Positions 1 through 64,000 of a stretch of DNA of 64,000 nucleotides are shown piece by piece. Within the stretch, counting starts at the first letter, position 1. The number at the start of each line of letters is the position of its first letter. The notes beneath the pieces are model-generated. The model ran no database searches. It was not told the DNA's origin and was given only the letters and a program-made list of their open reading frames with translations. A program made the translations under genes and the position numbers. The DNA is from Neoechinorhynchus agilis (Eukaryota > Animalia > Acanthocephala). Where the stretch lies: NCBI GenBank assembly GCA_051530055.1, contig CM121343.1:590389-654388 (forward strand), given 5' to 3'.

Positions 1-903
1 GATATCGTTTTGTAAATAGTGCTTTTTCCTTTTTCTTTAGGAAATTCATATACTGTAGTTATGCAGGGTGATTCTGGCATCTCAACTAGGTTTGCTATTG
101 ATTTTAATTAACAATCCATAAAAAGTAAGAATGTCTTTGTTAATTTTATCAAATTTGGTCGTTATTACTCTTAAAATGTTGGTGCGTTCCTTGATCAGAA
201 AATGCGTAATTATGGATTTGAAGATATCGTTTTGTAAATAGTACTTTTTCCTTTTTCTTTAGGAAATTCATATACTGTAGTTATGCAAGCTGATTCTGGC
301 ATCTCAACTAGGTTCGCTATTGATTTTAATTAACAATCCATAAAAAGTAAGAATGTTTTTGCTAATTTTATCTAATTTGGTCGTTATTACTCTTAAAATG
401 TTGGCACGTTCCTTGATCACAAAATGCGTAATTATGGATTTGAGGATATCGTTTTGTAAATAGTGCTTTTTTCTTTTTCTTTAGGAAATTCATATACTGT
501 AGTTATGCAGGATTATTCTGGCATCTCAACTAGGTTTGCTATTGATTTTAATTAACAATCCATAAAAAGTAAGAATGTCTTTGTTATTTTTATCTAATTT
601 GGTCGTTTTTACTCTTAAAATGTTGGCACGTTCCTTGATCACAAAATGCGTAATTATGGATTTGGGGATATCGTTTTGTAAATAGTGCTTTTTTCTTTTT
701 CTTTAGGAAATTCAAATACTGTAATTATGCTGGAGATTCTGGCATCTCAACTAGGTTTGCTATTGATTTTGATTAACAATCCATAAAAAGGAAGAATGTC
801 TTTGTTAATTTTATCAAATTTGGTCGTTACTCTTAAAGTATTGGCGCGTTCCTTGATCACTCAATGCGTAATTATGGATTTGAGGATATCGTTTTGTAAA
901 TAG
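1..903. repeat. 222-bp AT-rich tandem repeat, >=4 copies, truncated by the window start
   Basis: GATATCGTTTTGTAAATAGT recurs at 1, 223, 445, 667 and 885. Confidence 0.95.
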
Positions 904-1221
904 TACAACGATTTATTAAGGAAAATTCTACATTTGAGAGCGATTTGCAACCGCATTTATGTCCGTTATTGCGGTTTCAAGTCGTGTTGCAAATGTTGTC
1001 GTATCGTGTTATGAGATCTATTGATGATGAATTTGGCAATCAAAACGTTTATAAACATTCTTTGGCGTTGGGTTATTGTCTTCGAATTAAAAGATACGTC
1101 ATTTTGGTACTTATAACACCCGTAGGCTTTCAATTGAATAATTTATTGCCGATTTTTCACGTCTGATAATTCCTACATTATTGAGGTTTCATAAATTACT
1201 TTCAAAATTTACGATCGCAAA

Positions 1222-3300
1222 TTGCGAAACGCAACAAAAACAAGTTCCGCTGAAGCCATGGATGTAGATCAGGCACAAACCGAAACAGGTGACGACAACT
1301 CGTCACGGATCAACAGGCGTCGACCTTTACGTACCGATTGCAATGACGTCAATCCAACGTCACCGTTGACGACGATCTATCCACCTGACTCAAACTCAGA
1401 CTCTTCCTCCCAGACGACAATTGATTCCAACCACCCAAAGGTCTCGAAAGCAAGTGGATCGAATGCGACCGAAGACCAGTGGATCTCGAATGGTATATTT
1501 CGCGAGGTGAGAGCGCCACCCTCATCGTCGGAAACTATACGTCACTTCCTGACGGAAACCGAATCTCCTGCCATTAAATACGACCAAAAGGATAACGACC
1601 TAGCCCCCGCCTCATCTTCATGCCCGATATGCAGAAAGACTTTCCAAATCACTAAAGGGGGCCTTGTCAGAACTCACGGCCCGATTTCCTGCCAAAGCCC
1701 AGAATCTAAACATCCTCCTGATTCAGTGAAGTCCGAGATTGAGAAAAGCGCATTCCCCGACCCGTTGCCTAGTGCTACACATTCCCCATCGTATAGCTCG
1801 TATCGGCTCCCCCAAGTAGGATCCTAAAGAGGATCCTCAAGAGGATCCTTAAAGGTGCCCGTTGCTAAGTCGCCACGGCCTATGCGGAGAAACTATCCCA
1901 GGCAACTGATTGTGACTCCGACCTGGCATGGAAACAACTTTTCGCGTTCCCGCGTTTGGTATTAAGTGTGGACGACTTGACACCGGACAAAAACCTCACC
2001 ACGTCGATTAAAAACGTATCCTGAACTTCAAAGACATCTTTGACGATTGAACAATTGATAGGAGCCTGTCAACGCGGGGTCGGTGTGCCGCTCCACTTGG
2101 AGATGCGGCAGCGAACGGGAGCAACAAAATCCAGCAGTGCAACGGGAAAAAGCGAGGGCATCGTTGCTCTCGCCGACTACCAAAACCTACTTTGCCTCCA
2201 ACAAAGCATTTATCATGTATCGGAGGCGCTGACAGCCGTGAGCCCTTTGGCCCAGATTTTTCACATAGAGGAGGACTACGAATCGGATCCTTGAATTGTA
2301 GGAGTATGCGAGCGCAATGGCGTAGGTGAACCCTGGCCAAATTGGCAAGGGACGCCAGAATGGATCTTGTGTTTTTACAAGAATTGCGCATAAGAGGCCA
2401 GTCAGACACAGACGTAAATCAGGAGGATTTAAGAGGAGGCTGGTCATTATGTTCCCTATCTGCGGGCAGTCGAGGAAATGGAGATGTAGGCGTTTGTTTA
2501 TCACCCCGCCTCTGAAACTCAGCACTATGCAGTACTATAACTGACCGAATCCTTCGTGTCAGCATAAAGCTTCGGTCGAGAAATCTCTATGCTTTTGGCA
2601 AGATGCCAGCGGGACTGCGTTCAACCAAGCACCTGATTCTCTAGTGGAGACTGCCAACAACCTGGCACGGACAACGTCGTCGCTTGAATCTGATAAGAAA
2701 GAGAGCTTTGAACTCTTGCGACGATAGGTCGATCCAACACAGATTGCTCGGAGTTAGTCAGTTTACACCACTCACTGATTCCCTCTTCAAAATGCCTATC
2801 AAGACGATACGTATCTTTCAAAATGCGCTGAACTGCGTTTCTGCTTCCCTCATTGGAGTCGAAAAGTGCGGGCAGGGATATGTCTTCAGTTTTCCGGATG
2901 CCCAAACGGCCAGAAGATACAAGCAAAGATGCTTGTCGCCATACTTCTTCTGACAGCTGGAAATTTAAAACTTGCTTGAGACGGTCTTTCAATCTGTCAT
3001 CTATCTTGCGAAGCTGAACCTTGTGCTTGAAAAACGGACAACGATGCTCTATATGTCCTTCCTAATCAAATGGACATTGTTTGCGATTTTTATGGCTCGT
3101 TTGAAGATGTTTCCTGCAAACCTACAAAGCAGGTTGATAAAAGAGGCTTTGCTCATTGGCATGGAGGACACAATGGAAGGGAACAAGAGCAATCATGCTC
3201 TAAGACTTCCAACGAGGAATCTCCATGGGTCGTCCGTGCAGGGGTGAGACATCACCTCGGGAATCGACGGTCCAGCGCACCCGAGTCAAGGCAGCCAACT
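1222..3300 (+). mobile_element. Degenerate CRE-like (restriction-like-endonuclease clade) non-LTR retrotransposon; 3' part inverted
   Basis: Plus strand: CPICRKTFQITKGGLVRTHGP zinc-finger-like motif and KGARC.VATAYAEKL..AWKQLFAFPRLVL. Minus strand 2621-2992: WRQASL..SSGRLGIR and ESGAWLNAVP. Many stops and frameshifts. Confidence 0.7.
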
Positions 3301-4589
3301 TAGGTACCCCCACCACATCCATTTTTAGGTGCTTGAGAAGGAGGCTGAGGCTTTGAAAATTCGCAATGAAGAGTTCAATAAAGTTCGAGTGTGTTACAAT
3401 TCGCCATTGAGAATAACTTTTAATGTGATTGGTTTATTAAAACTAAAGTATTTGTAATTTTATAATCTCATTGGATGATGTAATTTTTAACAATTCTTTT
3501 AAAAATATACATTCGTATTAGATTTTTCCCGAGATAACGGTGGGCTGGGTTTTACAATATGTACACAAGCGTTTTCAGGAATTTAAACATGCTCTAAAAG
3601 ATTATAGTAGGGTACTGTCCAGGTCGGTCAAATGATAACTTGAACTTCTTTAAGTGTATACTATTAATTAAACGAAAATTGATAGAATTAACGGAAGATT
3701 TCTAGGAACAAATTTCCATGTAAAATTGAATAAATGGAATTTTGATGGACCCTAAACTAGAGGATGGAACCTTACTTCAAATCCGCCGTTTCCATTTTAT
3801 CCGTGCGTTATAATACCTGAGCACGATTAGTGATCTCGCCGTATGAGTGGTGAATAGTTCAATTTCCATCTTGTGATCTGAGCAAGCTTAAGGGCCACGC
3901 CCAGATAAAATCTCTGTCGGTTTCCATTAAATTGTGGATAGGTAGTATAAAGTTCCTCGATATTACGCTTCCAAATTATTTACTTGACTCCTGTTGATTT
4001 GCCACTTAAGTAGGTCGATGCAGTTGTTAGTAAGGGTATTCGTTAGAATGTCACTCCATAAGCTATTTATATGAAATAATCGCGACTTTAAATTGAGATT
4101 AAAATATATCCTACATAGAGCTAAAATATTAGTTTTTATCATGGAATGAAATTTTCCTTTACGCCTTGAAAACTGAAGCTACAAGGGTTTTTCTCTATAT
4201 TTTTCTCCGGCGGTGGGCACACAAAAAAACCCAGAAAAAGCTGCACTTCAATGCACATCTGCAAATTCCAAAGAACTCCTAAGAACCACATTTTCTGTTA
4301 GATTAACATTGAAGAATAAAAATGTACATAAGGCATGGGAAGACCCGTTCCATATCGTCTAAGTTTTCACCGGAAATGATAAATATTTGCATCTTATTTT
4401 ACAAGAATCAAGGAATACAAACAATTATGTTTTTGGGATAGAATATGTGCACATTGGTTGTGACATTATGTAAATGAACACAAAGCTTACAAGACTTTGG
4501 TAGTGTAAGCCGAAAGGTAGTAATACAACCAATCGCTGCACGACACCTTCAATCCCTGCCAAAATAGTTCCAAGTTTTAATGAGAATAG

Positions 4590-5420
4590 ATGACCTGATT
4601 CGAATTCAAAATCGATATGCCGATGGGAAGAGTCACTACAACGAATCCTTACTAATCTCATAAAAAATTACATATTCAAATTTAGGCTACTGTATACAGC
4701 CTTAGTAGAAAATAGCGAAGCAAGCCATATTGTGGACATTGATAAAAACCCTCTTAGTTCATTTAATATTTAAAAATGTTTTTTGGTAGAATTACGTCAA
4801 TGGAAATAGAAAATTATGTTGTCTTCATAAAGCATAAATTTTCAATTTTATCCAAATCGTTGGCTATTAATGTTTTGAGCTACTGAATTATTTGATAGTT
4901 TCTAACGAGTGGTGCAAGATGAGATTTTAACAATACGCAACTGAATTATAGGCACACAGCTCACCAATTTCGGTCAGGGAAATAATGGTTTGCGCTCATT
5001 GCAGATAAACGTACAGTTATAAGCTTGTACATCCCTCCAGATTCTCAGATACCTCCAGGAGGCGGGATCCCGTCTATAAATTACTGAAATAATTTACTGA
5101 TTTCGGTTAGTCCTAACCTTATCAACAATAGTTCCTTAATTTCACCTGTGGAAGGCATTTAATAAGTGATTCGATTTTTTGAGTGGTATGTTGATCAAGT
5201 GTTCATATACATTTACAATCATTACATGTTCCTTTGTCGTTACTTTGTTGACCCCATTTCTTATGATCTGATTCGAATTTAAAATCGATATGTCGATGGG
5301 AAGAGCTACCACAACGAACCCTTACTAATCTCATAAAAAATTACATATTCAAATTTACGCTACTGTATATTAGGGCCTTAGTAGAAAATAGCGAAGCGGG
5401 TAATATTGCGGACATTGCTA
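4590..5420. repeat. Pair of ~160-bp direct repeats (4590-4745 and 5262-5420)
   Basis: ATGAyCTGATTCGAATTyAAAATCGATATGyCGATGGGAAGAG...CTTACTAATCTCATAAAAAATTACATATTCAAATTT occurs twice. Confidence 0.85.
4940..5075 (-). repeat. Truncated copy of the tRNA-headed hammerhead repeat family (cleavage strand only)
   Basis: ATTCTCAGATACCTCCAGGAGGCGGGA matches the copies at 38051 and 43461. Confidence 0.7.
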
Positions 5421-5760
5421 GAAACGGGTTTAACGAACACGGAATGGACTACTACTCCCGTTCGAGACGAGTTGTTACATTTGGGTACTTTTGGTCCGAA
5501 TATTGAAAATGTTGTATGAGTAATTTTTTAAAGGTTTGCTAAATTTGTGATCAATTGATTATTTTCTAGAGGCCCGAATTCAAGGTAAAAATAATTCCAT
5601 CGGAAACAATTTTTATAAAATTACTCATATAAATAAAGAAAAATTTCGAAGAGAAAATCAACTCCGCGTAAACATAAAATCTATTCCGTCATATATCATT
5701 GTCTTCGGGGTGAATTTGATTTTTTGTCGATAGGAGAAAATAAATGAAATTAAGATTTTA

Positions 5761-5800
5761 TTGGATATTTCGATCCACTATCTCGGATCTTCTTCAGTGA
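5761..5800 (-). ncRNA. Degenerate minimal hammerhead motif (Penelope-type)
   Basis: Minus strand: CUGAAGA-A-GAUCC-(8 nt)-GGAUC-GAAA-UAUC; stem I does not pair. Confidence 0.45.
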
Positions 5801-5890
5801 TTGTTTCCGAAGAAAAATTCGACAAAACGTTAATTTGAATGTACGTTGGCGAATCCTGTCCACGGTGTTATCGATACTCATTTATTAATT

Positions 5891-5930
5891 GCGAAATATT
5901 TCACAAGGTTTTCCTTGCCTCTTCAGTCGC
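5891..5930 (-). ncRNA. Minimal type I hammerhead ribozyme in Penelope pLTR (left arm)
   Basis: GCGA-CUGAAGA-G-GCAAGG-AAAA-CCUUGU-GAAA-UAUU-UCGC: 4-bp stem I, 6-bp stem II, palindromic AUAU stem III. Confidence 0.75.
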
Positions 5931-5976
5931 TATCTAAAAAGGAGACGATATAAACAGCATGCAATTCAAGTCATGT

Positions 5977-6046
5977 CTGGATGTAGCTCAGATCCGCGGG
6001 TTTGTTAATACCCGAAGTGTGGGTGGTTCGATCCGCACACACCTCC
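5977..6046 (+). promoter_or_regulatory. tRNA-Ala-like sequence with Pol III A/B boxes inside the Penelope arm (mirror copy 7840-7909, minus strand)
   Basis: GGATGTAGCTCAG (matches the tRNA-Ala 5' end), GGTTCGATCC B box and CACCTCC acceptor-like end with G3:U70-type pairing; no proper anticodon arm. Confidence 0.5.
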
Positions 6047-6682
6047 TGCGGTTTGTTGCCGACTAATTGGTTCGTTATACTGCGCAACTTTGGCAGCACC
6101 AGAGTGTGGTTTGATTTGTTACATTCCATCGTCTGATTGCCCCGGATGTGAATGGGCTCAAGAATCAGTATTTTCTTAGATCAGGTTCGCTGGATAAGAA
6201 TGCTGTTTTTCCAAAATCCACCTTGTGCTGCGTTGTTTGCTGGTAGTTCGAGATTGCTGAGGGTTTGTCGAAAGTCCTACAAGCAAGCCTGTTTATGCTG
6301 CGAGATCCCTTTCTTGATTCCTTGCATAGTTTGTCAAATGTAGACCTTTGAGCATTCTGCACATGGAATTTTGTAGATCCCTGATTTAATCTCTTGATTG
6401 TTTTTCCTCTTGAGAATACTTGCAATGGATGCGCCCGTTTGTTGTAAATCAAAAGATATTGAGCGAGGTACTTGAGGCGCCTCAGTTTTCTGGTCGCAGT
6501 GTCACTTATGTGGTGAAAGCCGGTGTATTTGAGGGAGTTGCTTGTGGTATCCTTCTTGCGATGGTCGCTAGGTGTTGCTTTTTTGAAGCCGATTTTGATG
6601 GCCCATTCAAGGAAGCCTCGTGATCAGAGAACTTTGGTGATACTTTGTTTTTCTTCTTCCCAATACCTGCTAGCTGAAGAAA

Positions 6683-7316
6683 TCATCCTGGCCCTCTTGA
6701 AGTATAGAACGTTACCGCTATGATTTTATAGTGGAACGGTTGGTGGTTCGACCAGTGAGGTGGACCCCATGGTATACCTGGCTTACGGTAAAGCTGTGTT
6801 TTGATGTTGCCTTTATCATCGTGTTTTATCCTTGCGTCCAAAAAGGAGATAGCGCCCTCTTCGTTTTCCTGAGTCATTGACCACTGGATGTTGTGATCCT
6901 CCATGTTGAGTGCAATGCTTAAGTCTCCCATGCTTGTTTCATCATCAGTGACTATGAGCACATCGTCAACATAGCCATACCACTTTTTGATGTTGGATTG
7001 CTTCTTCAAGTTGTTTTCCCATTTTCTCATGTAGAGAGCTTCTAGAGTGGGTGCCAGAGGTGAACCCATTGCTACTCCTCGCGTTGTTCATAGAAAACTT
7101 GATCGAATTCAAAAACGGTCTTGCATGTTCACCACTGCAGTAGAGTTATCCACGTTTTATGATCAAGGCGCGGTTCTTCGCATTGATTGTGTACAAGTTC
7201 AGCTGCTATGGAAATTGTTTCTTGGAGTTGAATGTTCATAAATAAGGACGTCACGTCGGCCGTGAAAATTTTGCACTGATCATACTTTTCCAGTCGCATT
7301 CGGATTGCAAAGGAAC
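6683..7316 (-). pseudogene. Penelope-type reverse transcriptase fragment with stop and frameshift
   Basis: ADVTSLFMNI, F.FDQVFYEQ, MGSPLAP, YVDD, FLD, LYRKP motifs. Confidence 0.85.
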
Positions 7317-7955
7317 GACTATCGCAAGAAGAAGGATACCACAAGCAACTCCCTCAAATACACCGGCTTTCACCACATAAGTGACACTGCGACCAGAAAA
7401 CTGAGGCGCCTCAAGTACCTCGCTCCAAATCTTTTGATTTACAACAAACGGGCGCATCCATTGCAAGTATTCTCAAGAGGAAAAACAATCAAGAGATTAA
7501 ATCAGGGATCTACAAAATTCCATGTGCAGAATGCTCAAAGGTCTACATTTGACAAACTATGCAAGGAATCAAGAAAGGGATCTCGCAGCATAAACAGGCT
7601 TGCTTGTAGGACTTTCGACAAACCCTCAGCAGTCTCGAACTACCAGCAAACAACGCAGCACAAGGTGGATTTTGGAAAAACAGCATTCTTATCCAGCGAA
7701 CCTGATCTAAGAAAATACTGATTCTTGAGCCCATTCACATCCGGGGCAATCAGACGATGGAATGTAACAAATCAAACCACACTCTGGTGCTGCCAAAGTT
7801 GCGCAGTATAACGAACCAATTAGTCGGCAACAAACCGCAGGAGGTGTGTGCGGATCGAACCACCCACACTTCGGGTATTAACAAACCCGCGGATCTGAGC
7901 TACATCCAGACATGACTTGAATTGCATGCTGTTTATATCGTCTCCTTTTTAGATA

Positions 7956-7995
7956 GCGACTGAAGAGGCAAGGAAAACCTTGTGAAATATTTCGC
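7956..7995 (+). ncRNA. Minimal type I hammerhead ribozyme in Penelope pLTR (right arm)
   Basis: Same motif as 5891-5930; predicted cleavage after 7991. Confidence 0.75.
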
Positions 7996-8189
7996 AATTA
8001 ATAAATGAGTATCGATAACACCGTGGACAGGATTCGCCAACGTACAATAAAATCAATTGTCGAAGCCGAGGAGAATAAAAACTTTTTTAATATCAAATAA
8101 CTGAAAAAATGTTACCACTATAAAATGGATAAAGAACATAATTCTGACTGGTAATTTTCTAATAATCTATTTTTAAGCCCACAAGCTTG

Positions 8190-11100
8190 TTAGAAATCTT
8201 CAAAAGTTCGAACCAAGCTTTTGACTGCCATTTTGAATTGTGTTTAAAAGACCAAACAAAACTTTTGACCACTAAAATCTCCAGCAAAGCACTTGACCAC
8301 TATACGCACCTGTGTTCAAAAGCCCGAACTAAACTTTTGACTGACATTCTCACTTGTGTTCACAAGTTCGAACTTTTGCCTGACCAGATTGACACATCAC
8401 CGTGTCAAAAACAAACTTTTGACTACCATTTTGACCAGTGTTCAAAAGCTCAAACCAAACTTTTGATTGCCATCTTAACTTGTGTTCAAAAGTTCGAACC
8501 AAACTTTTGACTACTAAACCCTCGATCCAAGCACTTGACCACTATACTCACCTGTGTTCAAAAGTTCGAACCAAACTTTTGACTACTAAAACCTCGATCC
8601 AAGAACTTGACCACTATACTCACCTGTGTTCAAAAGTTCGAACAAAATTTTGATTGCCATTATCACCTGTGTTCAAAAGTTCGAACAAAACTTTTGACCA
8701 CTAGAACCCTGAGCCGAGCACTTGACTACTACACTCACCAGTGCTCAATATCCCAAACTAAACTTTTGACTACCATTTTGACCAGTGTTCAAAAGCCTAA
8801 ACCAAACTTTTGATTGCCATCTTAACTTGTGTTCAAAAGTTCGAACCAAACTTTTGGCTGCTAAAACCTCGATCCAAGCACTTGACCACTATACTCACCT
8901 GTGTTCAAAAGTTCGAACAAAACTTTTGACTACTAAAACCTGGATCCAAGCATTTGACCACTATACTCACCTGTGTTCAAAAGTTCGAACAAACTTTTGA
9001 TTGCCATTTTGACCAGTGTTCAAAAGCCAAACCAACTTTTGATTCCATCTTAACTTGTGTTCAAAAGTTCGAACAAACTTTTGCTCTAAACCTCGATCCA
9101 AGCACTTGACCACTATACTCACCTGTGTTCAAAAGTTCGAACAAAATTTTGACTGCCATTATCACCTGTGTTCAAAAGTTCGAACCAAACTTTTGACCAC
9201 TAAAACCCTGAGCCGAGCACTTGACCACTACACTCACCTGTGTTCAATATCCCGAACTAAACTTTTGACTACCATTTTGACCAGTGTTCAAAAGCCCAAA
9301 CCAAACTTTTGATTTCCATCTTAACTTGTGTTCAAAAGTTCGAACAAACTTTTGGCTGCTAAAACCTCGATCCAAGCACTTGACCACTATACTCACCTGT
9401 GTTCAAAAGTTCGAACAAAATTTTGACTGACATTCTCACCTGTGTTCAAAAGTTCGAACCAAACTTTTGACCACTAAAACCCTGAGCCGAGCACTTGACC
9501 ACTACACTCACCTGTGTTCAATATCCCGAACTAAACTTTTGACTACCATTTTGACCAGTGTTCAAAAGCCCAAACCAAACTTTTGATTGCCATCTTAACT
9601 TGTGTTCAAAAGTTCGAACCAAACTTTTGACCACTAAAACCGTGAGCCGAGCACTTGACCACTACACTCACCTGTGTTCAATATCCCGAACTAAACTTTT
9701 GACTACCATTTTGACCAGTGTTCAAAAGCCCAAACCAAACTTTTGATTGCCATCTTAACTTGTGTTCAAAAGTTCGAACAAACTTTTGGCTGCTAAAACC
9801 TCGATCCAAGCACTTGACCACTATACTCACCTGTGTTCAAAAGTTCGAACAAAATTTTGACTGACATTCTCACCTGTGTTCAAAAGTTCGAACCAAACTT
9901 TTGACCACTAAAACCCTGAGCCGAGCACTTGACCACTACACTCACCTGTGTTCAATATCCCGAACTAAACTTTTGACTACCATTTTGACCAGTGTTCAAA
10001 AGCCCAAACCAAACTTTTGATTGCCATCTTAACTTGTGTTCAAAAGTTCGAACCAAACTTTTGACCACTAAAACCGTGAGCCGAGCACTTGACCACTACA
10101 CTCACCTGTGTTCAATATCCCGAACTAAACTTTTGACTACCATTTTGACCAGTGTTCAAAAGCCTAAACCAAACTTTTGATTGCCATCTTAACTTGTGTT
10201 CAAAAGTTCGAACCAAACTTTTGACTACTAAAACCTCGATCCAAGCACTTGACCACTATACTCACCTGTGTTCAAAAGTTCGAACAAAACTTTTGACTAC
10301 TAAAACCTGGATCCAAGCATTTGACCACTATACTCACCTGTGTTCAAAAGTTCGAACAAACTTTTGATTGCCATTATCACCTGTGTTCAAAAGTTCGAAC
10401 GAAACTTTTGACCACTAAAACCCTGAGCCGAGCACTTGACCACTACACTCACCTGTGTTCAATATCCCGAACTAAACTTTTGACTACCATTTTGACCAGT
10501 GTTCAAAAGCCCAAACCAAACTTTTGATTTCCATCTTAACTTGTGTTCAAAAGTTCGAACAAACTTTTGGCTGCTAAAACCTCGATCCAAGCACTTGACC
10601 ACTATACTCACCTGTGTTCAAAAGTTCGAACAAAATTTTGACTGACATTCTCACCTGTGTTCAAAAGTTCGAACCAAACTTTTGACAACTAAAACCCTGA
10701 GCCGAGCACTTGACCACTACACTCACCTGTGTTCAATATCCCGAACTAAACTTTTGACTACCATTTTGACCAGTGTTCAAAAGCCCAAACCAAACTTTTG
10801 ATTGCCATCTTAACTTGTGTTCAAAAGTTCGAACCAAACTTTTGACCACTAAAACCGTGAGCCGAGCACTTGACCACTACACTCACCTGTGTTCAATATC
10901 CCGAACTAAACTTTTGACTACCATTTTGACCAGTGTTCAAAAGCCCAAACCAAACTTTTGATTTCCATCTTAACTTGTGTTCAAAAGTTCGAACAAACTT
11001 TTGGCTGCTAAAACCTCGATCCAAGCACTTGACCACTATACTCACCTGTGTTCAAAAGTTCGAACAAAATTTTGACTGACATTCTCACCTGTGTTCAAAA

Positions 11101-11217
11101 GTTCGAACCAAACTTTTGACCACCAAAAACCCTGAGCCGAGCACTTGACCACTACACTCACCTGTGTTCAATATCCCAAACTAAACTTTTGATTACCATT
11201 TTGACCAGTGTTCAAAG
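8190..11217. repeat. Complex satellite of ~43- and ~72-bp subunits with a palindromic core, arranged in higher-order blocks
   Basis: TGTGTTCAAAAGTTCGAACCAAACTTTTGAC core repeated dozens of times; five linker variants recur in ordered blocks (~160 and ~274 bp). Confidence 0.95.
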
Positions 11218-11579
11218 GCCTATTTCAAAGTCGATTCAAAAGCGCCAGTGTACAGTTAACAATAACTAATTTTATTCGACGCCGCCAAAGTGCATTATAC
11301 GAAATGAATCGGGAAGAATCACATGCGAAGGAACGTAGTAGGTTAGCAATACGGCGCATTGAGGTGGTCTTTCCGTAAATTTATTGGATGTGTATTGCAA
11401 CTTACAAAATATCTTTGATCTGATGGAGTTCAGTGAGGTTGGTTGTTGATATTTGGCTGACGAAGTTGTGAAAAAAAGGTTTTAAATTCCAGTGTTTTTT
11501 TAAATCTAAGTTCGAGTATCAATCTTGACATCGTAGTCTTCTAAAACGTATTGAGTTTAATATATATCCTAATTCATAG

Positions 11580-12339
11580 ATGGATCGGCCGGTGCTTCAT
11601 TACAATGGCGTAACGCTTACGGGGTCAGATCTTGAGTCGCTTCAGAATGAGTCTGGTTGGTTGACCGATAACATCATCTCGTTCGCGTACACTTTTTTCG
11701 AAAATGAAACATATCGCGATTTTAAGGAAGATTTCGAGTTTATTGTACCGTCGGTTGTTCAATTGTTAAAATTGTGTCCTGTAGAAGATCTAAGAGAAAT
11801 CCTGACCACAATGAAGTTGCATGAACAAAATAAGAGGTTTGTGTTTTTTGCGTTATAACAACAAGTCTCCTTGTTGTGGGTGAGTTCACGGAGGTTCGTT
11901 GTTTGTAAACAATCACGACAATAATAATGGTTCTGGTGGAAGCCATTGGAGTCTTCTTGTCCTTGATACTCACGAATGTACACTTCATTCTTACGACTCT
12001 CTCGAAGGAGTTAATTACGAATACGCCGAGGAGTTTCTTAAACGGCTTCGTAAAGCATTATATGGTAGTAGATTAGAACTCAAAGTCCAGCAATGTCCTC
12101 AGCAGAAAAACACCTCTGATTGCGGCATATTTGTTATTCTTGTCACTAAGGCTATTTGCGACGAATACAAGCGATTCAAATGCAAAATTGGCAACCAAAG
12201 CCACGACGAACAATGGGTGCTTCATTTCATGGACGATAAAATCGCTGATATTGTACAAGGTGATGTTCTCGAACAAGGTCGTAAGAGACTCTTCAATATC
12301 ATCGTAAATCACATGCAACGAAGCCCTCCTCCGCTATGA
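11580..12339 (+). CDS. SENP8: SENP8/NEDP1-like (Ulp1 family) protease, interrupted by a 52-nt insert
   Basis: VL.Y....L..SDL..L....WL.DNIISF, GGSHWSLLV, DS, CPQQKNTSDCGIFV motifs in two frames. Confidence 0.85.
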
Positions 12340-12399
12340 TTGATCAACTACAAGTCAAAAGTTTAATGGGCCGAAATAGAGATGTTCCTTGGCAGATCT

Positions 12400-12720
12400 T
12401 AATGTGATAATAATAGAACTTTGTATAGTTTGATTAGCGGCACAATCTCATCGTGTATGTGGCCGTACTCTATAAAATCTCCAGTTTTTCTCACTAATTG
12501 CCATTGTGATCATTTGTAAACAATCTCTTCCACAGAAAATTTCTTCGTCGTTCGAGTTTGACAAATATATCCCAAAAAAATACTCTCGTTCGGAACGATC
12601 TGTACTAGTTGAGGATACCTCCTGATAGGACAATGAGGTCGCCGAAGTCCTTTTTTGATACATGACTGAAGACTTCCAGTGTGATTGAACGAAATATTTC
12701 ATTCTTTGATATATAATTTA
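12400..12720 (-). repeat. Coding-like dispersed repeat fragment homologous to 21070-21280
   Basis: EIFRSITLEVFSHVSKKDFGDLIVLSGGILN versus EIFRPITLDFFSQLSQKEFGNIIALSGGILN. Confidence 0.6.
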
Positions 12721-13419
12721 TTCTCCATCTATGTTTTTTATATGCCGGTTAAAAATTAAAAGAATTTATTGATTCCGAAAGTTTTATCAAGTACAAACAA
12801 ACTTACTATCGGAATCAATAAATTCCCTTTCTCTTAGCAGTTAAAGTCGTGGCGACCACTCCACTTTGCATGATTAATATTTTTCGGCAAGAACCTTCTG
12901 CTGTTTGATAATTTTATTTATCCATTTCCGCACACACAATGGTAATTGTGGCGGTTTAACTGCGTCTTTTTTATCTGTGTTTAAAAGTCCAAAAGGTATC
13001 CTGATTCTAAGATCCTTTAGTACACAATCAATTTCGGTGAGAGGACGGTGGACGTCCCAAATGCCTCCATACCGCGTGATTCAAGTGATATCCAGAATAA
13101 GACTTTTTAGTCGCAAGAAAACTTACAAAAAAGGATTAAGGCAACGATAATAAACTAATTTACGCCAAACCAGTCCCAACGCTGAAGCGGTAAGGAAATC
13201 TTCACGGAATTTTGATGGTAATTTTTCATAATGTTTACAGAATCGTTGAAGGCAAAATTTCTGATTTCAATGTTTAATCATAAAAATCAATTTATTTGAG
13301 AAGTTTCGGATGAACAACCTTGATATTATTGCATACTTGTTTAACTTTATTGGCTTCCAAGTACAGAATTGTGTTCTAATATTTTTTCTTAATTAAATAC
13401 TTATCGAGTCTTTTACCTT

Positions 13420-13731
13420 TCAGGCAAATTAGACCACTTTCACTCATATAGCATCCGATTTCAATGACAGAGCAGCCACATCGAATGCAATTCGCGCATT
13501 TAGGATGCCAATATGTTTCGGCTATTTCGCACAAGTCCTATACCTTGAAATTTGACTAAATGATTCGTTTTTGATACAAACCTCAAGTATGACCGTAGAG
13601 CACAGGTAGCAGCGCGGGGCGATTTTCGAGATAAAATGAAGGTAACAGTAAATATTACCATCAATTTCAATTAATTCCGTCTGCCCGTCAACCAAATTAC
13701 AGCCCGGATACATGCAGCTGATAAACGCCAT
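13420..13731 (-). CDS. LIM-domain protein exons (partial; gene ends not resolved)
   Basis: C..C.....E.DG..YC..HF....APRC..C...I, then YWHP...CIRCGC....C. Confidence 0.6.
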
Positions 13732-14945
13732 CTGATGCCTTATTATGGGAAATAATGCTTATAACTGAGATATTAGATGAATCGATACTTATCAACGACT
13801 ATTGATCGATACTGTTTCTTGCGCACTTCAAGAGGACCTTTTACGAGGTTCCAAGCGTTGATTTTATCCACCGTGAAAACCGAATCTAAATTCATCTTTG
13901 ATGAATAGACCGGATGCCTACACCGAAAACGAGTTACGTTATTTAGAATCCCAACCAATTTAAATACCTCATTGATAGATGTGCAGGTTCGCCTGCCATC
14001 TTTGCGAGTCTAGGAAACTCAAGTTGATCGTGTCTTTTCTTTTTCTTTTTGCAGCTTTCTGAAAAACAAGCTCTATCGTGAGAGCAATAACCGCAATTCA
14101 TATCACTACTGTCTACATGCAGATATAAGTTTTAAATTTATTAAATTGTATATTTACCTGTTAGAGCGGTTCTTAGATGTGTCGGGTGAACGTCAATCTG
14201 CTTCATGAGTCCTCTTTTCGAATTAAAATATATTTGAGAAGCATATATTCGTATTTCTTAAAATTAAAAAATTTGAAGATACAAATCAAGGTGATTACAA
14301 GAAAGGAATTTCGAATATTTGGCTAGAATGATATTTAAAAAGTAATGAGAAGGAAACTAATGGGAAAAAATCTGTACAAAAAGAAGATGGAAAAAATGTT
14401 GTAAACCTACCAAGAAACCATAATAATCAGTGGCATCCCTCAAAGATGCTAAAGTCATCAATGTTCAACTGCATTAAGAAAAATAAAAAGGATGATGTAT
14501 TTTAAACAATAAGCGAAACGATTTGAATCGCAAAAGCACACGGAATTTTATGAATCTATCACAAAAATTGCACAAGCAGTTTAGTACCAACCTAAATCTT
14601 TTATGTCTTTATAATTATTCTTCATGTCAGCTTAAGAGCCGCAACCACAAACATCACCAAAAAGTATAAATGAGAACAGGACGTGACTGGTGGAACCAAC
14701 AAACGTGACAAACAACATTAGCCCAGAATATTTCGAAAATCTTTAACTTTTCTGATTACACGAACAAAAATATGGTAACGCATCTTTAATAAACTAAAAT
14801 GACGATTAAATAGATTTTTTTAAGAACCGCTCAATTTTTACCGATGAAAACGCCACGTGAGTCAAAATACTTTAAATAACCAAAAAGATGAAGATCAATA
14901 CTGAACGTTGTACAAGCAAACCAGGGCAAAAGGATAGGGAAAGGA

Positions 14946-16438
14946 GGACGCTTTATTCCACTTTTACAGAACGTTTACAACACTCACACAACCGCATACA
15001 CAAATAAATGGTTAATGATTAGTCGATCGATTTAATGACGTGCGATCGCGTATAATCATTTGACACTATTTTATGGCCTTTATGAGAAATATTCAATGGT
15101 CAATGCAACGACCATTGATATTTTTGTCCATTTGAGGTAAAGTGGACGCTTTATTCCACTTTTACAGAACGTTTACAACACTCACACAACCGCATACACA
15201 AATAAATGGTTAATGATTAGTCGATCGGTTTAATGACGTGCGATCGCGTATAATCATTTGACACTATTTTATGGCCTTTATGAGAAATATTCAATGGTCA
15301 ATGCAACGACCATTGATATTTTTGTCCATTTGAGGTAAAGTGGACGCTTTATTCCACTTTTACAGAACGTTTACAACACTCACACAACCGCATACACAAA
15401 TAAATGGTTAATGATTAGTCGATCGATTTAATGACGTGCGATCGCGTATAATCATTTGACACTATTTTATGGCCTTTATGAGAAATATTCAATGGTCAAT
15501 GCAACGACCATTGATATTTTTGTCCATTTGAGGTAAAGTGGACGCTTTACTCCACTTTTACAGAACGTTTACAACACTCACACAACCGCATACACAAATA
15601 AATGGTTAATGATTAGTCGATCGGTTTAATGACGTGCGATCGCGTATAATCATTTGACACTATTTTATGGCCTTTATGAGAAATATTCAATGGTCAATGC
15701 AACGACCATTGATATTTTTGTCCATTTGAGGTAAAGTGGACGCTTTATTCCACTTTTACAGAACGTTTACAACACTCACACAACCGCATACACAAATAAA
15801 TGGTTAATGATTAGTCGATCGGTTTAATGACGTGCGATCGCGTATAATCATTTGACACTATTTTATGGCCTTTATGAGAAATATTCAATGGTCAATGCAA
15901 CGACCATTGATATTTTTGTCCATTTGAGGTAAAGTGGACGCTTTATTCCACTTTTACAGAACGTTTACAACACTCACACAACCGCATACACAAATAAATG
16001 GTTAATGATTAGTCGATCGGTTTAATGACGTGCGATCGCGTATAATCATTTGACACTATTTTATGGCCTTTATGAGAAATATTCAATGGTCAATGCAACG
16101 ACCATTGATATTTTTGTCCATTTGAGGTAAAGTGGACGCTTTATTCCACTTTTACAGAACGTTTACAACACTCACACAACCGCATACACAAATAAATGGT
16201 TAATGATTAGTCGATCGATTTAATGACGTGCGATCGCGTATAATCATTTGACACTATTTTATGGCCTTTATGAGAAATATTCAATGGTCAATGCAACGAC
16301 CATTGATATTTTTGTCCATTTGAGGTAAAGTGGACGCTTTATTCCACTTTTACAGAACGTTTACAACACTCACACAACCGCATACACAAATAAATTGTTA
16401 ATGATTAGTCGATCGATTTAATGACGTGCGATCGCGTA
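14946..16438. repeat. 198-bp near-identical tandem array, ~7.5 copies
   Basis: GGACGCTTTA(T/C)TCC at 14946, 15144, 15342, 15540, 15738, 15936, 16134 and 16332. Confidence 0.97.
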
Positions 16439-16903
16439 TCTTCTATATTCTTAGAATTTATCATTTTGTGAAGTTTCGGTCCTCTTTATTTTTCATTGCC
16501 AGTACGGCGTATGTAGTATTGGTGTAGATCGACAAAGGTTGAATTTTCTTTGTAAGCTGAAGAGATTTTCTTTTAAGTATGAGCATGATTATGCGCGAGC
16601 TGATGCGTTGATTGTTCCCATCAAAATAACTGATTTTTGACTAAAAATCGATAAAATTCCATTTATTGTAGTGTTGAAGCTGTTTCAAGCAAGAGTGGAT
16701 ATCATTGATTTCTTAATGTGTTGGTCATGGCGTATTGTGATACTTTAAGGATCAACTATGTTCATCATCCTACAGGTAATGGGATGAACCAGGATTACCT
16801 GTGACAGACGCAATAGACGCGTAGGAAGTCGTTCAACTACTATGAGTTTGTATGCGTGTTCAAAAGCTTTTAAACTCTTCTAAGTAGCGAGATCGTCAAA
16901 GCT

Positions 16904-18051
16904 ATGGGAAATTCATCCTCAGAAATCGAGATTGTTTTAATAGATCGGCCGGATAAGGTCTATTATGCGGGTGAAACAGTTAGTGGATTTTTATCAGCCC
17001 CGGAGGAAGAAGTGATAAGAATGCAAAAAGCGACTATTGCCTTGATTGGTAAAGTCCATTTGTCACAGGATGCTAACATTGATTCGAATGTGATACGGTA
17101 CTTTGGAACCAAATATATGAGTTCGAAAGCTCGAGAGTTTCACAAACAAAAGTGCATGATTTACAAGAGAAAGGAAGTCTCGGCTTATACGGATACATCG
17201 TCGACTATTTCAAGTATTATGATGGATGACGATCGTCGTGTCCGGTACAACACGGGTCGTTCATCGATGTCTTCAGAGACAAGCGGTACATCGGACGGAG
17301 GCTGGTGTCCTACGTTCAGTTTTAAGCTACCGAGAGATTTACCTTCGCATACAAACAAACTAAAGCACCCAGCAGTGTTGTATACATTACTTGCGACTGC
17401 ATCGTTCGTAAATTCTCCAAAATACTTTAGACACCTTAATATCAGAGTTCTTGCGAGAGCATCACAAGAACCCACAGCTCCTCTGGAAGGAAGCGTCTTT
17501 CCTAAGGATTCCTTGGCTGAAGAATCAAGAATTGATGGTAAGAATATTCTTATGGTTGCGCCTTCTGATGGTGCTTATACTTGTGTCCAATGTAAGCTGG
17601 ATAAGGTTAGGTTTGAAAATACGGACGTTATAAATATGTCGATTGAACAAACTCCTGGTTTAGACGGGAGTACTTTAAAAGCTACCGTTTCCCATTTATT
17701 GGGCTTTTATGAAATTTACATGAGAGTGGTAGCGTAAGATCCCTAAAGTGCGCAATGATTTCCATTGAGAAAATATGTGCAACAGAACATGTTTATTGTC
17801 TTCACAAGAGTGAGCATAGGTTCCGGCACTTCGACGAGGAGTCAGTTCAAGTTATAAACATTTATTCTGGATCGTCAATAATCCCTCCTACACATCAATA
17901 CACTTCACATAACGGGCTCATACACATATCCAGAAGGTATCAAATCGAGCTTTCGTTCAAATTCACGAATGGGAACACCATGAGGAAGACGTGGCCTATC
18001 ATGATATTTAACTCAAACTCAACAATTATACATAAAGGATCTAATGAATAA
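16904..18051 (+). CDS. Arrestin-domain (alpha-arrestin-like) protein, probable 38-nt intron 17687-17724
   Basis: IEIVL..PDKVYYAGETVSG, FSFKLP.DLPS, V.YTL.A motifs; a GT-AG intron joins the two ORFs in frame. Confidence 0.6.
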
Positions 18052-18477
18052 CATAATTTTTAGATGTTTTGCAGATTCTGTAACTAAATGTGAACGACCT
18101 TATAATATAGTGCAATCCCACATATATTCTCAAATCAGTATCGACGCCGACAAATGGAATGCGATTTAATCAAACTGTTGAAAAACTCCATTTTTCTGTC
18201 CGTGTACACTTAAATTTTTCATATTCAATAAAGATCGCGGTTTGTCGATTTTGTATACGAGATCAATAACATTGGCGCCTTGAAGCAGAGTTTATACACT
18301 ACGAGAGTGACTTCATACAGATTCCTGATCGGTATGAACAAATGATTAAAAATATAATCAAAATTCCACGTTAAATTTTAAAAGGACTACATTTGGAATT
18401 GCTCATCATTGGTTTAACAATTTACCTTAACTTCGAAAATTAAATACCTTTACACTTTCCCATTTCCGTAAAAAAAG

Positions 18478-18778
18478 GATCATCTACATTAGGGTTTAAA
18501 AATATATTCGAAGTTTTAAATAATGAATTTTTTTCTATTAGTTGAGAAATCCGTCTAATGCGCTAAAGATTGAAGACCGACGTTTCTTTTCCTTCACTTT
18601 TTAAAGTTAAGATGTACAATATTGAATAGATCATCTACATTAGGTTTAAAAATATACTCGAAGTTCTAAATAATGAAATTTTTTTCTATTAGTTGAGAAA
18701 TCCGTCTAATGCGCTAAAGATTGAAGACCGACGTTTCTTCTCCTTCACATTTTTAAAGTTAAGATGTACAATATTGAA
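18478..18778. repeat. 151-bp tandem duplication
   Basis: GATCATCTACATTAGG at 18478 and 18629. Confidence 0.9.
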
Positions 18779-19283
18779 CAGGAACTCATTACGACTCTTT
18801 TTTCTTATTCACTTGAGGAGGCATTTCTATTGCAAGTAACGATCATTACAATGAAAAGTGATTTATGGCATCAAGGACTCATTTGAAGGTTATAGGAAGC
18901 AATTGAAATTAGTCCAAATATTCACAAATTTCGTGCTTGATCCGCAGATCACGTAAAGCAATACTGGTAATTATCGTCCTGCGAAATCCTTCGGAAATTC
19001 GGACCTTCTGACATTGACAAGCGATGAAACAAGCCTTTTTAGAATTTGGAAAGTAATTGATTGGAGCATCCGTTCAAAAAAATAAAACAGAACGCAAATT
19101 CGGGCAAATGTATTTAAATTAAATATTAAATTTCGTGCTTGTAGACAATGGGATTAATTTATGATTAAAATGGAAGTGTCGCTCACCGGCTTAATGATTA
19201 CCATCACTGCCATGTTGCGGTGAGCATTACATTCGGGTTGTTCGATATCTTATTTGTTTTAAGATTGAAATCTTCACGCTTTT

Positions 19284-20351
19284 TTATACAGAGGAAAAAT
19301 TGAAGTAATTTATTAGGTTCGATATCTTGGAGGCACAATATTGTGCCTTTATCGAGGTTGTAAAAGTGTTATTTTCTGCACTTGAATTCAATTTTCCGCC
19401 ATAAAAAAGATATGTTATTATTTTGGTCGGTACCCGAGACAAGCACATGAACAATTTCGCGAGAACTTGGGCAAGATTACGCGCCATGCACAATCCATCA
19501 ACTTGATCGTAGCTCTTATCTTCGAAATTGAGATTCGTGTTCCTCGTGTACATGTATAAGAGTTCCTTCCATACGAGTTTGCTTATTGCGTTGAAGTATA
19601 GGAATCGCAAGGTTGATCGCTGAGTCCAATTTCGAAACCATTCTAAATTCTGTATTCCCGTGCGCCTTCAATCTTCCCATTAATTCTACATTCGATGATC
19701 ATGTGCACTCATTCACCGGCATTAAATTTCTCAAAATGCTAGTCAATTTATCGAGAAGTGTAAGATGAGGATTTTTAACCATGCAATGCTGAATTATGGA
19801 CACCCACAGTCGACCGATTTCGACCAGGGAAGCGCCGGCCTGCGCTCAGTGCCCTTTGACCCAAACTAGGATATCTCAGTTTGGGTCAAAGGGTTAAAAA
19901 TTCGTTACCGCCGATGACGCATAACCAGAGGGCGAGATATCGATGAAGTAAGGAAACTCACTGATAAGTCCCGCCTCCTCGGAGGATATTAAAACTTATA
20001 ATTGTACGGTTATAGCCATTGAGAGCAGATCAGCGCTCCCCTGACCGAAATCGGTGGACTGCGGGTGTCCATAATTCAGTCGCATATTGTTAAAATCTCA
20101 TCTTACAAATCTCGAAAAAAAACATGCTGAAGCACGAATAAAAATGTTAAAATACTAGCGAATGTCCTAGCTGTTTTGATATGGTATGCAGAATGTGAGG
20201 CAATGATTGACATAGATTTCAATGGCGACTTATGTATTTTGGCCAATAAGTACATATTCGGTGTTTTCCCATTGCTGGATTGATGTTTTTGGTATATTTC
20301 AGAATGGATCTTACCACGCTTCATCAGCGTTAATAAGGATTGATTAAACAT
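19284..20351 (-). pseudogene. Penelope-type RT remnants split by a fold-back insertion
   Basis: PNMYLLAKIHK (20103-20351) and F.F....Y.QVDGLCM...LA.LFM (19284-19610). Confidence 0.65.
19751..20116. mobile_element. Fold-back element with ~85-bp imperfect terminal inverted repeats enclosing a degenerate hammerhead-family copy
   Basis: 19751-19835 pairs with 20033-20116; internal 16-bp perfect inverted repeat CCCTTTGACCCAAACT; GAAACTCACTGATAAGTCCCGCCTCCTCGGAG inside. Confidence 0.7.
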
Positions 20352-20748
20352 CTTTTCGCGTTTAATAATAAAGCATTCATCATTAGATCGGAAGTCTGGA
20401 CCAGGTAGGATATCCGCAGCCAGCCTATGATAGTACTATCGTCTAGTACTCAGAATCCTTTATCTTTGCCCAACCTCAAGATACATATATTCTTAATTCG
20501 ATTAAGATCATTCATCGCTAAAATCAGTCTTTGGATTAGGTTAGTCGGTTTTCTCTTTTTTCTTTTATGTGGTTTTGATTCCCGTAAAATTGGACTTTAA
20601 GATCATCTTTTTCCATTTCAATACGGAGTCTCATGGTGTTGAGTTTTCAAAAAGGAACCGATCCATTACTGAGTGTGAGTACCTCCTAGTTAGAGCCATT
20701 AATTTCCTATAATGCTTTTCCCCCTATCAGAGTTTACCCAAGACCTTA

Positions 20749-21000
20749 TTGGCAAACTACCAGAGCAAACGTACGCTCGTCTATTCCAAACGAAGGAAGA
20801 ATCTTCGTGGCCTGATCTGTCCGAGCAATCGTGAATCCCAAGTGGTGCGGTATATAGAATACCTTTCTCGGATTGTGATCGCCAACTTTGGGAGGAGGAT
20901 GAGGGAACATCGCTATTCACTGAAGAAACGGGACACGAACTCCATTGTGGTTTCCCACTCTCTGATAGGATCGATATTAACGACAGATATTTGTTGGTAT
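20749..21000 (+). pseudogene. GIY-YIG endonuclease remnant (Penelope-like)
   Basis: NFGRRMREHRYSLKKRDTNSIVVSH motif. Confidence 0.5.
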
Positions 21001-21449
21001 GCAATGACCACAAGGTTGAAAGTGTTATTATCGAGGTCATGTACATTCAGGGAGCCAGGGAAACAAGACAGATTATTCCCTAAAGTTGAGGATACCGCCT
21101 GATAAGGCAATGATGTTGCCGAATTCCTTTTGAGATAATTGACTGAAGAAGTCCAGCGTGATTGGACGAAATATTTCAATTAAAGTCAGTCTTTGATACA
21201 TAATTTTCCCCGCTTTCACATACTCATGGATTTTATCTTTAATTTTACGTATTATCAACTCTTGTTCCTTGTGAATCATCCCGATGAAATCTTGGAGGAT
21301 TAGAGTCCCTCTACTTGTCGCCCTTTTCTACTCAAGTTAATCCTGGTTGAATGAAAAAGGCCACCAATGTGCTTCCTCTGTTGATTCGGTCCATTATACC
21401 AAATGCGGCGCTTCTAAGGTGCATAAAAGTGGGGCTTAGCCGGTATAAA

Positions 21450-21616
21450 AATGTCGATATGTGAGGTACCAGGGGGAATGTGATTGGAATTATTACGCCG
21501 ATCTAACGTCGTAAACACTTGCAAACAAACTGATGATGAACCCGACGAGGTTCGCAGAACGTCTTTAATAAATAATTATTTACCGCGGGTGTAGACTTCT
21601 AAACACAATAATTCCT
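21450..21616 (+). repeat. Short non-autonomous element with altered minimal hammerhead motif
   Basis: CTGATGATGAACCCGACGAGGTTCGCAGAACGTC from 21530; related copies at 32420-32875, 36502-36601 and 38700-38820. Confidence 0.75.
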
Positions 21617-23035
21617 TAATCGGTACGAGTGACAGAGACTGACGAACTCGCATGTACAATGATCCCAAATGAGTCCAGCAGCGCCATCCGTGACCAATAC
21701 ATAAAAACAGGACTTTCACAAGTTCCACTTGAATTTAATGAAAGGAGAAACAAAGTGATCGCGTACATTGCCGTACCAAAGGTGACCTTTTTCAGTCGCA
21801 GCGGAAACAAGTGGGTTTTGATAATTCAAAATCAGTATTTTCTTAACTGTTGACATGTAGAACAACACAAATAAAATAAAAAACGAATAATATTACCCAT
21901 ATTAAGAAGAAATTTAAGAAAATAACAGAAAATGCAAGGATAGAATTTAAAAGGACAATAAGGGTCATTGAATTTATCATGAAAAACCTATATACAATGT
22001 GAGCCTTGATGATATTTTTGAACTCATTGAAGTATACATTCCCTGGCCGATTAGATTGGAAATAGATGACTGATAGCGGGTCCAACTATTTTTCTATTTT
22101 CGTAGAAATTCTTTAGATTTAAGCGTGATTATTAAGTTACCGTTGCACGTAAAAAGCTCGATGCTAACAACACATAAGAAGAAAGTCTTTGCCGGGACGA
22201 TCGGATAATTGTTCAACCAGTATAAGAGGAAAAGTATGAAATTTTCGGTTATTCCAAGCAAATCTATAGAGAATCATTTTTCTAACAAGTTTTAAAGCAA
22301 ATAATAAAAATGAGCAAACTCTAAATTAATTATACATAATATAGAATTTAAAAGTGATGCAATCGGCGAGACTCGCTGTACGTAATAAACTACTATTTAA
22401 AATATTAACTTTTTATGTTTTTATAAATAAATCGAATAAATTCCATTTCGAAGTTCGGGGGATGTCTCGATTAGTGTAAATTTGAATGACGAAGGTCTTC
22501 AAGGTTCGTAGGCCGAATTCGCACACATTTAGCGTCATTATTGCTATGATCGGCTTCTTGAATATCAGCGTGATAAGTCAATAATTTTTCTGCTGTAAAG
22601 AAATTGTTTTCGTGGACATATTTTGTTTGATGATATATAAATGATTTATTAATTTTCTTTTCACACGATATTTCGTCCTTCTCGTCGGACTTTATGAAAA
22701 CGAACGACCAAACAAAATAAATAATTTTTTTACAGTGGTGAATTGAATCCTCAACATTAATGTGCATCTCCCAGTTACCGAGAACTGGACGCTTCTCCTT
22801 ACGTAAGACGACTGATTAAGTTTCTGCAGCTGCAGTCCTTTTCGTCGCCATCCAATCGCAATAGACCGCACTTTAGCAACCCGCGTACATAAACGCACAC
22901 AGCACCCAGTATCGCGAACGCAACTGCGCACACTCGACCAACCGTCGTCACTTTGGTTAATTGAGGGAGACGACAGATCGAAAGCAGGATTTCCAAGTTA
23001 AAACCATCAATTCGAAAACGAAGTCAATACTAATC

Positions 23036-24827
23036 ATGGCACAGTTATCTCAATCGTCAGCCCCGGGATGTCTGGTAGGTTTCGCCAATTTGCCGAATCA
23101 AGTTCATCGAAAGATCGCCAAACGTGGATTCGAGTTTACACTCATGGTCGTCGGTCCAAGTGGTCTCGGAAAATCAACTCTGATAAATAGTCTATTTTTG
23201 TCTGATTTATATCCAGACCGGAAAATGACATCGCCATCCGAGTTTGCTACAAGACAAGCTCCCACTAGGCACATTGGATTTTCATTTTTTTATAAAAGTC
23301 TAATTTTTCGAAGTCCCATTAAAAACTAATCATTTGTCCGGGTTTCCCAAGTTTTTGTTCCTTTTATTGCCAACATGCACATAAAAAAGCGTCGCCGTTT
23401 CCTAAGATTTTTATTGGCTTACGTTAAAAATGTAACGCATTTATAAAATAATTATAAAAATTGATTTCGTATATCTACCGGCGCTAATCGACATCGACTA
23501 TCTTAGTCCCCATTAAGTTTCAATTGAATTCATTCCCGAGTTCAGCTTTAAAGTTAAAAAAAGATGAGAATGCAATCCTCGACGATCTGATTCTCACAGT
23601 TCTTAATTACCGACATAAGCTAATATAAAATTGTTTAAAGATTGAAGGGTTCATGTTTTGTTTTGGTGGAAAATTATACTTTCAAGCGCCCAAATATCAG
23701 ATTTAATAAATCATCCCAAATTTCTGCCATAACTAAACACAATATTAAGTTTCTGAGATAATAGGTCAAAATACTTGCAAAACTTATTGAATATTCTTTA
23801 CAATCTAACTTCTAATTTTTGTTTAGACTTTATATCACTGTTTGAAAGCTTAGATTCTAAGTAGGTGTAGAAGTTATAAAGTGAAAACTCATGAAATATA
23901 ATGCTAGATTTCTGTATCATTGAAATAAACATCGTGTTTCTACATTATCTATAAACTCTTAGGTGTGAAAATCCTTGTGGTACACAAATGGACATTTCAA
24001 CTGTCGAGATCGAGGAGCGTGGTGTGCGTGTTCGTTTAACTTTGGTAGATACTCCTGGATTTGACGAAGGTTTGGATTCGAATGGATGCTATGCTCCATT
24101 AGTCGAGTATATAGACAAACAATTCGACAAATACTTAAGTGATGAAAGTGGATTGAATCGAAGAAATATAAGTGACAATCGCGTTCATTGCATATTTTAC
24201 TTCGTATCTCCGTTTGGCTCAGGTCTGAAGCATGTTGATATTGTGTGTTTAAAATCGCTACATGAAAAAGCTAATATAATTATTTTGATCGGCCGTGCTG
24301 ATGTCTTGACATCCGATGAGCTCGCTGGGCTCAAAGCAAACGTAAGAGCACAACTGAGAGTTAATAAGATAAAAACCTACGGCGACTTTGTAGCGGTATC
24401 AATACCTGCTGGTGCTACTTCGACGCCTTGTAATCAAAGTGGGAGAGCAGTGGATGAAATAGAGATGGAGTTCCGCGAGCAAAGTCGTATTCTTTTTGAA
24501 TCAATGCCGTTTGCAATCTGTGGATCCCAGCAAGTTTTCGAGCTGAAGGATAAAAGAGTACGAGGAAGGATGTACCAATGGGGCCTTGTCGATATCGATA
24601 ACGCCGAATACTGTGACTTTGTTAAGCTGAGGAATACGCTTACAATGCACATGCAGGATTTACAGGATGTTACACACGAGCTGCATTATGAGAACTATCG
24701 GTCCGCTAGATTATGCCAAGTAGAAAGTAACCAAGACATTTTAAGGACGAAACAACAAGAATTACTTGAGATGGAACAAAAATTGCAAAAGATGAAAGCT
24801 GAAATGAACGCAGTCAGCAGACAATAA
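23036..24827 (+). CDS. Septin (SEPT2-group-like), 2 exons, intron 23242-23962
   Basis: [53 protein letters not shown]-like YCDFVKLR; GT-AG intron restores the frame. Confidence 0.93.
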
Positions 24828-24944
24828 TAAATTTTCTGCGCTAAAATATAAAATCTTTCAACTTATTTATGGGTAAAAATGCTAAAAAAGGATTTGCTGA
24901 ACCGGTTTTAATACGTTTTTCGACTTCCACTATACCGCCCTAGA

Positions 24945-25330
24945 ACATTAAAAGCTGCCGTCCTGGTGTAACGGTCGAAAAGACGGATGCAATGTTCCCC
25001 CGTGTTGCAGAATCGGACTTATGTTTTGTGGGAGGAATGCTCCTGATCTCGGATCACCAGTGATTCGTCTCATTCTCTTAGACAACTGCTTGACCAGGTC
25101 CTTTGCCGCGGTACCAAACTTTCGACTCAGCTCAATGTATTTTGTCCTTTTGCATTCCTCAGCGGTGGTTGCTCCTCCCACTGGTTTAATAGTGGCGAAT
25201 TTTATGTTGCTGGCTACGAATGGCGTCCCAGTGAAGGCATTTTCCTTCTCGCCACGGGAACACTGTGACACCGTCCGGTCTACGGCCATTCGAGCCTTCT
25301 TTTGAAATCCCTCGGGGCATTTCTTTATTA
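24945..25330 (-). mobile_element. 3' fragment of a CRE-like non-LTR retrotransposon
   Basis: AEECKRTKY..L...LSKRMRRITGDPRSGAFL.Q.IS..LQ.G C-terminal signature. Confidence 0.7.
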
Positions 25331-25559
25331 AGAGGTATTTAGGCGATCATTGTCTTAAGCAGAGCGTAATCGTGGATCTCAAGGTTACCCGCAAATATGA
25401 AATTTCATCGAAGAGATCATGTAACACTACCACGCGAAATAATCGACAGCATATATCCTAACCGTGTTACTAATCCACTGTTTTAAGGATTATGAGTGTA
25501 AAAGTCTGATTTGTGTACTTTGTTGAAAACATTTTCAGGTTCAAATACATTGCCGATTC

Positions 25560-26489
25560 ACTGAAAATATAATAATTATCAGTGAATAAAAACCAAGTAT
25601 TTTTAATAACAGCGCCTATTCATGATTATAGTCGCGTTTTCAGCATCTTAAGGAAAATGTCTATACTTAAGATAGCTGGATGATCGCTGCAATTATCGAT
25701 CAGAAACAAACACTTTACACTTCCTGTTAATGAGAGAGTTTTGAACGTTTCAAGCTCACTACAGTTCCATCAACAAAAAGACCTCGACAACGTTTTTGAA
25801 TATATCGTTCTCTATGGTATTCAAGAGCACGATTGAGTACTTTGACTTTTATAGCATCCATGTGAAATCAAATCCTTTTTGATATTCGTCACTGAATCAG
25901 CTTACAATAAAAACCTTTGCTAAATTATAGTCGTAAAGGTGGAACATCCAATCGATCTTAACTCCTCAAGGTTATAAAGGAAATGTCTATAGATTTCCCA
26001 ACATTTACACTACGTCCTAATGTGGTTTTCTATGGCCGCTAAAAGTGGGAACAAATATTCTACTGATCTCAATTATGTACCGATCAGGTGCTACATGTAA
26101 ATTTCTAAATGGAAAACCAATAGTACAATAAACATGTAATTTCGAAACTTTTGCGATTGTATCCACAACCCGCAAACACTTACGCATCATTAGATTTTCC
26201 GGTCTGCTAAATACATTCAACTCAGAATGGTCGAAACTCCATGTTTTTCCCGTCATTCATGAAATGTGAAAGTACAATATTAGGTATTGATTTCCACGGA
26301 AAAAAAGGTATGAATTTGATTAATCACGTCCAAGGACAACATACTTATCTCAGGTTCATAAGTCTCTTCTATTTCCACGTATATGTTCTCGTCTGCTGAA
26401 ATCCATGACTTTTCGCTTCTGCGACTTTTTGCGTTGTTGACAAAAGGGTTTAGGAGAATGTTCATCAAAAGATTTCCTTTGCCTGTCAT
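25560..26489 (-). pseudogene. Possible pogo/Tigger-like transposase remnant
   Basis: LFLIDNCSDHP (DDE_1-like LLDN..H) near 25680-25720 and EIEETYEPE segment; heavily decayed. Confidence 0.35.
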
Positions 26490-26795
26490 TCAAGGTGCTC
26501 TCGATCCTCTAGCAACCACACGCAAGACATTATGCATCCAATATTATGTCTCCTTCGCACCGTAGAATCATCTCCTGGCAGGCATTTTCATCGCTAACTG
26601 GATCTTGTATTTAGAGGCAACAAAAACCTTCCTTTTCTATATGTACTGCGCGTTCCCGTCGTCGCAAATTGAAGCTCTACATGCACATACACTCGGTCAC
26701 CAGTAATCTTCGAATTTTAAGATCTCTGGAGAAACAGCATTCATGCCAGCAGCACAATGACCACACAAAGTCACTTGCCTTCTTTGTCAAGTAAT

Positions 26796-29700
26796 ATGTC
26801 TACTATGCGGCAATTTTTGATACTCAGTATCTTGAGCATTTTAATTATTACAAATCAGTCTGCACGAGTGAATAAACGTAAGCCGCCAAGATTCAAGGCA
26901 TTTAGTTTCCTATCGATTCATGAAAAGGAAGGCAATTTGCTGGAGCTGTTAGACCGGATGATATTGATTACATTGACTATGAAGAGGTTTGACCGCTCTG
27001 TCCTATATTTCAGTCCACTCATAATGTCAACTTCTGGAACACAGCCGGAAGATGACATCCAAATTCCAATCGAACCGATTCAAACACCGGAAGCAGGAGA
27101 AAAATCAGGAGTTGTTCCGGTTTCATATTCCATATCTGCAGTGCCAGGACAAACTGGTTCAAGGGGAAATCAGGGACCTCCTGGTGTTCAGGTAGCCGTT
27201 ATTATTCGTTATTACCTCTTTAACCATGATCTATTTGGCAGGGTCCACCTGGCCTCCAGGGATCACGTGGTGAAACTGGAGAACCTGGCCCACCCGTAAG
27301 TTTATGACACTCGACTTAATCTTTCATGACATAAAATCTATAAATTACAGGGTCCACCAGGACCCACTGGACCACACGGCCCACCTGGAATGATGGGAAA
27401 ATCTGGAGACGAAGGTCCACCCGGACAAAGTGGACCTGTAGGACCAGTTGGTCCACCGGTTGGTTGTTTTTGATTTAAGAATTACAGCACGTCAACTATA
27501 TAGGGACCAAGGGGACCGATTGGCGCTGGTGGATTGCCCGGTCCAAAAGGACATCCAGTAAGACTACGTCATGATTATTTAAGATTGTGAGCACTTTGGT
27601 TTAACAGGGATGGCCAGGAGAAGACGGCAGTAAAGGGGATAAAGGTGACAAAGGTGCAACTGGTCAACAGGGTCAACAGGGTTCTATGGGCCAACCTGGA
27701 CTGCAGGCATGATAAAGAAATTTAGTAAAACAAACTATTCGACGCAAACACAGGGTCAAGCCGGAAACCCCGGTGAAAGAGGCAGGAGTGGACCAGTAGG
27801 ACCAACGGGACCACGCGGAGTGGACGGAAACCCGGGAAGCCCGGGACCATCAGGTCCACCTGGTCCCCAAGGTCCCATAGGTCCAACGGGCCAAACTGGC
27901 TTAAAAGGTAACATTTTCTCCATTAGACTCGAGATGCACCATATAAATAGGAGAAAGAGGTAGACGTGGAAGGAAAGGAGCTGTTGGTCCGCGGGGTCAA
28001 AGAGGTGAGCCAGGATCTGCCGGAGAGCAGGGCCCTCCAGGACCGCAGGGTCCACAGGGTTCACAAGGACGAGCGGGCAAAAAAGGACCACAGGTATACG
28101 AGCATCCAAACGTTGCAATAAGGTTAAAGTTGTGTAGGGAGAATCGGGAACGGCTGGTGTACCAGGATTACAAGGAGCAACTGGTCCTCAAGGAGCACCG
28201 GGTGAAACCGGATCTCCCGGACCACGCGGTGAACCTGGGCCCATGGGCAGGCAAGGACAAAAGGGTGAAATTGGTGCAATCGGACAGTCTGGTCCGAGAG
28301 GCGAACGTGGTTACGCTGGCAAACAGGGAGAAGATGGCAGATCAGGCCAAAGGGGTCCAAGAGGTCCAACTGGGCTTCAAGGTCCACCGGGGGAAATGGT
28401 AAATCTTTCTAATCGAAAAATTGTACTTATATTTTTACTAGGGTCCTGCTGGCGCGCCAGGATCAATCGGACTCCCAGGAGTTCCTGGTCCGAAAGGGCG
28501 ACAAGGCGACGTAGGTTCAGCGGGTGCTAGGGGAGAACCGGGCCCACATGGCCAGACTGGAAAACCTGGAAAATCAGGTCGACCAGGAAAAGCAGGCGTA
28601 CCGGGCGACCGAGGTGAGAATTTTTTTCGACCACGAACTTGCACGATGCTTACGGATGCTTAACAGGGGAGACTGGGCCACAGGGAGAAAGAGGACAGCA
28701 AGGAAAAACAGGAGTACAGGGAGAGACAGGTCCAGTCGGCGAACCTGGACCACCTGGCCAACCAGGACCAGTGGGACCGCAGGGTTCTCAAGGATTGCGA
28801 GGTGAAACGGGGGAACCGGGAATTGACGGAATTCCAGGATCCAAGGGAGCGGACGGTGTTACGGGACCAAGAGGACACATAGGAGCTCAGGGTCCGCGTG
28901 GAGAAGGTGGACGAGATGGATCAACGGGTGCCCAAGGTCAAATTGGGGCACCAGGAGCACCTGGGCCTATGGGTTTGCCAGGTCAGGCGGGCCAACAAGG
29001 GCCTACGGGTTCACCTGGAAAGGATGGAAAGCAGGGAATGGATGGAAAACCTGGTCTTCGAGGTTCTACCGGTGAACGTGGCGCACCAGGACCGAAGGGT
29101 GATCAAGGTGACGACGGGCGACAGGGAAAAGTAGGGGAAACAGGACCGCCTGGACCAACAGTGAGTAAAAATGGGTTTCACTTTATATCAAATATAAAAT
29201 AAACTTATAGGGCCCAGTTGGAAAACAAGGTGAACGTGGACCTAGAGGGCCTACTGGTGTTCCGGGTCAACCAGGAACTAAAGGACCTGTCGGTGGAATT
29301 GGAATGACAGGCCCAAAAGTGAGTTTGAAGTATTCATACTACATAAACGTGATGCTCATTGTTATTCGAATTTTAAGGGATCGCGTGGTCAGCGTGGAGA
29401 GCAAGGTCCCGAGGGAAAGGATGGAGAACAAGGCGCTGGGGGAGTTCCCGGTGAACCGGGAACTCAAGGCGAGGCTGGATCTCGAGGTATTTCATAGATC
29501 GAAAAAAAGTTTTGCTACAATTCAAAATTCGAAGGTGAACGTGGAGAGCCTGGAACACCGGGGAAAAAGGGTCCGTCGGGTTCAAAGGGTCCGAGAGGTG
29601 AAAGAGGACTTACGGGATCTCCAGGACCGATTGGTCCACAGGTAGGCCAGTAGTTTGGTATTAATTGTAATCAAATATTCTCAGGGACCGAGAGGCGAAC

Positions 29701-31892
29701 CAGGTTTCGAAGGTCACCAAGGGCAACCTGGACCATCAGGCGAACCTGGAGAGAAGGGCGAAGCAGGAGAGAGGGGACCAGATGGACCAAAAGGAATAGA
29801 TGGAGAACCGGGCCAAGATGGTCTACCTGGAAAACCCGGCATGCCTGGGAGAGAAGGCTTTCAAGGACAAGCTGGAAAATCGGGGTTGCCTGGGAAAAAT
29901 GGTGAACAGGGAGAAAAGGGACCAAAGGGTATTGCTGGATTGAAGGGATTACAGGGAGATACTGGGTCAACTGGCGAGCCAGGTTCTAAGGGCGAACAGG
30001 GCGACAAAGGAGCAAGTGGAGATACAGGGGATGACGGTGAACCAGGACCAGTTGGGCAATTAGGGCCTAAAGGGAAGAAGGGTCCATCAGGTCCTTCGGG
30101 AGAAAGAGGAGCGCCCGGTTATCCTGGAGCAACAGGAAATCCAGGCACTATTGGAAAAGTCGGTACGTAAAATGTTAAGCGGTATTGGGTGCAAGTTACA
30201 AGACTTCTCACAGGTTCGCGGGGAAGAAATGGTGCAAAAGGAACAACGGGCGACCGAGGAGCACCTGGTAGACATGGTAGGCCGGGACAACAAGGCAAAC
30301 CGGGAGAGGCTGGTGCTCGAGGACTTCCTGGGCAAGATGGAAATCCCGGCTCTTCGGGCCTAGCTGGAATACCAGGAAAGCCAGGTCAACGGGGTAAACG
30401 CGGTCCTCAGGGAGAGTCTGGTGAACAAGGTATGCCAGGACAAGTAGGACAGTCCGGTGAACGCGGTGAGACTGGACCTCAAGGAGAACCAGTAAGTTTG
30501 ACGTACGTGTTTCATATTCGTTGACACTTGAGATGTAGGGACGACCTGGAAGGCCAGGAAAACGCGGCGAACAAGGAGAGAGAGGTGACAAAGGTGAAGC
30601 AGGGGATGATGGCTTGAATGGAGCAGTCGGAGCACCTGGAGACAAGGTAAGGGTTGATAGCAAAAAAAATTTATAAAATGACTGTGTCGCTACTATGTAA
30701 CTTAAGGGAGAGAAAGGCGATAAGGGATGGACAGGAGCTCCTGGAATTCCAGGAAAACCGGGCCAAAAAGGACCACCAGGTGAACAAGGCTCGATGGGTC
30801 TTGCTGGTATTCCTGGAGAATCTGGATCAAGCGGGTCACCGGGAGAAGAAGGACCATCCGGTCACAGAGGTCCAAGGGGTCCGCCGGTAAGAGCACTGAA
30901 TATAAGTACATTTCGCCACACAAATTTTTCAGGGTGTCCCAGGAAGAGATGGGATGCCGGGTCCACCCGGTCCAGAAGGCCGACCTGGTCCGCCTGGTCC
31001 GCCTGGACCACCAGGTGAAGGAAGTGGTGGAATGGATGCTGCTGCATTGAGCAGTATTTTGGCAGCGCAGCAGGCTATGAAAGGACCGATAAGTTCTTAT
31101 TCATTTTTGAGACAGTCACAAGAGCGGCCCACTGTAATACCGGATGCCGAGCCGCCTCAACAGGAGTTGGGACATGGCTCAAAGCCACCAGACTTTGACG
31201 AGGATGGAAGTGAATACGACGACGAAGAGGAAGAGGAGGACTTTAAACGGTGGCTACGTGACGCAGTCGCAAATATACTCGTTCAACCGGATGGTACAAA
31301 GCAAAATCCAGCCTTATCATGCCGGCACTTGAAGTTGGCCAAACCTGCAGTTGAAAGTGGATTCTATTGGGTTGATCCAAACCAAGGATTACCGGATGAT
31401 GCCATCCAAGTATATTGTGATTTTGCAGAGGAACGATCAAAAACTTGCGTCAAACCAGTACCCACCACTGAAACACTTGATCATTTGCCGGTATCGCACA
31501 CAGGCAGTGGCAAACAGTGGCTCAATTTGGAATCAGGCAATCAAATTATATCATATGAAGCTCCTAGTGACCAAATTGCAGCTTTACATGAGTTGTCGGA
31601 TCGCGCAGAGCAAAACGTAACATTCCATTGTAGAAACAGTCGCATCGTCGGAGAAAATGAGGGACTTGTATTGTTGGGATGGAATGATGTTTTTGTCACA
31701 AATTCCGATTCAGATTTAACTCTCAAGTACTCAATTGAATCAAACGACTGCAATGGTAATGGGGACGCGCAAGCGATATTGAAGTATAAGACGATCAGAC
31801 CGGAAAGGTTGCCAGTTGTCGATGTTGGAGTTTGGGATTTGGGCAAGGACAAAGACGCATTGGTCAAAGTAGGACTGGCATGTTTCTCTTGA
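26796..31892 (+). CDS. Fibrillar collagen alpha chain with COLFI C-propeptide, 19 exons
   Basis: Signal peptide, continuous Gly-X-Y from 27147 to ~31022 after removing introns, [37 protein letters not shown] motifs. Confidence 0.95.
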
Positions 31893-32419
31893 TCATCCGG
31901 AGCATTCTTATCGTTGTCCGGTAAATTCTACCTAAGCTAACAACATTGATTTTAACGATATTCTAACGTTGTATTTAAAAATTAAAAGTATGATATGACA
32001 GAAGGTCACAATCATACAAGTAGGAAATTCAAACTCACGAAGTACTTTAAAGGCAAAACCGAAAATCTTTTCTTCAAGACTTAAAAATGTTTATACCTAA
32101 GATAAAAATCATAAATCAATGAAACACAAAAAATGATCCTGAAATTAAAAAAGTAAAAACGTTGAATTTAAGGCGTTTAACTACTTGAGATATCTGTGAA
32201 GATTGAATTATTCATGTTTTTATGTAAACGCCTTAAAAACCTCGATAAAGGCACAATATTGTGCCGAAATATCGGACCTAATAAATTACTTCAAATTTAA
32301 CTTAAGATATCGGTGCTTTATCTTTTGTCAATGAAAATATATTAATATTTTCGTAATTATTGTACATCAATTCGATACTTGCAATTCGTGAACCATCCAC
32401 AAATATGACAAGTCAGAGA

Positions 32420-32875
32420 TGTCGATATGTGAGGTACCGGGGAGAATGTGATTGGAATTATTGTTTAGAAGTCTATACCCGCGGTAAATAATTATTTATT
32501 AAAGACGTTCTGCGAACCTCGTCGGGTTTATCATCAGTTTGTTTGTTAGTAAAAGACTCCGACGAGGTTCGCAGAACGTCTTTAATAAATAATCATTTAC
32601 CGCGGATGTAAACTTCTAAACAATAATTACACAAGTCACAGAATTTATTACTACAATACCATATTTCTTAGGTCCAAAGCATTTATCTAATAATAAAGAG
32701 TTGGAGGAACTTTTTCGAACAAGGATATCCATTTAATTGAGAAAAATTTACTCCTAAGAAATATGGTATTGTAGTAATAAATTCTGTGACCTGTGTAATT
32801 ATTGTTTAGAAGTTTACACCCGCGGTAAATGATTATTTATTAAAGACGTTCTGCGAACCTCGTCGGAGTTTTTCA
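32420..32875. repeat. Cluster of three copies of the minimal-hammerhead element in alternating orientation (double fold-back)
   Basis: 32556-32672 is the reverse complement of 32753-32869; 32451-32540 is a further inverted copy. Confidence 0.85.
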
Positions 32876-32929
32876 GCACCGGATCAGTGATTTGTGGTAC
32901 AGGACATGTTTGAAGCACCTTGTCGAAGG

Positions 32930-33240
32930 TGCTTTATCGCGTCTAGGCATCGTAAAGCTTCCTGCTGAAGGATAGAACTACCAGGTGTCGTCTTTGGCCC
33001 GTTGTTTGTGGGCTGCGCCGACTGCCAGTGCTGAGGCATCGGTGACATTGGCGAACGCTGCTTCCTTGTTGGGTTGAGCAAGGAGGTCCGCGTGTCACGA
33101 CGCTGCGCTGAGCCTGATGTCGAGCAACCGAGTTGAACCTCGGTGTGATGACGGCGTGTTGCTGGCAGCTGGGCCTGGTCAGGACGCTGACCAGGCCGGC
33201 CTCGTCGGGAAGAAGGCCAACGAAAAGGCAGGAAAATTTT
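32930..33240 (-). pseudogene. Ty3/Gypsy RT-RNaseH fragment
   Basis: LLAQPNKEAAFANVTDASALAVGA matches the LL.HP......TDAS..AVGAVL motif. Confidence 0.6.
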
Positions 33241-33755
33241 CAAGATAAATCTATTTCTGAATCAAACATCGCTAATTGAAACGATAATAATTACACGTTT
33301 TCTTGATTTTTGTGTTTACGAAATTAGACCCATGTAACTTTGGGTCCTCATAAACACACAGCTATTCCGGTTTTTTGGTATGTTCGTTCGGGTTTGAATA
33401 TCCGGCTTGGGGATGTCCGTTCGAGTGAGAATTGGTGGATTTTGTTTGCAGGAGCGCTTGTAGGGTTGGTCTTTCCTAACAGTAATGTTTTCAGCTTGAT
33501 TTTACTTTTTTTATTTTATTTATTTATCCTTACAGTCAGACATACGCATGGTTATGTTCTTCAGATTGATTGGTCTTTGCGACATCTTCTTTTGAGCCTT
33601 TCGGCTATATTCCTTTTTTGGGAGCCTTTCGGCTGACTTGCACACATCGGATGCACTTAGCCGCACTCGAAAGGCCAGGGCCAACCCACCTTTGGGGGCC
33701 GATGGGTGATCTCAAACCTGACCCCCGCCCTTCCAGCAGCCCCGCACACCCGTGG

Positions 33756-33832
33756 AACCCAGCGACCGGTGGCGTTGAACCATCGACATATCGAGCGCAT
33801 TATGAACGCGCACACCACACGGCCACTGGGCC
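33756..33832 (-). pseudogene. Degenerate tRNA(CAT)-like sequence
   Basis: GCGCG-TTCATAA-TGCGC anticodon arm, GATGG-TTCAACG-CCACC T arm, GGCCCAG/CTGGGTT acceptor; D arm defective and extra bases present. Confidence 0.35.
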
Positions 33833-34830
33833 CTACTTAATTTTACAGCCACCAGCACAGTACAAATTTTAGATAGTGATTTAATTCAAAAATTCAATCA
33901 CTACTTCAAAGCGCAATTAACGAATATGGCAACGTAGGAAACGTAAAATATTATTGCATAGCAGAATAAATTACAAAGGACCCATCTAAATTCTCAAGTA
34001 TAATATTTTCATTCAGTAAAATCACCACACACACATCCATGATATCCGAATGTTTAAACATTGCAGTCCAGTTTCCACAAATATAAATCGCATCGAAATC
34101 TTTTTGTAAACTTTAGATGTTTCTATTGCGTAAAGTGGGAATTTTTAGTAGCTATCAAACTTTCACGAAATTCATAGTTATTATTTCCAAGTGCTTTTGA
34201 ATACACAAAGGGAGATAGAGTAGATTTGAAAAATTGTTCATAATTAAGAACCAATACTTGTTGCCTTAGCGGCTGGATACTTTAAAAAAATTATCCAAAG
34301 AGCAAGAGCGAAGGGACTATGAAAATATTAAAAGGTCCTCTTATACCTCATAGAAGACTATTTTGCATGAACGAACTAAGTTCATAGTGAAGAGAATGGA
34401 ACAAAAATGGTGCGGCGACGACGACCAAATTCCATTGAAAACTAGAATAAAAAATGTGTAAAAAATTAACAAGCACAAAGCGTTGCACTCAGCGAGAGAC
34501 AGGACGGATGAATAATGGGGAAATGTTTGTTTTGCGTTGGATTTATACTTGATTGTTTTGGCCAAAACTGAGCCCCACGCGTGAAGGCAAGAGATAAGAC
34601 GCGTCTATTTAAAGAGAGGATGTAAGTGTTTGGGATAGCTCTGGACGGCTAGTTGCCTCTGTTGTCAATTTGAAAAATAGAACAGCATGAGCATCGCTTA
34701 CGGATGCATAGTGTGTTCAATAACGAAATGCGCACAATCAATCACATGTGAGTGTTTAGTCTATGTCTTCAAACGCACACATTTTCCTATTTGGTGGTGA
34801 TGGTGATGGTGACGGTGGTGGTTGGCACGA

Positions 34831-36947
34831 TCAGAACGATTTAGTGTCGTGTTGAGAGTCTCCACCGGATCCGTTCATCGGATGGTTTAGATAATTCAAG
34901 CTACTTGGATGCAGCAATACGGGTGTAATGAGCGGCGAAGATGGCAAACTCGACGATGATGATGATGATATTGGTGTATTAGTAGCAGTGGTAGTAGTCG
35001 TTGTCGTCGCTGTCGTCGTTGATAGTCGTGACATGAGATGTGAGTGATTTGCATAGATAAATAGATTAGCTGTCGCAGCGATCGCCATCGTATCCCCTCT
35101 TGGACTGAATGCACAGTGCATTACTCGTCGATTAAAGTCCGATTCGGTTAGCTTTATTCGACGCCGCCGGTACGTTTCGCTACTGTTATTATTGGTACTA
35201 TTAGACGAGTAGCTGACCGCATTAGGAGGTGTTAAAGTGGCGACATTGGCGTTCATTGGACCAGAAGTAAGGCTGACGGAGGGACTAGTTCCGCCGTTTC
35301 GTTTGTCAGTAAGCAGTTGATTGGCGTAACTTGCATTATCAGCTGATGCTTCATAGATGGATACGTTCTGAGTATTTCGATTAATACACGAAAATAAGTG
35401 ACCGTAAGATCCGGTGACGATGTGTCGATCATCCGGACTAAACGAACAATCGAACTTATCGAATATAGAATCGTTCTCGTATAGAGTGCATAGCAGTGGT
35501 TTAACGTGCTCGTGTACATTGTATATCTCAAGCGGACGTGAGTTTTGCCTAGAATCCCAGACTTTGACGGTCAGATAATCTCGTGTTGCCATCAGAAAAT
35601 CGTGACCTTGTACGTTAAGAGGCGATATGCGCACATTTTAGATTTTTTAAGTGCCACACCTCCGCGCACGTCGCCGGGTTTACCGAATTTTACATCGCTC
35701 ATAGAGCCAATAATCTCAGAGAAAAATCCTCTTGGGAACCTAGTGTCATCGGGTTGTTCAAAAGCAACGAATGTCCTATCACATAAAGCCTGAGTTCGCA
35801 TATCACACAGACGTAGAATCCCTTTGCTGCTTGAAAAGGCAAACAAATGGGAATAGTGTGGGTGGCAGGTTGAAGCTGTAATGACCTCTGTCAGATTCTC
35901 CATATTCCTCGGTTTCAAATCCACGATCTGGAATAACTCATTATCATAGTCGAGATGCCAACAATTTACCCGTAGATCGTCACTGCTCAAAAATAACTCA
36001 CCATCCGCAAACAAACTAATCGAATTTAGGTGGTACATGTGACCATTTTTGTAAACTACTTTCAATACAGGACTAACGTGTGGCTCTTGTAGTCTTCGCA
36101 ATTTAGGCAATTCCAAGAAACCGCCATGGCCTAGCTGCTCAGCGGCAAATTCACCTTCGGCAACGAAGCGACGTTCACGTAATCGCCAAAGCTTTATCGT
36201 TTTATCATTGCAAGTCAAAATCGATTCGTGTTGACGGTATCCTTTCAAAAACTCAATATTGTTCACTCGTTCGTCAATCTCCAGGCTTTTTAGATAGTCA
36301 AACTCAGGCTCATGAGCCGTGAATGAACAGTAAACGCTATAATAATCCATCGTTGGAGGGTATGGAGACAAAGAATCATCGATGGCACTCATTTCTACTT
36401 CAATTCGCTTAAACAACACGATACGACCTAACTTATCACCGGTTGCAATCATGTCCCCGCATTCATTGAACTGAACCGTTGATATTGAGTCACCTAAAGG
36501 TACAAATGGCGATTGGTGCGAGGAGGTACCGGGGAATGTGATTGGAATTATTGTTTAGAACTGATGATGAACCCGACGAGGTTCGAAACGTTTTAATTCC
36601 AACCTAAAGGTTAGTTGTTTTTTTTAACGGAAAGCAAACTAATGGAAAAATAACGTCAAAAAAAGTAAAATCGGCCATTTGGAATCGTTAAACAAGTAAC
36701 GATCGCCGCCGATATTTGATTGACCAAAATCGCCAAAAAAAATTTAATTGCTTTAATGTACTTTTTAGTCAAAAATGAAAAAATTACCTTCATTACAGTC
36801 GGATCCTGGCGTAACTCCTTTGAGTATTGAAAGGTACCACTGAACCTCTACGCAGAAAAGTTCATAAATAAATCCGTTCATAAGAATCGAACCTTCATTA
36901 CTATGACCAGCGGTGGCAACATCCCCACCAACTATAGACGAATACAT
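34831..36947 (-). CDS. PPP2R2: PP2A regulatory subunit B55 (PPP2R2/twins family); introns 36787-36494 and ~35680-35605; start codon uncertain
   Basis: ATGDK.GR.V.F, HEPEFDYLKSLEI.E, H.YH.NSIS, FFSEII.S.SDVKF, TRDYLTVKVWD, LYEND.IFDKF.C motifs. Confidence 0.95.
36502..36601 (+). mobile_element. 100-bp insertion with intact-core minimal hammerhead, flanked by a 10-bp direct repeat
   Basis: ACCTAAAGGT at 36492-36501 and 36602-36611; CUGAUGA-U-GAACC-CGACGA-GGUUC-GAAA-CGUU at 36561-36592. Confidence 0.8.
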
Positions 36948-37639
36948 TGCGACCGAACAGTCTCTCGTAGTTTTCTATCGAAACAACTCTACGTGTATGG
37001 AATTGCGCACATGTACGCGCGCGCGAAGGGCGTAAACAAACGTAGAAGCGAAGACGAGGCTCGCGCTCTCTCAAACTCACCCGAATTAAAGATTCCGGTC
37101 CCGTATTCGCTCTCTTATCTATCATTCAACGATTCTTCCAGAACCATACACGCGTTCAACTGTACGGCTTTGCGAAAATAATCGATCGGAAATAATGATA
37201 AATCTAGCGATTTTAGGATTTTTAAATTTTCTTTAATACAAATTTGAACTTTTGTACTTCCAATTCAAATGATTAACGCTCCCATTCATCGGCGCTGGGA
37301 AAAATGCTGGTCGCATTGCCCCGGTGCACCGCAATGCTTGCTTTTTTGCGCCAAGAACGACGTCGATCTTGGCTCTCCAGTCGCCGCGTTGATAACCAAT
37401 AATCTGATCTTTTGCACTCAAACCAGCGATGAGTCTAATCACTGAAATTCAATTTTAATCAATCCGAGCAGAAATACTTTAAAAATAGAATTAAGAGGTA
37501 TTTTAACGAAATATTTCGAAAGAGAGAGCCTCATCTTATCCAGATCATCTAAAATGTTCTATTTTTAAGTGTTTAAAACGTCCCTTCGCTAGGCTTTGTC
37601 CTTTTTTAGGCATAAAGCCAACTGATAGCTTCGATCAGG

Positions 37640-38640
37640 CAAGTAATTGAATCACTCCGGATTCTCAAATACCTCCCGAGGAGGCGGAGCTCATTAGAGA
37701 GTTTCCTCTTCCCTTTAGCGGGGTATTGCGTCCCCTTTGTGCGTTATCGGTCTTAATGGATTTTTAACCTTTTTTGACCCTGAAACAGGGATTCGGGGCT
37801 CCAACTCGGCACAAATACGGAATGTACAACAAAATCAGCCAGTTTTTAATTTTGGAACAATTATTTAATTATTTTATCTCTATATCTGGCTAGCCGGTTA
37901 CTTTTTATTACGCGTTGAAGTGAGGCCTTTTTCAAGGCTGATAATTTTGTTCCTTGGGCACACATCCCACCGACATGGTTCAGGGAAGCGCTTAAAGTCA
38001 CTTAATACCCCGAAGCACACGGCTATGAGTTTTGTACGCATTAATCCGGATTCTCAGATACCTCCCGAGGAGGCGGGACTTTTCAGAGAGTTTCCTCTTC
38101 CCTTCGGCGGGGTATTGCGTCCCCTTTGTGCGTTATCGGTCTTAATGGATTTTGAACCTTTTTGACCCTGAAACAAGGATTCGGGGCTCCAGCTCGGCAC
38201 AAATACGGAATGTACAACAAAATCAGCCAGTTTTTAATTTTGGAACAATTATTGAATTATTTTCTCTCTATATCTGGCTAGCCGGTTACTTTTTATTACG
38301 TGTTGAAGTGAGGCCTTTTTCTAGGCTGATAATTTTGTTCCTTGGGCACACATCCCACCGACATCGTTCAAGGAAGCGCATAAAATCACTTAATACCCCG
38401 AAGCACACGGCTATGAGTTTTGTACGCATTAATCCGGATTCCGGGATTCATCAGAGAGTTTCCTCTTCCCTTCGGCGGGGTATTGCATCCCCTTTGTGCG
38501 TTATCGGTCTTAATGGATTTTGAACCTCTTTTGACCCTGAAACAAGGATTCAGAGCTCCAACTTTGCACAATACGGAATATGCAACAAGATCAGGGTAAG
38601 TGTTGAACTCTTTAATGGCAAGCCGGTTATATTGATTTTT
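37640..38640 (-). repeat. Tandem array (~389 bp, ~2.6 copies) of the tRNA-headed hammerhead repeat, GCAA subfamily
   Basis: ATTCTCArATACCTCCCGAGG at 37661 and 38050; third copy with internal deletion at ~38430; A/B-box-like motifs at 38189-38201 and 38147-38158. Confidence 0.85.
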
Positions 38641-38699
38641 CTTGGATACAATAGAAAATGACTAGAACATTTTAGAAGTCTGCGTCTTTTAATACCTTA

Positions 38700-38820
38700 C
38701 AAACTGATGATGAAATTGACGAGGTTCGCAGAACATCTTTATCAGGCAAAATTATTTACCAATTGAAGACCTAAACTAATTTTGATTACATCACCCGGTA
38801 CTTCCTCACATGTCGACATT
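38700..38820. repeat. Diverged copy of the minimal-hammerhead short element
   Basis: AAACTGATGATGAAATTGACGAGGTTCGCAGAAC plus inverted leader CCGGTACTTCCTCACATGTCGACATTTT. Confidence 0.7.
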
Positions 38821-39479
38821 TTAAAGCTTTTGAGATGACTGATGAGGCTTTCTCTTTTGAAATATTTCTTAGCGATAAAATACATATTAACCGGAATTTT
38901 CTTCACCGCGATTTAAACTTTTGTTTTCGCAATATTTCGTCGGACTTCTTCAAGTGACTTGTAGTTTTTTAGTTGAGAGGACTTACAAGCAACCTGAAGA
39001 AGTAGGGAAATAACAAATTAATCTCTATTTTCTCAATCACCAAACAAAATATATCCATGAACAACTTTGTACGATCCCAGGTTCCCGAGTAAAAATGAAA
39101 ACAGTCATTTCGTGTGTGTTGTGACAAATTCCCCTGCAAATTGTTTTAGATTGAATTGACTGATTCAATGAGTCGAAATGTATACATTCTTTCCTTTATT
39201 GCGATCTCCCTCGGGTATCGACAAGCGACCTGAATAACGATACATCTAACCACACCCGAATGCAATCTTCAATATAACATTGGAATTTATTTAAAATATA
39301 CGTTAAGAAACTTGGAGAATGATTATCCATGTTTTTAAATCCAATTTTTATAAAAAATAATGGGAGGACATTCAATCGTATCCTTTTACCTTATCGGATT
39401 TCTAAGGTGAAAAATTCTCAAAAATTGGAAATGAGTATAATTGGTAGTTTTATAAGTTCTTAGTATCTTATTGAACTTT

Positions 39480-40740
39480 TAAGGTTGTAGATTACAATTA
39501 CTAATTATCTACGACTATTTCCTTTATATTTTTTAAATCTTTTCTAATTGGCTGAAAAGTTTGAGCTCATGAACGTCGATTTGGGTTTAAAGCATTCGTT
39601 AGTAATATTCTTAAGAATTAAATTTCGTTATTTAAGCTGTTTTTTGGTTGTAGATTACAATTAAACACTTCGTAATTATCTAGGACTATTTCCTTTATAT
39701 TTTTAAATCTTTTCTAATTGGCTGAAAAGTTTGAGCTCATGAACGTCGATTTGAGTTTAAAGCATTCGTTAGTAATATTCTTAAGAATTAAATTTCGTTA
39801 TTTAAGCTGTTTTTTGGGTTATAAATTGCAATTAAACACTCCGTAATTATCTAGGACTATTTCCTTTATATTTTTAAATCTTTTCTAATTGGCTGAAAAG
39901 TTTGAGCTCATGAACGCCAATTTGTGTTTAAAGTATTCGTTAGTAATATTCTTAAGAATTAAATTTCGTTATTTAAGCCGTTTTTGGGTTGTAAATTACA
40001 ATTAAACACGTCCTAATTATCTACGATTATTTCCTTTATATTTTTATATCTTTTCTAATTGGCCGAGAAGTTTGAGCTCACGTACAACTCATGAACGTCG
40101 ATTTGTGCTTAAAGTATTCGTTATTAATATTCTTAAGAATTAAATTTCGTTATTTAAGCCGTTTTGGGTTGTAGATTACAATTAAAAAGGTCGTAATTAT
40201 CTACGACTATTTCCTTTATATTTTTTAAATCTTTTCTAATTGGCCGAGAAGTTTGAGCTCATGAACGTCGATTTGTGTTTAAAGTATTCGTTAGTAATAT
40301 TCTTAAGAATTAAATTTCGTTATTTAAGCCGTTTTTGGGTTATAAATTGCAATTAAGCACGTCCTAATTATCTAGGACTGTTTCCTTTATATTTTTTAAA
40401 TCTTTTCTAATTGGCTGAAAAGTTTGAGCTCATGAACGTCGATTTGTGGTTAAAGTATTCGTTATTAATTTTCTTAAGAATTAAATTTCGTTATTTAAGC
40501 CGTTTTTGGGTTGTAAATTGCAATTAAAAGCGTCAAAAGTTTGAGCTCACGTACAACTCATGAACGCCAATTTGTGTTTAAAGCATTCGTTATTAATATT
40601 CTTAAGAATAAAATTTCGTTATTTAAGCCGTTTTGGGTTATAAAGTCGTAATTATCTACGATTATTTCCTTTATATTTTTATATCTAATCTCATTGGCTG
40701 AAAAGTTTGAGCTCATGAACGTCGATTTGTGTTCGTTATT
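39480..40740. repeat. ~170-bp AT-rich tandem repeat, ~7.5 copies
   Basis: TTTCTAATTGGC at 39541, 39711, 39882, 40052, 40233 and 40404. Confidence 0.95.
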
Positions 40741-40780
40741 AATCTTGTTAAGTGGAAAAATATACACAATTTATATTAGT

Positions 40781-41287
40781 TTATGAATTATGTAAAATGG
40801 TCATGGAAATGATGATGATGATGATGCTGAACAATGTTCGATGAATTTGATTTGTGATGGCGATGTTCGAATTGAGTTCCGGTTCACTGTGCCAGTGGAC
40901 GTAAGCATACGAAGGAGCCATCGATTTTGTTTCATTTGAAATTAGATGGCACGAGTAGAGAAAAGTTATTCTGTTTCGAGTCGATTGAGCAATATGAGAA
41001 TTTCCAACACGAGTGTTCAATTTGACGCATGATTGATTGAGTTTTTGATGATCAAGAAGTATCGGCTTATAGGTATTTTTCGGAGATTTGTGATCTTTTA
41101 TATCGAGAAAACAAATAAGATTCAATGGCACAGAAAACCTGGTTGCCGGATTGACACATGCAAGGATATGATCGGGAAAATGGTCATCATTGAAAACGCG
41201 GCTTTCATTTGGACTCATTTGAACTTGTAAATGAGCATTTGACTCATGGAATAAGATCGACAGCTGAATGATGAATATCACTTGCAT
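40781..41287 (-). CDS. Hypothetical 168-aa protein, possible signal peptide and hydrophobic C-terminus
   Basis: Open frame with hydrophobic N-terminus; no family recognised. Confidence 0.4.
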   Translation of the reverse strand: MQVIFIIQLSILFHESNAHLQVQMSPNESRVFNDDHFPDHILACVNPATRFSVPLNLICFLDIKDHKSPKNTYKPILLDHQKLNQSCVKLNTRVGNSHIAQSTRNRITFLYSCHLISNETKSMAPSYAYVHWHSEPELNSNIAITNQIHRTLFSIIIIIISMTILHNS

Positions 41288-41725
41288 ATCGTTACGAACA
41301 CGTAAGCGTAGATCGGGTCGTTTGTTGCTGACGTTTGACCACGCAGTTTGTCTCTGGTGCAGATGGTGCTTTTACTGTAAACTACTAAAAACGTATACGT
41401 TGTTGTTGTTTTCCGTTGGAATTTCCCGATAGTACACACTTTCGAAACTCTGGGCGTTTTGTTTGTCTTAAAGGTTACGCGCGCGCGCAACCGCCAGATG
41501 GTTTCACAAACACGTGCACGAATACGCCGTTCGACGACGACGACGACGATGATCGATTGGCTGGGTGGTCGTCGGTGATGAACACTGGATGAAACGAACA
41601 CTTTTCATTTTCTAAGAAACGACCTTGCACCCTGTTAAAAACGTTTTCTTTCACCCTTTCACACACAAAGGCAACTTATTTGCATTCATTTACATACGCT
41701 AACCGACGTCGTCGTCTTCGTCGTT

Positions 41726-42163
41726 TCATGGGACCTTTTTGAGTGACGCGCTGGATGAACATTGCCATGAACGATAATCTTCTATATTAAATAGACTCAA
41801 ATCAGTCTCGTCTTGTATTCCAAGCTCTTGTAAACTACGCCCATCGCCCATATACGGAGCATTGCTCACTCCTTTACGATTTATGAGCACTTCAGATCCC
41901 TTACAACCAAACGCATGACCTTCTACCGCAAACTGGTCGTAGTGGTCCAATAGTGCACTCCGAAATGGAATCGGTAAATCGGCCGCTGTCGAACGCCATG
42001 AGGGATTCTGAAGCTCCTCTTTTACTATCACCAACAAATCACTAAGTGTCGTTGCCGATAATTGAATGTCTTTTAACACTAAAGGACGAACATTCCGATC
42101 TTGAAACGATCTTACGAGTCGAATAGTCAACTTTGCCATCGTCTCACGCGCACAAATCATCAA
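41726..42163 (-). CDS. C2orf76: UPF0538 / C2orf76-like protein
   Basis: LTIRLVRSF..RN..P.V, LP.PFR, H.F..K..E..I, L...GI..ET..S.F..EDY motifs. Confidence 0.8.
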   Translation of the reverse strand: MMICARETMAKLTIRLVRSFQDRNVRPLVLKDIQLSATTLSDLLVIVKEELQNPSWRSTAADLPIPFRSALLDHYDQFAVEGHAFGCKGSEVLINRKGVSNAPYMGDGRSLQELGIQDETDLSLFNIEDYRSWQCSSSASLKKVP

Positions 42164-42179
42164 TCACGCCGTGTACATG

Positions 42180-43000
42180 AGCTCTTTTATACTCACGGAA
42201 GAATGATAAGTATTGGCGAATAAAGCTCTCAACAACTCATCCTTCTCAGGGTCGCACGAAAACCAGTTTTCATCCACGATTTCTATGCCTTCCGCTATTT
42301 CTTCGATTAGGACAAGGAAAGACTCCAAATCGGTCATCTCCTGTACAAAGCCTCCGATCCCACATTAATACCCCTTCAAAAACAAGTCCCACCTCCCTTG
42401 CCTTCAACATCCGACATCCAGACACCGTTTAGCAAAGATAGATGCTGGCAAGTGTGTGGATCCTGCATTTCTTACATTAATAAAACGTGTTTATATTTCC
42501 CAACTTTTCGAATAAATCGACTGTATCGCTCCATTTGATCCTCCGTTTCCCGGTACCAACTTCCTTCAATGTGTCCGTAAAAAGTGTCGGTATCATGGTT
42601 TAAATGTTTTACGCAACACCGATTTCCATGATCCCACCTAATTTTGATTGGTGAGAGCTTAGTTTACTGTTATTTTATAAAGTTCGACTTTAATGCATCC
42701 CAGCCAATAATAACCACACGTTTATTTGTTTTTAATTAACAAAACAATGGGTGGCTCCGGATTAACATGAGTCCAATCCGTTTCCGGCGCAGCTCCCTAT
42801 CACCGGCGCTCCTTTTTCCGCAATGATCAATCTTCTGAAATACCATGACAGGGAATGAACCGGAGGAAAGACCCAACCTCACAAACTCTCCTGCAAACAA
42901 TAACCACCTACCTTCCCTTACTCGATCGGACTTCCTCCGAGCGGATATTCCCACTCGACCAAAACAGTAATATACTCAATAATCAACATCCGCATTTTTT
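42180..43000 (-). pseudogene. LINE apurinic-endonuclease remnants
   Basis: DLESFL.....I..V.ENWFS and R.DRVREG segments resemble APE motifs; an inverted repeat flanks 42720-43095. Confidence 0.4.
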
Positions 43001-43463
43001 GAACAACTCTGAACTCGAGTATTCATAAGGACCCAAAGGTACATGGGTTCTATTCTTTGTTATTTTAACAAATAAACGTGTTATTATTATGGGATCGGTT
43101 GAAGCGACAAAATTATGCCGCCGAGATGTGTTGAAGATGCAAAATTTTTTATAATTGCGTGAGAAATGATTGTGCCAATTCTAAATGGAATGAAAAACGA
43201 TTTATGAGTTTTTCAAAGAATTGAAATGGTCTAGGAATTTCGAGAGATGGAAATCTCTTTGAGTACTTGTTGGCTTTGGGAAATTTATGGGCACAAAAGC
43301 CTAAAAGATGGCTTCTTAATTTAAATGATAGATCATCATTAAATTTTAGTTTGGCCCTTCTTTTCCGGCTTATTTTTTTTAGGCACAAATTCAAACCATC
43401 AGAGAAGTGATATAACCACAGTCTCTAATGCACGGTTAAAAAGTTTGTATATTCCTCCGGATT

Positions 43464-43530
43464 CTCAGATATCTCCGAGGAGGCGGGACTCATCAGTGAG
43501 TCTCCTCCCTTCAGCGAGGTATTTCGTCCC
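43464..43530 (-). ncRNA. Strand-permuted hammerhead ribozyme candidate
   Basis: GGGAC-GAAA-UACCUC ... CUCA-CUGAUGA-GUCCC ... GAGAUAU-C-UGAG; predicted cleavage between 43468 and 43467. Confidence 0.6.
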
Positions 43531-43847
43531 CCTTTGGCTGTGCGTCATTGGCGGTAACGGATTCGGACCAGTTGATCCTAACTGGGATCTGTAGCATTAG
43601 TCCACTTGACAACCTCGACACAACTACGGAATGTACAAACTCAGTCAGTTTTTAGCGGAGGGTGAGCGCCGTATTCTATTTTAAGCTTTTTACTGGCAAG
43701 CCGCGTTGTTTCATATCATCATTAAATTTTAGTTTGTCCCTTTTTGTCCGGCTTGTTTTTCTAGGCATAAATTCAAACCATCAGAGAAGTGATATAACCA
43801 CATAGCCTCTAATGCACGGTTAAAAAGTTTGTATATTCCTCCGGATT

Positions 43848-43913
43848 CTCAGATATCTCCGAGGAGACGGGACTCATCAGTGAGTTTCCTCCCTTCAGCG
43901 AGGTATTTCGCCC
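43848..43913 (-). ncRNA. Strand-permuted hammerhead ribozyme candidate (second copy)
   Basis: GGGC-GAAA-UACCUC ... CUCA-CUGAUGA-GUCC ... GAGAUAU-C-UGAG. Confidence 0.55.
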
Positions 43914-44558
43914 TCCTTTGGTTGTACGTCATCGGCGATCGTACGCTCGAACCCGTTGGCCCTTAACTTGGATCTGGGGCATTAGTCCACTGGACCAGCT
44001 CGTGACAGCTATGGAATGTACAAACTCAGCCAATTTTTCGGCGCAGAGTGAGCGCTGTATTCTATTTTAAGTTTTTTACTGGCAAGCCGGTTTGTTTCAT
44101 GTCGCTTCTGGTGAGAGTTTTTAAAAACCTTAATTGGGATTCACAATTTTCTCGGAGCAATTTTTGTTGGTAAGTGCGGATAAAACATTATCTCAATAAG
44201 ATAACTCTATGATGCCCTGAATAATTTCTCTCGATCATTATTGGATAATTCGAGTTCTTTTTTTAGCATTTGAATCACAGGTGGCAGGCGAGTTGATGAA
44301 ACTTAATGGGAGCAAATGATTTTGCCAAAAGTACTTGGAGGAAGGGAACAATGAGTTGTACAGTTGAACGCAAATGGGAATTCGTCATGCTGTGCAAGTC
44401 CAAAAGGAATGTGGAGACGGCAAGTAAGTGTGCATGTGACTAAATAGGTGAAGCGAATAAGGCATGTCTTACTTTCATCATCACGACCCTGCCTCTTTTG
44501 GACTAGAGAACGTTTGCTCAGGCTAAAGAAGGTTCAAATACCTCAAAAATCGACCACA

Positions 44559-45248
44559 ATGCGACCAGTCGGAAAACCAACAACAATGATGGCTTTTTTA
44601 TCCATGTTGCTTCTCCTTCTTATCTTATTTACTTTTGGAATGTTAGTGACGTCCGGTCTGTACAATTTGTTCCTTCTTAAGGAACACGACTATTTTGCCG
44701 ATTACACTTCGACAGCCATTTCGGCTTATCAATTGAGTATTTCCGTATTTGTTTTAACTACAAGCTTTCTAGCACTCATTATGATGAGCTGCCTACGCAA
44801 AAGGAGCCTTTATCAACACTTCATCCTCAATCAAATGTTAAATATTTTCCTTATGGTTATTCTCCTAGGCGTCATTGCCATCATCGTGAATGGGTTACCG
44901 TCAAAAATAAGTTCCATTCTAAAAAAAGCATTCGATAGCTATGCGACAAGTGAAGATACTGAACGAAGAATCAATCGATTGCAAGCAGATCATAAGTGCT
45001 GCGGATTTCATAATTTCACAGATTTTGGATCCTCCGTGCCTCAATCTTGCTATCCAACGTCCACTGAAAACCAAACCGAACGCTCACCATTCAGTCAAGG
45101 TTGCCACGATGCCTTGTTACGCCAATACAAAAAGTTATACGACACTCTAATGCCGGTTGTTCTTAGTGCCTCAATCGCCACTTCATTAGCATTGATCTTC
45201 TCATACTTCTTTGAACGGGTTCTCAAAAAAAGGCGGATTCTTCACTAA
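44559..45248 (+). CDS. Tetraspanin-like membrane protein (intronless)
   Basis: Four hydrophobic segments; CCG motif followed by P.SC and GC in the large loop. Confidence 0.8.
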   Translation: MRPVGKPTTMMAFLSMLLLLLILFTFGMLVTSGLYNLFLLKEHDYFADYTSTAISAYQLSISVFVLTTSFLALIMMSCLRKRSLYQHFILNQMLNIFLMVILLGVIAIIVNGLPSKISSILKKAFDSYATSEDTERRINRLQADHKCCGFHNFTDFGSSVPQSCYPTSTENQTERSPFSQGCHDALLRQYKKLYDTLMPVVLSASIATSLALIFSYFFERVLKKRRILH

Positions 45249-46399
45249 AACATAACTATCTCGTTTTTGTGCGAACAGATTGTATAATCCTGATCACACT
45301 AAATTTATCATGTTTGAGGCGCGTTTTGACAATTCGTCCATGAACGCAAAAGTTAATCAAATACAGATCATTAAAATGGATACATACGAACGGCTTTAAC
45401 TTTATGTTTCAAATCAATGCTCAGTTTTAGAGTCAACCAACTTATCTTGGTTTCCCGTGCGCTGTCGCGAAACTTTAACCGTGAAATATCGTGCTTAGTT
45501 GTAATTTTTGAGAAATTGGATGCTACCGCTTCCAACGGCGACATTCAGTAAAGTCAGTCGGATTATACAGATAAATTGTAATTACTATTGTCAAATCGCT
45601 GCTCATAAATGGATAATATTGTCCGAAAACCATCGTGTTAGAAAAGTAGCACCAACAATCGAGTGATAGACTCTTTTAAGAAATATTTAAAACGGACTCT
45701 GACTGCGTGGGGTCCGTATATTGGTACCACCGCAAAGTCAAATGGAAAGGATCAAAAGTCCGCTTCCCCTCACTTTCATCCATAATAACTGATGGTGATT
45801 GTTAATGCTTAATTTTCTGTATGTGGTCTTCGAAAAAACCAAATTGATTTTCGTATACAGTGTCTAAAAAATGCGTCTTTTAAAAGCTACTATTTATTCA
45901 AGCCTTCTTAGATCCATTCAAGGATGGAAACAGTGAATAGCAACACCCCTATGGATCTTCTTTGACCCTAAGAATAGCGCAAAACATAATTTCAATTGGA
46001 ATGAACGGAAATTCTGTGTAATTATTTAAAAACTGTCCATGGATCAATTTACTACAAGGCTTATTGGTGATTATTAATTTTTAACTGTGTGCATAAGGCA
46101 ACGCTTGAGAACTTGTAATATTAATCCCTTTTTTATTGAACAAAGCAGAAGAACCATGTACTTTTGGGTCCTTGTGCACATTCGAACCAAATCACTGTTA
46201 ATTTTGAAGTGGACGACGTGTCCGGTCGGGTGGGAAGGTTGATCGCAGGGGAGTTTGTAAAGTTGGTCTATCCTCCCAATCATTTCAGGTTATAATATCC
46301 GAAAAGATTGGGCAGCATGGAAAAAGGAGCGTAGATTTAGGGATGTTCGAAGTATAGGAGGATGAAACGAATTAGGATTACGAGTGTTGTGCTCGTTTT

Positions 46400-47500
46400 A
46401 AAAGTGGATAAAAAGTGGTAAAAATTGTGGTGGTAGGGTTAAGATTGTTCGCTGAAAATATTTTAAAAATATTCGGCGAGAGAGGGAAAAGCAACTGTAC
46501 AAATTTTAAAGGCTTTCTTTGTGAAACGTTGCAAGGTGAAGGATTTGTGATTTGGACAAGTTGCAAGTTGAAGTAAAATTTCGAGAGAGGGGCGAGGGGA
46601 CTCCTAAATGGCGGAGGCGTTTGAGGAGGTAAATTTTAATGGTTTTACGCTCGAGGAAAAGTGCAATGTGGGAGTCCCATTTCAGATTTGATTGAAATCG
46701 TAGACCCAGAATTTTGAGCGAGGTGACTCGTTAGATGTCATTTGGCAGATCGAGGTACGTTATGGGTATACGGGAGATTGAAGGGATCATTTCGAAGCAT
46801 TTAGAGATGTTCAGGTAGAGTTTGTGATTGGTGCAGAAATCTTTGATGTGGATAATTTCGTTAGATATTAAAGAAGCGGGGGTGATTTAGTGATGAGTCT
46901 TTGATCGCCGGCATATAAGAAAAGCTTAGAATGAGACGAGCGAGGTTTAAGTTCGTTCAAGAAAATATTAAAAAGATGTGGTGACAGGAAGGTACCTCGA
47001 GGAACGCATTTGGTTATCGAGGAGGTAGCCCGGCAATGAATGTTTTGTTGGCGATTGTAAAGATAAGAGGCTAGCCAGTGGATCTGCCAAGCGTTTAGAC
47101 CGAAATCGGAATAGGCCTGAAGGAGTAATGAATGGTCTACGAAATAGATGCTTTCGATCTGACCAGTTGCGTGAGATGGATGCAAAGTGGGGCATTCGTT
47201 ACCGAAAATTTGGGCCGGAAAACTAATTGTAGGGCGATAATTTGTCGTGATATTTTTTGAAAGAGTGGGCGATTCTGTGGAAATCGAATGTCTATTTTTG
47301 GGTAGAAGAATTACTTTAACAGTTTTCAGGCACGAGGCATGGATGCCACATAAAAAGCTGTCATTTATAATAAGGGTTCAAATTTGAATCAGGGCCGAGA
47401 TCCTCATTGATGGATGCTTGGGCATGTTTCAGTTCACAAGAGGACAAATTTGGAAAGGGATCAGAGTTGCGTAGACCAAGAGAGAGTTCTGGACAACCAA
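46400..47500 (-). pseudogene. Decayed LINE (CR1/L2/Jockey-like) reverse transcriptase
   Basis: WLASYL.NRQQ, VPRGT.LSP.LFNIFLN, LYAGD (decayed YADD). Confidence 0.75.
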
Positions 47501-48402
47501 CCACCATGTTAAGTTGCCGCCCGAATGAATTTTAGAGGAAAGCAAGTTTTTGCGAGCAACAAGTATTTTTTGTGAGATGGTATATTGTGAGAAAAGATGA
47601 AAAATTAATTAAAGAACGAGATGATTTAATGCGAAGTTGTTTGGCGTTTCGTCGTATTTTTTATTTACACTTTTTTTGGCAAAGGATTGAATTTAGTTAA
47701 ATTTACAAGTTTTGGAAGATAATGTTCTGTGGAGCCGCCTTTTTCCTCACGCTGGCGATTGTTTTTTGTTGAGAGGAAATAAAGAAAAATAATTTAATAT
47801 TTCATTCTCTACGTGGGACTTCTTCAGAATCTATAGAAAAGGTAGGATGGGAGCCTCAATTTGGTTAATAATCGGGCTTGTTGTTGCCAAACTTGTCTGA
47901 TTAAATCATTTTCTTTATCTCACCGGACCAAAAACTCGCATTTTTTTAAAACGGGGCGATTTTATCACATTTTGTCTGAAAAGTTCCATAAAGGTTCGAT
48001 TTCTTTATTTTGACAACCTTTCATTTAGAATAACGGATTTATGAAATTATCATAATTTATAGGAGCGACTCCAAGATAAAGAGGTCCGATCATGGGTCAG
48101 AATAGGGTGAAGGGAAATGAAAATCAAATAATAGAAATGATGATTGAGGGCACAACTCCGATTTACCACAACGAGCTAAAAGCGCTATACTTAAGTTTCC
48201 TTTTGATGAAAATTTGAAATGTTTTTACACTAACTTTTAATAAAGAAAAATGCATGGAATCCATAACTTTGGACTTCAAATTTCTTTGATTACTTTCCTA
48301 TAGCGCGAATTGCGCAGAAATTTTAATCTCCACATTTTCTTGCGCTCAAAAGTGAGAGGTTATTTTTAAAAACACAACTTCGCCATTCGTTTTGTTACAC
48401 GT

Positions 48403-48765
48403 TCAATTGAGGCCATAAGCAAATAAATGGACTATACATCGAAACGGGCTTTGGCGTACCATTACAGTAAGGGTCCAATCGGCAGAAGCAAGAAAAGAAA
48501 CGCTGTTTGCAATATCTAATTGATCACAATCACGGTCAAGTTCCACGATTACGCAATATTTAAAAGGCCATCGCAAATTAATCATCGCCTGCAAAATCGA
48601 TTCGGAAATCGCTGATATGTCTTCTGTTGAATCATCGGGATCACATTGAAGTCGAGATATATGAGAGTGCATCAAAAGAGATAAATCCTGGTGCAATTGT
48701 CTCAAAAACGAACTATTTAAATTCACCATTTGAAAGCGAATTTCGACATTTTGCATCATGTACAA
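48403..48765 (-). CDS. Tctex1-domain (dynein light chain-like) protein
   Basis: ISESIL..M..L..PFKY.V.V ... D ... F.C.V..FA pattern. Confidence 0.6.
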   Translation of the reverse strand: MYMMQNVEIRFQMVNLNSSFLRQLHQDLSLLMHSHISRLQCDPDDSTEDISAISESILQAMINLRWPFKYCVIVELDRDCDQLDIANSVSFLASADWTLTVMVRQSPFRCIVHLFAYGLN

Positions 48766-49554
48766 ATTAGAAATAATTTAAACTTAAAATTGTTACTATA
48801 ACAACTGTTGATGTGGCTTAGAAGATATTTCGTGGTTTTGAATTTGAACTCACGTTTGTAAAGTGCATAACCAACAAAATAATCTGAACTCTAAGACAAC
48901 CTCTATGTTGAGGAAGTAAAACTATAATTGTCTTAGCAAAATCGACGACTTCCTTTCCTAATTTTCAACGACTTCGTCTATAAAGCTTTTAGTAAAACAT
49001 GAACTGTACGAAAGGGGCTTAAGATCAAAAAATCCACTTTTTACGTCTATTTTTTAATTGGATAATTCTCTATTTTCATGTCGAATTGAAAGGTGCGAAG
49101 TAGTAGGTTCACAATAGTGCCGAAAGTACGAATCCCTTATTCTTGATATAAAAATGTTTAAGAGCCAAAATAATGATCATATATCGGATGCGCCGAAAAT
49201 GAAGAATCACGGAATAGAATGGGACATGTATTTATAAAGCGTTTTTCAAGGAAATGGAATATACAAGAGAAAATGTTATAAGAACGGGCTATCTTCGGCT
49301 ATTAGACAAAACGATTTGGTAGGCGAATCCATAGCGTCACTTATTTAATGCGAGGTTCGTAGCTTTGTTCCACGACTGCGAAGTAAGAAAATTTGAAGAA
49401 TCGATTGTCTGATTGGGTGATAATTTAGAAAGGTAATTGCTAGTGGACTATACGATAGAACGAAACGATTAATCATAAGTTACATTATTTTTGAACAAGT
49501 AAATTTGTGCACAAGCAAGAGAAAGAATATGTCTGAGGACATATCTTTCGACTT

Positions 49555-52500
49555 TTATAAACAATTGTCATACTTTCCGTCAGATTCATAATCCTTTTCT
49601 GTTTCATCCTCATCGATGGTAGGAAAAGGAGCAGGTGGATTATTAACCTTATCATCCACGCCAACGACGCTGACGCATGCTTTATGATGTGATCCTCGGT
49701 TCGGTAGTGGTGATGGATCCACTTCCGGACTTTGATCAGATAACCGCTGGTCGGACACATGCGATCCCATCCATGATTCTAGAGCACTATCTAGTGAATT
49801 TGCATTATCCTGCTGATCACCGATCATCTTCAGTTTCGCCATTGCTAAAATTATAGAGTACATACGGTTAATATTTTCAAACTCCACTCAGTGGCTACAC
49901 ACATAACTGATTGGTAAGTGGTCGAAATATCTTTAAGGTGACAGGGTCCTGCCCTCCTTGTAAAAGTTTCAAGGCTTCATTAAGTCCTTTTCCCCTAAGA
50001 GATATTCCATTAATTGCAAGAATTCTATCTCCAATGTGAATGGCATTCGTCCTATAATCATAACGCATACGAGGAAATCAAAGACTAGAAAATACTGACC
50101 TATCAACCAATCCACCACTTGACAATCCCGATACAACGACGGGATCAAAAGGTTCATCAGGCGCTGAAATGGTTATACCAAGTGGTCCACCCTGCCTTTG
50201 AATTTCAACCGTATACGTCACTCCCTGATCATTAAGATTGTCATCTATAATAAGGTATTTTTCGTATTGATTTCTCCACACAATCATTAGAATACCAGCA
50301 AAATATTCGTCCTTTCTAAGCTTCAGTCGCACAATCTCGCCGCAGCCGATGCTGGTTAATATATTGTGAATTTCACTGACCGGCATACCAAGCACTGAAT
50401 GTTGATCAATTGCTAATAATCGATCACCGAGGTTGATCATTCCGCTCCTGATCGTGGATTAGTGTTCGCTTAAAAAAGAGAGGCAATTATACCTATGAGC
50501 AATACTTCCTTTCCTGACATCCGCAATCATTGGTGCTTCATCTGCCTGAGCGTTCTTAGGATCTAATTATTGGGTTCACGTATCTCTCTTTACCAATTTC
50601 CAATCAATACCTACATATCATATTTAGACCGAGGTCGGAAGCCTTCTTTATTAATTTAACTTGGAAGACGCCTGATGATAAAGAAACGGACTCTACAAAC
50701 GTGAACAGCTCATGGGACGACTCACATCAGTAGCCGGAACTCACCTGCAACATCGAACTCAATTTCCAGGTTCATACGGGAACCTGATTCTTTTATGATT
50801 GATCGTGCATTGTCCAGACTTAAACCGCCAAGTCGTTGCCCGTTCACAGCGGTTACGCGATCACCAGCTTGAATAGAACAGCATCTTCTCAATGGATTTG
50901 ACTTTTAACTTTACAATAACAATAAATGAGCGTAAAAATCTACACATTCCACAGTCACACGACCACTAGAGGTCTATCGTTTGTTCTAGATCTTACTAAG
51001 CCGATTGGAGAAACTCAGCGTAGCTTTAAAAAGTTGAAACCATATACATATTCTAAAGGCACAATTGAAAAGAATAAAATTGATTCTAAACATTTTACAT
51101 ATTAGTAAATATTATAGCAGAAAATCACTATATTGTAAGGCATTAGCTGCCGCGCAGCTCGTAGTCTTGATATTCGAGAATTTGTTAAATTCTAAATAGG
51201 TCATTCTATTGTAAGGCATTTGTTGCAGAGATGAATAAAGGAATAGATCGAAATTATGAGTTTTGGCAAAAATCGAAAATTTTACGGCGATGCAGTCAAA
51301 AAAATTCAACACTACAACTTAGTATTAATCTTTTTTTGCGATCACTAAAAAGCATTAGTATTAAAAGGGTTGTATATTTAAACTTCACGAGGAAGGGGGA
51401 ATCTGACAAATCGGATCAACAATGGTTAACCACCATATTTAATAAAGGGAATCCCAACAAAATTGAATAAAAAGTCGACTAACTAAAGTAGTGTGTGTTA
51501 AATTTAAAGCGAACAACAATTATATTAAAAGAGTGTTTTTCAAACGGGAACCAAAAATCGGTTAGTATTAATCTTTTTTTGAGATCACTAAAAAGCATTA
51601 GTATTAAAAGGGTTGTATATTTAAACTTCACGAGGAAGGGGGAATCTGACAAATCGGATCAACAATGGTTAACCACCATATTTAATAAAGGGAATCCCAA
51701 CAAAATTGAATAAAGTCGACTAACTAAAGTAGTGTGTGTTAAATTTAAAGCGAACAACAATTATATTAAAAGAGTGTTTTTCAAACGGGAACCAAAAATC
51801 GGTTAGTATTAATCTTTTTTTGAGATCACTAAAAAGCATTAGTATTAAAAGGGTTGTATATTTAAACTTCACGAGGAAGGGGGAATCTGACAAATCGGAT
51901 CAACAATGGTTAACCACCATATTTAATAAAGGGAATCCCAACAAAATTGAATAAAAAGTCGACTAACTAAAGTAGTGTGTGTTAAATTTAAAGCGAACAA
52001 CAATTATATTAAAAGAGTGTTTTCAAATGGGAACCATAAGTCGGTTCATACAAATTCGATGGTCAATGATATGAGTGCGCAATGTCGGTTTTTTTGACGC
52101 TCACAAAGCAAAGTTGAACTTACGATGCGGCAGGTCCATCGGGATCCACATATCCGACGATAGGTGCGCTAGTCAGAGCACCAGTCAATGGACATGAGCC
52201 TTGTAAAGTAAATCCGAAGTTTCCGGTGTTGTCGACTTGCAAACATATATTTGCAGTTTCGGTGTGGCATATTTGGGTGTTTAAAATCAGCGATTGAGGA
52301 GTAACGGCATAAGGCGATGCTAGGACAACAGAAGGTCTGAAACAAACCACTTTCGTGCAAATTATAGGCAGGGTACGTGAAGCGGAAAGGATTATTATAT
52401 CAGTGTATAAGATATTTAGAGAGAGAGCAACTCACTGAAACGCATGCTTCATGCATCACGACCGAGCACAGTGAGTGTTGTAACGGGGTTCATTACCAAA

Positions 52501-54637
52501 GCATATCGGATAAGGGGAGAAAGAGGGGAAATGCGCACTGATGAGCATACCTATAGCGTCGAGGGATCTCAATCGCATAGCCGATCTCATCTTGAACGAT
52601 GTTGAAGAGTATCGTATTAGACCGGGTGTTAGGTCGAACATCGATCTCGCTAGTTTGGGACAACCTAAGGGACGCAATTTTGTTTTGGCCAAAAACGAAC
52701 ACTACTAGAAAGTGTGCGTGTGTGTGTGTGTGAATGAGATCATCCCCATTTTCAGTATTGGCGAGGAAACCGGTGGAAAAGGAGCATGCTGTGCTGCTCT
52801 CAATGAGTGAATGTGAGTGGTGCTGGTCGTGGTGTGCGTGAGCGATTAACAGCAATAGCGGCTGGCTTACCTGAGCGGATCAGTGAATGCGTTTTCGATC
52901 CACTATGTGGAACCATTAGGTGACTTCCCAAATGAACACCCGCGCCTTTATCAAAAGCAAAGAGTTTTAGATGCGGAATTGAACACTTACTATCTCTGAC
53001 CGTTTTGATGGCACTGTTACAATAGGCATGTAATACTTGCGACTGCGGTGCTTGTGTTGGGAAATGCCTCTGATCAGAAAGAGCACTCCGTCGTGCCAAA
53101 TTCGCATTTATCGGAAGAGATGCAACTTCTAATTTCACATTCTCAGATAATGTTGCGATTCGAAGTAGCCTCCTCGCTTCCTTAATAGAATTGTTGCCTT
53201 CCAGTAACTGATTACCAATCGATAGCAATATATCTCCCACACGAATCGCACCACACCTATTCAATGCGTATGTGTTGTTGTTTTTGTGTGTGTAGTGAAA
53301 TCAACAAATCGCCTGAAAGCAAACCTATCAGCAATACTGGCAGGTTTTACATAGTCGATCACAACAACGGATCTACTATTAATCCACCTTTGAACAACGC
53401 AAATCCCAATGGCCACATTGGCGGCTTTTTCGATCTCGACCAGCAAGGCAGCGCCAGTTGCCGAGCAGCTTATGGATTCTGGAAAAGAGCAAGCAAGGAA
53501 AATTTTATTGGTTAGCAATATGAAAATCACCTAGGAGCATAAGACATACCTACGTCATATTCGATCAATAATCTGACGGATATTGCGCCCAGCATTATGG
53601 TGTATAATTCGTCCGCGTCCATTACACTGATCCCATTAGCGGCAATGACCCGATCGCCCGTTTTTATTGAACCCTCCCTTAAAAAGTGAGGTGAGTACGA
53701 GAAAACTAGTTGATTTCCTCCTTGGTTTGGGAACTCACATATCAGCAGGGCCGTTTGGCCGCACACTCGTGACATATACCCTCCGGCTTGTTGTAGCAGT
53801 AGCTGTTGAATTGGACGATTTGGCATCATTTTGAAAGAAGATTGCATTGCGCGCCACAAATCCGAATCCGGCATCATTTTGTTCCCTCGATAGGTATACT
53901 TCCAGTGTTTTTACAGTTTCCTGACCGTTCAATGCTGTTACGGACGGAGAGGCATGATCCATAATTGGCGTGATCATCATCTTACTACAAATGGGATAAT
54001 CGTATTCGACCTCGACCGTAAGAGGTACATTTATTTGCGTATATTTGATCATTTCCCCGATTTCATCATGACTTAACTCAGATTTACCATTGATCGAGAC
54101 GATCACATCGTTCACCTCAAGACAATCACACCTTAGAAAAAGTGTTTAAAAGCCCCGATGAAAGTCACACCTCTCGCTCTCTACCTTTCCGCTATCGAAT
54201 TGGGTTTCAAGTGCAGAATCCTTGTTTTTCCATCCCTGCTACCTTTGAGAGCGATTTATGAGATGTTGTGACAAGCACTCCATCACTCAAGACGCACCTG
54301 ATAGCGTCAGTCCAATCAGCGATTCTGCATCTCTTCGCATCAGTTGAACACTTGTTCTGCCTTTCTGCTGATAATGTTGTTGTTGTTGTTCTACGAAGGG
54401 TTTTTTCTTTGAGTACTAGACGATGGTTTCCAACACGAACGTACGTTGTTTCATGGACGCCGAGCGCCGTTTGCCCCCTCCTGCTCCTACCCACTTATGG
54501 CACAACATGACCTGTCGAAGGCCACTCAAAGCACTCGTCGTCGTCGCCGGCGCCGCCGCATGATTGATAGGAGGAGAAGAAGCTGTGGGCATATCGGTCT
54601 TCGTTACGGTATCATGTACATTCTGAAAAAAAGACAT
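49555..54637 (-). CDS. GRIP1: GRIP-like multi-PDZ scaffold protein (multi-exon; exact ends uncertain)
   Basis: PDZ1 VQLMRR....[70 protein letters not shown]. Confidence 0.8.
51321..52045. repeat. Three tandem ~242-bp copies inside a GRIP intron
   Basis: AGTATTAATCTTTTTTTG at 51321, 51564 and 51805. Confidence 0.95.
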
Positions 54638-56684
54638 GATTTAAGTGTCGGTGAATGAACAATTACTCTACTAGTCTGCCGCTCATTCGTTGCCGCCTCC
54701 CCTCGACTCTATATCTACCGTTTTATCTGCACACTAACAACAAATGCGCCACCACCACCACCACCGCCACCACCACTACGTTCGATGGCGGTGGAGACGG
54801 CCGTGTTCGTTTGGCGTGGCACTGGTTGCTAAGTGCTTCGTCTTCTTCTTTTCTATACAATCAAACATGTCTCCAAGAGAGAAGCCGCGGGGAGGAGGGG
54901 CAACACTCTCGGGGGGAGGGAGGGAAGAGGGGTTTGGGCTAGGCGTACACAGTGTGTGTGTGTGTGCACTTGTTAGATGGTACTTGTAAGCCGATACGCA
55001 GACGATTTCCAAGGAGAGTTTGAACGCGCATGAACCGAGACTGAAATCCTTCTGCTTTGTCAAGAAGCGTGTGCATTTCGCCTTCTAATGCTACATCTCC
55101 TCCTCCTCCTCCTCTTCCAAGCACAACGAGCGACACTTGCTCTCTCTCTCTCAATTGTCGTAGAATGCTCTTCGTATTGTGCGCCGTGGCACTCATCTTC
55201 CTCAAAATCCTGGCGCTTCCTCGGTATCAGTAAGTTCTTCTTTGTGTGTACATTCGACGTCCGAGAGGGAGATTATTGACAAAAAACCTACGGATCTGAG
55301 CCTCACTTCTAGAGCGACAGAACGTAAAGTTGAACCTGAAAGAGGAAAGGTGAATGACACGACGAGAGTTAAGTCGTGTTTTTTTAGGAAAACGTATCGC
55401 TACCACCGAGGGTCTTCTCCTCACCGTTGTGTATGCGCGTGTGTCGTTTGCCAGAATGGGCGGCCAAATATATAAATTGTAGAGGCGAGGAAGAGCACTT
55501 TGTGTGTGCTCCAGTAGTGTGAAGAAATCACTTAGATGGCAATATACGACGAAGAAATTCTTCAAAACGACATGACCAACCGGGAGGTTCGCGCTTCATG
55601 CGCAACACCTTATGCAACATCCTTAGCTGAATGGAGAACCGCACACACACACACGAATACTTTTTGTCAATCCTCCGGGTCGTCGTCGCTTGATCGATAT
55701 AAAAAGGTCAACTCCAATGTTATTCGAGAAACGATCTTGTAGACGTTAAATACTTTTCAAAAGCAAGGAACCAGGATTATGCTAAAGACTTTTACATAAT
55801 ACACTGCGCGCATTTCTCCATCGAATAAAGAAGCCTTGGTTAACCACACAAACCTTCATCACTCACTCACATTTCCGTATTTTCAAATCACTCACAGACT
55901 ATATTGGCAACGGCGTTCAACAACAAACCACCAGCGTACGCACCTACCACCACGACTAGTTCTCCAGCAACAGCACTCAGTCATTTCCCCAGCAGCTTCG
56001 ATTATAAGCGCATAAAGTTGGCTAACTGTAGATCAGCTATTGTTTATTTATCCTTTGCGAGAGACAAGGATGATTTATTTGGCAACCACACACAAAACCA
56101 CTAACAATTCATAACGAAATCGAGGCGACTTTCCGCAACTAGTCCAAAAACGCAAATTTAGATAAACGTGCAAAATACCTGAAAATAAGCCAAGATTGCT
56201 CAAATAATCGCAAAACACACACCACTCCGCAATCGACGACCCACAAATTACACTTAAAAAAACGCGAACTGTTTCAAAACAACGGCGCAATTCTACTTTC
56301 TTTACAATCTAAACTAGTTCATTTCCTTTCACATTATCTTGTACTTTAATAAGTCTCAAGTATGAGTGACAGATTGTAGATAATTGTCAGAGTCTCCATT
56401 TTCATTCTATCCAACAAAAGATGTCCGAATTATCAGTACCCAATATAATTCCCAGCCAGTGTATATATAAACGAAAATCGCGGATAAAAGAAATGAAACT
56501 TCGGTATGTATCGGAAGGGAATGCAAAAATTAAAAACCAATATACTTTTATTGCATATAAAATGCTACCTATTACGCAGTCAAATTATTATTGTTATTGT
56601 TGCACCAATAACTTGATTCGTATTGATCTCGATTTAGTTTTTGTGGTTCTATTGGAGACAAATGAGACTTTGTAAAGATGTTCA

Positions 56685-56793
56685 TTTACTTTTTTTTAAA
56701 GCGAATTATAATATTTGATAATTTTTGGCTCTCGCGTAGGCCTTCTGCAAAATAGATAAATCAAATATTATAATTCGCTATAAAAAAAGTAAA
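56685..56793. repeat. ~35-bp inverted repeat (MITE-like hairpin)
   Basis: AGCGAATTATAATATTTGAT / ATCAAATATTATAATTCGCT with flanking T/A arms. Confidence 0.7.
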
Positions 56794-57504
56794 AATACGA
56801 GATCCTTTATAGTCCGTGTCCTGATTCCAAAATCATACAATATTTAAAGGCGTATTGAAATTATAATTTTATATATTTAAGATACGCCACACTAAAATAA
56901 TACAAGTATTTCTGACTGTCTGTGAAAATTAATTGAATCTAAAGTTTCTAAAAAGTATTTATTGCGACCAATTATGAAAAGCAAGAATAAAATTGGTGAT
57001 TAAGAAACGTTAAAAACCCACAGAATTTTGTTCAATGCGTATAAACTCTTAAGCCGAGCGGAAACATACTATTAGGTTTGAAATATTATCTAAAAATTGT
57101 AGACTTAACATGAAATCAAAAAGCTCTTCCAAGTAAAACTCCAAAAAGCAAATCTGAAGTTTTAGTTTCATATTCAAAAAACCGGTGATTTCATCCCAAA
57201 CTGGTTGTTTTGGCTCGTTTATAAAAATTTATTTTCGGTATTCGTATACAGAAAATGCACAAAAAACGTGAAGAAAACTCTTCAGTTTACATTAGGATAT
57301 TTCTACATAAAACGAATACCTTCGCATTATTAGAAAACCTGATCAAACGGAAACCAGCAAGTTACAAAAGCAATCGAAGTCATTTCAGATTAGAATTATG
57401 GTTCTAAATTAAAGAAATTGAAGATATTCGCGAAATCAAAATCTTAAGGAAAAGGGCGAATTAAAACGAAAAAGTATTTTTTGACAGATATAGCACAACC
57501 CCCA

Positions 57505-58545
57505 CCAGATTTCAATTTACTAATTTAAAAACCGATATTCCACGTCGGATAATTCCGGCATTTCTCCAAGGTTTGTCATTATTTGTAAAGGAAATTACAA
57601 GTTCAAACCATGACAATCCTTGGAGAAATGTCGGAAATAAATTAGTCACTGTCGTTTAAATTACTATTTTCCCAAAATAAATGATTTCTTTTATACGTTG
57701 ACTGTATTTTCAACATGAAAATTATTGTTATCGAAAACGATATTGATTTTCCTTAGCTGAAACATTTAAAATGATTGTTTTAAAGAAATCGATTTCTGTC
57801 GATCCCGAGAAATACAAAAAGTATTATGCCTATCTTTTTTATCGCAAACTGCTTTTAATTTCTACCTTCAGTAAATCTTATCCGTCTAAATGAACTTTTA
57901 ATCATTACAATAAAAACGTTTGGCGTTATTTGCCCAAATGAATTTTATCGGCCGAAAAGATATTTCCTTTTGGTAGTTATACCACCTCCCCTTGGAGATT
58001 TGAATTGACTAATTTAAAAACCGATATTCCACGTCGGATAATTCCGGCATTTCTCCAAGGTTTGTCATTATTTGTAAAGGAAATTACAAGTTCAAACCAT
58101 GACAATCCTTGGAGAAATGTCGGAAATAAATTAGTCACTGTCGTTTAAATTACTATTTTCCCAAAATAAATGATTTCTTTTATACGTTGACTGTATTTTC
58201 AACATGAAAATTATTGTTATCGAAAACGATATTGATTTTCCTTAGCTGAAACATTTAAAATGATTGTTTTAAAGAAATCGATTTCTGTCGATCCCGAGAA
58301 ATACAAAAAGTATTATGCCTATCTTTTTTATCGCAAACTGCTTTTAATTTCTACCTTCAGTAAATCTTATCCGTCTAAATGAACTTTTAATCATTACAAT
58401 AAAAACGTTTGGCGTTATTTGCCCAAATGAATTTTATCGGCCGAAAAGATATTTCCTTTTGGTAGTTATACCACCTCCCCTTACAGATTTGAATTGACTA
58501 ATTTAAAAACCGATATTCCACGTCGGATAATTCCGGCATTTATCT
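57505..58545. repeat. 489-bp tandem duplication (2.1 copies) containing a ~27-bp hairpin
   Basis: CCGATATTCC at 57532, 58021 and 58510; TTCCGGCATTTCTCCAAGG / CCTTGGAGAAATGTCGGAA. Confidence 0.93.
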
Positions 58546-59722
58546 GCCAAAAAATAAAGTTTCCTAAAGAAAATGGACGAATAATTGGCAAATGAAAATA
58601 ACGGGAGAATAAAAAAGATTTGTGGATCCGACGCAAAATAACCTTCAGTGGATCAAATTTTTACTCGCTATTTAAACCAATCACAGTGCAAAGTTCACGG
58701 TCAAAATCAACGTACCGAATGGGTTCACTGCGAATTAAAAGTTCAATTGGAAAGAAAATCCTGACAGCTATTGGAGGAAAATTCTTTCGATTAAAAACCG
58801 TGTCTTCACTTAGATCGTTGGACAGTGATAAGTTCAAAATTAATAAAAAAAAGGGACTTTTAAATATCTTTGATATATAGGTCAGTTCAGAATAGGGAAT
58901 TTTTTTATGATTTTAAAAACACTGAACGTTTTGAGCTTGTTTGAAGAATAAAAAAGATGGTATTTTAAGAAGCCGAGTTTGCATCTCCATTGAAATCGAC
59001 GAGTTGAAAGTGTGAGTTTTTTAAACTACGTACACTAAAAATCTGCTAAATGAATTATGTTAACTTTTAATTGATTCAATTCTACCAAAATAAAAAGCAC
59101 TCTTGTTGATTCTCAGCATTTTCAATGATGCTTCTGTATAAACAATTGTGGAAATTAGCGTTCTTTAAAGATAAATTACCTCAAAGTTAATTTTAGTATA
59201 ATGACGGCCATTATTTTAATGCCAGAATATTCCTAATCCCCATGAATGCTTTATAAAGAACCAATAATTGATGATCTACGAACAATCATCGTTCTTGATT
59301 GCAAATTTAACCTTCCATTTCAAAAACAGCAAAAAGATCATCAATATGCTCCATTGATTTATAGTGCCGAAAATATTAGCCAACAGGACACATATTGACT
59401 TCAATTTAAGTGATCAGAATCGTTCATTGGGCAATAGTCGTACAACCATACTCACAATTCTATGTAGATCGTTCAAATGTTCATTTTGATCAGGATGCAA
59501 ATTGCGGGGAAATCTTAACACGAGATTATTACGGGGTTGCCATAGCAACATCGCTGGCCCTCGAGATGGCTCCAAACCGAGTTATCTTTAATTCGGTTGG
59601 TTGCTGAAAGCATGATTTTTATGAAAAGTAGGGATTCGGGACAAGTGGATTAATTGTGCGATCGCGGATTTATGAACGCTCGATCAAAGTTCAAAATCAT
59701 TCGCAGCACAACTGTGTTTGTC

Positions 59723-60886
59723 TCAGTGATCAATACTGGTATCTCCTTGACAGAATATGCTTTCCTCTTCACAGTTCGCGTCATCGTCATTTGGACCAGC
59801 AGCCGGATCAGGTATAAAGAGCACAAGTGATCGCTCAGTGGTTACTAGGGTCCCGTCCGAGGCTAAAGATGGCTCTCTGGATGAGTTTACAATCTCTATA
59901 TGCCCAGTGGTTCCCAACAGCCTTCGTACATAATTGATTAGACATTCAATGTGATGGATGCGTAGATGGGATTCGGCGATCGGATCGGTCGCATTTTTCC
60001 GTATGTGCGTTGATTCGATTCGGTTCAATAGGTGATAGAGGGCAGTTACAACATCAGGTTCAAAATGACCACTTATACTGTTCATTGTCAACTGTGAAAA
60101 AGAGCCTCAAAGCACACAAAAAGCCGAGAATGAACAGTTTAGATGAATGAGCTTTAACGCCAATAGGATCCATGCATCCAGATCTCTAGGGAAAGCCAAA
60201 GCACAATAGGAAGAAGAGAATCGTCTTTGTTGAGACCTAGCATGTCGCAGAAATCCCAATAAAAGCAATAAACGGTTCCTAATTGATCCTGTCGGTTGAA
60301 GGACAAACGGTTTTCGTTTTGCTACACTCAATGGAAGAGCGGCGGCGTTCGGGCACCTAGTCACAGCTTCGTCTTCGGCAAATTGATGATCCAATTGAAG
60401 GCACACAAACGCGGACATGGATGCATAATGAGCCGCGCTGCCACAATTCGACACATTCGGATATTCGACGTATCTGAGTGTAGTGCCAATCTCCCATGCA
60501 CTTTTCGAGAATCTATCGAGCCGCCCGGATAAAATCTCAACCGTAAAATAAAATATGGCTCGGGCGCATTCATTCTCGAGATATCTCTCTTCGCTGCATG
60601 GTATATCCAAATTACCTTCGCCGTATTTAAGAACAATATGGAGAAGAAGAAGAGCACGGTTATATGCAACCGCCTGATAATATTCAAGGCATCCCGAAAA
60701 GTAATGGCCAATCAAATCAGCCAATTCGTCAATTGGTTCACTTTCCATCATATCAGGAAAATCCTTGAGAGCCTTGCCGGTTGGCTGTTGCGTATTTTTA
60801 AGTGCTCCCGAAAATAATGAGTTCGGCAGAATGAAATCTTGATGATTTGCCGAATAAGTATCGACATCGTCCTCCGATTTCACCAT
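59723..60886 (-). CDS. Hypothetical helical protein, at least 2 exons (short GT-AG intron near 60140-60097)
   Basis: 259-aa and 122-aa ORFs joinable by a ~43-nt intron; family not recognised. Confidence 0.55.
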
Positions 60887-61189
60887 ATTTGATGTTTGAT
60901 TAACCTCCTCGTCTTTATATGCATCCGATGGGATTCAGGGGATCTCTCAAAACCTTTCGATAAATTACAGATTTCGTTCCAACCAGAATAATCAACAAAA
61001 ATTGTCATCAATAATCAGTGCAATAAAAGGGTACAAAGTATATCCATATATCCAAGAGACAGACGTTGCGAAATCAAGATTCAAACTTCTTTTAAGGCGC
61101 AAGAGGGCATTTAAAGTTGAACGAATCTTTCAAAGCAACTACAGCTAAAAAACTCCAATACGACCTAGTATTTTGTCGCCAATGAGAGG

Positions 61190-64000
61190 CTGAGACTTTT
61201 CTAATCATTAATCTGACCAACAAGGGGAAATCTTGTAAGAATCGCTTTTTTCGACGATTTTTAATTATTCGCGATTTTCCTATACAAAATTTTATTTAAA
61301 CCCCGAAACTTTTTTAATCATTAATCTGAACTACAATGGGAAATCTTATAAGAACCGCCTTTTTCGGCGAGTTTTAAGAATTCACGATTTTGTTATACAA
61401 AATTTTATTTAAACCCCGAAACTTTTTTAATCATCAATCTGAATTACAAGGGAAAATCTTATAAGAATCGCTTTTTTCGACGATTTTTAAGTATTCACGA
61501 TTTTGTTATACAAAATTTTATTTAAACCCCGAAACTTTTTTAATCATCAATATGAACTACAGAGGGAAATCTTATAAGAACCGCCTTTTTCGGCGAGTTT
61601 TAAGAATTCACGATTTTGTTATACAAAATTTTATTTAAACCCCAAGACTTTCCTAATTATTAATCTGAATTACAATGGGAAATCTTATAAGAACCGCCTT
61701 TTTCGGCGAATTTTAAATATTCACGATTTTGTTATAATTTTTTTATTTAAACCCTGAGACTTTTCTAATCATTAATCTGACCAACAAGGGGAAATCTTAT
61801 AAGAATCGCTTTTTTCGACGATTTTTAATTATTCGCGATTTTCCTATACAAAATTTTATTTAAACCCCGAAACTTTTTTAATCATTAATCTGAACTACAA
61901 TGGGAAATCTTATAAGAACCGCCTTTTTCGGCGAGTTTTAAGAATTCACGATTTTGTTATACAAAATTTTATTTAAACCCCGAAACTTTTTTAATCATCA
62001 ATCTGAATTACAAGGGAAAATCTTATAAGAATCGCTTTTTTCGACGATTTTTAAGTATTCACGATTTTGTTATACAAAATTTTATTTAAACCCCGAAACT
62101 TTTTTAATCATCAATATGAACTACAGGGGGAAATCTTATAAGAACCGCCTTTTTCGGCGAGTTTTAAGAATTCACGATTTTGTTATACAAAATTTTATTT
62201 AAACCCCAAGACTTTCCTAATTATTAATCTGAATTACAATGGGAAATCTTATAAGAACCGCCTTTTTCGGCGAATTTTAAATATTCACGATTTTGTTATA
62301 ATTTTTTTATTTAAACCCTGAGACTTTTCTAATCATTAATCTGACCAACAAGGGGAAATCTTATAAGAATCGTTTTTTTCGACGATTTTTAATTATTCGC
62401 GATTTTCCTATACAAAATTTTATTTAAACCCCGAAACTTTTTTAATCATTAATCTGAACTACAATGGGAAATCTTATAAGAACCGCCTTTTTCGGCGAGT
62501 TTTAAGAATTCACGATTTTGTTATACAAAATTTTATTTAAACCCCGAAACTTTTTTAATCATCAATCTGAATTACAAGGGAAAATCTTATAAGAATCGCT
62601 TTTTTCGACGATTTTTAAGTATTCACGATTTTGTTATACAAAATTTTATTTAAACCCCGAAACTTTTTTAATCATCAATATGAACTACAGGGGGAAATCT
62701 TATAAGAACCGCCTTTTTCGGCGAGTTTTAAGAATTCACGATTTTGTTATACAAAATTTTATTTAAACCCCAAGACTTTCCTAATTATTAATCTGAATTA
62801 CAATGGGAAATCTTATAAGAACCGCCTTTTTCGGCGAATTTTAAATATTCACGATTTTGTTATAATTTTTTTATTTAAACCCTGAGACTTTTCTAATCAT
62901 TAATCTGACCAACAAGGGGAAATCTTATAAGAATCGTTTTTTTCGACGATTTTTAATTATTCGCGATTTTCCTATACAAAATTTTATTTAAACCCCGAAA
63001 CTTTTTTAATCATTAATCTGAACTACAATGGGAAATCTTATAAGAAACGCCTTTTTCGGCGAGTTTTAAGAATTCACGATTTTGTTATACAAAATTTTAT
63101 TTAAACCCATAAACTTTTTTAATCATCAATCTGAATTACAAGGGGAAATCTTATAAGAATCGCTTTTTTCGGCGATTTTTAAGTATTCGCGATTTTGTTG
63201 TACAAAATTTTGTTTAAACTCCGAAACTTTTTTAATCATCAATCTGAACTACAAGGGGAAATCTTATAAGAACCGCCTTTTTCGGCGAGTTTTAAGAATT
63301 CACGATTTTGTTATACAAAATTTTATTTAAACCCATAGACTTTTCTAATCATTAATCTGAATTACAAGGGGAAATCTTATAAGAATCGCTTTTTTGAAAA
63401 TTCTTAAGTATTCACGATTTTGTTGGGCAAAATTTTATTTAAACCCTGAGACTTTTCTAATAATTAATCTGAACTGCAAGGGGAAATCTTTCGGCGAGTT
63501 TTAAGTATTCACGATTTTGTTACGCAAAATATTATTTAAACCCTCAGACTTTTCCAATCATTAATTTGAATTACAAGGGGAAATCTTATATGAATCGCTT
63601 TTTTCGACGATTTTTAAGTATTCGCGATTTTGTTATACAAAATTTTATTTAAACCCCGAAACTTTTTTAATCATCAATCTGAATTACAAGGGGAAATCTT
63701 ATAAGAATCGCTTTTTTCGGCGAGTTTTAAGTATTCACGATTTTGTTATACAAAATTTTATTTAAACCCATAAACTTTTCTAATCATTAATCTGAATTAC
63801 AAGGGAAATCTTATAAGAATCGCTTTTTCGACGATTTTTAAGTATTCACGATTTTGTTGTACAAAATTTTATTTAAACCCCGAGACTTCTAATCATCAAT
63901 CTGAACTACAAGGGGAAATCTTCTAAGAAGCGCTTTTTCGACGATTTTTAAGTATTCACGATTTTGTTATACAAATTTTTTTTAACCCCGAAACTTTTTT
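61190..64000. repeat. 113-bp satellite with a 5-mer (564-bp) higher-order repeat, running off the window
   Basis: Monomer starts at 61213, 61326, 61439, 61552, 61665 and 61777; the CTGACCAAC variant recurs at 61213, 61777, 62341 and 62905. Confidence 0.97.

What the first reader, a model, noticed from the sequence alone, without database searches (positions are those of the whole stretch)
43464..43530. Hammerhead ribozyme with its three strands in reversed, pseudoknotted order
Seen (minus strand): GGGAC-GAAA-UACCUC [linker GCUGAAGGGAGGAGA] CUCA-CUGAUGA-GUCCC [linker GCCUCCUCG] GAGAUAU-C-UGAG. All core bases are present. Stem II is GGGAC/GUCCC, stem I is CUCA/UGAG, and stem III is AUACCUC/GAG(G/A)UAU. 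Stem III has one C-A mismatch here and is perfect against the GGAGGUAU strand of the 5040 and 38050 copies. Established: hammerhead types I-III are nested permutations of one cyclic strand order. Here the cyclic order is reversed, so a monomer cannot fold as a nested structure. Inference: the two linkers run antiparallel and are complementary (GGGAGG/CCUCCU), so they could form a fourth helix in a ~67-nt double pseudoknot. Alternatively, activity may need two tandem units or two molecules. Competing local hairpins (ACUCA-CUGA-UGAGU; CCUCC/GGAGG) could make it a switch. I do not recall this topology being described, but could not check.
Basis: partly seen in the sequence, partly recalled or inferred. 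Interest (0 to 1): 0.9.

Follow-up and report, generated by a model that had tools for sequence, protein, structure and literature searches.

The report
Reverse-order hammerhead ribozyme in a worm retroelement
A very common ~385-base mobile repeat in the genome of the fish-parasitic worm Neoechinorhynchus agilis carries all the parts of a hammerhead self-cutting RNA in the rare "type GCS" order. That order was first described in 2023 from one doubtful bacterial example, so the shape is not new, but this would be its first animal case and first repeat-family case.

Summary
It reads GGGAC-GAAA-UACCUC / 15 nt / CUCA-CUGAUGA-GUCCC / 9 nt / GAGAUAU-C-UGAG.

The reversed block order is real and cannot fold without pseudoknots. 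It is not undescribed. Eckert et al. (NAR 2023, PMC10085705) defined the non-circular hammerhead permutations SGC, CSG and GCS. This is type GCS, which they knew from one Caballeronia sequence that cleaves slowly and has no covariation support.

The motif is the best-conserved module of a ~385-nt non-autonomous retroelement. I found 11 copies in 84 kb of Neoechinorhynchus agilis (Acanthocephala). They occur as tandem, head-to-head and 5'-truncated copies, a pattern typical of Penelope-like elements.

The majority consensus is a perfect GCS hammerhead with 16 Watson-Crick pairs, and it folds about as well as the published active GCS-1. Only 2 of 11 copies keep a full core. Both have a C·A mismatch in stem III and strong competing hairpins.

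Covariation is uninformative and there are no cleavage data. My verdict: probably a genuine permuted hammerhead family. This copy is weak or dead, and it is a new member of a known kind.

The parts
43516..43530 (-). G block: stem II 3' strand GGGAC, core GAA, then A15.1 plus the stem III 5' strand UACCUC.
   Evidence: GAAA is also present in independent copies F1_B, H1 and H4.
43501..43515 (-). Linker 1 (GCUGAAGGGAGGAGA). [quoted passage not shown] GGGAGG can pair with linker 2.
   Evidence: Pairing counts are (helices 3 and 4: 87% of cells paired, no compensatory change).
43485..43500 (-). C block: stem I 5' strand CUCA, core CUGAUGA, stem II 5' strand GUCCC.
43476..43484 (-). Linker 2 (GCCUCCUCG). 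[quoted passage not shown]
43464..43475 (-). S block: stem III 3' strand GAGAUAU (A16.4 mismatched with C15.4), C17 at 43468, and stem I 3' strand UGAG. The predicted cut is 43468|43467.
   Evidence: The family consensus has G at 16.4.
43848..43914 (-). Second GCS motif with a complete core, one repeat unit (384 nt) upstream. Its stem II strand is AGGGC (4 pairs, one G·U). It has the same stem III mismatch.
43332..44100 (-). Tandem array of two repeat units (386 + 383 nt) of subfamily F1. Each unit carries one GCS motif.
37560..38648 (-). Related array of about 2.6 units (subfamily F2). All three units have GCAA. Their C cores read CUGAAAA, CUGAUGA (with a compensated A-U at 10.1/11.1) and CUAAUGA. 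One unit lacks the S block.
19765..20111 (+). Solo decayed copy (GAGA, CUGAUAA, S block deleted), preceded by an inverted 5'-truncated copy of the element's 3' end at 19765-19856.
   Evidence: (I5).
4917..5075 (-). 5'-truncated copy that starts inside the C block and has an intact S block, GAGGUAU-C-UGAG.

Best explanation
This is a hammerhead ribozyme motif in the non-circularly permuted 'type GCS' order (GAAA block, then CUGAUGA block, then cleavage-site block). It is the most conserved module of an abundant ~385-nt non-coding retroelement of the acanthocephalan Neoechinorhynchus agilis. The element's insertion patterns resemble those of Penelope-like elements and non-LTR retrozymes.

Inferred mechanism:
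- The 5' GGGAC pairs with GUCCC 36 nt downstream (stem II).
- The site strand then pairs with both arms left in that loop: GAGGUAU with AUACCUC (stem III) and UGAG with CUCA (stem I).
- This rebuilds the normal hammerhead core as a double pseudoknot.
- C17 is cut by in-line attack of its 2'-OH, giving a 2',3'-cyclic phosphate and a 5'-OH at 43468|43467.

What is shown: the sequence anatomy, the family context, and published precedent that a GCS arrangement can cleave.

What is inferred: that the founder or master copies were active.

The copy in the finding keeps every core base. It carries a subfamily-level G16.4-to-A change that breaks stem III, and it is predicted to prefer other hairpins. 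It is most likely a weak or dead genomic copy of a once-active ribozyme.
For: - Exact sequence and blocks.
- A compact descriptor match is rare in shuffles, 0.01 per window, against two real hits.
- There are 11 copies in 84 kb of one genome: 7 in the window, 3 in L003 and 1 more in L004.
- Their majority consensus is GGGAC-GAAA-UACCUC / CUCA-CUGAUGA-GUCCC / GAGGUAU-C-UGAG. It has all core bases and 16 Watson-Crick pairs, so it is more hammerhead-like than the copy that drew attention.
- The motif region is the best-conserved part between subfamilies: 17-23 of 25 columns identical, against 8-12 of 25 in most of the rest.
- 5'-truncated copies keep the 3' end, so the RNA intermediate has the polarity of the hammerhead strand.
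- Solo copies such as H1 carry all three blocks, so for them only the intra-unit fold is available.
- Precedent: a GCS sequence with much shorter linkers (4 and 2 nt) cleaves at 0.014 per min.
- In the same nested-ensemble test, the consensus 67-mer shows stem II at about 0.4 and stem III at about 0.55-0.6. That equals or exceeds the experimentally active GCS-1, which shows 0-0.05 and about 0.5.
- One compensatory change occurs in stem II (C-G to U-A in F2_D).
Against: - There is no statistical covariation: 86.9% of cells are paired against 86.7% in shuffles.
- Three substitutions in stems are uncompensated. A16.4 is in F1 and H3, U2.1 is in F2 and H3, and C15.6 is in F2. The first two are shared by independent loci.
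- Only 2 of 11 copies keep a complete core. GCAA is shared by a whole array, and G8 is hit twice independently.
- For the present copy, the hammerhead helices have <=0.02 probability and competing hairpins reach -22.4 kcal/mol, against about -12 kcal/mol for the three-strand junction.
- Stem I has only 4 pairs.
- No Rfam hammerhead model matches, although this is expected for this block order.
- Insertion termini do not coincide with the predicted cut site.
- There are no RNA or cleavage data.
- All copies come from one genome.
Confidence: 0.5

Rival explanations
1. An inactive fossil. A canonical hammerhead-bearing element was rearranged, for example by duplication plus deletions. The three blocks are still recognisable in the family consensus, but the GCS arrangement never cleaved. 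The region is conserved for another reason, such as recognition by the reverse transcriptase, promoter function or RNA stability.
For: - Uncompensated stem substitutions are shared by independent loci.
- Core mutations occur in 9 of 11 copies.
- There is no covariation.
- Alternative hairpins dominate the predicted ensemble of present copies. One of them, GGGG/CCYC around GAAA, is strengthened by the F2 U-to-C change.
- Element termini are unrelated to the cut site.
Against: - The common ancestor of subfamilies that differ by more than 50% elsewhere still had every core base and 16 Watson-Crick pairs.
- A GCS arrangement has been shown to cleave.
- The consensus folds as well as that active example.
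Confidence: 0.22
2. An inter-unit, nested type-I-like hammerhead. It would form only in transcripts of tandem units. The C block of unit n pairs with the G and S blocks of unit n+1. The ~338-nt rest of the unit is an insertion in stem II, and the next C block sits in the stem III loop. No pseudoknot is needed.
For: Two of the loci are tandem arrays with 384-388-nt spacing. The base pairs are the same and the topology is nested. Penelope-like insertions commonly make partial tandems.
Against: - Solo and head-to-head copies carry all three blocks within 70 nt.
- The G and C blocks of one unit are 20 nt apart against 338 nt for the inter-unit pair, so local pairing should win during transcription (inference).
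- The inter-unit helices have <=0.001 probability in the dimer ensemble, no better than the intra-unit ones.
- No known hammerhead has a 338-nt insertion in stem II plus a second core strand in the stem III loop (my knowledge).
Confidence: 0.1
3. A chance resemblance. A GGAGG/CCUCC-rich structured segment of a repeat happens to contain CUGAUGA and GAAA next to complementary arms.
For: The loose descriptor is expected about once per 6 Mb of random sequence, so a whole genome holds many such hits. One unrelated 140-nt hit occurs in this window at 21014-21153. ACUCA-CUGA-UGAGU is itself a hairpin.
Against: A consensus-level match (5+7+4 Watson-Crick pairs, 13 core bases, 67 nt) is expected about 2e-7 times per 64 kb (plus my arithmetic). 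It improves rather than degrades on going from one copy to the family consensus. It lies in the kind of repeat that usually carries hammerheads.
Confidence: 0.1

Closest known systems
Type-GCS hammerhead ribozyme (GCS-1, Caballeronia peredens; Eckert et al., NAR 2023, PMC10085705)
   Same: The 5'-to-3' block order is the same: GAAA block, CUGAnGA block, site block. All core bases are present, and stems I, II and III cross one another as a double pseudoknot. The cut is predicted after H17.
   Different: - GCS-1 is a single bacterial sequence of 51 nt. It has GC-rich stems of 7, 4 and 6 pairs and linkers of only 4 and 2 nt.
- Here the stems are 4, 5 and 7 pairs (3+3 in this copy). The linkers are 15 and 9 nt and can pair with each other.
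- The host is an animal.
- The motif sits in a multi-copy retroelement.
Type-SGC (HRIMA-1) and type-CSG hammerheads (same paper)
   Same: They have the same reversed cyclic order. In a tandem or circular RNA the three are rotations of one another. A helix outside the core ties stems I and II together, and the linker-linker helix here could play that role.
   Different: In SGC, the strand leaving stem I joins stem II through about 3 nt. Here that connection is the ~317-nt rest of the repeat unit. SGC and CSG come from soil, spruce and freshwater metatranscriptomes or metagenomes, and SGC occurs next to hairpin ribozymes. They have covariation support, which this family lacks.
Non-LTR retrozymes and hammerheads of Penelope-like elements (Cervera & de la Pena 2014, 2020; Li et al. 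2026 preprint)
   Same: These are short (170-400 bp), low-GC, non-coding repeats in tandem arrays in invertebrate genomes, each carrying a hammerhead. Partial tandems and inverted 5'-truncated copies occur as in Penelope-like insertions.
   Different: Those elements carry compact nested type I hammerheads. This one has no type I motif anywhere in the unit. Neither circular RNA nor homology to a Penelope-like element could be checked.
Naiad Penelope-like elements of acanthocephalans (Craig et al. 2021, PMC8557442)
   Same: Naiads make up 7.8% of the genome of the acanthocephalan Pomphorhynchus laevis. They 'lack canonical HHR', yet some carry the two core halves with the second half 'on either side'. 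That is the pattern a permuted hammerhead would give.
   Different: No Naiad sequence was available to compare, so the link is only a lead.
Schistosoma Sm-alpha, a SINE-like repeat with a hammerhead (my knowledge)
   Same: It is a ~330-nt repeat in a parasitic worm, with a tRNA-like B box upstream of a hammerhead whose stem II is GUCC/GGAC.
   Different: Sm-alpha has a canonical type I hammerhead. The comparison is from memory and was not tested here.

Membership tests
Hammerhead ribozyme (any type) | Core bases C3 U4 G5 A6 N7 G8 A9, G12 A13 A14, the A15.1-U16.1 pair, and H17 not G. | tested here: met
   All are present at 43464-43530 and at 43848-43914, and in the 10-copy consensus.
Hammerhead ribozyme (any type) | Three helices directly abutting the core. 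| tested here: met
   Stem II has 5 pairs and stem I has 4. Stem III is 3+3 pairs with a C·A mismatch in this copy and 7 pairs in the consensus.
Hammerhead ribozyme (any type) | Covariation that supports the helices. | tested here: inconclusive
   There is one compensatory pair in stem II. Paired cells are 86.9% against 86.7% in shuffles. The copies are few, related and decaying.
Hammerhead ribozyme (any type) | Site-specific self-cleavage after H17. | not testable with these tools
   This needs in vitro transcription or RNA-end mapping.
Hammerhead ribozyme (any type) | A tertiary contact that brings stems I and II together. | tested here: inconclusive
   The linker helix GGGAGG/CCUCCU would cap the distal ends of stems I and II. 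It is 87% paired across copies with no compensatory change. 3D feasibility was not modelled.
Rfam hammerhead families (types I, II, III, HH9, HH10) | A score at or above the gathering threshold of a nested covariance model. | tested here: not met
   There is no hammerhead hit even at E<=10 on a 96-nt slice. This is expected because the block order cannot be aligned to a nested model.
Type-GCS permuted hammerhead (Eckert et al. 2023) | Blocks in the order G, C, S, each uninterrupted. | tested here: met
   using the definitions.
Type-GCS permuted hammerhead (Eckert et al. 2023) | Insertions between blocks are short or fold on themselves, so that the core can assemble. | tested here: inconclusive
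   The linkers are 15 and 9 nt, against 4 and 2 nt in GCS-1. They are long enough by my distance estimate. They also form competing hairpins.
Non-LTR retrozyme | Tandem repeats of about 170-400 bp with GC below 50%. | tested here: met
   Units are 383-388 nt, in arrays of 2 and about 2.6 units. GC is about 0.42.
Non-LTR retrozyme | A type I hammerhead in each unit. | tested here: not met
   The order is GCS. No type I motif was found by descriptor or by Rfam.
Non-LTR retrozyme | Unit-length circular RNA in vivo. | not testable with these tools
   No transcriptome was available.
Penelope-like-element-dependent non-autonomous element | Partial tandems plus an adjacent inverted 5'-truncated copy, with a fixed 3' end and variable 5' ends. 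| tested here: met
   Window 19765-19856 is inverted against 19857-20111. L003 5008-5239 lies head-to-head with 5267-5562. 3' ends fall at model positions 352-385 in every copy (most at 368-385), and 5' ends fall at positions 2-302.
Penelope-like-element-dependent non-autonomous element | Sequence homology to the pseudo-LTR or 3' end of an autonomous Penelope-like element in the same genome. | not testable with these tools
   No reverse-transcriptase-bearing element is in the 84 kb available.

The most novel reading that the evidence does not exclude
The founder of this acanthocephalan repeat family was, and some master copies may still be, an active type-GCS hammerhead. That would be the first GCS hammerhead backed by a whole sequence family. 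It would also be the first non-circularly permuted ribozyme in a eukaryotic genome or retroelement. Its two linkers may form the helix that clamps stems I and II. It would further suggest that retroelements reported to 'lack canonical hammerheads', such as the Naiad Penelope-like elements that dominate acanthocephalan genomes, carry permuted hammerheads that nested descriptors cannot see.
Probability: 0.4. Interest if true: 0.75.

Novelty: new member of a known kind. Interest (0 to 1): 0.58.

Why it matters
Non-circular permutation of an RNA fold has been shown only for hammerheads. Of the three reversed orders, GCS rests on one bacterial sequence whose authors called its biological relevance unclear.

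A multi-copy animal family with a perfect GCS consensus would give that type its first evolutionary backing. It would move permuted ribozymes from environmental RNA into an animal genome. It would also show that standard searches (Rfam models and nested RNAMotif descriptors) miss ribozymes in retroelements.

It makes one puzzle directly testable: why some Penelope-like clades and their dependants seem to have no hammerhead.

If the motif turns out to be inactive, it is still a clean example of how a conserved repeat module can mimic a ribozyme.

Tried and rejected
- **Rfam.** I searched the whole window at gathering scores, then 1 kb and 96 nt at E<=10. There was no hammerhead or any other credible family.
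- **tRNA scan.** ARAGORN found no tRNA, despite a B-box-like GGTTCGAATCC upstream of the motif.
- **Canonical hammerhead in the unit.** I looked for a nested type I, II or III hammerhead and found none. The only other descriptor hits (21014-21153, 20885-21023, 57177-57288) are 110-140 nt long, have minimal stems, and are at the rate expected by chance. A GGGAC-AAAC string about 130 nt downstream of the upstream unit's C block (about 43750, subfamily F1 copy B) lacks G12 and has no site strand, so I rejected it.
- **Public collections.** The IMG/VR pattern scan gave 0 hits. The single metagenome scan gave one hit, L001, which is an acidic coding repeat and a false positive.
- **Antisense ORFs as handles to other copies.** The word-index search with the 49-aa ORF found nothing. 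The exhaustive search with the 81-aa ORF found P0216, which led to L003 and L004 and to the host's name.
- **Walking along the chromosome.** A look-up of window ORF 60107-60886 was not on record.
- **Whole-unit folds.** Linear, circular and dimer folds gave no rod-like structure and no support for either the intra-unit or the inter-unit hammerhead helices in the present F1 copies.
- **Later literature.** I found no later paper on GCS, SGC or CSG hammerheads in eukaryotes.

Full report
**1. Observation**

The minus strand of 43530-43464 reads GGGAC GAAA UACCUC | GCUGAAGGGAGGAGA | CUCA CUGAUGA GUCCC | GCCUCCUCG | GAGAUAU C UGAG, exactly as reported.

- Every invariant hammerhead base is present.
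- Stem II (GGGAC/GUCCC) has 5 pairs and stem I (CUCA/UGAG) has 4.
- Stem III (AUACCUC/GAGAUAU) has 3+3 pairs around a C·A mismatch.
- C17 is base 43468.
- The three strands occur in the order GAAA strand, CUGAUGA strand, site strand. Each stem therefore crosses the other two, and a monomer has no nested fold.

A general descriptor that accepts any block order finds just two compact hits in the window, this one and its tandem neighbour at 43914-43848. The same descriptor hits 0.01 times per dinucleotide-shuffled window.

**2. The topology is already published**

- They divide the hammerhead into blocks C (CUGAnGA), G (GAAA) and S (site).
- Types I, II and III are CGS, GSC and SCG. The three reversed orders are SGC, CSG and GCS.
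- SGC has many examples, with covariation, mutational support and cleavage rates. CSG has two tested sequences.
- GCS rests on one sequence from Caballeronia peredens. It cleaves at 0.014 per min, has no covariation, and has 'unclear' biological significance.

The order here is G-C-S, so the architecture is their type GCS.

I rebuilt GCS-1 from their oligonucleotides. Its linkers are 4 and 2 nt, far tighter than the 15 and 9 nt here, so the geometry is not an obstacle in principle.

I found no later paper reporting any reversed-order hammerhead in a eukaryote.

**3. What the motif sits in**

The motif lies in a ~385-nt repeat.

- Two units form a tandem array at 43332-44100.
- A diverged subfamily forms about 2.6 units at 37560-38648.
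- Decayed solo copies lie at 19765-20111 and 4917-5075.

The host is an animal. Its genes include a septin, a fibrillar collagen and a PP2A B55 subunit. The septin ORF maps to NCBI assembly GCA_051530055.1, chromosome CM121343.1.

An exhaustive protein search with an antisense ORF of the repeat returned one real relative, P0216. NCBI names it a hypothetical protein of Neoechinorhynchus agilis, an acanthocephalan. It is a spurious gene model laid over another copy of the repeat on chromosome CM121341.1.

That locus (L003, extended as L004) holds four more copies with the motif region, plus a 3' fragment:

- H1 and H2, a head-to-head pair.
- H3, which is 5'-truncated.
- H4, which has an internal deletion.

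This makes 11 copies in 84 kb, so the family is very abundant.

- Copies share a fixed 3' end (profile positions 352-385, most at 368-385) and have variable 5' ends. This is the signature of target-primed reverse transcription.
- It also shows that the RNA intermediate has the polarity of the hammerhead strand.
- Partial tandems and adjacent inverted 5'-truncated copies are the insertion pattern described for Penelope-like elements.
- Animal non-LTR retrozymes, which are short tandem repeats with type I hammerheads, are now thought to be non-autonomous dependants of such elements.

**4. Evidence that the motif is more than one lucky copy**

- Between subfamilies, the motif region and its immediate flanks are 68-92% identical, while most of the rest of the unit is 32-48% identical.
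- The majority consensus of the ten copies in alignment A3 (H4 was found later and is not in it) is GGGAC-GAAA-UACCUC / CUCA-CUGAUGA-GUCCC / GAGGUAU-C-UGAG. It has all core bases, and stems of 5, 7 and 4 pairs that are all Watson-Crick.
- The consensus is therefore a better hammerhead than the copy that was noticed. A chance resemblance in a single copy would predict the opposite.
- Scaling the shuffle rate by the extra pairs gives roughly 1e-4 per window with G·U allowed and about 2e-7 for all-Watson-Crick (my arithmetic).
- I applied the same nested-ensemble calculation to the experimentally active GCS-1 and to the consensus 67-mer. GCS-1 gives stem III about 0.5 and stem II 0-0.05. The consensus gives stem III about 0.55-0.6 and stem II about 0.4.

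**5. Evidence against activity, especially for this copy**

- Only F1_A (the finding) and F1_B keep a full core.
- The F2 array shares GCAA, and its units have CUGAAAA, CUAAUGA or a lost S block.
- The solo copy has GAGA and CUGAUAA. H1 and H2 have CUGAUUA. Others lack blocks through deletion or truncation.
- Pair counting on a hand-registered alignment gives 86.9% paired cells against 86.7% in shuffles. There is one compensatory change, C-G to U-A at 11.1/10.1 in F2_D. Covariation therefore says nothing either way.
- Three stem substitutions are uncompensated: A16.4 in F1 and H3, U2.1 in F2 and H3, and C15.6 in F2. The first two are shared by independent loci.
- For F1_A the minimum-energy fold is three competing hairpins at -22.4 kcal/mol. 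These include ACUCA-CUGA-UGAGU, and CUCGGA-GAUA-UCUGAG, which buries the cut site.
- The three-strand junction is only about -12 kcal/mol, and the hammerhead helices have probability <=0.02.
- Element termini are not at the predicted cut site. The same is true of canonical hammerheads in Penelope-like elements, whose role is still unclear.

**6. Mechanism and rivals**

The best reading (0.5) is a type-GCS hammerhead module that was active in the family's founder and perhaps still is in master copies.

- Stem II closes a 36-nt loop that presents both substrate-binding arms.
- The downstream site strand pairs with them.
- The cut leaves ...GAGRUAUC with a 2',3'-cyclic phosphate, and a 5'-OH on UGAG.
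- The linker helix GGGAGG/CCUCCU would cap the distal ends of stems I and II. That is the role of the extra helix in the SGC and CSG types.
- By my distance estimate, it can coexist with a full stem III only if it folds back or stem III frays. It may equally be an 'off' state.

The rivals are:

- An inactive rearranged fossil conserved for another reason (0.22).
- A nested inter-unit hammerhead that forms only in tandem transcripts (0.10). Solo copies carrying all three blocks, and the 20-nt against 338-nt separation, both disfavour it.
- Chance (0.10).

**7. Comparison and verdict**

It works like a hammerhead and meets the sequence-level definition of type GCS.

- It fails the definition of a retrozyme on one point, because it has no type I motif.
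- It fails every Rfam hammerhead model, as it must.
- It differs from GCS-1 in host, copy number, stem lengths and its long, mutually complementary linkers.
- Craig et al. remark that Naiad elements, which dominate the genome of another acanthocephalan, lack canonical hammerheads yet sometimes carry the two core halves with the second 'on either side'. This is a lead worth following. I could not test it.

Novelty: a new member of a known but very thinly populated kind. Interest is moderate to high. The reader's 'undescribed topology' claim is wrong. A family-backed, animal-genome GCS hammerhead would still matter to ribozyme and transposon specialists, and it is cheap to test.

Noticed in passing
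L003 5001-5395 (+), which is L004 10001-10395: The NCBI gene model KAL7677239.1 ('hypothetical protein ACOME3_003479', 124 aa, with a 20-nt 'intron') is an antisense translation of this repeat, so it is almost certainly a spurious annotation. I reproduced it exactly by splicing out a 20-nt GT..AG segment.
   Followed up: yes
window 43560-43590 (-); L003 5362-5372 (+): A B-box-like GGTTCGAATCC (GAGTTCGAATCC in L003; degenerate in the window copies) lies about 40 nt upstream of the G block, inside a long hairpin. This hints at a tRNA-derived, pol III-type SINE origin like Schistosoma Sm-alpha. ARAGORN calls no tRNA. Subfamily F1 alone has a T5 run 25 nt after the S block.
   Followed up: partly
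window 37560-37660 (-): The last unit of the F2 array switches, just after the S block, to a 3' tail that resembles subfamily F1 rather than the internal F2 units. The elements are therefore mosaic or recombinant.
   Followed up: no
window 61077-64000: This is a 113-nt satellite with at least 24 units. Identity repeats every fifth unit (100/89/90/72/70%), which indicates a ~565-nt higher-order repeat. The array runs off the end of the window.
   Followed up: no
window 8199-11225: This is a complex satellite built from 44-, 72- and 116-nt sub-repeats. It has a strong strand bias (GC skew -0.32).
   Followed up: no
window 14938-16425; 39500-40733; 1-906; 51228-52023; 57479-58544: There are five more tandem arrays, with periods of 198, about 170, 222, 241 and 489 nt. 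Some are 98-100% identical between units. The window is unusually rich in satellites.
   Followed up: no
window 5830-6557 and 7329-8056: This is a 728-nt inverted repeat, 99% complementary, with a 771-nt spacer. It is a young foldback element or a transposon with long terminal inverted repeats.
   Followed up: no
window 21517-21605, 32453-32873, 38678-38741: This is a family of short inverted-repeat (MITE-like) sequences. Copies are 83-98% alike and lie at three places in the window.
   Followed up: no
window 26757-31892 (+): This is a fibrillar collagen gene, with Gly-X-Y exons and a C-terminal propeptide domain. It accounts for the GC-rich (0.54), purine-skewed stretch. Septin (23988-24827) and PP2A B55 (34831-36452, minus strand) lie nearby. 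The septin ORF's closest relatives by identity among the top E-value hits are the septin of Pomphorhynchus laevis (55%) and rotifer septins (about 49-53%); a few unnamed metagenome sequences reach similar identity over less of the query.
   Followed up: partly
window 21014-21153 (+): This is a 140-nt match to the loose hammerhead descriptor in type II order with minimal 4-pair stems. Its length and the shuffle rate (0.16 per window for spans up to 150 nt) mark it as a chance hit.
   Followed up: partly
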